A DNA stretch of 64,000 nt from Lepidodermella squamata (GCA_047495785.1 JBLDXI010000019.1:2232001-2296000); one strand, 5' to 3'; shown: positions 1-64,000, counted from the stretch's first letter. Notes: generated from the letters alone by a model not told the origin. A program made the numbers and translations.

Positions 1-663
1 ATGAAAATTCACGCGAACAGCTCTAAATCGCCGCATTTACGACGCCTGTCTGAATTTCCGCCCGATGTTGCAAAGCAAATCATGGCGAATTTTACGAAAT
101 TTGCTTTCGTGCGCGAACCTGTCGACCGGATGATATCAGCCTGGCGTGAAAAATTGTCTACAAATAAGTCTGATGGAATAAATCGGGATCTTTACCAGGC
201 AACATTTGAAATTTTTTTTTATTATTTTTACAACAATTATTGTTCAATTTTCCAGACAGTCGGCAAACATATAATTTATCACTACCGCCGTAATGCGACC
301 AAAAAAGAAATTTTCGCCGGTTTACCCGTTCGTTTCGACGAATTTTTGCGATTTTTACAAGCTGAAACAAATACGACTCACGACAACGATATTCATTGGA
401 GATCGCAGCTACACGTGTGCCACTTTTGCGCTATTGATTACGATTTTATCGGGTCATTTGAAAACTTCAACTGCGAGCTGGAACAATTTGCCCGGCGCGT
501 CACTGGCCGCGAAAATGTCCCGCGTCTGCCTGGACCGAGTCACAGACAAAATGTGCCATTTTTGTCGACAGTTAATTATGACAAGAATTTATTGTATCGA
601 GTGATTGATCTTCTTTACTCCGGTGACTATCAGATATTTCCGTATCAACGGTCTGCTATTTGA
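1..663 (+). CDS. Carbohydrate sulfotransferase (Sulfotransfer_2 / CHST11-like), probably 5'-partial
   Basis: KFAFVREPVDRMISAWREK (3'-PB motif), HW..Q...CHFCAIDYDFIG.FE and Y..DY..F.Y C-terminus. Removing a probable 57-nt GC-AG intron at 199..255 restores 'LYQTVGKHIIYHYRRNAT'. Confidence 0.85.
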   Translation: MKIHANSSKSPHLRRLSEFPPDVAKQIMANFTKFAFVREPVDRMISAWREKLSTNKSDGINRDLYQATFEIFFYYFYNNYCSIFQTVGKHIIYHYRRNATKKEIFAGLPVRFDEFLRFLQAETNTTHDNDIHWRSQLHVCHFCAIDYDFIGSFENFNCELEQFARRVTGRENVPRLPGPSHRQNVPFLSTVNYDKNLLYRVIDLLYSGDYQIFPYQRSAI

Positions 664-711
664 TTTTATTTTTGCTCGATTCCTTATACTACTGTGATTG
701 AATTTATAATA

Positions 712-2173
712 TCAAGGTCCCTGCGGTGCTGACATAGCCAGAGGAAAAAACAGGGTGTCTTCAATAACTTGCGCTTGTTTCTCGGTCCTCGTTACTTGGC
801 AGTGCTTTAGTCGATCGTGAAACCGTTCAGTTGCTCGACGCTCTCGGCTGAGGTCAAATAAACAGATGAGTTGAAATACTCAAGTTGAAAACATATATTT
901 GAAAATATCTTTGATATTTACGGAAACAGGCCGAAAAATCCTAAAATCAGAGCAAAACGACAAAATCAGGCGGACTAGAAATAATTGGCTGAATTTTTTA
1001 ACTGATTTTAACTGAGTAGGCTTCGAGCGATTAAGAAGCCTAAGCAACTTTAAAATGGGTGAGCCAAGCAGTGAGCACCCTAAGGGTTCCACTAGGGTTC
1101 CAGCACTAAATTTGAGACTCCAGCACTAGATTTCCCTTAAATATGGTATTTCGATTTTCTAGTCTTTGCTAGAATCTCAAATTGTATGCTATCATGTCTA
1201 ACCGATAGACCTTCATATTACGCGTATTTCGCGCTATGAGCGGCCAGTTTACTAATTATACTTCATCCTATAGAGCCGATATCGATTCCAAGTATCGATG
1301 TTACAAATCAGTGATTTTTCCGATATCAGCCGTCTTGGAACCCAACATTGATAGTCTGCCTACGTAGCTCGTAGCTTAGAGCCTCATGTAGCTACAATAA
1401 AAAAGCATAGGATCAGGGAAAAACCGAAATCGCCGAAATCGCAAAGAATCTGAAAAATTTAGTGGAAGGACGCTTAAATTTAGAGCTGGAACATTTTTAG
1501 AGGTTGAAATATTTGTTCCCCTTAGGAGAAGCATGGCAAATTTTACAGAGATTACGCCTTTCAAGGAGGATGGGAGTTTAAAAATTTGAAATTTAAAAAT
1601 TCGAAATCTTTAATTCAGTTCTTCATAAAATTCGAAGCTTATCATGGGTTCCACGAATCTTCAACGCACTTATTAAGATATTTAGGAACTTTTCAGGAAA
1701 TTTGCCAAATCCCTCATTAAAACTTACTCGAGCGTCTCTAGAGTTCTATGCCGTTGCATAGCGATGAGTTTCTTGCTCTTGATCAACTGCATGGCTATCA
1801 CTCGATTCCGCTCATCCGCCCGCAGTTCCTTCTCGCTGTGCACAAATCGAAGCGCCCATTGCGGCGTCTCCCTAAGCACATCCGAGCAGTCCAACGCCTC
1901 GGACCCAATCGTATCCGGGTGATCCGCCATCTGCTGCATCGGATCGTCGACAATTTTCGCCCTCAGCTTCGCCAAGGCCAACATTTGCGGGTCGTCCCGA
2001 TCCTCCAAGATTTGCTTCAAGTGGCTGCTAGTCATTTCAGTGGGCTTCACCTTGCACGAACCCTTCGCGTTGATCTCCATCGCGCCTTTCGATAACAAAA
2101 CCAGCTTCTTCACGGCAGTCTTGAACGACGCCTTGCTAGTATTTCCGCTGCTATTAACCGATAGAGCTGACAT
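712..2173 (-). CDS. Two-exon protein of unknown function
   Basis: ATG 2173. Exon 1 ends at a GA|GTAAGT donor near 1727. Acceptor CCTCAG near 848 continues in frame (DRERRATERFHDRLKHC...PQGP*) to TGA 712-714. Confidence 0.6.
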
Positions 2174-2528
2174 AATTGCGAGCAATAAAAAAATTTGTCT
2201 GATTTTTATTGCGATACCTTGAAAAATAATGTGCGTGCGCATTTTTTCTCAAAGGTAAAAAACTATATATAAACGCCTCATTTAAATTGCAAGGCATGAC
2301 TTATTACTGGTACATAATTATTCATAATTAATGATCTGTTATAGCCTTCTTGGACTTTTTTCTGGCGCTAGCCACGAATTACGTGCACCGAGTCGAAATT
2401 AACCTGTTTTTTTTATTGTTTTATTTTTAGCATTCTTCAGAAGACGCGAACAAAAACTTCTACGCTGTCAGGAATATTAAGAAAAAAATGATGAAATTTT
2501 GAAAAAAGTTGCCGAATTTTCAGCTATT

Positions 2529-4217
2529 TTAAACACCGGCCCATTCAATCTCTTCCTTTTTGCGCTTTCCCATGGCCTTCTCCTGCTGTTTGCGCCATTT
2601 CTCCTTGTAGCGCTCTTCCTCTTCGAGGTCGAGGATCAACTTTTGCATCAGTTCCTTCTTCTTCTGCAAATGGCGCTCTTCGGCTGATTCCTGGCGTTTA
2701 GCTTCGTCTTTAAGGAATTTCCTGAATCGGCGCCGTGGGCAACAGCGGTAGGTAAGTTCGTCTCTCAAGTTGCCGAGAAGTGATGCCAGGTGGCCGACGC
2801 AGAGGAATGTCTCGATGGCGCCGGCTATGATGCCAATGCCGTCGACGGTTGACCGTGCTTTGAATAGGGTGTCGTCCTTGATATCAACCCATCTGAAGGG
2901 GAAAAATTTCAAGTAATGTATGAATTTTGCTCAGCTGTCGTTTGCTTAAATGTCGCGAATAAAAACAGTATTGTAGGCTCAATCCCGAAAACACATATTT
3001 TTGTTTTGTATTCTTCATTTTTCTGAAATTCTGATTCAATCGATTTAACGGAAATTCAAATTCAAATTTCAATTTCAAATTTCGTGTGAAAATTATTTTG
3101 ATTTTCTTAATTTTCCTGAAAAAATGGATTTGCTCATTAACCCATTTTTTTAATTTGACTCAAGGGGTCAATAGGATCTGAAAACTCCTGAAAAGGCAGT
3201 TTTACATGCGTCGAAAATTACCCGCTAATGTAGTCCAACTTCTTGCAAAATGCTTTAAATTGGCAAAAATCAGGCAAATTTCGTAAAATCGCCAAAATTT
3301 GCAGACCAATCCCATTCTGGGCAAAAATATCAAACATTTCTGATTTAGCGCTGATTTTTAATGCATTTTTTTCGCCATCTTTGCTAAGAATAGCCTTAAA
3401 TTTTGAGAGGTATTGCTTGAACTGGTGCTTGAAATAGGTCGGTTTTTTTTTAATTTTCTTTACCTGTAATAAACGCCATCAACCGCCGCCGAATAGTAGC
3501 TGATGATGGAGAAAGCTATCGACGTCATCAAGCCGAGAACCACGCAAATCAACAATTTTTTCACATTTTTGCGAAGTTCCCATTTCGCAACGATGAACGA
3601 AAACGCGGCCGACGCAGCGACAGGACCGGCGCACCAAACGCCGGCAAATGTAAAACGCAAATTGCATCCAACAGCCAGGGACACTATTCCCAAGGCCAGG
3701 AATAAAATAGCGAATAAACCGTGAATGACGCCCATTGTTGCGTAGAAGCAGTCTTCCATCTCGGGCATTTCTTCGGGGAAAATCGCGTAGGCGCCGTGGC
3801 CTAAAATTATGATACCGCCCTGTTGGACGCTCGACCCGGCGGCGAGGACTGACGGGTCGACGTGCTTGGTAACATCACCGCCCATACAGCCGCCGAAGCA
3901 CAACTTCTCACAACAGCCGAGTTCTTTGTACTTGTGAGCCTTACGCCGTTGTTTTCTGAAAAAATATTCAGAAATTTCTAAAAAAAATTTGACGTTGATT
4001 TTTTTACCTGACCATCATCACAGGCGCAGCCGAGGGAGGAATAATCATATTTTGAGGGGTTGACCCACTTCCAACCGAATCAGTCACCCCGGGTGAATCA
4101 TTGATAATCGGCTCCTCATAAGGCGCTACAGGAGCTGTATTTCAAATAATTCCTAATAATTTTCAATTTTTTTTACAATTTTTTACCTTGATGCTGGGCC
4201 CAAGGCGTCGCTGACAT
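2529..4217 (-). CDS. Four-TM MS4A/CD20-like membrane protein with charged C-terminal coiled coil (4 exons)
   Basis: GT-AG exons join in frame from MSATPWAQHQ. Four hydrophobic helices (GVIHGLFAILFLALGIV; FAGVWCAGPVAASAAFSFIVA; LLICVVLGLMTSIAFSII; GIGIIAGAIETFLCVGHL) and a K/E-rich tail. Confidence 0.6.
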
Positions 4218-4581
4218 TTTGCTCTATGCCAAATGCTGTGTTCAAATAATTTTCTGCTGTTGGTTCCAAGAGTTGTTCTTTCTCGCTATTATTTGAATAA
4301 GAAACTGCCAATGCAATACACATCGATCTTATACACGGCGTTGTGCGCAGTTGATCGATTTAATTATCGCAAAAAAACAAGACGCGTTGCGATGGCTGGC
4401 GCGCTATACCGGTCGATAGTGCGTTCTTTAAGGTGGTTGCGGCTTCAACATGTTATCGAATTTTAAATTATTAAAACGAGTAACACAGAGAAACTTTATT
4501 TGATCATCTAAAGCTATACAATCATAAACTTCTAAAATATCGATTTTTGAACGAAAAATCAATCGATTGATCAATTATATC

Positions 4582-5370
4582 TTAGGGTTGGATATCAACA
4601 AAGCGCATGTATTTGCGACCTGAAGGTAGAGCCAGACTTGTATCTTCGCAAGTTTCATTAAGAGCCCCTTCACCGCCATCTAAGCAGCACCCTTCAGCCA
4701 CAACCTTATCGCCAGGTTTCCAATCAGCTGGAAAATAAACGTGCTTGACGTCGTGAATTTGCATCGCCTCGATTGTTCGCAGAATCTCGCTAAATCGGAA
4801 AAATAATAAAATTTCTCCAAATTACTCGAAAATTAATACCTAAAATTTCGCCCGATCGTAGCTGGATAGAGCATGTAGAATCGGATAGAATTTGATGGAT
4901 CGACGATCAGAACAGCTCGGCTAGCAAGAAAGAACCCGCGTCTATCTGTTGTTTTCAAGTCCAAAATTCCAAGGGTCCTCCCAAGTTCGCCCGTAACGTC
5001 GCTGATTAGAGGAAACGGTAGGCTACCCATTTCATGATACGGCGGATCGCACTGCGATAAGACGTCTTTCTCCCACTTGAGGTGATCTGGGAATTAAAAA
5101 TTAAATTTCCGATTTGACCTGAACAAAATAATCACCTTCAATTCGATCGTGCGACATTGCAATTATTCGAGTATTACGAATTTCGAATTCGCAGGTTAAA
5201 TTAACAACCTGAGCGAGTTCTGTCGTGCAAACTGGGTCAAAATCGCCAGGGTGCGACAAAAACAACAGCCATGATGAACTGCCCTCATAATATTGGTGAA
5301 TCGGAAAATCGCCAAACGTTGTCTTGACATTAACGTTAGGAAAAATGCCGCCGAGCTTTATTAAAGCCAT
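4582..5370 (-). CDS. PRDX6: 1-Cys peroxiredoxin-6 paralog A (divergent), 3 exons
   Basis: SHPGDFDPVCTTEL, LPFPLISD, YPATIGRNF, PADWKPGD, LPSGRKYMRF; two short GT-AG introns. Confidence 0.9.
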
Positions 5371-5601
5371 TTTGTACCAAAGCGAAAAAATATCCTCTGT
5401 CCATCACTAATAATGCTCTCAGCTCCCATCGCTCAGGAAATAAGGGCTCAATTTTCGAACCTTCTGTCGAAAGTTGAGAGTCCTTTTTCCTAAAAGGAAT
5501 CAGGTGATCGTCTCATTTTGCAAATTACACGAATAAAATAAAGACACTCAAAAATCATTTTATTCTCAGTTCATGATCACGGTCGCGTCTTAAAACGTTG
5601 T

Positions 5602-6414
5602 TTAAGCGCAGGTGGTGAAACGAAGGTATTCGCGCTTAGAAGGCAGCGGGACAACTTCGCATCCGTTCGGGTAGTTTTCGACGCCAGCCGACGGCGGGAT
5701 GATGACCTTATCACCGACCTTCCAGTCAACCGGGGTGACAACCTTCTTCGAATCGTGAAGCTGCAGGCCATCGACAATGCGGATGAGCTCGCTGAAAATT
5801 GCAAAAAAATAATAAAAAATATTGAAAATTTTCTAAATTATTTACTCGAAATTGCGGCCAAGGGAAGCTGGGTAGAGGAGAAGCAGACGAACGGTTTTTG
5901 CCGGGTCGACGACGAAAACAGCGCGGCACGTAAGGGGCAGACCGCTCTTGTCCTTGACATTCGGGTCAATCATGCCGAATCGCTAAAAATAATGGAATAA
6001 ATTAATAATATAGCCAGAAAATAATTAGTCACCTTGGCAAGCTCGCGAGTCGGATCGGCGATAATCGGGAAAGGCAGGTTCTCCTCAGACTTCTTGCAAT
6101 AGGACATGACGTCCTTCGACCAGCCCTCATGTTCTTTAAAATTCCTGAATTTATCGGGGGAAAAATCGAATTTTTCTTGATTTATTACCTTCGACCTTGT
6201 CGCATGAAAGAGCGATCATCTTGACGTTGCGCTTGCTGAACTCGGGGGCCAGCTGGGCGGCGCGGGCCAGTTCAGTCGTGCAGACTGGGGTGTAATCGGC
6301 CGGGTGCGAGAAGAAGAGCAGCCATGAGTCACCCTGGTAGTCGTGCAGCTTGTAGTTGCCCGTCGTGGTTTCGACGTCAACGTTCGGGAAAGGGCTTCCG
6401 AGATTCAGAGTCAT
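5602..6414 (-). CDS. PRDX6: 1-Cys peroxiredoxin-6 paralog B, 4 exons
   Basis: GDSWLLFFSHPADYTPVCTTEL, LPFPIIADP, GLPLTCRAVF, YPASLGRNFD, TPVDWK, YLRFTTCA*; three short GT-AG introns. Confidence 0.93.
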
Positions 6415-7483
6415 TATATCAAAGCTTAGAATAATATTGCACTATCAAGATCAGCTGAATAATTTTAAGACTGGAGTATTTTTTTGAGCCTCCTAGGATT
6501 TTAAGAGCGGCGCAGCACGCGATAATTTCAAGATCGATTGCTGCGCCGAGCGGGCGATTTGTCCACGTGATTGCAACAAAATCGCGTGCCGCAATTGTAA
6601 AAATCTTCATTTTTTTGGCTTAAAAACGGAGTTGATGATGACACGACAGAAAATGCCACATTCGAAGTTGGACTGATTCGAAAAAACACTGAACGTTACA
6701 CCGTGGAATGATTTGGTCAGAAAAACACTAACGCCACTCTACGCTCGTTGCCTATTTGCTATAATGCCCAAGTAAAATGGTCTGTAAAAATGGTCTGATC
6801 AACAGTGAACAATCGAACGCGGAAATTTTATGCTGAATTCAAATGGAATTTTTCACTTTTCATGCACTTCTCCGGGATTCAAGTTTCCAGCCAGCTTTTC
6901 ACTTCAAATCCATCTCGAATCTCGATGATTACGCCCGAGGACTCTTTCTTAGCATCTTGAATCGTTTTCAACTCAGAGATACGAAAATTCCTCAAAATTT
7001 GAGGTTTTCATCAAAATGTGAGAAATTTCATTTCTGCATCTAAATTTTCCGAATTTCAAAAAAATAAAACAATCGACGTGTGGTATCCACTCGTTTTATT
7101 TTTTCGCGGCAAACGATCGTGACCTCGAATTTCATCATGAAGCTTGAGAAGCGACTGATAATTTCAGATTGTAAAAGAATAACTAGAGGATTTTCGAAGA
7201 CGCATTTCAAGATTTCATCTCGCGAAATTACCGGAAAGGCTAGGAAGCACTCGTATCATGCAAATAATCGGGAAGAGCACGGTCGAAAAGTATTTTCGCA
7301 ATAATATAATATAATAAATGACAAGTTTTTGTTTCTTCAGAGAGATGAACAACGGGTCTCAGAGCAGCTTGAAGCGTATAAACCTTCGAGGTTCGTCAAC
7401 TCAACAACTCACTATAATATAAGTCCATTTTTCATCGATTGTTCCTCGATATCATTATTGGTTGGTTGGTTGGTTATTATTGT

Positions 7484-9235
7484 TTATTTACTGACGGTTG
7501 TGAATCGGAGGTAATCCTTGCCCGACGGCAGTTGGACGGTTTCGACGCCTTCCGGGTACTGGTCGGCCGGCGCGCCTGGCGGCACGATAACCTTGTCGCC
7601 GTGAGTCCAGTCAGCAGGGGTCACGACTTTTTTTGTCGCATTCAGTTGCAGCGCGTCAATCGAACGAATGACCTCACTGGAAAATACGAACAAATGTTAT
7701 TCAAAATTCAAAAGAAAATCAGAATACGACATAATGGAGAATAATCAAATCGCATAACTTGAATTTAGAATAAAAACGGGCTGTTTTGTACGAAACATGC
7801 ACAATTTCAAATTGAAGACAAACATTTTAAAATTTAAAAATTAATTTCAATTAATTCTAATTTTTCGACAGATTAAAGAAAAATGATTTGAAAGCCTTAA
7901 AACATTAATTTTAATTTATTTCATTGAAACCTCTAGCCCTTTTTCTTGAGTTTGATAAAAAAATATTGTTACAAAAATAATTCGCCTTTGGATAGCTTAG
8001 AGAACCCATCATAAAAATTATTGAAAAATTCTGATTTAAGACTAACGTTGGTATATAGGTATTTCAAAGCGTTTTTGAGACTGTAAGCAAATTTCAATTT
8101 GAATTTTTCTGCGCCTTCCTATTCCGAAATTCAAAAATTGTAAAAATTATGAGATTACTCTTATCTCTCTCTGTTTTCTGTATCACCTATCAAATTTGCC
8201 TTTCTCAAGCTAAACCACCAAAAGTGGTCGGGTTTCGACCGCAAAATTGACGAATTTCCAACTTTCGAATCGACCCACCCAAATGATCCAACTTACATTG
8301 AGTCCCGTTTAGACAAATTTCACCATACTCTTGACTCTGATTAACATTAAGGGGGCCCCTATTTGTACATGATTTAAAAAACTAACCCTAACCTTAACCC
8401 TAACCAGGAAAGCCCCAAAAATTGATTAAAAATCGAAGTTCAATTTAAAAAATTATGTGCAAATAGGCACTTCGTAATAAAAATAGTCATCAGTAAAGTT
8501 TTTACTGGATTTTTGGAACATGAAGGTACCAAACCCGGAATCTAAGCGATAGCGTTTGTCAAGTATTTTTGCTATCGGTAAGACCTATTGCCAAGACTAC
8601 CCAAAAACACAAATTGTTCGCGAAATAACTAGAAAATTATTTTCCAAGTTATTTCTCAGGTTTCCTTGTTTCATTGTTAATTTTCATGGTCCTAGAGATC
8701 ACACGGATCAAAATAACCTTCACAATAGCCTTCAATTATTTGAATAATTCCAAGTAAATTAGTGGTCTCACCTGAAATTGCGGCCGACCGAAGATGGGTA
8801 GAGCGAAGAAAGACGCAGGGTCTTATCCGGGGCGAAAACGAAGCAGGCACGGCACGTCTGCGGCATGCCTTTCGCGTCCTTAGCAACGGGGTCCAGCATG
8901 CCAAACGCCAGCGCAATATCGCGGTGTTTATCGGCGATGATCGGGAAGGGCAGCGGCTCGCCCATGCGGTCGCAGTACGCCATGATGTCCTTGCCCCAGC
9001 CCTTGTGGTCGTCCAAATCGTCGCAGGATAGCGCGATCAGTTTCACCTGGCGGCGCGCGAATTCGGGCATGAGCAGGACGAGCCGCGACAACTCGGTTGT
9101 GCACACCGGGGTGTAATCGGCCGGGTGCGAGAACAGCATCAGCCAACCATCGCCTTGGTAGTCATGCAATTTCATCTGACCATATGTTGTTTCAACATCG
9201 ATATTTGGCAAAATCGAACCCAGAGACAGCGACAT
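7484..9235 (-). CDS. PRDX6: 1-Cys peroxiredoxin-6 paralog C, 2 exons
   Basis: FSHPADYTPVCTTEL, GMLDPVAKDAKGMPQTCRA, YPSSVGRNF|SEVIRSID, LPSGKDYLRFT; intron 7677..8771. Confidence 0.93.
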
Positions 9236-9628
9236 TTTTAATCACGAAAATTAAAAATCTAAAAAAAATCATAAAATTGACCATGAATTTTGTAAAAAAA
9301 ATAAATAAAAAATAATTAAGGTTGATAAATATTTTTATTTTTGCATTTTTTCTCAAGCACCACGCTACAATATAAATAGTATAACAATATTTGATCCGAA
9401 TAAGAAAAATCACGTTTTTTGTATAATAATATGAAACGGAATGAGATTCCTGCATAGCATCCGTGAGCCCATGATATAAAATGACTTGAATAAATCAGTA
9501 AAAATGCATATAGCCACGTATAAAAGCAAGGTATTAACAAGACTCATTTCGGACAACAAAGCACGCGTTTCACATCCTGGGGTCCAAAGATCGAGATCAT
9601 TTTATTTTCAGTGGACCCGAAATCCAGG

Positions 9629-12600
9629 TTAAAACATTCGAGTTGTTGACGCTGAATTTCGAGGACTTCCAGTTTTAGGCGGAGCCATTAAAAAGGCCAG
9701 CAATTTATTGTAGTCCACCGTCGCTGCTTTTGATTTCGAATTTTTCAAATTAGCCTGGCTGCTATTTTGAGCCGGTTCAACGCCAGCCTCACGCAGCAGT
9801 CGTTGAACTTCGGTCGGATGCAATTTTTCGCCCGAATTTTGAAGCAGGGCGGTCAAATCTGGGACCGAGATGAAACCAGTCGATTTCGGGTCGATTGCTT
9901 TGAAAGCGGCTAGGACATCGCCCCGCGTATCTTCCGTCCGTTTGTACTTCGTCATGGCCTGAATGAAGGCGGGGAAATCCAGGCGATTCGTGTCTTTATT
10001 TGCGAACTGCGAGAAGTAAGAGATCGATTCTTGTTTGGTGGCGCAGCAGCCAAGAGATCGCATTATCAACAGCAATTGAGCAGGTGTGGTTATCGATCCT
10101 TCTCGGGCGTATAGCAGGAAACAATCCTTGAATTCTAAAAAGATGAATTAAAATAATGTTATCAACATTTTTCAATTACCAAGTAAACAATTAATTGAAT
10201 TGACTGAACAAATTTGTTAACGCATTAAAATTGTAGGCGAATTTTTGTATTTACAAACAAAATCGTATTTTTTACGCCATAACTACATTTTCCCCAGTGC
10301 TAATTTATCTGAGATATTTTACTGAATTGTTTAGAATTATAAAATGAGTGAAGATATGACAGCAGCAATTATCGAAAGACTTGAAAAAATTTTAGGAGAA
10401 CAAAAACGGCAATCTGACCAACAAAAACGGCAATCGGACGAGCTAAAACGACAAGCGGAGGAACAGAAGAGACAGGCGGCGAAATGATACAGCTGTCGGC
10501 GGCAGTGGCAGTGGCAGCTCATCGAGAAGCTGGGCAAAATTTTGGTCGAACAAAAGAGGCAGGCGGAGGAGCAGAAGAGACAGGCGGATGAGCAAAAGAG
10601 ACAGGCGGACGAAATGGTACGGCTGTCGGCGGCAGTGGCAGGGTTGGCGGCGGAGAGGCGGGCGAGCCCACAATATATTGTAAGCTGACCAATTCCATTC
10701 CTGAACTGATTTTCTACATAGATCCAACCGTTGAGTTCGAGTTTGATACAGCAAATAACAGGCGCGAAAGTTTTCAATCGCTCACTCTATCAATCATCAG
10801 GCTTGTGGTGTGACTCGCTTAATATTTTGTTATCTATATTTTTTTCTGAATATTTAACGCGTTTTTTCTGATATTCGCAGCAATTTTTCTATACATTTTC
10901 GTTGTTAATTTTTTCTCTTTCATGTGCAATTTTGTGATTTTATTACATAGCGGAAATTCACTTTCCAGTGGCGATTGCTAGTTTTCCTCAAAGCTTATTT
11001 ATTTAAGTAATTTTCTGCATTTTTTTAGAATTGAACAAATGACTACCGAACCAAATGAACGCCTGTTCCAGGCTGGCAGCCGGCCTCGACCGATTGGCTA
11101 CAGATCAGCGGGCCGGCTTCAACCGCTTGGCCGAAGAAATGCGAACCGGTTTCGATCGCATGGCCGAAATGCGAGCCGGTTTCGAGCAGATGTCGGCGGC
11201 AGTGGCAGGTTTGTCGGTGGAGAGGCGGGCGAGCCCACAATTTATTGTCGAATGACAAATTTCATCTGAAATCATCGAGAAGCTGGACAAAATTTTGGTC
11301 GAACAAAAGAGACAGGCGGAGGAGCAGAAGAGGCAGGCGGACGAAATGGTACGGCTGTCTGCGGCAGTGGCTAGGTTGGCGGCGGAGAGGCGGGCGAGCC
11401 CACAATTTAATGTAAGATGACAAATTTCATACATGAAAACTGAATTTTTTACACAAAGATCCGACCCATCAGTTGATACAGATAGTAACAGACGCAGAGG
11501 TGTTTCATCCCGAAAAGTTTGTCAATCATCAGCCTTGTGTTGTATTGTGTTGTTCGTGTTGTCATCGCTTGCTTTTTTGTTATATATTTTCTTAATATTT
11601 AAATGACTCTAACATGTTTTCGCTTTTACCGGCAGTTTGCTAAGCAACGCTCACCAGCTCACTTGCGCCGGAGCTGAAACCGTTTGGCCCAGTTCGCTAA
11701 AACAGCCAATTCGCTTTCAACAGTAGTCACTGCAACCGCAGATACCGCATCCGCAGCCAGCAGCCGACCTCTCGCCGCAAATATCAAATACCAAATAATA
11801 CCAAAATAATGTTTTCGCTTTTATGGCAGGCTGCTAGGCTACGCTCGTCCACCCCGGAACCTGCGCTGTCGCTGACAGCATTTGGATTCGATAGCCAAAC
11901 CAGCTCTATCGCTGGTATGGGCCTCAGCAGCCGAAGCACACCAACAACCCCTCGCCGCAAATGATAACTTTTTTTTATACAAATTATAAAATGAGAAGAG
12001 TTACGAATCTATAATTAATAAATCGAAGAGAGCTGATGATATTCTATGGATATTCGATATATCTTCGCCAGCTTGGCTTCAGACAGTTTGAATGATGTAT
12101 CGACTTTCTAGGCTCGCAGGAGTGTAGCATCGAGTACTTTGCCAAAGCATGTGACCTAACGATCAGCATTTCAGATGTTCACGAGACTAAATTTATTGCG
12201 TCACATCACGTGACAATATTCTTTTTTCTCATTCGTGTGTCTATGAAAGCGTTGAAGAAATCCCCATTTATTCTGGTTAACAAATTGAGTCTTTTCTTCT
12301 TCCTCCTTGAATGTTGATCTACCCTGTTATTGATCTATTTTTGTCGAGAGAATTAATGAGCACTCAAGGGCTCATATTGCTGCGTAAACATGAATCTAGT
12401 CTTCAATGCTTCATAGGTAAAATCGTTTTCAATCCAGTAGATCAAGAATATCGCGATATCTTGATGAATCGTTGTCTTTGTCCAGATTGATTTCTTCTAC
12501 ATTTCTCTCAATTTACGACAATTTTCGCTTTAGAGCAGCTATCTGATATTCTCACGATAATCTTGCGGCTAAAATGAAATCTACATGATTTTACGAACTC

Positions 12601-12930
12601 AAGTGTGACAAAAATCTCGCTAGAAGCTAGAAATTTAACAAATTAACTCTCTCAAAGTCAGAGAATTCGCTCAAAATTTCACATTTTAAAGATCAAGTGA
12701 CGATCTAGCATCGATTTCAGCTCAAGCTGCGTAAGAAGTATGGCCAAAACTTCGATTGTAATAATATGCATTATCGCATCAAAATTATTTCATATTATTT
12801 TGAAATTCAACAATGCCAAAATTTAGTATTCAATTTTCATTAAAGAAATTTAAATTTAAAATTAAAACGTAGGATTAAAAAACTCACGTTCCAACGTTGC
12901 TTCGTCGAATGAAACCGCTTGTTTCGTCAT
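9629..12930 (-). CDS. Calmodulin-like EF-hand protein (CALML4-like), 2 exons
   Basis: Exon 1 12888..12930 (MTKQAVSFDEATLE, phase-1 GTGAG donor) joins exon 2 at 10134 (QFKDCFLLY...IMRSLG...LDFPAF...AFKAID...GEKL..EV..LLREA). Intron 10135..12887 lies at the usual calmodulin phase-1 position. Confidence 0.75.
10344..11964 (+). pseudogene. Tandem degenerate units of a coiled-coil gene family nested antisense in the CALML4 intron
   Basis: Repeated modules: heptad EEQKRQA or RAGF.RMAEEM repeats, then SAAVAGLxxERRASPQ and a GTAAG donor. Duplicated downstream exon-like blocks are preceded by TGTTTTCGCTTTTA..GGCAG. Frameshifts and stops present. Confidence 0.55.
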
Positions 12931-13375
12931 TTTTACGGCCAAACGAACTTTTCAAAAGCTCTAAAAACAATTGAAACAGTTTGTTAGCTTGTATAACAGG
13001 GAATGATATTTCTTTGTAAATAACGTTTTTTTGGTCATGTTTATAATTCTCTCTTTTGGCTATACGCAAGGCAGTGCATAACAGCAGGTTACAAGGCTGT
13101 ATAACAATATAACATCGTAAAATATCAAGTTGAAATTTTTAGCGCCTTTGGACAACACGATAATCCATCACCGTCATAAATAATAATCGAAAATGTGCAT
13201 GAATGATCGAATCAAGTTTTATAACAGTTTAATTTCAGGATTGTACCTATATATAAATCCTTCACAAAGATTTGTCGAGAATCACGTGATAGTAAAAGAA
13301 GCTGAAAGTTTTTATATAACGTTGTAGTTTTTTCATCTCACATAAAATTATTTGTCAGGTTTTTTTATCGTTTCC

Positions 13376-14432
13376 TTAATACGTGAAACGTTGAGAGGCT
13401 TCATAGCCCAGTTTGTCCAGAGCCGGGTCAACAGCGAATTTCATCATAGGCGGAGGCCCGCAAGACAAAACGAGGACTCCATCGCCCGGGGGTGGCAAAT
13501 GCCCAGCCAACATATCGGAATTAACAAAGCCAATATCGAAGGGCCAGTCCGCGTCCAGAGTCTTGCGATCAATCGTGTACCAAACGTGCAATTGCTGCGG
13601 GTGTTTCGCGGCCAAGTCGTCGATTTCCTTTCGCAGTAGAATATCATTCTCAGTCTGATTCGCATAGACCAGCCACAACTCAGTTTTGTCCTTATAAGCC
13701 CGTTTCAACACATCACGGATGATTTGCAGCATGGGCGTAATACCCGAACCACCGGCGATAAGACCAACTTTCTTGGCGATTCTCTTGGTAGCCGGGGTCT
13801 TCTTGTCGGGTTTGATCGCGAAATTGCCCAGGCCTTCGTAGATCAACAGCCCATTCGGGCCGCGAATGTCGATCGAATCACCGATTTTCATGTCGTTCAT
13901 GTACTGCGTTAATTTGCCGCCGTCTGGGAATTTAGGGTGGATGTTCTTGAAGTAGACTTTGATAACGAGATCAACATAGCCCACGTCGTCGTCGCTTGAA
14001 ACCGGGGTGTAGGCTCGAACCACCAAATCGCCGTTCACTTTGGCCGAGAAGAACAAATGTTGGCCAATCGGCAGACCGAGAATCATATCAGGCTTAGGCA
14101 GGGCAAACCGGAAACGGCGGGTATCATGAGTAATTTCTTCGCGCTGAAATAAAGAGAAATTGAAAACAAAATTACAACGAAAAATAGAGGTGAACAAAAA
14201 AAGAAATTAAAAAGTTGACAAAACAAGGAATTGATTTACTCACCTCGATCAGCTTGACGGCGTATTTGACGTTCGGGTCGAGCAGAAGCTTTTCCCGTTT
14301 CTGCGAATTATTATTATCAGAGTTAGACCCGAAAAATCGTTTTAACAACACAACGACAACAGAAACTCCTAGAACTACGGCACACGCAATTACCGTGGTA
14401 TTAGAAGATTCTGGCGTAGTTCCAGTTGCCAT
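13376..14432 (-). CDS. NADH-cytochrome b5 reductase (CYB5R1/2/3 family), 2 exons
   Basis: N-terminal TM anchor; HDTRRFRFALP, LGLPIGQH, RAYTPVSSDDD, GLIAGGSGITPMLQ, CGPPPMM, FTY*. Confidence 0.95.
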
Positions 14433-14786
14433 TATATGACAAAAATCTAGGAGGAAAAAGAGACATTTTAGTAAAAAATTGACACCAAAGAATTGCATTT
14501 TTTAGGCTCGAGCAGTTACAATACGTTATATTATTAAATAAGCAGTTAATATATCATTTTCGTCTTTGGTAGCCAAAGCCAGTGAATATCATACAACACC
14601 GTATAATATACGATAACATGCAAAACCTGGAGTGTTTTCACCACGAAATGTTGCTGATTATTTCAGATGCACAACGCCCTAGAGTAATACTCGAAAGAAA
14701 AGTAGAACAAAGCGGCAGTAAAACCCGCGTTTAATTTCGTAGTTTTTCTTTGGTCACTCTGAGATTGTCAGCCTGATGATTATCTC

Positions 14787-16300
14787 TCACTCGAAAAATG
14801 TGACCAAGACCATTAGGCCGACACCGGTGAGCAGGGAGAACAGCTGCATGATCGCTTGCTTCAAGTTAGCCCCGCTATCAAGCAATTCAGGTAGAACTGA
14901 GACCGTGGCGATGTAAATGAAACCGCCAGCTGTGAAGGGTAGGATCCAGGCAACAGCGCCGGAAGTTGCGCCCAAGCCCAGCGAAATAATCGTGCCAAGA
15001 AGAGCGCCGATCGCGGTAACAAGTTGAAGTCCGATAGCCTGTGAAAAAATAGTTATGATCAACTGTGCTACAGAAAGCGAAGTGAACAAACCTTCCACTT
15101 AGAGCAGCCAGCTTTTAGTAAAATGGCATAATCACCAATTTCGTGGGGAATTTCGTGAAGAATAACTGTAACGGCAGTTAGAATACCAATGCTATCGCCG
15201 ACTAGGAAACCAGCACCAACAGCTAGGCCATCGGTGAAATTGTGAGCGAAATCAGCAGCCAGATTCAGGTAAGCCGCGACACGCATATCGCGAGATTCAA
15301 CCGGCTTTTCAACAGTTCCACAGTCGGAATCCTTGTCCTTGTCATCTTTATCCGAGCTTTCGTCCGTCGCCTTGTGTTTTGCCACGTGAGCAGAAGACTT
15401 TGTCTCCTGGTCGCTAGGTGGCTGAGAACGGTTGCGAGAATTGGTGCGGCGACGGGTTGAGGCAGAATCAGAGTCCTCAGCTTCGTTTTTCGATCGTTTC
15501 TGAGGAGGAGCGGCAATTGGGGAGTCGTTGACACCTTTTGTTTCAGCCGCAGCGTGTTCATGCGAATGGGAATGGCTGTGACCATGGCCGAGACCGGCTC
15601 GGCTACGGAAAGCACGCATCAGAACTTCAACAAGCAAAAAAGCTAGAATTCCAGAAAGAACCCAAGCTCCGATTCCGATGTGGGCAGCGTGGAAAGCATC
15701 GTCGCCATGAGAATGCCCGTGAGCATGAGAATGAGCGTGACCACCATGACCGCTGGATTCTGGGGGCGGGCCGACTTCCATAACGGCATGGGGGATAAGA
15801 TGCAAGAACGCATCACCTAGTAAACCTCCAGAAGCAAAGCTGAGCAAGTATTCAAGAAAGGTCTTATGCTTCTCGGTGTTGTCAACGTTGATGAAAAACA
15901 GGATGACAAGAGGGGCACAACTGATAGCAAATACGGATATTATAGCCTTGATCCAAACATCGCTAGTCGTTCTCTCCGCTGCGGCTCCTTTGCCTGCTGC
16001 TTCCGTGCCATGTGAATGACTATGACCATGAGCACCATGACTATGGCCGTGACCGCCAGCATTTGCTTTAGGCTTAGCAGCAGCGGGGGGCTGATTGGCT
16101 TGCTTCGAGTATTTAAACGACGGAGCTTCATCGTGAGAATGACCATGCCCTCCGTGGTCGTGTGCGTGACCGTGATTATCATGAGAATGACCGTGTCCCC
16201 CTTGACTGTTTGAATTCGGACATTGAGCCAATACTATCAAGAGAAACAAGCTCCAAGTGATAATTCTCAAAGACGAGGAGTAGCCACGTGCACCAGCCAT
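14787..16300 (-). CDS. SLC39A7: Zinc transporter ZIP7 / Catsup (LIV-1 family), 2 exons
   Basis: Signal peptide, His-rich GHGHSH repeats, [66 protein letters not shown]. Confidence 0.95.
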
Positions 16301-17618
16301 AATTAAAGTCTAAGTAAATCAAGGCACAGGTGAGCTGATGAGAACTAAAAAGTGGGTTGTTGGTTCTACACGCGGTTCTCAGAAATAATGAGCCATCAAT
16401 CCATTAATAGTGCTACTATTGCACTATATTTCGGTAAAAATAGAGTGAGTACGGCAAATAAAAACCAGCTACAGCGTACGGTGACCAGGACATAATCGCC
16501 GCGAAGCGCTCCGCGCGACCCTAGCATGCAACTGTGCAACTTTGCGGTCCTAGATTCGGTCGCCGACCTAAACTCTAAACGCCTTCAACGCTTCCCCCAT
16601 GAAGAACCATACCCCGCATGGCCTACATTAAAATCTTAAAAAGAAGTTGCCATGTAATGAATGACAGCAAAAACTAACAAGATTGTTATTATGTTAAAAT
16701 ATTATTAGAAACAAGTGTCAAAACATATTGAATAAAATTTGGCGCTAACTAGGTCGCTGATAGAAATGAATGACAGATTGGGAGAGAGAGTTTTGGACGA
16801 TAGTTTCCAAGTTAAGGTCGAAGGGCTGACGGTTGACTGAGTAGAGCTGAGCGAGCGGGCATGATATGGAGTCACATGAGGCATATCCGCTATTTTTATG
16901 ACTTCCACCTTCCACTTGGCTTAAATCCGAAACACAGTCCTTCTGGACAACAGATTAGCACAAAGGCTCATTTTCTTGCTTGCTTAGCAACTTCTCGCGG
17001 TTAATGTCTGTCAAAAGCTGTCGATAAGTCTACTAATATAGCTTATACTCTCTGATTTATTTTCTAACCAATAGGCCAACTTCGTTTGAACCTCAATTGA
17101 GAATATGGGAAAGCCCCTTTCTGAAAGCCAAACCGGATTTTTTCAACCCTTTTACCACTAGAAGAGTTCCTTTTTCAGCCGGCTGTCTAGAACTATCGAA
17201 AGTATCTTTGCAGGTAGCGATATACAAAATTCAAATTCAGCTATGCTTATGCAGTTGTAGCAACGTCGAGTCTTCCATGAAAAGAAAACAGTTGTTGCAT
17301 TTTCTCAATTTATTCAGAAACTAAATTAAAATGGTTCGTCCATCTTCAGACCGAAACTTATCAACAAAGATTTAGGTTGGTAGTAGCAATATAGGTAACT
17401 ATTTGTAATCACTCGGATCGCCGTGCACCAACTGTGAAGCCGACGCAGCCAGTCCCCTGCGTAGGGAGCACCTTCATGAATCTGTGAGCAGTTTCGCGGA
17501 GCCATCTTGTCCAAGTTCAAAGTTCAGTATTTCTGATTATCAGCGTAGCTTAAACCTTCAGCACTCTTTCAGAGCAATGACAAAGTTCTTACGTTCTTGC
17601 TATAGATCTCATTAAATT

Positions 17619-18056
17619 ATGGCTAAAAAAGTTTTAGCCGCTGCTGGTTTAATAATATATCGCGGCAAATCGTTAAGTTCACTTCGCTATTTACTGCTTC
17701 AAACTAGTTATGGAGAGCGTCATTGGACCCCGCCGAAAGGTCACGTTGATCCGGGTGAGCAGCTCATGGAAACTGCGATTCGTGAAACCGTCGAAGAGGC
17801 TGGTTTGTCCCAAGAGTCGCTTCATATTGACCGAGAATGCAGTCCAATAGAGCTGAAGTATGAGGTCAGAGGTATGCCAAAGACCGTGACATACTGGCTG
17901 GCTCAAGTTGATGAAGCTGCTTCGATACGGCTTTCACATGAACATCAAGACTTTAGATGGTGCGAAATTGAGGAAGCATGTAATTTAGTAGGTTACATAG
18001 ACACACAAAATGCCTTGCGCACTGCCCATTCTTATTTAATTGGTAAATTAAAATGA
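17619..18056 (+). CDS. NUDT2: Asymmetrical Ap4A hydrolase (Nudix)
   Basis: AAGLIIYR, LLLQTSYG..HWTPPKGHVDPGE...TAIRETVEEAGL (full Nudix box), KTVTYWLA, LSHEHQDFRW. Confidence 0.93.
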   Translation: MAKKVLAAAGLIIYRGKSLSSLRYLLLQTSYGERHWTPPKGHVDPGEQLMETAIRETVEEAGLSQESLHIDRECSPIELKYEVRGMPKTVTYWLAQVDEAASIRLSHEHQDFRWCEIEEACNLVGYIDTQNALRTAHSYLIGKLK

Positions 18057-18107
18057 ACTCACATGTATGTAATGTAAAACTTTATTTTAGACATTTAAAA
18101 TTTGAAG

Positions 18108-18563
18108 ATGACGAGTGCGAGCGCCGACTCGCCTTATTCTGTGGGGGTGATAGTCTACCGGCTCAAGGATAAGAACATTCAATACTTATTGCTGAAGAAG
18201 GCTGGTGACGTTTGGGAACCTCCGAAAGGGCGAATCGACCCCGGCGAAGAGCCTTTCGCCGCCGCCATGCGCGAAACATTCGAAGAAGCCGCTCTTAGCG
18301 CGGAGCAACTTATGCTGGAGCGTGAATTCGAGCCTGTCTCGGTCAATTACAAAAAGCGCATACTCGGAACTCCAAAAATTTCGCGGTTTTGGTTGGCGAA
18401 AATCGACCCTGAAACGGAGGTTCGGATCTCTCATGAGCACGAAGATTTTCGGTGGTGCTCTTTTGACGAAGTAATTCAACTAATCAGACCCGGTTTCGGC
18501 GATATCCTCGTTAAAGCTGATGCTTTCCTTCAAACACATCGGCCATCTCCGATATCCTCCTAG
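18108..18563 (+). CDS. NUDT2-like Nudix hydrolase, tandem divergent paralog
   Basis: WEPPKGRIDPGE...AMRETFEEAAL, FWLA, ISHEHEDFRW; ATG 18108 follows a TTTTAG acceptor at 18090. Confidence 0.88.
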   Translation: MTSASADSPYSVGVIVYRLKDKNIQYLLLKKAGDVWEPPKGRIDPGEEPFAAAMRETFEEAALSAEQLMLEREFEPVSVNYKKRILGTPKISRFWLAKIDPETEVRISHEHEDFRWCSFDEVIQLIRPGFGDILVKADAFLQTHRPSPISS

Positions 18564-18971
18564 TGGAAATGTGAGTATTGGAATCTCGCGCATTCTATCT
18601 CTTCCTGACAATTTCTCGCCTTCGAACTTGCTGCACTAGTTTGCACAACTAGTCAGAAAATGATGATGAAATAGCTCGTATAATACTGTTTCTAGTTGTA
18701 ATTTCCTGTATTTTTATGACTTTATTTCTGGCTTACTAAAGCACTGTGTGCTGTGTATTGTCCCGTTCGTCTGACTAACTAGTACTAAAATAGTACATGA
18801 CTGTGCGCTCATTAAAAATCTGTGTATTTTTTGTAAGTTATTCACGTATTTTCTTTTCATTTCTCAACTTTATACAATCAGTATAATATGAATATTGCTG
18901 CGAGGGCAAATAAATCGAATCGATGAATGGCATAATTTCCAGTGTTTTTTCCTGTTTAGTATTTACTTTGA

Positions 18972-21900
18972 ATGACTGAAAAATCGAAAAAAGATGAGCC
19001 GAAGCTATCAAGTACTACGGTTCGTTTTACGAATGTTGCCGCCTGAATAACCATTGCAAAGTTGGCGAATAATTTCAGATTGTTGACTTGAAGAATGAGC
19101 TGTATCGAAAGCGATCAGAATTTGATTATCAGAAGGTCTCTTCCTCAAATAATCAGGTTACGCAGAAGGTGCGGTTGATTTTCAATTCGAAGATTGTCAA
19201 ATTTATTTCTAAAAATTTCCCGCAGAAATTGCATGAAATTTTGAAGCAAGGCGCTGAAGATTTCAAGAAAAAACCTACGCCTTCAGCTTCCAGACGAGAA
19301 AGGTCACCTGAACCTGCTGAGCCAGAAAGTGAAGCGTTAGCTAAATCAAGGTTAAATTTGAAAATTAGCGATTCCTAAAATAATTATCAATTTGGAAATT
19401 TAGGGCTGCCCTTGAAAAGAAAGCTGCGCTATACGAACGTTTGGCTAGAGGGGAAAGAGACAGCTACATTGATCTGGACGATGACGACGAAGAAGGCTAC
19501 TTGGTCGATTTCGATCGCAAAGTTGTTCACGACCGCCACGAGTCTTCGTCTTCTAGCCGGAGAAACTACGACGAAAAAGATGACGATCGACCCAGTGGAG
19601 CGAATTCGTCTGATTACAAAGATGATGAATGGTTGATTTACTAAAATATAAAATTTCTTAATTTCAAAGTTCATCCTACCAGGACTGATTACGTTGATAA
19701 TCGCGGCGTGAAACGGCGGTGCCTAAAAACAGATCTCGAGGAACTGAGGAATCAACAAAAAAGAATTCGCACCGAGGATCAACTGGAAGCAATGTAAAAC
19801 ACACTTTGAAATATTTTCTAATTTTATTTACGATTTCCCCCTATTTGCAGCTCAAAACGATCCGATTTACTAAGTCGTGATGATATGCGCGAACTTGAAA
19901 GGTAAATATGAAATTTTCGATATTTTTATTAGTATAAAATTGAAAATAAGATGACCGACAGCACGTGGAAATAAAAGTCTTTAGATTTTGAAGTTAAAAT
20001 ACAGATGTTGGAAGGATAATAAATTAGTAGCAAAACGAAGCATATAGCGATAAAGAATCTCGTTTTGCAATCTCTATGGGCCATACGCCGTTCGAAAGAT
20101 CAAAAGACGGAAAATTTCGTACAATAACTTCTGCGCTTTCATCTTTCGGCGCTGCAAAGCTATTCCGAAAGTACCGTGGTATTTTGAGTAAATTTCATTG
20201 AATTGAAAACGAGCTTTTATTTTCATATCCTTCACTTCATAAGTTTCGATAATAAAAGCTATAAAACAGCAAACAGCAGAATTAAAAAAGAATCGCAAAT
20301 GTGACTGATTTAAGGGTTCGGCTAGGGGCTTTTTAAAGAAATTAGGCAAAATGCGCTTTAATTGATTTTTTTTCGACCGGCGTGTTAGCACTTCGCCCAT
20401 GTCAAAACGTGCGAGCCGTTTTTCGGTTTCAGAGCTCAGCGGGCCGAAGAAACCGAATGGCCCCAAAAACCCTTCGATACGTGTCTTCTTTCTTGTTTGG
20501 TAAAACACAGTATGGTAGAGGAACAGTTGTCTCGCCAATTACTGCATGGGCGGTATATAATTGGAAAAATAATTTTGGAGCAATTTTGAATGTCCGGTCT
20601 GAGGAAAAGATACGGCTTTCAACCATCCGATCAAGATTACGCTCAGTGCCGAAAATAAAAAATCTCTCTGGGTCATCCAATCAGTTCCTAGTTTCGAAAG
20701 TTCTCACTGCACACCACTGAATCGATATTTGGTTTCTGGAAATATGGCGTGAATATGGCGTGCGGTGTTTTCGTTTAATTTCGTGGTTTGAAAGTTGAAA
20801 GGAGTCAAGACGAAAGAGTTAAGAGGAGAACGAACGGGAGACGAAGTAATTCTTATGATATTAGATGCGATGGTTTTCCTGAAGGAGCTGAACAGAGAAG
20901 GATTGGAAGAATATCCCTACAGTCCTCACAGATATTTCTGAATGATTAGAGCTGCGTAAAATCGGAAAAGCCCTTCGGAATTCGAACATTTATTCGGAGG
21001 TCATGACGATAAGAAAAAAATATGAATTTTTTGTGCCATCGGTTTGGTAGAAATCACCCATCAAATGACACACAATACTTGGTACTTGAAGCCAAAAAAT
21101 TTCCGAAGGTTCCGGGCAAATTATCGAGTCATAATCGGCACTTCAATCTAATTATCGTTACGAATGATAGTGGAATGGGCTTGGGAACTGTCCCTTTAGC
21201 AATGAAACTTTGCTTAATAGAAAAATATTCGTAGAAACTAGAAACTACAGTGGAACCCCGATTTCCCGTCACCTGATTTTCCGTCTGACGGGAAATCGCG
21301 ACATGTAAATATTTAGGAGCGACTTGACCTAGATTTCCTACCTAGATTTCCCGTCAATTTTGATTTCACGTCAGGATTTTCGTGGAACTGCAGAAGACGG
21401 GAAATGGGGGTTCCACTGTACTAAAATTGAAATCGAATTTGGGAAAATTGAAATATACAATTATTAATATTATTTATTGATTATTTCCAATGTCTTGGAG
21501 ATGATCAAAGAAGTGCTTAGTAATTGCATGAGCTGCGGCGGTTAAAATTACTGGAATATATTTGCCTTGGTTAACCGATGCGTTTTTAGAATTTTAGGCT
21601 TGGGCAGACATGCAAAAATTGTGCCTTTATCCTGGCCAGAATTATTGTCGGATCTTTCAAGTCACATTTTATAGATTTTCTGATGAACAAAGTCACACTC
21701 TGATATTTTCCCAGTCTATCCGAGTAACTATTCATAAGCTTGGAACTATAATTAGTTGAAGCCCGTGCATGATGTTTTTAGTTTCATCTCAGGAAACTCC
21801 AAACCGTGTTCAACTTCATAATATCAATGTATTTTTTGGCTTATGGGACACGATGTATTTAGGCGATGTATAATTCAATCGCTTATTCTTATTGTGCCGG

Positions 21901-22837
21901 TTCCTTTCGCTACCCCTTTAAATAACGTTTAATTTCTTCGTAGACAACGCTGGGAAACGAGGGCAAAGGAAGAGCTCAACTCCGATGACTACACCTACGA
22001 TTACGGGCAAGGCGACGAAGACGACACGGGTGATTTCGAACCTAGAAAACCCGTCGGCCCGGTTCACTACTCGCAATTAGCTTCAAATGGTACGTTGGCT
22101 CTCATCCTTGTATACTAATAGACCAGCACGACTTTTCTTCTAAAAATCGAGTACAGGAATAAGATAATTCAGCTTCTTTTATTACTATTCCTTTTCATTT
22201 AGAAACTCGTCCTCATGGCGTCGGCTATTTCGCTTTCTCAGCTGACGAAACTGAACGCCAGCAGCAAATGGAGGCGCTTAACAAATTGCACGATCAGGTA
22301 TAAAAAACGAAAGAAAAAGTCGAATAATCAAGATTTCATTTATGCCAAAACTGCCAAAAACTCGACTGATTAATGCGAGTGATTGCGTGTTTTTTCTGCT
22401 TAACAGACCGCGGATCAACGGCGTAGAGCCGCCGGGGTGAAAGCGTCACGCGAGGCTCTTAAACAAGCTAGATTGGCCAAAGTGTTGGAAAGGCGTAAAC
22501 AACAACTGCCTGAGCCTAGCGAGAATCCTGAGCCAAACGAAGAGGAAAAAGTTGAAAGCGAAGAGCCCGAAATCTCGAAAACCATCGCGAAGGACACAAC
22601 GGGGTTAACCTGGCCGAAAACTCATCAACAAAGAGACTGGGACCGAGGGAAAAATCGTAAGGAAAATTGGAGAAAAAACTAGACAAGTTCGAAATTTTTG
22701 TTTCAGTTCCAAGTTCTAGTTCTAGCTCTAGTGCTTGGAATCGTGTTGTTGAAGAAAGGCGAGGCGAGCGCCCGACCGAGTTTGCACCGCCGACATCGTA
22801 TAAACGGCCAACGTCATCAAGTGGCGGCAAAAAATGA
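18972..22837 (+). CDS. CCDC174: Coiled-coil domain protein 174 (10 exons)
   Basis: IVDLKNELYRK, LEKKAALYERL..G, YLVDF..K, WTDYVDNRG..RRC, GPVHY, GVGYFAFS.DE.ER, RDWDRGK, ERPTEFAPP; all GT-AG introns. Confidence 0.85.
20400..20880 (-). mobile_element. Mutator/MULE transposase remnant in the CCDC174 intron
   Basis: RFFIFGT..NL...SD(R)TFKIAPKLFFQLYTAH....PLPYCVLPNKKEDTYRRVF matches the MULE DGTF..P..FxQLYTIH / LPNK...Y segment; interrupted by stops. Confidence 0.75.
21248..21418. mobile_element. Tc1/mariner/pogo-type MITE (171 bp)
   Basis: TIRs CAGTGGAACCCCGATTTCCCGTC ... GACGGGAAATGGGGGTTCCACTG, with TA on both flanks. Confidence 0.85.
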
Positions 22838-23865
22838 GCCAGGTACGCAATTTATTTTCACCGGCGACCATTTTGCTTGAGCATTTTTTATTGCTGTAAT
22901 TGCAGGTTTTTTGTTTTTCTCGGCTGTGCACGTGATACGAAGGAAAGCGCGCCACGACTGCTGATGAATGTTTTGGGCCTGATGAAAAACCATTTAATCT
23001 TTTCTATTATTTTAATTATTGAAGCGAATAAAGAAATTCTGGGTGATTCCCGGGTAACTGTGATGACGCGTTGTATAATTAGAGGCTGTGTGAAACATTT
23101 AGAAAGGGCTCCAGCAAATGTGCGCCAACTAATATCGATGAAGACCTCTCAGAAGAGTAGATGAAAAAATTCAGATGACATCAGACTTAGGCTGATGAAG
23201 CCCAGTGCCGCTCTAAAAATTGGAAGTGATTTTCTAGTCCAATGAAGCCTATGAAGTGAAAATCCATGAAAAAATTGATCATGAAAAATCGGCAAAGTCA
23301 AAGAGGCCTCATTTGGGGACAGAAAAGCTATCCTGAACATTTCGAAAATCGATTTTTACTAGACGAAATGTCACATTTCAGTATAAAAATGATCAAAAAT
23401 CGGTTTGCATTGGCCAATACAGATCAAATAAAAAAATAACGAGATTCGGCTGCGACTTCCAGAGAATCACCCATCCACTGTTTTTTGACCCTGTGAATCA
23501 AGGAAATTTATTTTTCCACTCTGCTAAGACCTGATAATTCGCCAAAATGAGTAGCACAAATAAAACAATAAAACAAAATGCCTCAGCCCATATTTGGCTG
23601 CTTATTACCGTTAACCCGCATTTCCTATTTCCATTTTCCTGGCTGAAGATCAAGATATTACCCACCCAATCTTTCCAATTGGTAACAATCACTTTTCAAC
23701 CGACAGGGTTCATATTTTAATTTACGACTTGCGGCATCCTCCAAATAAACACCAACAAAGGCTATCATTTCACGTTTTATTTTTATTTATTTTATGGCAC
23801 ACTCGTTTTTTGACGATGACTCGAAGCAGAACAATTTTTTCGGAATTAAATGACAATTCATTCAT

Positions 23866-26800
23866 TCATTCGACGTAGCGCGCAAGCCGCAGCCGCGGTA
23901 TGATATTCATCGACTGCAGTTCCTGGAACAGCAATTTACACGCGTACGGCATTTTCACGGACGCGATCGACTTGGACGACTTGCAGTACTGGCACCAGCC
24001 CGAGTAGCCGATCAGCCCGCACGTCGAGCAGATATCGACGTCGAACGCGTCCGATGAGAGCATGAGGCGTTCGAGGAGCAGCAGACTAGAACCGTAGCCG
24101 ATGAGGCAGTCGCGTTCCATCTCGCCGAGTCGGAGGCCGCCCTCTCGAGACCGGCCCTCCGTCGGCTGGCGGGTGAGCACGGCGCGCGGGCCGCGAGATC
24201 GCGCGTGCATTTTGTCCATGACCATGTGTTTCAGCTTCTGGTAATACACCGGGCCCATGAAAACGTAAGAAGGCAGCGGCTCGCTAATAAAATCGAAATC
24301 AATTTCTGTTTAAAGATTTTAAATAATTTAAAAATAATTATTTAATAATTCAAATATATCGATATTTTCATGAATTTTAAAAATTAGTTTTTAAACATTT
24401 TCAATCTATTTTCAAATAAATTTAATTTTCAAATAAAAAAATTAAAACTTGTATTTAAAAAATTGAAAGAAAAATCAGAAAATATTGATTTTTTTTTTAA
24501 TTCTAATGGATTTGCAGCCTAATCAATCGAAAATCGATTCCAAGGTAAACTCACCCAGTGATGCCAGAGGTGAGAAAATCTTTGCCGAGGTAATTAAACC
24601 CGTTTCTAAGCAGATCTTCCGCCATATCATCCACCTTACTGCCTCCGAAGCAAGTTCCGTACCGGAATTTGCCCTCCAAGACACCCGCTTTGCCGGAATG
24701 AAGCTCTTTCAACTTCCCAACCGTCTGGAAAAAAATTATAAAAATTTGCCAATAAAATTGGTAAATTTACCATTCGACTAGGATAGCCGTGAGGGTTCAT
24801 GATCAAATCAGCGCAAATGCCCAGGTCGGAAAACGGCATATTTTCCTGGTTTATTATAAGCCCAACAACACCCTTTTGACCGTGGCGCGACGAAAATTTA
24901 TCGCCCAGCTCCGGTCGTCGAGTTTGCCGCATTAGCAGCTTGATTAGACAGGACTCCTCCTGGTTTGAGGTCAAAATCACCCGTTCAACATAGCTAGGCT
25001 CGATTCCTTTGTACGTAACTGCGACTTCTTTGTAATCCTGAGCCTGGTCGCCGATTGGGCCGGGTTGCTCGGCCGTAGCCGTGGCTAGACTGGTCACAAC
25101 AGGGGCGTATTTATTGACAAGAACCTGGCGATTTTCGACCCGCTCGCCCGGGGCGGCGATTCCGTCCGTATCTAGGACAGAATGACGCCAAATCGGCTTT
25201 CGTGTCTGCGAATCAACCATCGGACCCATGATTTTGTCAAAAGTTTGATTCGCATATCGTTTCATGATTACAGACTGCTTTTTGTACACGATACAGCGGC
25301 CGAAACCGCGGTCAAGCGACGCTTTGTTCAACATCAACGCGTCTTCGATATCGTAGCCACTGTAAGACATGACTGAGACAATTGCGTTTTGACCGGCTGG
25401 TAACTGCTCGAAGCCGATCAGCTCGATAGTTCGAGTTTTGACCATCGGGGCTTGGGGATAGGCGAGGAGGTACAGCAACGTGTCGATTCTACAGCGCTGA
25501 TTGTAACCAATCGTGCCCATGGCTTGTTTACCCATAGCACATTGGTAGGTGTTACGAGGTGACTGGTTGTGGTGAGGGTACGGGATCAACCCGGCACAAA
25601 CGCCCAAAATAGTGAAAGGCTCGATTTCCAAATGTGAGGTATAACTGGGAAATTTACAAAATTAAAATGTAAAAATTCCACCTTAATTTTTTCTTCATTT
25701 TCGATGACTTACTCGGCAATATCCTTTTCATACATCGCAATATTAGCATCATCGGCTTCATTCACGTCCAAGTACTCGATTAACCCTTCGCGAAGAAAAT
25801 CTTCAAAATTTCTGAAAAATATTAAAAAAAAACATTTTTATTTCCAAAATATGTTTTCATGGACGAGACAAAAAGCCAAGAGATATTTCAGGATTCAACA
25901 AAGAAGGTCTGTGATCACTGTAATTCAAGTTCATCAAAGAAAGTGCGTAGATCAACGAATTTAGGGCAGGACTCATAGCAGCTAGCATGCCTAGAAATTG
26001 AGCAAAAAGCTTCTCGCCGGCGAACATCGGCGCAAATCCCTCGAAAACCTGCACGAGTTGAAACGAAATAACAGGCAGCCAGCAGGCGAAATGCGCTAAT
26101 TGAATTAACAGACACATTTTTGTAAATTCCCGCGTTCTTCGAGTTGCAGGAATAATCCGAGGCGAATTAATGCTATCTCCAACCGAAAATTTCAGCGAGT
26201 AAATTTTGAAGATTATACGCAAGTAACATAGCGGGAATAACATGCCGGGGAAAACGATGATAACTAGGAACAGTTCAAGAGCTGCGTATCCTTTAAGGTA
26301 GGCGCACATCGACTTTTCATAAATCGTACATTTCCCACTCGCCGGGTCAAGATCGTAGAAGAAAAGAAGCGAAAAATTCAGCATGAAAGGGACAGTCCAA
26401 AGCAGGAAAACCAGCGCGATTTTCGTGATTACTTTCGCGTCTCGAAACGGATTTAAAACCCAGGGATGAATTGTTGCGAAAAATCGTTCAATAGCCAGGA
26501 CACAAAGACATAGCGCGACAACGCCGGGTAATTGGACTTGAAATAACGGCAAAATTTTGCACAGCAGCTGCGACTCAAAGACCCATTTATCAGTCCAAAT
26601 TTGGATAACATTGATTGGAATGTTGACCAAAGACCAGACAAATTCGGCGAGGACGAGGGAAATCAGGAACGGGTTCGGCCTCACCGCCCCGAAATAGCAC
26701 TTATATCGTACGAAATTGATGAAATTCGCGAAATTAACGGCGATTACGATGATGAAAATGACGAAATACGCAGCGGTTAGCAGACATTTTAGCCGAAAAT

Positions 26801-29215
26801 CAGGGTGTGCAAGGTGTTCGGTCATATAATCGGCGAAATCGTCAGAGACCAGCATGGTTATTCAAGAAAATTAGGTTGCAAGAATAAATGAAAGTAAAAA
26901 TTGGCTGTAAGTGAGCGCCGGCGCAGTAGTAAACATCCGCTGTCGATTTTTAAGGTGGATGAGGAAGTGAGTGGCTCGCCATATGGTCACGCAAGTAGTA
27001 AGTGAGCGAAAAATTAGACGGCGCGCGCGCGGTCAAATTAGGTAAATTGAGCCGCAGAAAAACAAAACTCGAGTATATCAAAAGAATACAGCCGTAGTTG
27101 TAGCAACAAACCTGAAGCCTTTCGCTAGTTGGTCGATGTGCTCGCTCGTAACCATTGGTTTGCCATTTTCGACAATTATGTACGGCCTGTTTTTAGAAAC
27201 AACAAGTAAATCAAAAACGCATCAGCATTTCACAAATAGCAGGTGAAATTTCTAACCACATTAGGGCTAAAATCACCGGAAACTATCCTTTCAGCAACAG
27301 TATTCATAAATTTTACGACAGATTAAAAATCAATAGTTATGATTTCGGCCTTTAACAGGCAAAATTAAAAAAAATCCTCCCTAAATTTCAAATTTGATTG
27401 GAGCCAAAATATAAATGAATTTATTTCTGACCTGACAAGACGGCCATCGTCGCAGGCAATCATAACGACTCGATACCGTTCGTCCTTCGTTATCGACACA
27501 AATTCATGAATCCGACCTTGCCGACGTAGTTTTCGCAGCTGCCAGATCAAATCAGTCGGATCAGCCGTCACGCCCAGTAATTGCCCATTAACAAAAACCT
27601 GCCAGTTGTGTGGGGCATGCAGTTCATCCGCATCAATCACATTCAGATGTTCGACGCCGAGAGCGTAACAAAGTCTCACAACCGCAGCCGTGTCCATATC
27701 AGTGGTTACGTGGGTCATTAGCGCCAGATTTTTGACAAGACCACAAGCTTCACCCTCAGGGGTATCAGCCGGGCAGAGAATGCCCCATTGAGAGGGTTGT
27801 AACGACCGAGGGCCAGCGACTTTCCTCGTTTTTTCGAACTGACTCGTAATTCGAGTCATCATACCGAACGCGGCGATGAAAGATAGGCGAGATAACACCT
27901 GAGAAACGCCAACTCGCTCCATCTTGAAACGTTTAATCGTCCAATTTCCGGTTGAAATCGCGTTTGCAAGGCCTGTTGTGATCAAATCTTGCCGCACATG
28001 CTTTACAATATCAAATTGAGCGGCGCGAGGTTTCGGAATGGTCATATCAGCGATTCGTTTCAACTCGGAGTTGAATCGTTTAAACAAATCTTCGAAAAGC
28101 AGGGCAACCAATTGACCCGGCATTTCAAGTCGTTTATTACCGTAATAATCTCGATCATCGACATAGCCGTCCAACTTCGCCATGATAACCCGCCGAACCA
28201 TGACTCCGATGTAGGCAGCTTTCGGCCGGAAATCCCAGTTGATAACTGGAACGTTTGGTAATACGACTGTATGGAGTAACTCCCGAGCTTCTTCCGCCTT
28301 GGTCGATCGGCGATAACCGCCCGGAAATTGAGATGGGCGAATTTTAGTGCCGAGGTGGTTCAACGCTTGCTGTTGCGTGAACACACCCAAAGTTCGACAT
28401 TCTTCCATAGACGCGACCAGTTGTTCGGCAATTCGATCTTCCCAGCCGACTAGTTTGACGAATTCAAGATCAGATTCAACCCCCATAGCCTTGAAAACCA
28501 CCACAATGGGTAGCGGTTGGGCGAAGGAGTTGTGCTTCAGATAAAATTTCCCATTTTTCGTGATTAAATCAGTACGAGATTTTCGTTCATGGGTCGAACT
28601 TGTTACGCAGCAAAACGGGGTGTCGTCTTTCGAACTGATTTCTACAATCATTCGATTTCGTTGAAGTTGTTCCTGAATCAAAACAACCCGCTCCGTCCCT
28701 CGCACGATGAAATAACCTCCAGGGTCGTAAGGGCATTCGTATAATTTCGCTTGTTCAGCTTGAGTTTTGCCATTAAGGGCACATTTGCAAGAACGAAGCA
28801 TGATTGGAAGTCTACCGATGGGCAACTCGTTTCTGCAAACCAGCTGATTGCCGCGCATGTATTCAACATCGACGTAAATAGTCGCGGAATAGGTCAAATC
28901 ACGCAACCGGCATTCGTGGGGTGAGACTGGTCGCGTTATATTAAAGCCCTCTTCAACATCAGGCGAGCCAACGTAAATGTTTTTGTACTTGAGATAAAAC
29001 GATGGATCAGCATCACTCATAATTTGGCTATTCGCGTTCATTATATTTTTCATCTCGACGTTGACGAAATGATCGAACGAGTCGATGTGTTGTTTGACCA
29101 AGCCACGAACTTTCAAAAAAGCCGGTACCAGTTTCCATTTCTCCTCGATTTCTTTGATCGGTGCTGCAAGCTCAGCCGCATCGGGCTTCGCTTCACTTTT
29201 CACAGCCTCCGTCAT
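23866..29215 (-). CDS. POLR3B: RNA polymerase III second-largest subunit RPC2 (6 exons)
   Basis: [92 protein letters not shown] small exon 27112..~27188 ([10 protein letters not shown]...) is missing from the ORF track. The first in-frame ATG is 29215. Confidence 0.97.
25857..26855 (-). CDS. Intronless class A (rhodopsin-like) GPCR nested in POLR3B intron 2, same strand
   Basis: Seven hydrophobic helices; FLISLVLAE (TM2), W.F...[15 protein letters not shown] (DRY-equivalent), [12 protein letters not shown] (NPxxY-equivalent). Confidence 0.85.
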   Translation of the reverse strand: MLVSDDFADYMTEHLAHPDFRLKCLLTAAYFVIFIIVIAVNFANFINFVRYKCYFGAVRPNPFLISLVLAEFVWSLVNIPINVIQIWTDKWVFESQLLCKILPLFQVQLPGVVALCLCVLAIERFFATIHPWVLNPFRDAKVITKIALVFLLWTVPFMLNFSLLFFYDLDPASGKCTIYEKSMCAYLKGYAALELFLVIIVFPGMLFPLCYLRIIFKIYSLKFSVGDSINSPRIIPATRRTREFTKMCLLIQLAHFACWLPVISFQLVQVFEGFAPMFAGEKLFAQFLGMLAAMSPALNSLIYALSLMNLNYSDHRPSLLNPEISLGFLSRP

Positions 29216-29400
29216 GCAACGATTTGCTGTCACATTTAATAACTTCTAAATTAATGTCAAATTTAGTTCATCTAACCTTCGAATATCCAGCAGAAAAAAC
29301 AACAGAATTGATTATGATAGAATCTTCTTTCATTTTTATTAACTTCTCCGTTTCCAGCACTTCTGATTTCACACAAAATGCGCAAGTGAAAGTATCTAAT

Positions 29401-29772
29401 TTACTCCGACTCGACGTTCATCGTCTGCTGACCTTTGAAGTCGACGCAGGGCACATATGTGACGAGGGTGTACAGCTTGTGAGGCGAGTCTTCGTCTTCG
29501 TTACGCTTGCGCGCGAGACGGACGCGAACGCGCCGAGGGACGTTCTTCACACCGCGAGACCAGAGGTGCTTGTTAAGGCGGATGTCGACGCGGACGTCTT
29601 CAGTGCCCATCGCCTGGCGAGCGAACTTGCGGACGATCTTGATGGTTTGTGGGGCGCGGCGCTTGAAACCAACACCGTGCACGCGCTTGTGCAGGTTGAT
29701 GGTGTACTCGCGGGTCACAACCTCCTTGGTGGAGGACTTCTTTTTCTTCTGGTCCTTATCGCCCCTTTTCAT
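29401..29772 (-). CDS. RPL31: 60S ribosomal protein L31 (eL31)
   Basis: [25 protein letters not shown]...[37 protein letters not shown]. Confidence 0.98.
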
Positions 29773-30793
29773 CGTTTATAGATAAAAGGTCCTATGAAAA
29801 GCGAATGTAACATTAAAGAGGGTAATTAAAAAATAATAAAGTGACAAGTAACACACTTTGACTGACATCAATTCAATCAAGATCATCACAAGGAGATGGA
29901 CGAGATCTAATATGAGCGACCTGATCTAAGAATGTTATCGATAATAAAATAAAAAATCAAATCATCCCAATAAAAACTCAAGGTACTTCTATGGAATATT
30001 GTCATAACCGGCGAAACACAGACATTGTGTTTCAAATCATTAAGTAAATGGGGCCTTTCCTTAGAATGCCTCAATAAGCAATAGTGAAGCTTTCACAGCC
30101 TTCACAGTCATGAAAGACATCGCAGAAAAGCTGAAAAGGTTTCACGCGGTCATAAAGTTAGTTCCATCCTCCATCAAATGCAGTGACGTTGAGACCTGAG
30201 GACGATTAGCAGCTTTATCGGTGGTTTCTTGCTTCGAGGATTATGGAATCAACAGAGCACTACCGCTTGTGTCATCCAGATGAAAGATTCAGGTAAAGTC
30301 GGCGACAAGACAACCCTTACTCAATCCCATTGCATCGCGGCAAGCGACTCCGACTTCGCCTCTCAGGATCCCCATCGCGCAATCGCGGCTTTTCAAAAAA
30401 CTAAAAACGTGGTTCGGGATCAGCGGCTGGTTTCGAATTTAATTTCTTTAAAATTATTATTAACTGAAAATAAATATTTTTAAATAGTATTTCAATAATT
30501 TTATTTTTATTTAGCGGGCTTTTTTTTCGTCGCCGCGCCAACAAGCGGTTTGTAGCGCGCAGGTAGCTTGCTTTTGCCGCTCCCGCCTCCTGCCTCTCGC
30601 CACCCTTACCTGCGAGAAGTTTTTACTGTTGAGACCGTTGAAATTATTGACACTGTTACATGTAAGCTGAGAGTTGAAACAGATTCTATGCATTTCTACA
30701 TGCCTGAGTATTTTCTCTTCCATTAATTATCGTGTTATTGAATTTTACATCTAATTTTTAACATTTCTCTTAACATTTTCCTAGCGCTTTACG

Positions 30794-31255
30794 ATGACTG
30801 GTCCTTACAGGCGCAAGAAGGTTCATCGTGGAGGGCATCAAGTTCGTCGGCTCGACAAGACAAAACGAATGGCGAAGGGAATCGATCAAGTTGACGACGA
30901 GTTGAAAAAACCGAAGAGTCTGCCTTTTAAAAAACAGCTTGATGAAGATCTCCCTGGGCAAGGGCGGTTTTACTGTTTCACTTGCAGGTTAGTTCAGACG
31001 GAGTGTTAATTTTCGTTAATTTTCATCCTTTACTCATTCATCTGCAGCAAGCATTTTATCAACAAAGAATCGCTGAATCGTCACAAAAATGAAAAACCCC
31101 ATAAGAGAAGACTGAAAGCATTGGAAGTTGAACCATACAGTCATGCAGAAGCCGAAAGAGCCGCCGGTATGGGCAGTTACGTTGCTCCTAAAACACGCGA
31201 TATTGTTGCGATTGTCAAAAAGGCCGAAGAAGAAACTGCCGAATGTGCAAATTAA
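30794..31255 (+). CDS. ZNF593: Zinc finger protein 593 / Bud20 (pre-60S factor), 2 exons
   Basis: [15 protein letters not shown]|SKHFI....L..H...[29 protein letters not shown]; intron 30988..31047. Confidence 0.92.
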
Positions 31256-31306
31256 ACGATTCCATATTTAATCAATTTTAAATTCAAAATTTAGTGATTT
31301 AATGAT

Positions 31307-33361
31307 ATGGAAGATCTTGAATACGAACTGAGCACCATAACTTGCGACATCGATGATGTTGAAGAGGAAATTCAAGTTCTTCAGGACAAGCGACGTGCGT
31401 TGCATGAACGGAAACGCCAAATCGAGCAATTACTGAAGCAAAAATCACAAGAGCAAGCTCCGTCCTCCTTGGCTCAATATGCTCAGGAGAATTTCCCATG
31501 GTCGGAAAAATTGCGGAAAACTGCTCTTGATACTTTTAAAATTGCGAATTTCCGAGAGCTGCAGTTACCATGCATTAACACTACTCTAAGCAAAAAGGAT
31601 TGTATTTTGATTATACCCACCGGCGGCGGAAAATCATTGACCTATCAACTTTCTGCTGTTATTTCGACGGGCTGGACCCTTGTCATTTCACCCCTCATCT
31701 CGCTGATGGAAGACCAAGTCATGATTATGCAGAAATTGAATGTTGACGCCCGCCTGCTAGCTGCTGCGACTTCAAAGGAGGAACAAAAATCAATCATGGA
31801 CGACATGGCTAATGCGGTACGCAAAGAACACGCATTTTGCTTTGGATGATGTCATTCTTTTGCAGAAATCCTCACTGAAATTGTTATACGTTACGCCCGA
31901 ACGATTAGCCAAGTCGAAGAAGTTCATGTCCAAACTTGAAAAGGCTCATCAAATGGGTATTTTAGCCCGCATTGCTATCGATGAGGTTCATTGCTGTTCG
32001 CAGTGGGGCCACGATTTCAGACCTGATTATAAATTTCTTGGTATATTGAGGCAACAGTTTCCAGGTGTTCCGCTGCTTTGTCTAACCGCGACTGCTTCCA
32101 GTGAAGTTATTGAAGACGTCAAAACTGTGTTGAATCTCCCTGCCTCAACTGTCTTGTACCGGGCATCATTCAATCGGCCTAATTTGAAATATGAAGTTTA
32201 CGAAAAATCATCACAGGGAGCAGCTTGTTACGATGCGATGGCTAATTTAATCACGCGAGAATTTCCCGGTCAGTCAGGGATTGTTTACTGCCTATCGAAA
32301 AAGGACGCAGAAGAAGTTGCGCATGAATTGGGAAGTCGAGGTCATCGAACTGGGATTTATCACGCTGATATCAATCCTGCTCAGCGTTCTCAAATTCACC
32401 AAAAATGGATTTCAAATAAAATAACGGTAAAAATCCTCGAATGCTGAAATAAATTCTTTGTAAACTGAGTTATTTCCCACAGATTGTTGTTGCTACCATT
32501 GCTTTTGGTCTTGGCATTGATAAGCCCGACGTCCGTTTTGTGATTCATCATTCATTGAGTAAATCATTGGAAAATTACTACCAAGAGAGTGGTCGATGTG
32601 GACGAGATGGAAACCCCGCTCGGTGTATTCTCTTCTTCCGATTAGCCGATGTCTTTCGAGTTTCCTGCATGGTCTTTCACGAACGCAATACGCTACCTAA
32701 ATTGTACGCTATGCTTCGATATGCTTGTTCAGTCGACGTTTGCCGCAGAAAATTGATGGCTGAAATTTTTGGTGAAAAGGTTGGCAAATTCTTCATCTAA
32801 TTTTTCGTTTCAAACCTGATTTTTATTCAGGTTCCTCAATGCAATTCTCAATGCGATATTTGTTGTGGTCGATTTTCGAATCTCAAAACTCTGGACTGTT
32901 CAAGTATTGCCGCCGAAATTCTTCCGGAATTGTTTCCTACCGGGCAAAATAATTCGAATCGCTTGACGTTCAACAAAACCCAGGATAAACTTTCAAAACT
33001 CAAATCTGTAAAATCTCTCGGCCTTGGTCAGGCTGAAATCGAGCGAATCGTCTCGCAAATGTTGATGGATAGATTGATTAAGGAGGATTTTCACTTCACA
33101 CCTTACAGCACTATAAGCTATCTCGTCCCAACTCCTTCAGGCGCGAGGCATCTTGAAAAAGGCACATTATCGGTAAAAATTCTAATCGCCGATAAGAAAA
33201 TTGCTGAAAAACCGGCCGCTGTGAAAAAGCGTGAAATTAAAATAACCGAGCCTAAAGAAGCGGCTTTCGGAAAATCAGAACCGGTTATTAAAATGCCGAA
33301 GAGAAAACCTGCGACGCCTGATAAGATCGAAATAAGCGACGACGATCTCATATTCGAATAA
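31307..33361 (+). CDS. RECQL: RecQ1-type DNA helicase (4 exons)
   Basis: [73 protein letters not shown], Zn site CRR...C...[17 protein letters not shown]. Confidence 0.95.
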
Positions 33362-33405
33362 TTCGGGGCTTGAAATAAATATCCTTTCTTACTAGAATTT
33401 TTAAA

Positions 33406-36400
33406 ATGGATAGTTATAGTTTGGAAGATTTGGCTCGCAGAGCTGAGCGGATGGCCGAAAGTTTGCAGCAGCGTCAAACTGGTGCGGCCCTAGCTCAATC
33501 GGGTCTTCCGAATGGGGCTGATGCGGTTGATATGATGCGACCGATTGCAAGAAATCTACGCCAAATGCGAGAAGCTGGTTCGAGATTGTCGAACCGCCTG
33601 CAACAGGGCGGTGCTTCACCTGGTCTAGGGCCGTCTAGCGGGGCCGAAAATATGTCGCCGCTATCTGAGGAGACCGGAATTCGGTTTTTGGCTCGAGCCG
33701 GAGTTGACGTGAGAACTCTGACCTCAGATTCTGGCGATCGACTTCGGGCTAAATTGGCCGAGGCGACTGGTCAATCCGGGTCAGGATCCGGGCCGATGGT
33801 CAGCGATGAATCGGTTTCATTCTGCGATATCAAGGGCTGGGTCGAAAAGAATGAAAGTGCGACGATTGCGTCGATTTTGGAGGAAACTCGTCGCAGGACG
33901 TCCGAGGAATGTGTCGAGCGGTATTGGGCTGTTATGGAGTCTGAACAGGCGCGTTTGAAGCGGAAGTTGAAGGAAACGTTGACCGCGACGTTATCAATGC
34001 CGGCTGCTTCTGCGGCTCCGTTGACCCCGGCTGGGGGCTATAACCCATTGGCAGATGTTAGCATTCTTCAAACTTCGACTAACGCGGCGATTTTCCACAA
34101 TCGCTTAGATTCAGATTACTCAAAGATTGTAAGTTTGTTGAAATATTGGATTTGAACCATGATTAACTTGTGATATATTTTTAAGGTGGTTGACTACATG
34201 ACTGGCGCTGTTCCGTCTCGCCAAGGAACTGAAGGCCTTGTGGCTAGATTTCGAAAGGCTGCTGTCGAAAATCAATCTGAGGTGAGCATTTTTAGTCACT
34301 AGATTTACATTCTTAACAGTTTCTATACCTATTTCTGACTTGGCTTGGAACTGATAAAAATATCAAGTAATTAATAACATAAGCCTGCATATCTAAAAAT
34401 TGTAAAAATTGCTGCAAGATGCGTCGATTCACGCGTAAATGAGCTAGGCGGAATTGAACTCGTTTTTTTCAGTGCAAAAGACATGGCGTGCGCATAGTAG
34501 TACTATTCCAGTAAACAAGAACCATTCATGCAACTGCGCGCTCTATACTTGTGTGCATTTCGGATATAGATGAATTCATTGCATCAATCTGGGTTTCATC
34601 GTTTTCATTTAAATTTCCCCTCGACCGCGCTCAGTAGACACAAGAAATATTCCTTGTTAAAACCGTTGAGAAAAAGGTTAGGGATATAGTTAATCGGCGT
34701 ACACTTGTAAGAGCTTGCGAAGACGGTCAGATTTAGGCATTTGTGATTTTTGCTAATTTCGTGCTTATAAATAAATCGGGCTTAAAATGCATTTTACATT
34801 TTTACATTCTCAAAAGCCAACTTCGAATGATCTAGAATGATCTGAAATCTGCCGGGAATAAAGGATGCCTAACAATTCGTTCCACTGACAAATAGCAGCT
34901 GAAATATGCTTACTTGCGTATTTTCCGAGGCGAATTGCGGAAAAATTAGCTTGCTTCGCTAAAAAACGACATTTAAATCTCATAGAACAGCATCGAAGGC
35001 CCTTGGCTTTAAGAAATTACATCTATGATTGTGTAATTGCGCATTAATCAACTTCACGATTTTTGCTGCTTCGAACCAATCGATACAATTTGAGCAAAAA
35101 GAATTTGAAAAATTTACGATTTTTTTTCAAATTGGCCTACACGTTACGGAATTGTTTCAGTGGCAGACACTTTTGAGTGCCGGAAAAAAGTCGGAGGACT
35201 GTCATCAACTGAATATTTGAACTGTTCAATATCTCCTGAATTTATTAATTTTGTGTGATATAACTTAATTTTCAATTTTTATTTTCCCCTCAGCTATCAG
35301 TTGATGTTTGGGACTATTTTGCTGACACTCTCATTCCTCATCTTGTCGTTTCTGGTTCGGCAAAATCCGAGACGATTCAACGCCTTCGATTCGAACCTAC
35401 CTTACTGCTCGAACCCACCGGCCTTCTGTCTCGAAATATCGAGTATCTGGAAAAGCGATTTTACCGCCGAATTTCTCAAGAAGTCTCGCATTCACCTGAC
35501 GGCGGTGTCGTAGCAAATTCTGGCCGTCTCGAGCCTGGCTCCCTCGGCACAGTTCGTTGCTACGTCAGCCTGCACCCGCCGCCTGCCGGGTGTGAGGTCA
35601 ACTCAGGCCAGCCGGTGTGGTGTTACGCCTACTATTGCATGCGATGCGGCGACACTGAAGCCGCGGCTCGTTTGCTGAGCGCGATTGGTGAACGCGCGCT
35701 GGGTGACTATTTGACATCAGACGATACGAATCGCGCAAGCCAGGAACGAGTCGCCCTCCTGCAGACTTACGTTTCAAGGTAATGTTCCGAATAATTAATA
35801 AATTAATAAAATTAATGTCTCAATGAGTAAAAATTATTGGCCGGGCGTATAGTTAACTCATAGAGAACGAAATGATCAAAGGTGACACGTGCGGATTCGC
35901 AATGGAAAAGAAACATAGAGAACAGAAGTACTTTCATAATTTCATTGTTTTTCCATTAAGAGGGATTTTTTAACTTTTTGAAAATTCTTCAATTTCAACG
36001 TTTTTAAGTCATATTCATTCAAAACCATTTTATTTGGGTATTTACTCTTGGTAACTCTTAAAAATGTTCGTGCTTCTGATACCCTGCAACTATAATATGG
36101 TAATCCTTGTTAGCTACCGATAGCAGTGAATAAAATGGCTCGAAATGAATTTTCAATGGAAAACAGGTGTTTAAATTTTCGTGTTTTTAAGTTTCGTGAT
36201 TTCGGAAAAAAACAAAAATTTGAGCCACAACGAAATATAAGCCGTATACAGTACTAAATAGCGCATGTAGCTAATTTCTCGCCCACTAAATCAAACTCTT
36301 TCCTCTGGATTCCTGCCTCGACTTTCGCGACTTCAGGGTCCAGGGTCAGCTTTGAAGCTTGATTTCACGAGTGAAAACATGGAGAGGTTAGAGGCGACCT

Positions 36401-39370
36401 CAACTGATTTTATGTTAGAATTGATTGTTCTGTGAATTCGAAAACCAGTCTTTATCATTTCGATCATTGAATTTGTAGCACCGCCCGCGCAGTATCGCAA
36501 ATTTTCGAAAATGGCTTAAATTGTGTCGTCTCGGAAAAATCTTTGAACGTATTTGATTTCTCGCATAGAACCAGATGGAAGAAATTGATGGAAATATATG
36601 GGTTTTGGGGCTAGTCGATTTCTCGAGGGTAATTAATTGGCGTACCGAGAGGATACCCAGCTGGGGCTCCAGCGCTAAATTTCCCCAAATATAGGTTCTG
36701 AAATTCTGAAATGTTGATATTAATAATTTATTTTTAATTTCAGCGTCAAGCGATCCAACGACATTTTCAAGCGAGCTCTGTACGGCATGGTATGCCCAGA
36801 ACCCGACGATCAAGTCCTTCAATGGCTGGTCGACGACTCCGGGGGCGATTTCGAAGACTGGCTATACTACCTCATGACGTGGGCTAAATATTCCCGAGCC
36901 ACGAAACCAACAATTGCCACCGCAATTCAGCAATCAATGTCCTCCCAAGCTAATTCAGACCTCGAGGTTTTCGCGAAACGATCTGCTTTAGCTCCATTCT
37001 GGGCCCTTCTCTACACCGACCAATTTGAACTCGCGATTGATTCGTTACTTTCAAGCGCCTATGCGAGTCAATATCGATCGACAGCCCTTCATTTCGGGCT
37101 GTTGCTCTACATTTCTAACATGTTGTTGGTCCCGAACTCGACCGACGCGCCGCTTTTGTCGTGCCACGACCAGGCTTCCCCTGGCTCGTACCGCCTTAAT
37201 ATCGCTAGGCTGGTTGTTAACCACTTCGCAACGCAACAGAGTTCGATTTTCGACGACCATCGCCACCAAGTTCCTTTGACTAAGGTCTACTACCTTGCTA
37301 TGTTAGCTGATCTTCAAAACAGCGATGGCGAGGACTTCTTCTCGGCTTCCTTAGCTGAATTCGCCTCGTCAAACGCCGAAATTATCCCGCAGCTATTCGG
37401 CAGTGTTGACGAAAACGGTTCGACTAGTGAGGGCCTCCTTAATAAACTAGCAGTTGGCGTTGATTTGCTGAAAATCGTGCAATTAGTCGCGTGTAAACTC
37501 GAAACCCTCGGCGAACTTCAGTCCGCGGTTCGTTGCTACGAGTTGTCGAAAAATGTTGATAAAGTCCTGGAATTGGCTGGGCGAATTGCGGGCCGTTTCG
37601 CTACTGCTAAGCCGAGTAAAGAACGGCTGGCAGTTTATCATTTTTTGGCCGGTATCGGCAAACGGTTCCGCGTTCAGGGCGTCGAGCATTCGGCTGATGG
37701 GTCTCTGTGGCGGTCTTTTTACATGCTGCTCGATATTTTCAACCTTTTCGACATTTTGCATCAGGTAATTTTTGGATTTTCACGTTATTTTTGTCCATGT
37801 CACAAAACTGATGAGTAATGAGTCATAAATATAAGTTTTGAATCGAAATTAAACGATGAATTCTCACGTTTAGTCGAAGTTAGCGTGGTTGTTGTCCGTG
37901 GCCGATATTGTCGACTAGAGCTGACAGGGGCGTATCCAGGCGGTTGTTTTGGTTGTTAAACAACTACCAAAACGAATATTGAAAAACTCCTCTCAACAAC
38001 AATTCCTTCAGATGCGGTTCAAATCATGCAAAAATAAATACAAAATACGAATTTTTCTGCTCGCTACACTTGCACGAACTACCTATTCTGATTCGCTGTA
38101 AGCGTCTGTGAGGTCACACTTCGACTTTGCATTTCATGGTTGGTTTCACACCACAGCTTTAACCCAAAATGGCTAAACATAAATCGCGAGACACAGGGTT
38201 TTAAATTTTTCTGTAAATGTTGCGTGCGAACGGCCACTTGTATTGGCACCTGTTTGTTTCTCGACCTTGCCCGAGTGCGGATTTAAAAACGAAGTTGCCG
38301 TAGCGCTCCGTTATGAGCTTGTTTCCGACGCTGCGGATGTTCTTGTCGGACAATTTTTCATTTTCGCTCTCAATAAGTTTCGTCACTCGGCTTGGAGAGC
38401 CTTGTTGACAGCCATCTTGTGGGGCGTCCGATATCTCACGGCGATGACGTAGTTCTGCGCCAGAACCTCTAGAATGTAGTGCTCATCGGCCGGGGCCAGC
38501 GTGACATGAATTTGTCGCAAGATGACCTGACCGTTTGCAGCTTGCTTGGATGGCCCAAACCGCTGGCAGACCGCAGGCCGGGATCGCTCTTTCGATCTTC
38601 GTAATCAGATCGAATTCGCAATCGTTGCGGGATACCGGGATGTTGGAGACGAGGATTTAGGCTCTGAAAAGGTGGTTTTCTACTCGGCAGAGCCGGCGGG
38701 CTTGGCCGTTCGAGACCATCGTCAGCCTCTAAACCTAGGATTCGAGACAAATCACTCGATTTATTAAGTCTTCCATTGATTTCGGTTTTTTAAATGATAA
38801 TTTTCCCGATATATTCCGGCTTTAGCGTTCGGGATTTTATTCGGCCCTAATTTGAGATGTTAACGTCAGGTTCAAATGAACTGAAGATGAATATTTGATA
38901 AATTAATTTTTTAAGCTGGCTTTTTTTAATTATTTTCACCTGTTTTCATGTTTGACTCTTGATTCATGCTTTCTTGTTTATTTGATCAGGCGCAGTCACA
39001 ATCCGACCATGTTAAATTTGTGGATACGACACGCGAGTTAGGGCTCATCCCATCCAGCCCAGACCGCGTCGAGGCGTGTTTTACCAACCTCGATCAGTTG
39101 AGCTCCGATGTTCACTCTGTGCTCCCCGCTGTCTATCTCGCCGTAGTCACGAGCCTCGGCGAAATTTCCCGCTCAATCCAAACCCACCATCTAGTCGTTC
39201 AATCACCCGGTGGCATAGCCGCGACTACAACTGCTCATCTCCAGGCTGATACGAAGAGTAAATTGGCGCGAGAAGCTCATGCTGTTGCGAAACTGGTGTC
39301 TTACCTGCACTACCGGTTGCCGAGTGAAACTTCAATGCGGATCAACTCGGCCTTGGTTGCTTTCATTTGA
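33406..39370 (+). CDS. NUP93: Nucleoporin Nup93/Nic96 (divergent; 5 exons)
   Basis: PIARNLRQM..AG.RL, DIKGWV..N, GQPVWCYAYYCMRCGD..AA, FEDWL, LLYTDQFELAI, ALHFGLLL; exons join by GT-AG introns across three ~1 kb introns. Confidence 0.8.
38201..38776 (-). mobile_element. Decayed ORF, possibly non-LTR retrotransposon ORF1-like, in the last NUP93 intron
   Basis: Broken frame MEDLINRVICLES*...RLCRVENHLFRA*ILVSNIP: coiled coil followed by a 'NI.I.GIP'-like strand; several stops and shifts. Confidence 0.3.
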
Positions 39371-39534
39371 AAAAACGCATAATTTTTCTCGTTTTCTTTA
39401 GCTGTAATTATAACAATATCGGTTTCTTAGCAATTTAAAACATCGCCATTCGTCACAAACCATCTTTCGATATGAATCAATGAAAATTGGTGCACATTTT
39501 TCCTGAATTTTATAGATTTTAAAAAATTTGAAAA

Positions 39535-39844
39535 ATGGGTCGTAAAGATTCGAATGGAGCAAAACTGGACGTTGACCAACGTCGCCGTAAAATGGGTAAA
39601 TTTTCGAAGTTATATTTCAAACTAATTTCACCCAAATTTATTTATTTATTAAGGTGAACACGATGTTTTCAGACATAAGCAAGTGATTCACAATCAGCGC
39701 GATAACGTTGACGAAAAACGGTCGCCCACCCGTGTCCGCGATTTGTTCATCATGTGCTTCCTGGTTTTCATTATTCTGCTCGGCATCTACCTCGGCTTGG
39801 CAGTTTACGCCCAGAAGAAGAACGAAGAAATGGCTAAAAAGTGA
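39535..39844 (+). CDS. TRIQK: TRIQK-like small single-TM protein (2 exons; absent from the ORF track)
   Basis: MGRKDSNGAKLDVDQRRRKMG|EHD... resembles the TRIQK N-terminus MGRKD....KLPVDQYRKQIG; C-terminal TM LFIMCFLVFIILLGIYLGLAVYA; intron 39596..39653. Confidence 0.8.
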
Positions 39845-40222
39845 TTAAATGTGTCTAAATTGTTGGCAAATTAGACCAAACAAAAGACTTTGAAAAGACC
39901 TGATTTTTCCTGATTTTTCACTCACTGCTTTGCTTGCCGGGCTGCTAAAAACCCTGGATACATTTTTTCCTTTCATTTAGTGATTCTTATCGTGCAATGA
40001 ATTTGGTATATTGCGCGAGTTGTTAATCGGCTTTCAAAAAGCATAATAGTAATAATATATACATATAAAGTGACGATTATATGCATTCCTTTAATTGTTA
40101 TATCGTTGATCACTGCGCGTGTTTTGAGCTCACTCCTGCTGATTTCTTCTTTTCTTTCAGTTTCATAAAATTATTTTGGTTTCGGTAAACAATTTATTTT
40201 GATTTATTTTAGAAATTAAAAA

Positions 40223-41437
40223 ATGTATTTTTTGGGGAGAACGTTGATAAATCGATTTCAATTGCCGAAATTTGTTCAAGTTTCGAAATTGATCGCCCAG
40301 CAGAAACCACAACAAATTCGACTTCAAATCAAGCAATTATGCACGAAAGCTGCGCCGGAAATTGCGTATACAGTTCCGCTACCTAAAAACCACAAATTGA
40401 TAGGCTATTGGCTGTTATCAACTGCTGGTTTGATTTCCGGGGCCGTTCTACTCGGCGGTGTGACCCGTCTTACCGAATCTGGACTGTCAATGGTTGAATG
40501 GAATTTGATCCGCGACATGAGGCCGCCTCAAAGCGAGGAAGAATGGCAGCGTGAGTTCGAAAAATACCAGCAATTTCCGGAATATAAACACAAATCTGAC
40601 GTTGATAAAATGACCATCGAGCAGTTCAAACGCATTTATTACTACGAATTCACCCATCGATTGTACGGCCGTTTCGTCGGCTGTTGGTTCCTACTACCAG
40701 CCGCGTTTTTCTGGGCCAGAGGCCACCTGACTAGCCACATGAAGAAACGAGTCGCAGTCCTAGGCGCTATGTTGATAGGCCAGGGGGCGATGGGGTGGTA
40801 CATGGTTAAATCGGGCCTGAAAGAGACTGAAAACGTGCCTAGGGTGTCGCCTTATCGCTTATCCGCCCACTTAGGTCTTGCCCTATTGCTATATTGCGGT
40901 ACTCTATGGAGCGGTTTGAGTTTAGTTATGCCTCAAATTCGAATTCCGGACAGTGCTCGTTACGCGATGGTGAGGCGGGTGAGCCACCCGTTGCTCACCC
41001 TCATTTTCATCACAGCCATGTCCGGGGCGTTTGTCGCCGGGAATGACGCTGGTCTACACTATAACTCGTGGCCGAAAATGGCCGATCGTTGGATTCCGTC
41101 AGATCTCGTTACGATGGAGCCGTTTTGGCGCAATATTTTCGAAAACCCGACCATGGTTCAGTTCAACCATCGCCACATGGGTGAAGTCACGTTTTTCGCG
41201 ATTCTAGGCATGTATATGTACGCGAGGCGTGTGCCTGGCCTGCATTCGCGGGCAAAACTTGCGTTGAATTGCTTGATGGCGATGGCGTGCGTTCAGGTCG
41301 GTCTCGGCATTTCGACGTTGCTGACTTACGTTCCGGTTCATTTGGCGGCGTCGCATCAAAGCGGATCGGTTGCGCTGCTATCGTGCGCCTTATGGTTTGC
41401 CCACGAAATTCGTAGGTGGAAAGTACCTGTGAAATAA
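40223..41437 (+). CDS. COX15: Heme A synthase COX15 (intronless)
   Basis: LGGVTRLTESGLSMVEW, EFEKYQQFPEY, EFTHR..GR, GWYMVKSGL, PRVSPYRLSAHL, SGAFVAGNDAG..YNSWPKM, QFNHR, LAASHQSG. Confidence 0.97.
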   Translation: MYFLGRTLINRFQLPKFVQVSKLIAQQKPQQIRLQIKQLCTKAAPEIAYTVPLPKNHKLIGYWLLSTAGLISGAVLLGGVTRLTESGLSMVEWNLIRDMRPPQSEEEWQREFEKYQQFPEYKHKSDVDKMTIEQFKRIYYYEFTHRLYGRFVGCWFLLPAAFFWARGHLTSHMKKRVAVLGAMLIGQGAMGWYMVKSGLKETENVPRVSPYRLSAHLGLALLLYCGTLWSGLSLVMPQIRIPDSARYAMVRRVSHPLLTLIFITAMSGAFVAGNDAGLHYNSWPKMADRWIPSDLVTMEPFWRNIFENPTMVQFNHRHMGEVTFFAILGMYMYARRVPGLHSRAKLALNCLMAMACVQVGLGISTLLTYVPVHLAASHQSGSVALLSCALWFAHEIRRWKVPVK

Positions 41438-41778
41438 CCGGGAAAATATAGCAATCATAATATTTCTTATCTGAGAACAAAATAGTTGACATCAGAATGA
41501 TGCATCATGGTCTTTGTAACGCAAATTTGAAGTACGCCCCTACCTCTGATGACGTGCTAAAAAATCGATAAAATACAGAATAAAATAGTAAAAGATCCAT
41601 TGATGCCGCATCATCGTCTTGTGTCTCCCGAAATTCTCACAATAATTTTTCTTATAAGTGAAAATATGACACAATCTCTCCTAAACTGTGCATATTTTTC
41701 TCATTTTTTCTCCTTCACTAAGGGGGACAACTCGTGACAGGGCGTGATACTATTCGGCTCTATACAGTTTGGGATGTA

Positions 41779-42139
41779 CTGCGTGTCCCAGAAGTTGCGC
41801 ATCTATTTTTCAATTTGCCAACTTCTTGTAAGAAATTTAACCAATTTTTTAAATTAAATATTCCATCTTTTATCCACGATTTACGCGAGTAATAACAAAT
41901 TTACCGGAGAAAACCCAGAAAAGCCCGATGGTAACTGGTTCGGTAATTTTCGATATTTTACCCAGTTGGACCAAATTTCTCTGGATATTTTTTATCCCAT
42001 TGAAATGAACATACTTGATTGCGATTCGTGCGATAATTTGAATTTTCTAGCCACGAGGCGTCACTTCGTATATCATTTTAGAGTTTTTGAACCCTTTTCT
42101 GTGTATTTTCTTTGCTAACGTTACTTATGGGACACGCTG
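41779..42139. mobile_element. Tc1/mariner-type MITE
   Basis: TA|CTGCGTGTCCCAGAAGT ... ACTTATGGGACACGCTG|TA inverted ends; a related solo end lies near 21841-21857. Confidence 0.7.
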
Positions 42140-43382
42140 TATTATTTCCAGGATTATCAAGACTTGGTGCTATATTTCTTGCCGATTTCTAAATCAATAA
42201 CATACTATTTTTAATTCTCTGTGGTCAGCAGTAAATTTCTGGCAAAAATTTAGCTGCCATAAATCATCCAAAAACATCTGCGCTAATTCCGGTAACTCCT
42301 TCACGCTACTCCTCTGATCCTATTTTGATCAACGAAATACACAGATTTTTTGGACACCCTCTTGCTTTTGAGTGCCACAATTTTCTATTATTTTCTTAGA
42401 ATGGTTTCTCAAAATATTTAATCAAAATTTATTTAAAATGAGTAAACAGAGGGGGGGTGTGATCGAAGCAAAAAATTTTATTATTCGTCTGAATTTATTA
42501 TAATTTACCCGAAATTTTATTAAATATTCGCTGTTTTCGGCCACAATTAATTTGAAAATTTACTTTGGGGCACATTTTGAATAAAAACCGAGCGAAATCA
42601 AATTGATTCTCTTGCTTTTCGCCAGATGACCTCATTCTTGACATTATTCTAATGAATTTAGCTAAAAATAGCTTGAAAACGACGAAAAATACCATAAATC
42701 AAATAAAATCTATGTCTTGCTCGAAGCAGGACTTAGATTTTATTAAAATATGCCCGTTTATCGCAAAATAAATCAAGTTTTTAGCTGAAATCTCTTGCGC
42801 AACAATGAAAATGCTGATTCATCGCGTATTCAGGGACTCGTTTTCGGCAGCACTGATGAGGACAGCATGTTTTGTCACTGTGAGGTACATGGACGCGAAT
42901 TTTGTTGCTTCTACAAGTGGCGCAATTTTTGGCCATATTTTAGTATTTTCGTACCCCGAAACACGCTTGCCTCAAACCCTAACCACGACCCTAACCTAAA
43001 ACTGACCATAAAATCAGGGCCTCATCATCGCGAAATCGCGTACATATCAGATTTATCGGCAGCCATTCTGCATTTAATATCAGGAATTATTCATGAATTT
43101 CCATATGAATAATCGAAATACATAGCTGTTTAGGTTGATTGCCCGCTGCCAATTTTCAAATCAGGCAAATTTCTGGAAAATTATGATGTTGGTGTTAGCC
43201 ATGTGCTTGCATTATTCTCCCTTCTTTCAACCCTCACGAATCAAAAGTTCAAAATATATCGAAGCTGAAGCTTTTCACGTATCATCCGGGCTGTAATATT
43301 GGTTTGAGTTAGTCAGAAGGTTTTGAATAGTTAATGGGACTCCATGTTAGATTGCGTGGCCAGTTAACTTTCTTAACTAAGA

Positions 43383-43425
43383 TCTCAGATGAGTCTCTTG
43401 GCCGAGACGAAACGTATACGTCAGA
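43383..43425 (+). ncRNA. Minimal type I hammerhead ribozyme motif with a core mutation (CAGAUGA)
   Basis: TCT-CAGATGA-GTCTC(ttggcc)GAGAC-GAA-ACG(tata)CGT-C-AGA. Confidence 0.6.
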
Positions 43426-43760
43426 CTAGCCATATTGATTTATACTGTCAACAATATAAAGAGAGCCTGTATTAAACTGAGAGAATTAACGGTGCAACAC
43501 TTTCGGGTCTGACTAGTCCCGTTAGAAATAATCTCATTCCAAGAAAATCCGCTTCAGGCTGCATTAGCCAAATTTCACCGTAATTGTACGAAATAAGAGT
43601 TCAATTTGGATGTTCTCGTTTTGCCCATGTTGTAAGCAGGCGCAGACAAATCAGAGTGCGATAAAAGCCACAAAAAGCTTGAAAATCCGAATTACTGTGC
43701 ATGTGCTGACGAGACAATGTTATGCAACAATTGTCGCCATTGTTGCGAAACAAGGAAATG

Positions 43761-44703
43761 GGTGCGTTCCCATCTCCCCGAAATATTTTCCCCGAAAACG
43801 GATTAGCCGAAATAATTTCCCCGAAATTGCTGTGTGACCGAAAACACGTTTCCCCGAAAAGCAAGTTTCCCCGAAAACGCGCCTGAGCAAGCCAAAAACT
43901 CACTTCTTTGTGCAAAATGAACAAACAGGTTACACTTGGCCCGTGTTTACATTAATTTTCGATAAATGTTATTTACCCTGTTATTAGCTCAAATGATGGG
44001 TCCAAAGGTCACCCGCAAAACATGCGTCAAGTTAAAGCCTGTTTTGCGGAATTTCTAGAAAATCAAGGTGAGCTCAAAAATTAATGAAAAAATACAGGTA
44101 GCCGTGTGATACAAATATAGCATTCGTTTCAAAAATATAGATCGAGTAGATGTGCTCATGCAATATTTGTCTGATATAGCACGAGTAAAGAGTCTATATC
44201 TGAACGGAGCCGGCCGAGATTTACGAATCGGAATAAAAGTGAAAGAAATTTTTGAAAAAGATTAAAAATCAAGCTGCTGCGCATTTCTTCTTCAAAAACT
44301 TCAGTCAAAAACTTGCATAGTATCAAATCGTCGTTGGTGCGGCTAAAAGTCCTAAGTCCAAAACAATTTATTTCGAGATAAATCGAAAAAACAGCTTTAT
44401 TTCCAAAATTTTCAGTAAAAAATGTCAATGATGTCAAAAATAGGGGTAATCAAACCCGGCGGATCGAATGGCGCCGGCCATTTTTACCGGTGATGCACCG
44501 TTATTGCAAAATAAGGACATTCGCTGCAGATAGGACTTTTTGGTGGATTTTTTCATATTTTGTTCGTGTTTTTTTAAGGTTGAGTCCTTGCGAAAGCATT
44601 CATTTTTGGCGAAAGCAAACTGTTTCGGGTTAACTCTTTTCGGGGAAAATATTTCAGCTAATCCGTTTTCGGGGAAATTTTTTCGGGGGCACGGGAATAA
44701 ATC
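43761..44703. mobile_element. Non-autonomous TIR/foldback element (MULE-like) with 8-bp TSD, nested in the outer element
   Basis: Long imperfect TIRs built of TTTCCCCGAAA subrepeats; identical flanking AGGAAATG at 43753-60 and 44704-11. Confidence 0.8.
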
Positions 44704-45016
44704 AGGAAATGCATGAATTTATTTATATAAAGTCATTTTCACCCGAAAACCCAATTTTATTTACTTTGATCACACTTTCGAAAATGTGAAATCAATTAAA
44801 AAATATCAGGTTAAACTAAAATGTACACATTTGCTTCGATCACATCCCCAAGGATCACTTTTTCGCAAAATTTCCTTGGAATAAATTGGTATAAATTAGT
44901 GGACCCCCACCTATTACCTAGTCCATGTTGACTGACTTGGATTGAGATTTCTCCAAATTTTTCATTTTTCAAGTTTCAATTTTTCATTCCTTTAGTGATT
45001 TACTTTTGACTAATGT

Positions 45017-45409
45017 ATGACTCAAGTCGATTCGCGCGTGCCAACTGACGAGTTGATAACCGAGGACGAATTTCGCTTCATCCACCAGCGATACGCCGAT
45101 ACCGCCTACCTGCAACACTTCCTCGCGCCCAGCAAACGCAGCGTCGACTCACCGTCATCGCTCAACTCCTACGACCGGGAAGTGCAACAAGTCTACCGAA
45201 CCCCGGACCACTTGATCAAGCAAAACGAAAATCTGAATTCATCCACCTTAAAACGCGCGGATAATAACACGTTGGTTGTGCACCCAGGTGGTAATTGCTG
45301 CTCACCGCCTCGACCACCTGTTGATTCTACGCTGCCGAATAATTCGTCTCCTCGAGTCAATTCAGCCCGGCAAAATCCCCCTGTTTCAAAGGCCTGTTCG
45401 TTGATGTGA
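45017..45409 (+). CDS. 130-aa orphan protein ending in a CaaX prenylation motif (CSLM)
   Basis: Open frame preceded by a pyrimidine-rich TTTAG acceptor; C-terminus SKACSLM*. Confidence 0.55.
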   Translation: MTQVDSRVPTDELITEDEFRFIHQRYADTAYLQHFLAPSKRSVDSPSSLNSYDREVQQVYRTPDHLIKQNENLNSSTLKRADNNTLVVHPGGNCCSPPRPPVDSTLPNNSSPRVNSARQNPPVSKACSLM

Positions 45410-45413
45410 AAAA

Positions 45414-46504
45414 ATGGAAAATTTAAGTGATGAAATTGCCGAAAAATTAGCCTCAGCCCTAGTCGTGAATAAGGCTGATATTTCCGATGACGATGTTTCG
45501 CTGAGTGATCAATTTCAAGTTTTTGATCGTTCTAAAGAGCCGATAGCGAACAGGTGGTACATTCTACCAGTCTCGGGCCACACACCCCTCGCCCGGGTCG
45601 GCCATGCCGCAGTTTTTCTAGCCCCGAAAACGGTCGTCTCAGTCGGCGGCGCCAATCCAGACGGCACTTTTTCAGAGATTAACGTGTTGGATTTGGACAC
45701 TTTAAGGTGGGAGCTGATGATCCCGCCTGGGTTCAGGCCCCGCTATGAACACCTTGCATTCACCTCGCACTCGGATCCGGATAAAATCTACGTATTCGGC
45801 GGGGCGGATATGGTTGAGAATATGAATGACATTCAGGTGGTTGAAATTAGCCAAAAATCTGCAGTCACCGTGCAGGATATCAAGGGCACGCCGCCGGCGC
45901 CTAGGACCTACCGGGCGCAGTCCGCCTTGAATGACAAAATGTACGTATTCAGCGGCGGGAAGCAAGCGGCTGACCCCATTTCGGACAAGCAAATTCGTGT
46001 TTTCGACTTGCCATCGAAAACTTGGTCGACAATAGACGCGAAGGGCCAGGCGCCTAAATCGCGCCAGGGTCACTCGTGCGTGGCTTTGAGTCACGAAAAT
46101 CGAAATTATCTAATCATCCACGCCGGCATGGCTGGTAGTTCCATTTACGACGACCTACACATTCTTGATCTGGACTCAAATAATTGGTCTGGCGAGGTTA
46201 AATTCAGCAAATCCAAGCCGAGACCCAGTGCTAGGGCCGGTCATGTTGCCCTGCCGTATAAAGACGGGAAAATGGTGATTTTCGGCGGGTTAGGCCGCGA
46301 TAACGTTGTTTCAAATGATTTGTGGTTATTTGGCGTCGGCGATAAATCGTGGCGGGAAATCAAGGCGGAAGCGATTCTGCGGCTTGTATAATCACAGGGC
46401 TAAATAACTCGAAATTTGGCGATTATCTGCTGATAACAGGTGGCATGAATACGGAGGGCGATGTTTTCAGCGATTGTTTCTTATTCCGGCTCGACATGGC
46501 TTGA
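45414..46504 (+). CDS. RABEPK: Rab9 effector with kelch motifs; last blade frameshifted
   Basis: WY.L..SG..P.ARVGH, VGGANP, PRYEH, VFGGA, VFSGG...ADPISD. The main frame stops at 46391, but DSAACII...YLLITGGMNTEGDVFSDC continues in the -1 frame to TGA 46504. Confidence 0.85.
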
Positions 46505-47138
46505 TTTTGCGGCTCAGTTTTTTCTATTGTTTAGTCATCTTGCCAATATTAATTGTGATAAAAACACGTGGTTTTCTGCGCACAGTCTTGTGATAAAATC
46601 AAGAGAAAATATTGATATACTACAAATATCGGCTCTTAAGCCTTGATATACCCAATCAACTCTTTTTGCGTTTCTCGTTTATGATTGTTATGGACACTCG
46701 TATAATCCTCGAATACATTTTTGGCTGAGAAGAATTGAATAAAATCGCTTTTTGTATTTTGCTGACTATTTTCGTGGGTAAATTCTTGCACTGATTTTTA
46801 GCTGCAAATGTTTTTTACTGCGATGCTGGTTCCTGATGTCACGTGAGTTTTCGACCGAATCAATACAAGAGCGTGATAAAGAATTATTTACCAAACCTAT
46901 TGAGACTCGTCGAAGAAAAAACGCCGAAGAAAATATATGAGTGATGAGAGACATACCTATATCAGATTTCAGCTACAGTTAATTGGCTCAGACAAATTAT
47001 TGTTTAGCCCCTTTATAGAGATATCGCCTTATTTTATTCGAATTTTGCTGGTACCGTTAACTGGGATGACTTTCGCGTTTGGGGGTCACTTTGCCATGCT
47101 AAAATGGGGTGGCTTCGGCATAATAACCTAATAGGCGA

Positions 47139-48840
47139 AAGCTCATCAACAAAGACATATGGGACAGAGGGAAAAATCGTGAGAAAAGTTCAGAAAAACA
47201 AATCTTTTTTTTATTATTGTGTTAGTTCCAAGCTCCAGTTCCAGCTCTAGTGCTTAGAATCGAGTTGTTGAAGATTGCTGATGGCTGATGTTGAAGATTT
47301 TGGTTTTTTTGTTCCGTTCATGTGCGTTTACAATATAAATGAAAAAATATTGAAAATTTCGACTTTATATTCCGGCATTTCACTACACTTATCAGTTAAA
47401 CTTGGACTCGAATTCAACATTATTTCCGGATTTTTCAGGTCACAGTTTAGGATAAAATAAGACATTTGTCTGATGAAAAAGTCGCACCCGAAAATTATCC
47501 CAGTGTCTGAGTTACACTTTCTATTTTTGTTTTATTTAAACTCAGCTATAGTTAGTTGAAGCGCGTGCATGATATTTATAATTTCCTTTCGCTACCCCTC
47601 AAAATAACGTTTGATTTCTTCGCTGGGAAACGATGGCAAAGGAAGAGCTCAATTCCGATGACTACACCTACGATTACGGTCATGGCGACGAAGATACGGG
47701 TGATTTCGAAGCTGAAAAACCCGTCTACCCGGTTCACTACTCGCAATTAGCTTCAAATGGTACATTGAGTTCAATAAAACAGGTTATTTACCTTTGCGTG
47801 TGTGTAAACAATTTTGCCCGGTATAATACTGTCGTGATCACGTTGGCTCTTATGCTTGTATACTAATAGACGAGCACGACTTTTACCCAGAAAAACAATT
47901 CCTATTTATTGTGAAAATTTCTTCGTGCGCGTTGATCATCACAACTAAAAATTTGTCGAGTACAGGAATAAGATAACTCGGCTGTATATTTCATTTTATT
48001 ATTATTATTTTCATGGAAACTCGTCCTCATGGCGTCGGCTATTTCACTTTCTCAGCTGACGTAACTGAACGCAGCAGCTAAACAAATTGGACGAACAGGT
48101 ATATATGAAAAAGAGAAAGAAAAAAGCCGAATAATCAAGATTATACTTATGCCACAAAAAACCCAAGTCTCGACTGATTAATGCAAGTGATTGCGTGTTT
48201 TTTCTGCTTAATAGACCGCGGATCAACGGCGTAGAGCCGCCGGGGTGAAAGCGTCACGTGAGGCTCTTAAACAAGCTAGAAAGGCGTAAAAAAACAGCTA
48301 CCTGAGACTAGCGAGAATCCTGGGCCAAACGAAGAGGGAAAAGTCGAAATTGAAGACCCTGAAATCTCGAAAACTATCGCGAAAGACACCCGAAAACTCA
48401 TCAACAAAGAGACTGGGACGAGGGAAAAATCGTGAGAAAAATCGACGAAAAATATAATTTTAATTTTTGTTTCAGTTCCAAGTTCTAGTTCCAGCTCTAG
48501 CGCTTGGAATCGTGTTGTGTTGAGGAAAGGCGAGGCGAGCGCCCGACCGAGTTTGCACCGCTGACATCGTATAAACGGCCAACGTCATCAAGTGGCGGCA
48601 AAAAATGAGCCACAGGTACGCAATTTATTTTCGCCCAATTTTAGGTGACCATTTTTTATTGCTGTAATTGCAGGATTTTTTTCGTGTTGCGTTCAAGTGC
48701 GTTTTTCACGACTGTACACGTGTCACGAAGGAAAGCGCGCAACGACTGCTGATAAATAAAAATGTCCTGAGCCAGATAAAAATAAACAATTTCATCTTTT
48801 TCTATATTCTTATAATAATTATTGAAGCGAATAAAGAACA
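47139..48840 (+). pseudogene. Two partial genomic duplicates of the CCDC174 3' end
   Basis: 47545..48840 aligns with ~21745..23040 including introns and 3'UTR, with lost acceptors and deletions. 47139..47330 is a shorter, more diverged copy of the last exons and UTR. Confidence 0.9.
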
Positions 48841-51596
48841 TCTGCTGGTTTTTGACCCTCATATGAATCACGGCAATTATTTATTTTCGGTTTTTTCCCA
48901 CTGATAAGGCCTGGTAGCAGAATCCTTGAAAAAGTGAATCGCGCGCAAAGGTCACATGATAAAAAGTTTCGCCTTATCGATTTCCGTGCGGCTTGTTATC
49001 CAGGCTATTGATAAGAAACCCTGCCAAATGTTTACTTTTAACTGATAAGCCCTTCTGGTGTGGTTGACTCGAGCCAAGTGTGCGAAAAAAACCAGAAGTT
49101 GAAATGAAAAAAATATTCTAATTTATACCTGTAGGCAGTAATAAAAACAGCTTATCAAAGGCTATATAGAAAAAACGCGCAGGCTTTTGCGTGTTGAGTT
49201 CGCCTCAGCAGCAGAATCTCGCACCTTGTTTTCTATCCGGCTCATGTGAATTTTCACTGTGTGCCGTGTAGGCGTTCGCACACTAATTAACACCATCAAG
49301 TCAGTAAATAAAAAAAATGGCGAACTCCCTGGATACTCACTCCCTCTCTCTCGCTCAGCAGCAGCAGCAGCAGCAGCGAACTTTGTGACCTCGCAATGAA
49401 GAAAAAAGCGGAAAAATTACATAGTTTTCATTTTTTTATTAAATATTTTTTTGTCCAAATGTGTAAGTCCAGAAATATACAGAATAATATGCTTATTATA
49501 TAGCAATGAATACGAATATGAATATGAATGATAATAATTATTATATAACAGCGTGCTGGCCCATTGCGTCCACAATATTTTAATATAATTATAATAATAT
49601 TTTACGCATAAGTATATTCGCAATGTCTCATCAGTTCATTACAACTGTGTGCAGCTCAGCAAGAAAAAACGTGTGAATTTTTTTCATCATCATCTCAAAC
49701 GTGCGTTGAACGTTTTTTTCAGCTGTACATTATACAATCGCCTGATCATCAAAATAACATTTTTCATATGACGAGACACACAGAGCGAGCGAGCGAGAGA
49801 AGAAAGAGACGCGAGGCCAAGGCAGATTTTTCATCTTCAAAAATGCTAATGCGAGACTTCAAGTCCCAAATTCATAGCGAAAGAGGTCACGACACGATTT
49901 TTTTTCATCAATTTCGGTGCACAAATTAACAGAATCATCATGAAGTTTGTTGCCATTCCGAATAGTTTTTTTTTGATAATTTATCATCAACTTCATTCGA
50001 TTGCGCTGGAGAGAGACAGCAAAAAAAGAAACACGAAAAAACCATAAACTCAAAAAATCATCATCATCGCCATCATCAGCCAACAAATTTTATCCATTAA
50101 TTTTGCTGTTAATTCAGGTATAATAATAATAATAAGAATAATAATAATAATAGCGTTGAAAAACTAGAGGAATTTTGGACACTTTTGGTCGCCGACACGC
50201 AGGAAAGAAATGAGGGCAGGACACGCCGAGGAGTTTTTGCACATTCGCAACAATTTTATGCTCCGCACATACATACACTTTTATGGCTTTTCTTATACGA
50301 AGCTATAAAAACAGAATAACCGCCCTAATACGGTCAGTTATTATAGTACGCTTGTATGTTTGTACCTAACTATAAGCATTATTTCCATCGTTCTATATTC
50401 CTTGCCGTGGCGGTGGAGCTGTCAAGACTTGGGACTACAACAGCAGCTGGCTGCAATAAATTGAAGAGCCGTTTCACACACTTATAATATACGCAGGTAT
50501 GCACATACACATACACACCGGCCTGCTCATCTCTCTCTTATAAGGCGAAAAGATGTTATAACAGCGCGGAGAGACGAGATCCACCACATTTCCTACGCGT
50601 GTAGTTTTTTCCCTTAAGTAATACACATTGATTTGCGTTGTAATCTATTTTCAGGTGCTTGCCAAGACACGAGCGAGCGAGCGAGAGGAGGCGGCGGGAG
50701 AGAGAGACAGAGAAAGAAATTGTGAAAGACAACCAGCGAATTGTATCATTTTTCACTTTTTCGAAATCCAAAGCAAGCGGAAAATATTCATTCGAAGCGA
50801 GTTGCCCTCATTTCATCCGAACATTCGTTAATCATTACAAACATACTGGCAAATAGTTAGGATATTTTTTTATAAAAGAGAAAGGGCTCACAGTTTTAAT
50901 GAACGATGAAAAAAGGCTAAGAAAAAACGAATTTTTGTGATCCAAAAAAAACAAAGAAAACACAAAGAACTTTGTACACGTATATTTTATTTTTTTGTAA
51001 ATATATTTATTTATCGATATATGATTTTTCAGATTATATCTACACAAAAATCACGATTTTTGCCGACGAAATATTGTTGCTGTTGTAGAAGAAAAAGAAG
51101 AACATGAAGTGGATTTGCAGGTTTTTGTTTCACAAAAAAACCGGTAGTTGTATTAAAGCAGTAGTTTTTTCACGGAAACTCGTCGCGCGAGGAGGCAAAC
51201 AACAATCAAAAAGAAGGGAAATATATATATTTTTTTTCGATAACATTAATAATAATGATAATAGCAGCACAGGAATGACGCGTTATTATAAGGTGGATCA
51301 TTATTTGCAATACAAGTGCTTGTCTCAATCAGATCAACAAGGTGATTTTTCATGTTTCATCATCATTTTCTCTACCGGGAAAATTTGCTGAGAAAGAAAG
51401 AACCTTAATAAGTATAAATGATGTGGTTTTTTTTACCGTAACAAGAATAAACGATTTTTTAATATGAACATTAACCGTGACGAGTGCGAAATTGGTGCGA
51501 TTTTTTGAATATTTTTTTCTTCCTGCTTGCATTCAAATCCGAAGAGCCTATAGTCATAATTGTGCTGCCGCGATTAGAAACACTTGATTTTGCTTT

Positions 51597-53572
51597 TCAT
51601 GTAGAAGCAGTTTCGCTTTCGACTAATGCCAAGTTTCGAATTTTCGAAACGACTGGATCCGTATTTTCCTCTTCGTCGTTAGGGTTAGACGCGCCAATAA
51701 CACAGGCGTTGATAATTTCACCGTTGAGTTCGTCGACCGCGAGTTCTTCATCGTCGTCGTATTCAATGGAAGAAGCGTTCGGAATGATTGAACCCGTCGC
51801 CGAGCACGGCGTGATCGAGCCGGTCGTCGGGCTCGGCGTGGCGCGCGTCCCGAAGCCGTTACTGCCCAGGCTTGAGGAGGCGCACGACGACGCCGACGAC
51901 GAGTGCGAGTGCGAAGACGGAGATGACATGGCGTAGGGCTGACCGCCGGCGGCTATCACAACGAGCGAGTTCGGCGGGTACAGGCGGCTTGGCGAGATCC
52001 ACACGGGCACGCAGCACACGGCGCCCGGTACTGCATTCTCACCCATCTAAAAATCAGAAAGAACACAATTTATAAAATCTGCCTTAAAATAATTTTCCGA
52101 GATATTTTTCGTCTGTTAAGTTGAATAATTACCGAATTTCTATACAAGAAACCCACCTCAGGAGAATACTGGCCGAGGCACTGCTGGCATCGACACTGCA
52201 AGAACGCAGCATGAGGTGGGCAGTAAAAAATATTGTTGGGACGTTGAGCTGGCTGGTTGTTATGTTGATTATGGTGCTGTTGCTGCTGGCTGTTGTAGGC
52301 CCTTGGCGGCTGGTTGCCGTTGTAGTGAGACTTTTTGTTGTAGCCGCCCTGGTTATGATGATGCGACTGCGTAGGCCGGCCGTTATTCGAATGCAGAAGC
52401 ATCGGAATGGACGATGTTGATGACGAAGGCGAGTCACGATGGCACGGGGAGCCGCCTTGTTGTTGTTGCTGCTGCTGCTGATGGTGGTGTTGCTGCTGCG
52501 CGTAGTAGTACGCTGCTAGTTGCGGCGGAATCGGAACGTAAGTTGGAATGAACGCCTCGCGCCAGCGCAGCTCGTAGTGAGCCAACCGCGCGATGACATC
52601 GAGCGCATACTGCCGCTCCTGATTCATGAGGCAGACTGCGGAGCGGTCGATGATCTGTTCGAGCAGTTTCAGGTAGTCGTATTTGCGCGGGTCCGTCGGC
52701 GCGAAGTGGTTCTGAAGGTAGCCGGAGATTTGACGCGCCTGCTCGGGCACGTCCATGAAGTCGATGAAGAACCGGGTGCACATGTATTGCTCCTTTTTGC
52801 CGAAGTTCTGCGCATCGGCCGGCCGGTACCCTTTCACTAGCAGATCACAGTACCGCAGCAGTCCGCCGCCTCGAATGTTTTCGGGTGAGCATGTCGCAAT
52901 CAACTTATTTTTCAAATGACTATACGCTTCACTGAAGCTTCCGTAAACACTCTCCGCGACGATTGTCGGGAAGAAGTGCTCACTGATGGGCCTTGATGAT
53001 ATTGAATAGAAGGTCAGCAGAGGATCGAGCATTATTTGAAAAGAATCAACAGAGAACTGATATTCTCGCACCATTTGACAGACGAATTTGAGCTCAACAT
53101 TGTTAGGGCGCAGGCCGAGGGAGATTAAACTCCACCGGTCCCGGTCATTCCAGATCTTGATCATTTTATCAACATAAGCACCAGCCAGATTGTTTTCGTT
53201 AACACGAGCAGGATCAGTGTCGAGGGGTAGAAATTCTCGAAGGCATTCAAGAACAGCTATCCGAATAATTTCAAACTCAGCCTCGCCGGCAATGCTGAGC
53301 TTGTAGATGATATCGAGGTCATTGAATGTAGGTACAGTATCTTCGCCAAGAATGTAACTCGCCGCCCCGCCGTTCAACCGAATTTCCTCGATATGAATGC
53401 CATACTTGCAAATGCGGTCTCGTAGCATGACGATGAAATGCCGCAAGGAGAACTCCAACGTCGTAGGAAGGAGCGCCTTGTTCCGGCTGTGAATGAATCT
53501 CCGATCTCCAATGACTGCATCAAGCTTCTCCACCTGGGTGAAAGACAACGTCTGAAAGCGGTTATTAGCCAT
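51597..53572 (-). CDS. TENT5: Terminal nucleotidyltransferase TENT5/FAM46 (2 coding exons)
   Basis: RLNGGAASYIL, FNDLDIIY, AYVDKMIKI..D.DRWSLISL, NVELKFV, FSVDSFQI.LD, IRGGGLLRYC.LL, YMCTRFFIDF, VCLMNQER; intron ~52047..52156. Confidence 0.93.
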
Positions 53573-55011
53573 CCACTGTTAAAAAAGTCTAAAAGAACAG
53601 AAAATAATTATCAGCTTGGGTCCAGAGTGTACTCGAGGCCAGTAACAGACGGAACGAAATGATTGGAAAGTCACGCGCAGAAATGAAGAAGCGCTGCCGC
53701 TTAGCTCTGAAAAATGCGGAACAGCGTGAAAGATATGCACTGCTATGCACTCACCATTTCGATAGTGCAATAGGTCGAACTTTGCAATGTAACGATTAAT
53801 ATGCAAATGAGTAGCAAAAATAGATACGCGTAACTAGAGCGAAAGTCACGTTTGACGTGGATGATCAAGGATTGAGTGACGACGAGTTGAGACTTGAAAA
53901 ACTTTCATCTACAAAAGCATAAAAGCAACTAAGATGACTAATATGCTGCGCAGATCATGGCGACTTGAAAACTGCTCAAACAACAAACCAGCAAGTTGAT
54001 TGGGTATGGTAAAAGCTCGAGCAGATCCGTCGGGGCGGGGGACCTTTCCAGTATTTTCGCCCAACTTTCCAGTATCCCCTCAAAGTTTCTAAAAGCTAAA
54101 ATAACATTTTGCGCAGACACAAAGTACTATTTCGAAATGTAATTTTTATCGAAATGCAATATTTGTTATTTTTGTAAGTTCAAGACTGGTTTGGCGGGTA
54201 AACGCAAAATGATGAAATCTCCAGATGAGTCATCTCACCTGATCTACATTTTGCCCCACTAACTTACAGGTTTGGCTGTGCTCCAAGCTTTGAAGCTCCA
54301 AGGTCGAGCACAAGCAAAATAAAGCTTCGGCGCGCTAGTTGATGGTCCCGTATACCATATAGCGATACCGTATACCTTGTCCGTTTACTGCGAAAGATTA
54401 ATGAATCACGTTTATCTTGGACACAAAGGGAGAAGAAACGAGAGTTGATACATGAAGCAATGATTGACCTTAATCTGGAATATTCTGTGAGCTCTAAAGA
54501 CTCCCACACGCCATTTGCTGCTGTGAGTATTGATTAAATCTTTTGTTTATTTTGGTGAGGTTTTAAGTAATTACGCGGTAATAAGTTATAAATGGTTAAT
54601 GTTTCGCTGCCAAGAGCCAAGACCGGATAGTATTAGATTGTTCGCCGGATAGTAGCGAATAGTATGAATAGTATAAGCAGTCTTTTGTTCAAACCTTAAA
54701 GGCGGATTTTTAAAGCGGGCGTGGGCGTAAGACATATCTTCAAATTTCAAATAACCTATGGCAATCAGCCCAGATCGGTTTTGCTTCCCAGAGACATTGA
54801 ATACTGACCTTCTGCCCAAAGATGAAAGTTGACATGCTAAGATGCAATAATGACGAGCTCTTTGAGCTTTTAACACCTAAAACAGGGCTATAACTAAGTT
54901 TTGGGTTTCAACTAAATGCTGAGGGATCTCATAACTAAGTTTATAAGCTGTTCAATGGCCATTGAAATTAGAAGCCAATTGAAATTCGATTGGCTAGTTC
55001 TTAGATAAATA

Positions 55012-55132
55012 GAGTCCATCCGCAATAAGGGCTGATAACTTGCACATGAGTCTCAGTCGAAATTACATTGTGTCCGGGCTTTTTAAGACAAAAAGCCAAA
55101 CATTTATCAGCCCTTTTCTTGCCGACGGTCTC
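55012..55132. mobile_element. Short MITE-like inverted repeat
   Basis: GAGTCCATCCGCAATAAGGGCTGATAA ... TTATCAGCCCTTTTCTTGCCGACGGTCTC imperfect TIRs. Confidence 0.5.
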
Positions 55133-56080
55133 ATATGCATCTTGTGGTAAAACGTTGAGAGGTTACAATTGTCATTGCGTGTGGCATGGTTACTAAGGAC
55201 TGCTTGACTTGATCAATCTACAGCTCTGTTGGGAAAGCGGTGTGTATATACGCCTTGGCGACTGTAGTTTCGAGGCTGCTAAGATGCTGTAAGATGATCG
55301 ATTATTACGCTGTATGTAGTTAAGTTGCTATATCAGCTGCCCCAGTGTGTGAGAGGCCTATTTAAGCATACGTGCTATCCTTTAATAATATATGTGCTAT
55401 GCGCCATCGATCTGCCAATTACAAAGATCACTCGCAACCGTATTTTCAAGAATTCAATAAAATAAATTTAAGGTAGGCGATAATTTAGGAAAGAATTTTC
55501 CTCAAGTCTGTGATTCATAGAGTAGATGCAGTTAAAAGCTATATTGCAAACTGTTTTATGAAAGAAACGTAAAACTCGCAAAGCTTCTAAGCCGGGGTTT
55601 ATGCTCTAATGTGTTTTACAGCAATATTAATACTAATAATGTGTTTTCAAATGTTCTAACGACATCTGACCGTAAATATCGCCTACGCACACTAGCGTAT
55701 TCCTGCGCTCTATCGATCCTTTCGCCGTTTTTCCGCGACATGATCAATGAATAATAATTTTGTAAAAGCGAACTGTGAAAAGAAAAAACATTGTGGGAGG
55801 CTTGCATAATGAGCGAAAGATGAGGAGGCGATACAATGAAATCGATAAATTACAAGCTCATTCATGTTGTGGGTACACACGAGATTGCTCTGAGCGATTT
55901 CCCCATGGTTGAGCTGCCAAAAAGCGACGATATTTGTTTTGGATAGCGGCGTTGTGTGCCAATCGATCGCCGCAAAAATTGCCGGACAAACAATGACTAA
56001 TCAAGTGTATCAATTCTGATGATATTTGCTGTCCACCCTGGGACGCTAATATTTTTCTAGGTGCTTGTCAAATTTATAAA

Positions 56081-57402
56081 ATGGGAAAAAGAGGCCTGAG
56101 CGTGGACGAAAAGCGGGACAAAATGCTCGATTTCTTTTTCGAGCACAAGGACTTCTTCACGCTGAAAGATCTTGAAAAACGCTGCCCGAAAGAAAAAGGA
56201 ATCATAATGCAGAGCGTGAAAGATATCGTCACTCAACTCGTGAGTGACGGCCTGGTTGATTCCGATAAAATCGGTAATAATCAGCTGAAAAAATTTAAAA
56301 GTGTAATTTATCGTGAATATAGGTACTTCTACGTATTTTTGGGCGTTCCCGAGTAAAGCTGGGCAAAAATTAACACAGCAAGCCGCTGATCTGAAGGTTC
56401 AACTCGGCGAAGCTGAGGCGAAAGAAAAAGAATTGGAAAAAGAGATTGAGGAAGCTAAAAAAGGTTCGTTTTTTAAATATTAGCTTAACCTTTGACGTAG
56501 CTGAGAAAAATGCAAAAACAAACACGCAAAGAGAGAAGTATCAAAAATTGTGAGATTTGCGTTGATAAATTACACTTTCCGATACTTGTGTATGTTTTAT
56601 GTGTGCTCACGCGCAGTCTGATCAAACACGGCAATGAGTTTTCTCATGGCTGTTCGCGATATTTCGATTCACGCACAGCTTCCGATATATCGCGACGCGC
56701 TCTCGCCACCCACGTCAAAATCGATGCTTATAACTTGTATATTACGCGAATGGCTGCAGAAAAAAATGCTATTATATTTATTAGACGCCCTTCGCGGTGC
56801 GTGCGCAGTCAACAATCTGCCGCGCTGCTCTTCTGTGCCAGATATAATACAGTGGGCGCGATTTGGAACTGCAGAAAATTAATAATCTTTCCAACCGAGT
56901 AGTGCGCGCTGATTGTAATCTATTTTTATTTCAACATAAAAAACGGCTGCTTTGGATTTTATTTCACTTAGATGAATCATTGCCAATAAAAGCAATATGA
57001 TGTCACGCTATTTTATGAAGAGTGGGGGCGATGAAGTAATGCGCTTTTATTTTTATTCGAATTCCAGGCCGTGAGCCAAGCGATGACCGCCAGGCTTTAG
57101 TTGATGAGCTGGCTGCTCTGAAGAAGGAAATGGAGAAAGTTCAGGCGGAATTGGCTTCTCACCGTGAAAATGATCCAGCTGCTTTCGATCAAATGAAAAA
57201 TGAAGTCCAAGTGCGTGATAAAAACTTGTTTATTATTTTTATCAACATTAATTTTCGGTCACAGACGGCTATTGATGCGGCAAATCGCTGGACGGATAAC
57301 ATTTTTTCGATGAAGAAGTGGCTGAGCAACAAATTTAACGTCGAAGAAAGCACTCTGAACAAACAGTTCGGAATTCCGTCCGAGATCGACTACATCGAGT
57401 GA
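56081..57402 (+). CDS. MND1: Meiotic nuclear division protein 1 (4 exons)
   Basis: KRGLS.DEKR..M...F.E.KDFF.LKDLEK..PKEKGI..QSVKD....[21 protein letters not shown]; [10 protein letters not shown]; FGIP..DYIE. Confidence 0.95.
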
Positions 57403-60400
57403 AAAACAGAACGCGCAGTTTGTTGTTCCCGGTATCTGGTTTTGTAAGCCGAATTTTCGTACATTTACTAGCTATCTAGCCAGACTAAAAATGAATCTCG
57501 CCTTGTGTAATTTTTCTCACATTGATAAATAAATCGGCGATGAACGAGGCGTGATGTCACGTTCTCGGCCGGTTGTGTGCCGCCGATTGTGTATACAAAA
57601 ACACAGTGATAATGCAATAAATCGCAATGAATAACAAATTATCGATGCTATTATTGATATATTCGACAACGGTAACAGCCAAAGATCACGATCGGAAAAA
57701 TTGTATCTGTTATTGGCTCATGAGTTCGCCAGTCCTCGTTCTGCGAAAACACAGTCGCTGAAAGTTCCTTGGCTCTAACCAGGCCAAAAATATGAGTTTC
57801 ACGAGTGAGTTATATATATTTTTATTTTACTGAGAAATATATTTTTCAATTTCATTATCTTTTCCCCACTCATTTCCATAAACGATCGATATTTCTCACG
57901 TCTTTTTAGCTGAGGAAAATTGTTGAAATTACGCGAAAACTTCCTACCAATATTCTAAAAGTATTTTTCGTGCACGTTCTGGTTTGCATGCAAAATTCCT
58001 CATTTTTTACAAAAAAATATAAAGCTAAATGTAAAAGATACAGATGCTTTCCTTATTTATTTGCGTAGTTGGGATTGAAATTTTTTGAGTGTTTGCCCAT
58101 TTACGTCAAATATTTTCCTGCCAAGAATTATATTTAACCAGCTGTGAAAGCTCATTTTAACCCGAACCACACTCTTAGGGTACCCTAGAGTTGCCTGCCT
58201 CCACACCCGCGATGCAATGCAAACACGAAAGCGCGTCATCTCTCGACTTGACTCGCTCGAAAAGCGGAAAAATTCAGCAGCAGAATTGAACGGTTGTGCA
58301 GGAAATTGTTTAGCGTAACTATTTATTGTTATTGCTGCTGCTGTGACGAGGTATCTATACTGGTGTATATAAAATAAATAAATATACCCACGACGACACA
58401 GCCGCAGTTATACACAAAGTAGCGCCACTAGGAAGTTGATATCATGCGTCAAAATGCAACACAAACAGCTCGAAAATGTGATGACTGGCAGCGTTAACTA
58501 ACCCTGCAACAACAATAACAAAAGGCCGGCGGTTTTTACTTGTGATCATCTCGAATAGAACGTCCCTCGTCGCACTCATCGTGAATGCGAAAGCAGATAC
58601 AGCAGCAGCAGAAGCAACAATTTTTGTTATAATATTAATACAGCACCTATGCCCATCTATCAAATAGTCGCGCTAATATACCTACATGATATACATTATT
58701 ATAAACATACGACCTACATTTTTATTAACTAACACAAACTACCGGCGTTGTTGTTGTTGTTGTTGTTGTTATTGTGGTCAAAGTTAGTCGCTGTATATTT
58801 ACTGTTGTTGCGACTGCTGCTGTTGCATATTTTTAGATACGCGCAGTTGTATAGTTGTAGTAGGTAGGCATAGAGCAGTGTAGATATTTTATTTTTAGAA
58901 TCAACAACCGGGCTAATACACTATCTTTTTATCGCGGCTGCTGTTGCTGGTGCGACGTGTATGTAGGATATAGCGCGGGTTATAAACCGCTCTAAACAAC
59001 AAGTGGCACATGTTGTGTTGTGTTGCGGCAGCGACTAGCTACTTCATCACAACAACAGAGAGACCCTTCAAAACATCAGTGCCTGGTTTTTTAACTTCTC
59101 TTTTGTTGCCACTTGACTTATTAATAAGAGACATCCTCTTCAATTTCATCATCTCAAGACGCAAATTTATATGCACCCACCTGTGATGTTATCCTGGAAA
59201 TTAATTAGCGAATAATCTGTTAGCGACTTATTATCTAGAATTTGATTTCAACTCCTTCAGAAGTTTCTGGATTTTTGAGAAATCAAATTTTTCCATGTCA
59301 ACTCAGTCACAGGCGGTGAATTGTCGAGTCGAATAGAATTTTTCGGAATCGCGGAAACTTATCTAAAAAATATTTCTAGAATTGTTCTGAACTTCGGACT
59401 CATTTCGGATTCATTTCGATCCTTATTTGGTTTGATGAAGATTCAACCATATCTTCTCAATAAATCTTGGACCTACGGGGAAAATTGTCAAGACTTTCCA
59501 TTTCATAGATTTTCGAGAAAAATCGAACCAATCGTGCTTTTTACCCATGTTGACACATTTCTGTGGCATTGTAATTTCGAGAATCAATCGGCAACAAAGA
59601 TTTTCGACATCTTTAGCTTCTAGGAAGGATGTTTTAAAACTCGAAGACTTATTCTTAACTTGGCAATTTTCGATATTTTTTCCTATTCGCATCGATTTTC
59701 GGATATTTATTATTACTCACAATCCCATCCGTTGGATCCCCGAATTTCATGATCCATCATGAGGTGGATTTTTAGCTCGAATATTCGATCAAAAAAGTTC
59801 GAACCTATCTTTAGAATTTTTCTTAGCGTTTGCTCTACTTCTGAGACATTCCGACGCAAAATCCTCCAGAATTTTCGGAATTTGTAAATTTTGCCAAATT
59901 TCGAAGTTCATACAGAACAGTTCGATTCAAAATTAATCTTAATTTTAGCCGCTCCAAATTTGTAGCTGAACCTCGGAAAAAATTGCTAAAATTCTTGAGG
60001 ATATTATCGTTTATGGTTAGAATTTCGAATATATTGTAACACAATTCTGCATGATTATTTTACGGTCTCATCATTTCTTTCAGAGCCCGCCCTGGGCTGG
60101 ATTTGACAACATTGGAAAAATAACTTGAAAATTGTTTCAAGTTCATTGTTAGCTTTTGGAATTTGATTCCGCTTTCTCACCAAATTGTTTAAAATTCGGC
60201 ATTCTCGAAAAACCTTGTTTCTCTAATTGGAGCGCTTCTAACTTTTCGTTTGTCATTTAAGGAAACGTTCCATTTTAGTTCAGAGATCAGATTATTATTT
60301 TCATCTCTCGACCTATTAACCGTCGAACGATTATTTTCAACCCTGAATCTTTAGTTTCAACTTGTACTCGCGGATTTGAGAGACGCAGTGAGTTCACTTG

Positions 60401-61040
60401 CAATTCCGTTTTTTAGAATAATAATAATAATACGCACGATAACAACATTAGGAATTACCTGCAATGCACCCCTGTAACTACAAAACGTCTTGAGTGTAAA
60501 AATTGCGTGGCAGAGAAATTCACCCGTTTGCCAAAACTTTTCACCGCATATCCCTTGTATATACCGTCAACTATAATAATAAAACTCGTTGTTTGATGAA
60601 GCAACAGCAGCAGAAGCAGCAGCAGCAACATCAACCAAAGTGGAGCGCTGTTTAGCAGTAGTAGTCAGTCAGTCGCAGTTATATTACCAACACATCTTCA
60701 TCATCATGACCTTCATCGGCCGACAACGACGAGCGAGCGAACGAACAACTCGCTTCTTTGTAAGCCGAAAACACACAGTTACTTACACACTAGATTACAA
60801 AGCCGCGCGCGTTGTCTCCTGTTCTAATACTACTACTACTACTACTACCACGCCGCTTAACAAAATTATAATTGTAAACAAGCACTCGTAAAAAAGATTG
60901 TGTTCAACACTCACTCCTCTAGACACATCATATCATCATTAGGCAGCAAAAAGTTGGCCCTGTGTATTTATCTTTTATACTCACTAATCCGTCGTCGTTT
61001 TTTGTTTATTTTAGTCGATTTTTTTTTCGGGTCGAATTTT

Positions 61041-64000
61041 ATGTTTGAAAGTGCGGCGGGTGGTAACAATCTTCAAACGGCGGCGGCGAATAATAGCAGC
61101 CAGCAGGCGGGCGTGAAGAAAATTGCGCTGTGGAAGCAGCCGCATCGCGATCGGCGCATATTAGCGCGAACTGCGTCGCATCAAACCGCCGCCGCTGCGG
61201 CGACAACGACAACGACGGCTAACGGCTCGAATATGGTGTACAATTGCGACGTTTGCGGCAAGGCGTTCGGTTACTTGTTTTCGATGAAGAAACACCGTGA
61301 GAAACACGCGCCTTTCATATCGGGCGGATCTTTCCAGGTTTGCAATTTCCAAATTTAATCGAATCAACTTCAAATTTGGCTATTTTTGAATCTAAAAAAA
61401 ATTCGGGATTTCGAAAAATTTTCATACAAAATTGTAGACGTAATCGCCTGTTTGGAAACTTTGCTCCGAACCAATTGTCATTTTTGAATAATTTGTTAAG
61501 CAGCAATGATCGAATTACTGAATCAATCTACAAAATTGTGTTCCTATTTCTAAGGTTGAAATGGAATTTTATTTTGTGGAAATTGAACTTGAATTATTTG
61601 GTCGAAATGTTTACTTAATTTTCGCATTTTTAAGCAGTTATTCTGAGAAAATGTTTAGCGTATCTATGAGGCCTCGAGGTCTAAAACCATTTGACGTATA
61701 GGTGTACGCCGTACAGGACCGATTTTTTGCCTGAAAACAATGCCAAAAGATAATGAGGCCAAATTTCCATTTTCGTGCAGTCACTTGTTGATTTTGTATT
61801 ATAAGCGATTTTTAAACGAAGAACTTCCCACAATTTATTTTTGTAGGCGCATGTTTCTGATATGATAATTCAAAATTTTAAAAATAACGGACACATTTCA
61901 AATAAGTCGAGTCACTGTTCAGCATTTAAAAATCTAATTAAAAGAAATCTAGAAAAAATGTAGGATAATCTTTGAGAGAGAGAGGGAGAGAGAAAGCCGT
62001 TTGAAGCCATTTCTAGGCGTCAAATCCCAGTGCTCGACTGGTCTTGGTCGAGTCGAATGACCGGCTCAATAATCAATAATCTGGGGATGTGGTAATGAGA
62101 CCAATCTCTTTTCCATCCGCTTCGCCACAATTTTCGGGTCGAAGGTCAGAGTCAGAATGAGTGTTTTGTTAGTATGAAGCGCTGGGCAGTTTTTAACGCG
62201 ATTGATTTTGTCTTTCAATTTCCGACGTTTCAGTGCGACTTGCGCCATCATCAGGGATAGATGTCAGGTAGAGTCTGGTAGCGTAAGCTTTAGAGCAATT
62301 TTCGACGTTCGACTGAGGATTAATAACGAACGGAGAAAATGAATATCAAGATATTCAACTGCCGAGCGATGTTCGACACTCCGTCCAAGTTGGATTGATT
62401 TTTTGACGACCCGCCGCATCTTTCTAAGCTGATTATGGCATTCTTCGTTGTCGTCGAAGTTCATCTTTGCTGCCAAAGCATATCGCATGTTATTTTGCTG
62501 GAGGAAGCGGATTGTTTCGGCTGCGTTTTTCGAGGTCAGAACCAAGCTGCGATGGGTTTGCCACGACAGCGTAACTTGTTTTTTACGCGATTGTCTTCTT
62601 TGATCGTGATAGTCAAGGCAATAGATGTCAAGTCAAGATGTGTTCAAGGCAATAGAGTCGTAGATCGTCGAGAGAGTTGTAATAGTACAAATGACGATAT
62701 TTCTCTTCATTTGATGCTCGATGTAATACGATCCATTAAGGCAGTCGAACCAAATGTTCATGACGTATCACATGAAGGCGGTCGTGTAAACCTCCATAAT
62801 TTGATCGGCGTTGCTCAGAGAACAGTGTTAGTGCGCGAAAGTATTTCGGCAATGCACCGCAGAATCAGAAAATTAACTTTTCATACCTAGCAAGGGTAAA
62901 AAATGAATAATAAATAATTTTACTATCACGTAACAATAGCGGGAATAAGGGAATCATTTCAAGATTGAGAACTTCAATAAGCCAGGCTCCGACATGTTTC
63001 GGCTTTTTTGGGCCATCTGCAGGGTCTAACAACAAAATTTGAAAAAATCGACTTTCTGTTCCAATGCTTATAATTGAAATTTTTCAAATTTTCACTCGAT
63101 TTTCGCTGTCCTCATATAATATAATCACAAGCTTATTCCGATTAAAAGTTCGAATTTGTGCTCTTTTAGGCCATTTTCTTAGATATTTTTTCTCAATTTT
63201 ATTAACGTTTATTGATTTTATTTTTTAGCCGTCATTTGCGGGCGAAGAGCATCATCTATGCGTTCAATGTAACCGGCTGTTCAGTTGCTACGCGAGTTTG
63301 AAGCGTCATCAACTCACAACCCACACTGAAAACGGTAGTTTTCTATTTCATTTTCAGAATTATTCTAAAATATTCAACATTCGCCCGTTTATTTTCAAGT
63401 CGATATCAATTCTGGCCTTTCTCTTCCCCAGGTCCGGTATTTCATTGCCCCTATTGTCCTTATTCGAACCCATTTTCCTGGCAAGTCAAGCGTCACATCT
63501 ACAAACGCCACGGTCATGAAGAAAGTTATTTTTGTACAAACTGCAAGAAATTTTTCCGAACGGACGCCGAACGCGAGCGCCACGCGTGTTCTTCAACTTC
63601 GAATAGCAACAACCGCTACAAAGCAATGTTACCTATGCCGGCTTCGAACAACCACCAAAACTCATCAGCGAATCACAACGAAGATGAGCCGATTTCCTTC
63701 GCTGGCTACGAAGATCATGACGAAGATTCCGAGTTGATTTCAGTCGACGATGACCGCGATGTGAACGTTGCTAATAGCAGCAGTAATAATAACAACAATC
63801 TGAACGCAGACTCGCGATCTCTAGCCGAGGACGATCAATCGAGAAGTGTTGCAGCTACCTCAGCAAATGGCGACACGCCGTGCATATGCTCGGAATGCGG
63901 CACGTGCCTGCCGTGTTTCGATTCGATGGTCAAGCACCAAGCTACTCATCACCCGCGAAAAGACGGCTCGTTAAATCTTCGAAAATCTTCGCCGAAAGAA
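61041..64000 (+). CDS. C2H2 zinc-finger protein (3'-partial)
   Basis: YNCDVCGKAF.....MKKH..KH; exon near 63229 CVQCNRLF....LKRHQLTTH; exon from ~63432 CPYCPY...KRHIYKRH, CTNCKKFF, CSECG...KHQATHH; open to the window end. Confidence 0.85.
62222..62256 (-). ncRNA. Minimal type I hammerhead ribozyme motif, intact core
   Basis: Minus strand CC-CTGATGA-T-GGCGC(aagtc)GCACT-GAAACGTC-GG; stem II has one mismatch. Confidence 0.65.
62989..63024 (-). ncRNA. Minimal hammerhead ribozyme motif with a core mutation (CUGCAGA)
   Basis: Minus strand CC-CTGCAGA-T-GGC(ccaaaaaa)GCC-GAAACATGTC-GG. Confidence 0.55.

What the first reader, a model, noticed from the sequence alone, without database searches (positions are those of the whole stretch)
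25812..27111. Same-strand GPCR filling a POLR3B intron, with its poly(A) signal next to the host 3' splice site
Seen: a 999-nt GPCR ORF occupies most of the 1300-nt intron 2. Its stop is 45 nt from the host acceptor, with an AATAAA between them (25842..25837). An acceptor CTTACAG sits 49 nt upstream of its ATG, and cis-splicing from the POLR3B exon to it hits a stop, so there is no fusion protein. Known: most nested genes are antisense. Inference: GPCR 3'-end formation and POLR3B splicing are mutually exclusive on one pre-mRNA, or the GPCR mRNA is cut out of the RPL31-POLR3B transcript by trans-splicing, i.e. an 'intronic cistron'.
Basis: partly seen in the sequence, partly recalled or inferred. 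Interest (0 to 1): 0.75.

Follow-up and report, generated by a model that had tools for sequence, protein, structure and literature searches.

The report
GPCR gene nested inside POLR3B intron
A complete, weakly expressed receptor (GPCR) gene lies in the same direction inside an ancient intron of the RNA polymerase III subunit gene POLR3B of a small invertebrate; this is a tightly packed example of a known arrangement (a nested gene), and how the inner message is made remains unproven.

Summary
A 332-codon intronless ORF (25857-26855, minus strand) is a class A GPCR. It fills 77% of a 1300-nt POLR3B intron (25812-27111). AATAAA (25842-25837) lies 23 nt before the host acceptor AG, and CTTACAG ends 49 nt before the ATG.

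A cDNA contig shows POLR3B spliced exactly across the intron. Weak RNA signal covers only 25891-26887, while the other host introns and both ends of this intron have none. So the GPCR probably gives its own low-level RNA.

A mollusc has the host intron at the same codon and phase, so it is ancient. A relative with 89% identical POLR3B has lost this intron and its two neighbours, and no GPCR lies within about 10 kb either side of its POLR3B. The GPCR is a divergent member of a small lineage-specific family.

No read shows a spliced leader at 26904, a poly(A) tail, or truncated host RNA, so "intronic cistron" is untested. The 207 nt before the candidate acceptor are GC- and CpG-rich, unlike the neighbouring introns, which favours an own promoter.

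Same-strand, single-exon nested genes are well known (29% of Drosophila nested genes are same-strand; VAChT lies in ChAT). Earlier notes of this scan report other same-strand nested genes in this genome. Verdict: real, ordinary in kind, unusually compact; moderate interest.

The parts
25812..27111 (-). POLR3B intron 2 (1300 nt, GT..AG, phase 2 inside an Arg codon AG|A), the host intron
   Evidence: The X1 cDNA contig skips exactly this stretch. The same codon and phase carry an intron in Lymnaea stagnalis. The intron is absent in the relative L010.
25857..26855 (-). Intronless ORF of a 332-aa class A (peptide-receptor-like) orphan GPCR, stop codon included
   Evidence: ORF list; Pfam 7tm_1 E 1.3e-19; best solved relatives SSTR2 and orexin receptors, E 1e-13; AlphaFold2 model with pLDDT 87.6 and seven TM helices; Foldseek top matches are peptide GPCRs; weak RNA cover over 25891-26887.
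26905..26911 (-). Candidate 3' splice acceptor CTTACAG, a possible spliced-leader site; the exon would start at 26904
   Evidence: Sequence. It is the last AG before the ATG, and the next AG downstream is 204 nt away. The 20 nt upstream are 65% pyrimidine. Its use is not shown.
26856..26904 (-). Putative 49-nt 5' UTR of the GPCR (GC 0.27)
   Evidence: RNA cover reaches 26887 and not beyond (bin arithmetic).
26905..27111 (-). 5' 207 nt of the host intron, GC 0.47 and CpG-enriched: candidate promoter or outron of the GPCR. It holds two copies of CGCTCACTTAC (27008-26998, 26917-26907) and a GC-rich palindrome (27012-27039).
   Evidence: Composition against the other introns of the gene, which have GC 0.17-0.30. 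Repeats. Unique in the genome. Zero RNA cover in X1.
25837..25842 (-). AATAAA poly(A) signal of the GPCR, 14 nt after its stop codon and 23 nt before the host acceptor AG
   Evidence: Sequence. By comparison, the RPL31 AATAAA at 29340-29335 has an observed poly(A) site at 29312, 23 nt after the hexamer.
25812..25836 (-). T-rich tract ending in CAG: polypyrimidine tract and acceptor of the host intron, lying where the GPCR's cleavage site and downstream U-rich element would be expected
   Evidence: Sequence; 80% pyrimidine in the 20 nt before the AG. The dual use is an inference.
27112..27186 (-). POLR3B exon 2 (75 nt)
   Evidence: X1 contig; splice sites.
25713..25811 (-). POLR3B exon 3 (99 nt)
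   Evidence: X1 contig.
27432..29245 (-). POLR3B exon 1. The contig's 5' end lies at 29247, on the AG (29247-29246) of a TTTAG acceptor. The ATG is at 29215.
   Evidence: Pfam Rpb2 domains 1-4.
23866..25644 (-). POLR3B exons 4-6 (25644-24771, 24724-24555, 24283-23866) with introns of 46 and 271 nt
   Evidence: X1 contig joints; Pfam Rpb2_6.
29312..29772 (-). RPL31 ORF (29772-29401), AATAAA at 29340-29335 and poly(A) site near 29312, which is 65 nt upstream of the POLR3B acceptor
   Evidence: (a T9 loose end at 29312, and SMART adaptor ends at 29363-29376). The same gene order is found in the relative.

Best explanation
This is an ordinary but very compact host/nested gene pair. A functional, single-exon, orphan peptide-receptor-like class A GPCR gene sits on the sense strand inside an ancient phase-2 intron of POLR3B.

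Shown:
- POLR3B pre-mRNA is spliced from 27112 to 25811, removing the whole GPCR gene.
- A separate, roughly ten-fold weaker RNA signal covers only the GPCR body.

Inferred:
- The GPCR is transcribed from its own start in the GC/CpG-rich 207 nt at the 5' end of the intron.
- It is probably processed at the CTTACAG acceptor (26904). If so, a spliced leader would be added there, as earlier notes of this scan report for other genes of this genome.
- It probably ends at its own AATAAA, with cleavage at about 25815-25830.
- Host transcripts must read through that signal. The expected cleavage zone, the U-rich tract and the host branch point and acceptor share the last ~45 nt. On any single host transcript, cleavage would therefore preclude splicing. 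In bulk RNA only the spliced POLR3B form was detected.
For: - The ORF is intact. Pfam 7tm_1 scores 71 bits.
- N1.50, R3.50, W4.50, P5.50, CWxP, N7.49, Y7.53 and both disulfide cysteines are kept.
- The AlphaFold2 model is a confident 7TM fold, and Foldseek matches peptide receptors.
- The host splice across the gene is in a 3531-nt cDNA contig. Run X1 is cDNA, because SMART adaptor and poly(A) ends are seen on RPL31.
- Bin arithmetic gives zero depth in introns 1, 3, 4 and 5, at 25812-25849 and at 26888-27111. Depth is 1.6-6.5 in every bin of 25850-26887. The weak RNA is therefore neither unspliced host pre-mRNA nor DNA carry-over.
- The 5' 207 nt have GC 0.47 and 17 CpG against 10.9 expected. 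The other introns of the gene have GC 0.17-0.30.
- A GPCR is expected to be cell-type specific, and POLR3B ubiquitous (general knowledge).
- The intron is ancestral. Lymnaea has introns at the same three codons and phases. The gene therefore sits in a pre-existing intron, as in the usual origin of nested genes.
- Same-strand nested genes are typically single-exon (PMC3814207).
Against: - No transcription start, leader, poly(A) tail or strand information for the GPCR RNA was obtained.
- The contigs over it are short, shallow and carry fold-back joints.
- No promoter motif was identified, and paralogue upstream regions share none.
- The genome is reported by earlier notes to use spliced-leader trans-splicing and operons. 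The 3' junction also copies a tight intercistronic junction. Co-transcription with the host therefore remains possible.
Confidence: 0.55

Rival explanations
1. Intronic cistron. The GPCR has no promoter of its own. A fraction of (RPL31-)POLR3B pre-mRNAs is trans-spliced to a spliced leader at 26904 and then cleaved and polyadenylated at about 25815-25830. Each GPCR mRNA would cost one POLR3B mRNA, and the choice between cis-splicing and trans-splicing plus cleavage would set the ratio.
For: - The predicted mRNA (26904 to about 25815) would fill 84% of the intron.
- An unpaired acceptor precedes the ATG, with a yUnAy branch-like TTTAC 26 nt upstream.
- Stop-14 nt-AATAAA-23 nt-acceptor AG mirrors the RecQ to next-gene junction (stop-12 nt-AATAAA-14 nt-AG-10 nt-ATG).
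- The POLR3B contig ends on an AG acceptor 65 nt after the RPL31 poly(A) site, which fits operon-type processing here.
- RNA cover stops at 26887, short of 26904.
- Earlier notes of the scan report a spliced leader and several other same-strand nested genes in this genome (not tested here).
Against: - No leader-bearing read was seen.
- The acceptor has a weak pyrimidine tract in a GC-rich context. It lies 49 nt from the ATG, against 10-30 nt for the other unpaired acceptors in the window.
- The upstream 207 nt look regulatory rather than intronic.
- A receptor tied to the expression of a housekeeping polymerase subunit is biologically odd.
Confidence: 0.22
2. The gene is intact but essentially silent in the sampled animals. 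The weak signal would be noise, such as stable intron fragments or library artefacts, with no processing interplay with POLR3B at all.
For: - Depth is only 1.6-6.5.
- All seven listed joints over the gene are fold-back ('opposite strands') artefacts.
- Only one cDNA run was available.
Against: - The signal is confined to the ORF plus about 30 nt of 5' UTR. It is absent from 224 nt at the intron's 5' end, from 38 nt at its 3' end and from about 630 nt of the other introns. A lariat or DNA carry-over would not give this pattern.
Confidence: 0.15
3. A decaying retrocopy or pseudogene trapped in the intron.
For: - It is intronless.
- It sits on a long branch in the family tree (1.54 changes per column).
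- No orthologue was seen in the relative.
Against: - It keeps a 332-codon open frame at only 29-40% identity to its paralogues, with the class A microswitch residues kept.
- There is no poly(A) remnant or flanking direct repeat.
- The only fixed difference to DNA run X2 inside the ORF (26430) is synonymous, GTA to GTC.
Confidence: 0.04

Closest known systems
Same-strand single-exon nested genes (host/nested pairs) of Drosophila and mammals
   Same: A whole protein-coding gene lies inside one intron of a host gene. It has the same orientation and a single exon, and it is a lineage-specific, fast-evolving family member. In Drosophila 29% of nested genes are same-strand, and 72.5% of those are single-exon (PMC3814207). 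Nested genes can provoke exonization and cryptic polyadenylation of host transcripts (PMC3192792).
   Different: Here the intron is only 1300 nt and the gene nearly fills it. The nested poly(A) signal lies 23 nt from the host acceptor AG. The organism is reported by earlier notes to use spliced-leader trans-splicing.
Cholinergic gene locus (VAChT / unc-17 inside the first intron of ChAT / cha-1)
   Same: A single-exon membrane-protein ORF lies on the sense strand within a host intron. Several promoters and alternative splicing generate the different VAChT and ChAT mRNAs, and the arrangement is conserved in nematode, fly and mammals (PMC3053374).
   Different: From memory (not checked in the cited paper), the shared upstream exon there is non-coding, and the two products work in one pathway. 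Here 619 host codons lie upstream. Cis-splicing to 26904 stops after 11 codons, so a shared-exon mRNA could not express the GPCR. The two genes are functionally unrelated, and the arrangement is absent in the nearest available relative.
Operons of spliced-leader trans-splicing animals with very short or no intercistronic spacer (C. elegans SL1-type operons, tunicate operons; recalled from memory, not read here)
   Same: The poly(A) signal of an upstream coding unit lies within a few tens of nt of the next acceptor, so 3'-end formation and acceptor use compete. The same layout occurs at RecQ to the next gene in this window.
   Different: The downstream acceptor here is a cis acceptor of the host intron, shown to be used in cis. 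It is not a trans-splice site. No leader was shown on the GPCR.
Somatostatin, opioid, orexin and neurotensin receptor group of class A GPCRs
   Same: These are the best sequence matches (E 1e-13 to 1e-8) and the best fold matches (TM-score 0.67-0.75). The ECL2 beta-hairpin typical of peptide receptors is present.
   Different: Identity is only about 20%. The protein belongs to a small clade of eight sequences from this animal and one relative. It has E instead of D at 2.50, ERF instead of DRY, and NSxxY instead of NPxxY.

Membership tests
Class A (rhodopsin-like) GPCR, Pfam PF00001 | Match to the 7tm_1 profile above the curated cut-off | tested here: met
   71.1 bits against a cut-off of 30.5; profile positions 19-260 of 260.
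Class A (rhodopsin-like) GPCR, Pfam PF00001 | Seven transmembrane helices plus helix 8 | tested here: met
   The AlphaFold2 model has pLDDT 87.6 and pTM 0.86. Helices: 18-54, 62-87, 96-129, 142-159, 181-222, 234-271, 279-312. Foldseek probability is 1.00 to SSTR2, opioid and orexin receptors.
Class A (rhodopsin-like) GPCR, Pfam PF00001 | Conserved microswitch residues (N1.50, D2.50, D/ERY, W4.50, P5.50, CWxP, NPxxY) and the TM3-ECL2 disulfide | tested here: met
   N41, R124 (in ERF), W153, P203, C258-W259-x-P261, N299, Y303, C99 and C176 fall in invariant or near-invariant columns. Variants: E71 for D2.50 and S300 for P7.50.
Class A (rhodopsin-like) GPCR, Pfam PF00001 | Ligand binding and G-protein coupling | not testable with these tools
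   Orphan receptor; no orthologue of known ligand.
Host/nested gene pair (same strand) | The whole coding unit lies inside one host intron, and the host mRNA is spliced across it | tested here: met
   The ORF 25857-26855 lies inside intron 25812-27111, and the cDNA contig has joint 25811/27112.
Host/nested gene pair (same strand) | The nested gene gives its own transcript with its own ends inside the intron | tested here: inconclusive
   Weak RNA cover is confined to 25891-26887. No 5' or 3' end was mapped, and there is no strand information.
Cistron of a spliced-leader-resolved operon ('intronic cistron') | Spliced leader joined at the acceptor upstream of the ATG | tested here: inconclusive
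   Contigs of X1 stop at 26887, and no loose end was reported at 26904. The exact-protein look-up found no RNA contig.
Cistron of a spliced-leader-resolved operon ('intronic cistron') | Transcribed from the upstream gene's promoter, with no promoter of its own | not testable with these tools
   This needs TSS mapping. The composition of 26905-27111 (GC 0.47, CpG-rich) argues weakly against it.
Cistron of a spliced-leader-resolved operon ('intronic cistron') | Poly(A) signal followed at short distance by the next acceptor | tested here: met
   23 nt lie between AATAAA and the host acceptor AG. At the RecQ to next-gene junction the figure is 14 nt.
Cholinergic-locus type (nested ORF expressed through shared host 5' exon) | Host 5' exon(s) spliced to the nested exon give a translatable mRNA for the nested protein | tested here: not met
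   Exons 1-2 carry 619 host codons, and joining to 26904 stops after 11 more codons. The GPCR ATG would therefore be a distant downstream ORF.
RNA polymerase III subunit RPC2 (POLR3B), the host | Rpb2 domain series, with the closest named relatives being RPC2 | tested here: met
   Rpb2 domains 1, 2, 3, 4 and 6. Identity is 63-64% to vertebrate proteins named RPC2. The spliced frame is open to the stop at 23866.

The most novel reading that the evidence does not exclude
In this spliced-leader trans-splicing animal (probably a gastrotrich, according to earlier notes), genes that fill same-strand host introns would be true 'intronic cistrons'. They would be cut out of the host (operon) pre-mRNA by leader addition at an internal acceptor and by polyadenylation right on the host's 3' splice site. 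U2AF-type and cleavage factors would then compete for one U-tract, and that competition would decide between a POLR3B mRNA and a GPCR mRNA. Together with the other same-strand nested pairs noted in this genome, this would be a genome-wide mode of gene packing.
Probability: 0.2. Interest if true: 0.65.

Novelty: new member of a known kind. Interest (0 to 1): 0.38.

Why it matters
If the plain reading holds, this is a clean and extreme example of a same-strand nested gene. The nested poly(A) signal sits 23 nt from the acceptor AG that the essential host gene must use. That makes it a natural test case for how splicing outcompetes intronic polyadenylation in a very compact genome.

The comparison with the relative adds an evolutionary point. 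Three adjacent, mollusc-shared introns are precisely absent there, together with any GPCR at the locus. Either the nested gene entered an old intron in this lineage, or intron loss deleted a gene.

If the intronic-cistron reading were true, it would extend operon-type processing to the inside of introns, in a phylum for which my one literature search found no report of spliced leaders.

Tried and rejected
- **AG avoidance in the nested gene, as protection against cryptic acceptors.** AG observed/expected is 0.57 in the ORF, but 0.59 in POLR3B exon 1. Synonymous-codon permutation gives P = 0.085. Not special.
- **The loose end TTGAATATTAAA at the RPL31 5' end as the tail of a spliced leader.** With GT added it occurs once in the genome, against 2 for the control. 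Rejected.
- **Exact-protein look-ups for RNA contigs of the GPCR and of RPL31.** Nothing on record.
- **Word-based homologue search for the GPCR.** No hit at E <= 1e-5. The exhaustive search gave only three hits below 1e-30.
- **Retrocopy signs.** There is no A-run after the 3' UTR and no flanking direct repeats.
- **The repeated CGCTCACTTAC as a genome-wide motif.** 20 copies against 53 for the control. It is absent upstream of seven family members.
- **Transposon or repeat origin of the intron's 5' part.** It is unique in the genome.
- **Rfam.** No known RNA family anywhere in the window.
- **A GPCR within about 10 kb either side of the relative's POLR3B.** None in loci L010 and L011 (tblastn). 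The relative's two nearest family members lie further along the same scaffold, about 12-15 kb from POLR3B, and are orthologues of genes on other contigs here.
- **Comparing 5' and 3' host exon depth for premature termination.** Impossible, because a contig carries one depth figure.


Full report
**Observation**

On the minus strand the POLR3B (RPC2) gene has these exons: about 29245-27432, 27186-27112, 25811-25713, 25644-24771, 24724-24555 and 24283-23866. They come from one 3531-nt contig of run X1, which skips 245, 1300, 68, 46 and 271 nt at CT..AC (plus-strand) joints. The splice sites were read.

X1 is cDNA. RPL31 contigs carry SMART-oligo ends and a poly(A) end at 29312.

The 1300-nt second intron (27111-25812) contains an ATG-to-TGA ORF of 999 nt (26855-25857). 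This ORF is a rhodopsin-type GPCR, Pfam 7tm_1 with E 1.3e-19.

- 45 nt lie between the stop codon and the end of the intron.
- AATAAA is at 25842-25837.
- CTTACAG is at 26911-26905, 49 nt before the ATG.
- There is a stop 11 codons after a hypothetical exon 2 to 26904 splice.

DNA run X2 covers the whole intron in one contig with two differences, so the layout is not an assembly artefact.

**A note on method**

A local script concatenated the exons once, only to check that the reading frame stays open. The joined model was not saved or sent to any search. All searches used single exons by reference, or the relative's natural uninterrupted ORF (P0001).

**The protein**

The best solved relatives are somatostatin, orexin, endothelin, neurotensin and opioid receptors, at E 1e-13 to 1e-8.

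In a 40-sequence alignment the query keeps N41 (1.50), R124 (3.50, in ERF), W153, P203, Y211, C258-W-x-P261, N299, Y303 and the disulfide pair C99/C176. E71 replaces D2.50 and S300 replaces P7.50.

The AlphaFold2 model is confident, with pLDDT 87.6 and pTM 0.86. It shows seven long helices, helix 8 and an ECL2 hairpin. Foldseek returns peptide GPCRs.

The genome holds four paralogous loci at 29-40% identity. An exhaustive profile-free search of 1.84 billion representatives found only three proteins below E 1e-30, at 31-34% identity. All three come from metagenome contigs of one relative.

In a maximum-likelihood tree the eight sequences form a clade (100/99). Three pairs are one-to-one orthologues between the two animals. 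The nested gene is sister to all the others (95/93) on a long branch. Either the nested gene is older than the split of the two animals, or it evolves fast. No orthologue of it was found in the relative.

**Is it expressed?**

Depth figures can be decomposed exactly:
- Bins that contain only parts of host exons equal 46.8 times the exon share. Introns 1, 3, 4 and 5, positions 25812-25849 and positions 26888-27111 therefore have zero depth.
- Every bin between 25850 and 26887 has depth 0.8-6.5, from small contigs.

The signal thus coincides with the ORF plus about 30 nt of 5' UTR. This is what a separate, low-abundance GPCR RNA would give. Unspliced pre-mRNA, a lariat or DNA carry-over would not give it.

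The contigs are short and carry fold-back joints, which I take for library artefacts. They give no strand, no 5' end and no 3' end. The read tools allowed one call each, so leader use at 26904 and the poly(A) site remain untested.

**Age of the intron**

A protein 89% identical to exon 1 (P0001) lies on two metagenome contigs (L010, L011). These share the local gene order RecQ, RPL31, POLR3B, and further Nic96, COX15 and Kelch.

There the POLR3B frame is open for 942 codons. Introns 1, 2 and 3 of the window are precisely absent, while introns 4 and 5 are kept. No GPCR lies in loci L010 and L011, which reach about 10 kb either side of POLR3B.

In the mollusc Lymnaea stagnalis (L012) the gene has introns at exactly these three places. 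The host intron splits the same Arg codon after TTC, as TTC AG|A.

The host intron is therefore ancestral, and the relative lost three adjacent introns. Either the GPCR entered an old intron in this lineage, or it was deleted together with the intron in the relative. The data cannot decide between these.

**Signals in the intron**

The 207 nt between the host donor and the candidate acceptor differ from the other introns of the gene.

| Feature | 27111-26905 | Other introns of the gene |
|---|---|---|
| GC | 0.47 | 0.17-0.30 |
| CpG | 17 observed, 10.9 expected | not enriched |

The segment is unique in the genome. It holds a GC-rich palindrome and two copies of an 11-mer, and that 11-mer is not a genome-wide motif. 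I read this composition as regulatory DNA, which favours an own promoter.

The candidate acceptor has a weak pyrimidine tract (65% pyrimidine in 20 nt). It lies 49 nt from the ATG. The other unpaired acceptors in the window have strong T-tracts and lie closer to their ATG:
- 10 nt before the gene after RecQ.
- 19 and 10 nt before two further genes.
- 30 nt before POLR3B itself.

At the 3' end the layout is stop-14 nt-AATAAA-23 nt-host acceptor AG. This matches the tight junction RecQ stop-12 nt-AATAAA-14 nt-acceptor AG-10 nt-ATG in the same window.

RPL31's observed poly(A) site lies 23 nt after its hexamer. The same spacing would put GPCR cleavage on the host CAG. By the general 18-40 nt rule, the host branch point must lie inside the GPCR 3' UTR. 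A steric conflict between the two processing events on one transcript is therefore a sound inference. It is also a property of any same-strand nested gene, here only more acute.

**Mechanism**

My ranking is as follows.

| Reading | Probability |
|---|---|
| Independent nested gene with its own start in the intron's 5' part, possibly leader-spliced at 26904, with its own poly(A) site; host transcripts read through and splice | 0.55 |
| Intronic cistron processed out of the host or operon pre-mRNA | 0.22 |
| Intact but silent in the sample | 0.15 |
| Pseudogene | 0.04 |

The operon idea for RPL31-POLR3B has indirect support only:
- The POLR3B contig ends on an AG acceptor 65 nt after the RPL31 poly(A) site.
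- The adjacency is conserved in the relative, with a roughly 420-nt spacer.
- Depths differ by more than a thousand-fold.
- No leader was seen.

**Comparison with what is known**

In Drosophila 29% of nested genes are same-strand, and 72.5% of these are single-exon. This has been explained by selection against mis-splicing (PMC3814207).

Nested genes are known to cause exonization and cryptic polyadenylation of host transcripts (PMC3192792).

The single-exon VAChT ORF inside the first ChAT intron is conserved from nematodes to mammals (PMC3053374). That design does not apply here, because the upstream host exons are coding.

A literature search for gastrotrich plus spliced leader found no relevant paper.

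Earlier notes of this scan name the animal as probably Lepidodermella squamata. They report a 30-nt leader at other loci and list other same-strand nested pairs (DHODH in LYRM4, COQ2 in RCC1L, PRPF19 in TAF3). I did not test any of these. They suggest that same-strand nesting recurs in this genome.

**Verdict**

The thing is a real, probably functional and weakly expressed nested GPCR gene in an ancient POLR3B intron. It is a new member of a known kind, notable for its compactness and for its absence, with the intron, in the nearest relative. The trans-spliced 'intronic cistron' is possible but unsupported.

Noticed in passing
L010:10001-12829 against window 29215-24771: The relative's POLR3B lacks three adjacent introns (window introns of 245, 1300 and 68 nt), all three shared in position and phase with Lymnaea. 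It keeps the two 3' introns. This is a clean case of concerted loss of neighbouring introns.
   Followed up: yes
window 26201-26214 and 25798-25811: A perfect 14-nt inverted repeat: a stretch in the GPCR ORF is complementary to the first 14 nt of host exon 3, directly after the acceptor. Only 3 of 400 dinucleotide shuffles of the region reach 14 nt. The pairing is in the MFE and centroid folds, but the overall fold z-score is only -1.17. It could form only on host pre-mRNA or read-through RNA. Its meaning is unknown.
   Followed up: partly
window 33359-33408 (+): An ultra-short junction between the RecQ-like gene and the next conserved gene: stop, 12 nt, AATAAA, 14 nt, acceptor AG, 10 nt, ATG. 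The poly(A) cleavage site and the acceptor must nearly coincide.
   Followed up: partly
window 29230-29235 (-): The POLR3B 5' UTR holds a minimal upstream ORF (ATG directly followed by TGA), 15 nt before the real start at 29215.
   Followed up: no
window 45441-63964 against L013: In the relative a tandem pair of GPCRs of the same family lies between the Kelch gene and a zinc-finger gene, on the same scaffold as POLR3B. In the window that pair is missing and the block Mnd1 / LZ3wCH / zinc fingers is inverted. A TENT5-like nucleotidyltransferase gene (52070-53572, minus strand) lies in the gap. The orthologues of the pair are on contigs C15 and C54.
   Followed up: partly
window 25891-26887 (run X1): All seven 'opposite strands' (fold-back) joints reported in the 6-kb stretch fall inside the GPCR region, with arms 93-133 nt apart. 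They are probably artefacts that survive only in shallow contigs, but they were not explained.
   Followed up: no
L010:9705-9830 (+): In the relative, the roughly 420-nt RPL31-POLR3B spacer contains a 41-codon ORF with a hydrophobic core, and AATAAA overlaps its stop. It may be a micro-gene. The window's spacer has no counterpart.
   Followed up: no
window 29250-29840: RPL31 contig depth in X1 is about 30,000-110,000, against 46.8 for the adjacent downstream POLR3B. If the two are co-transcribed, read-through must be a tiny fraction.
   Followed up: no
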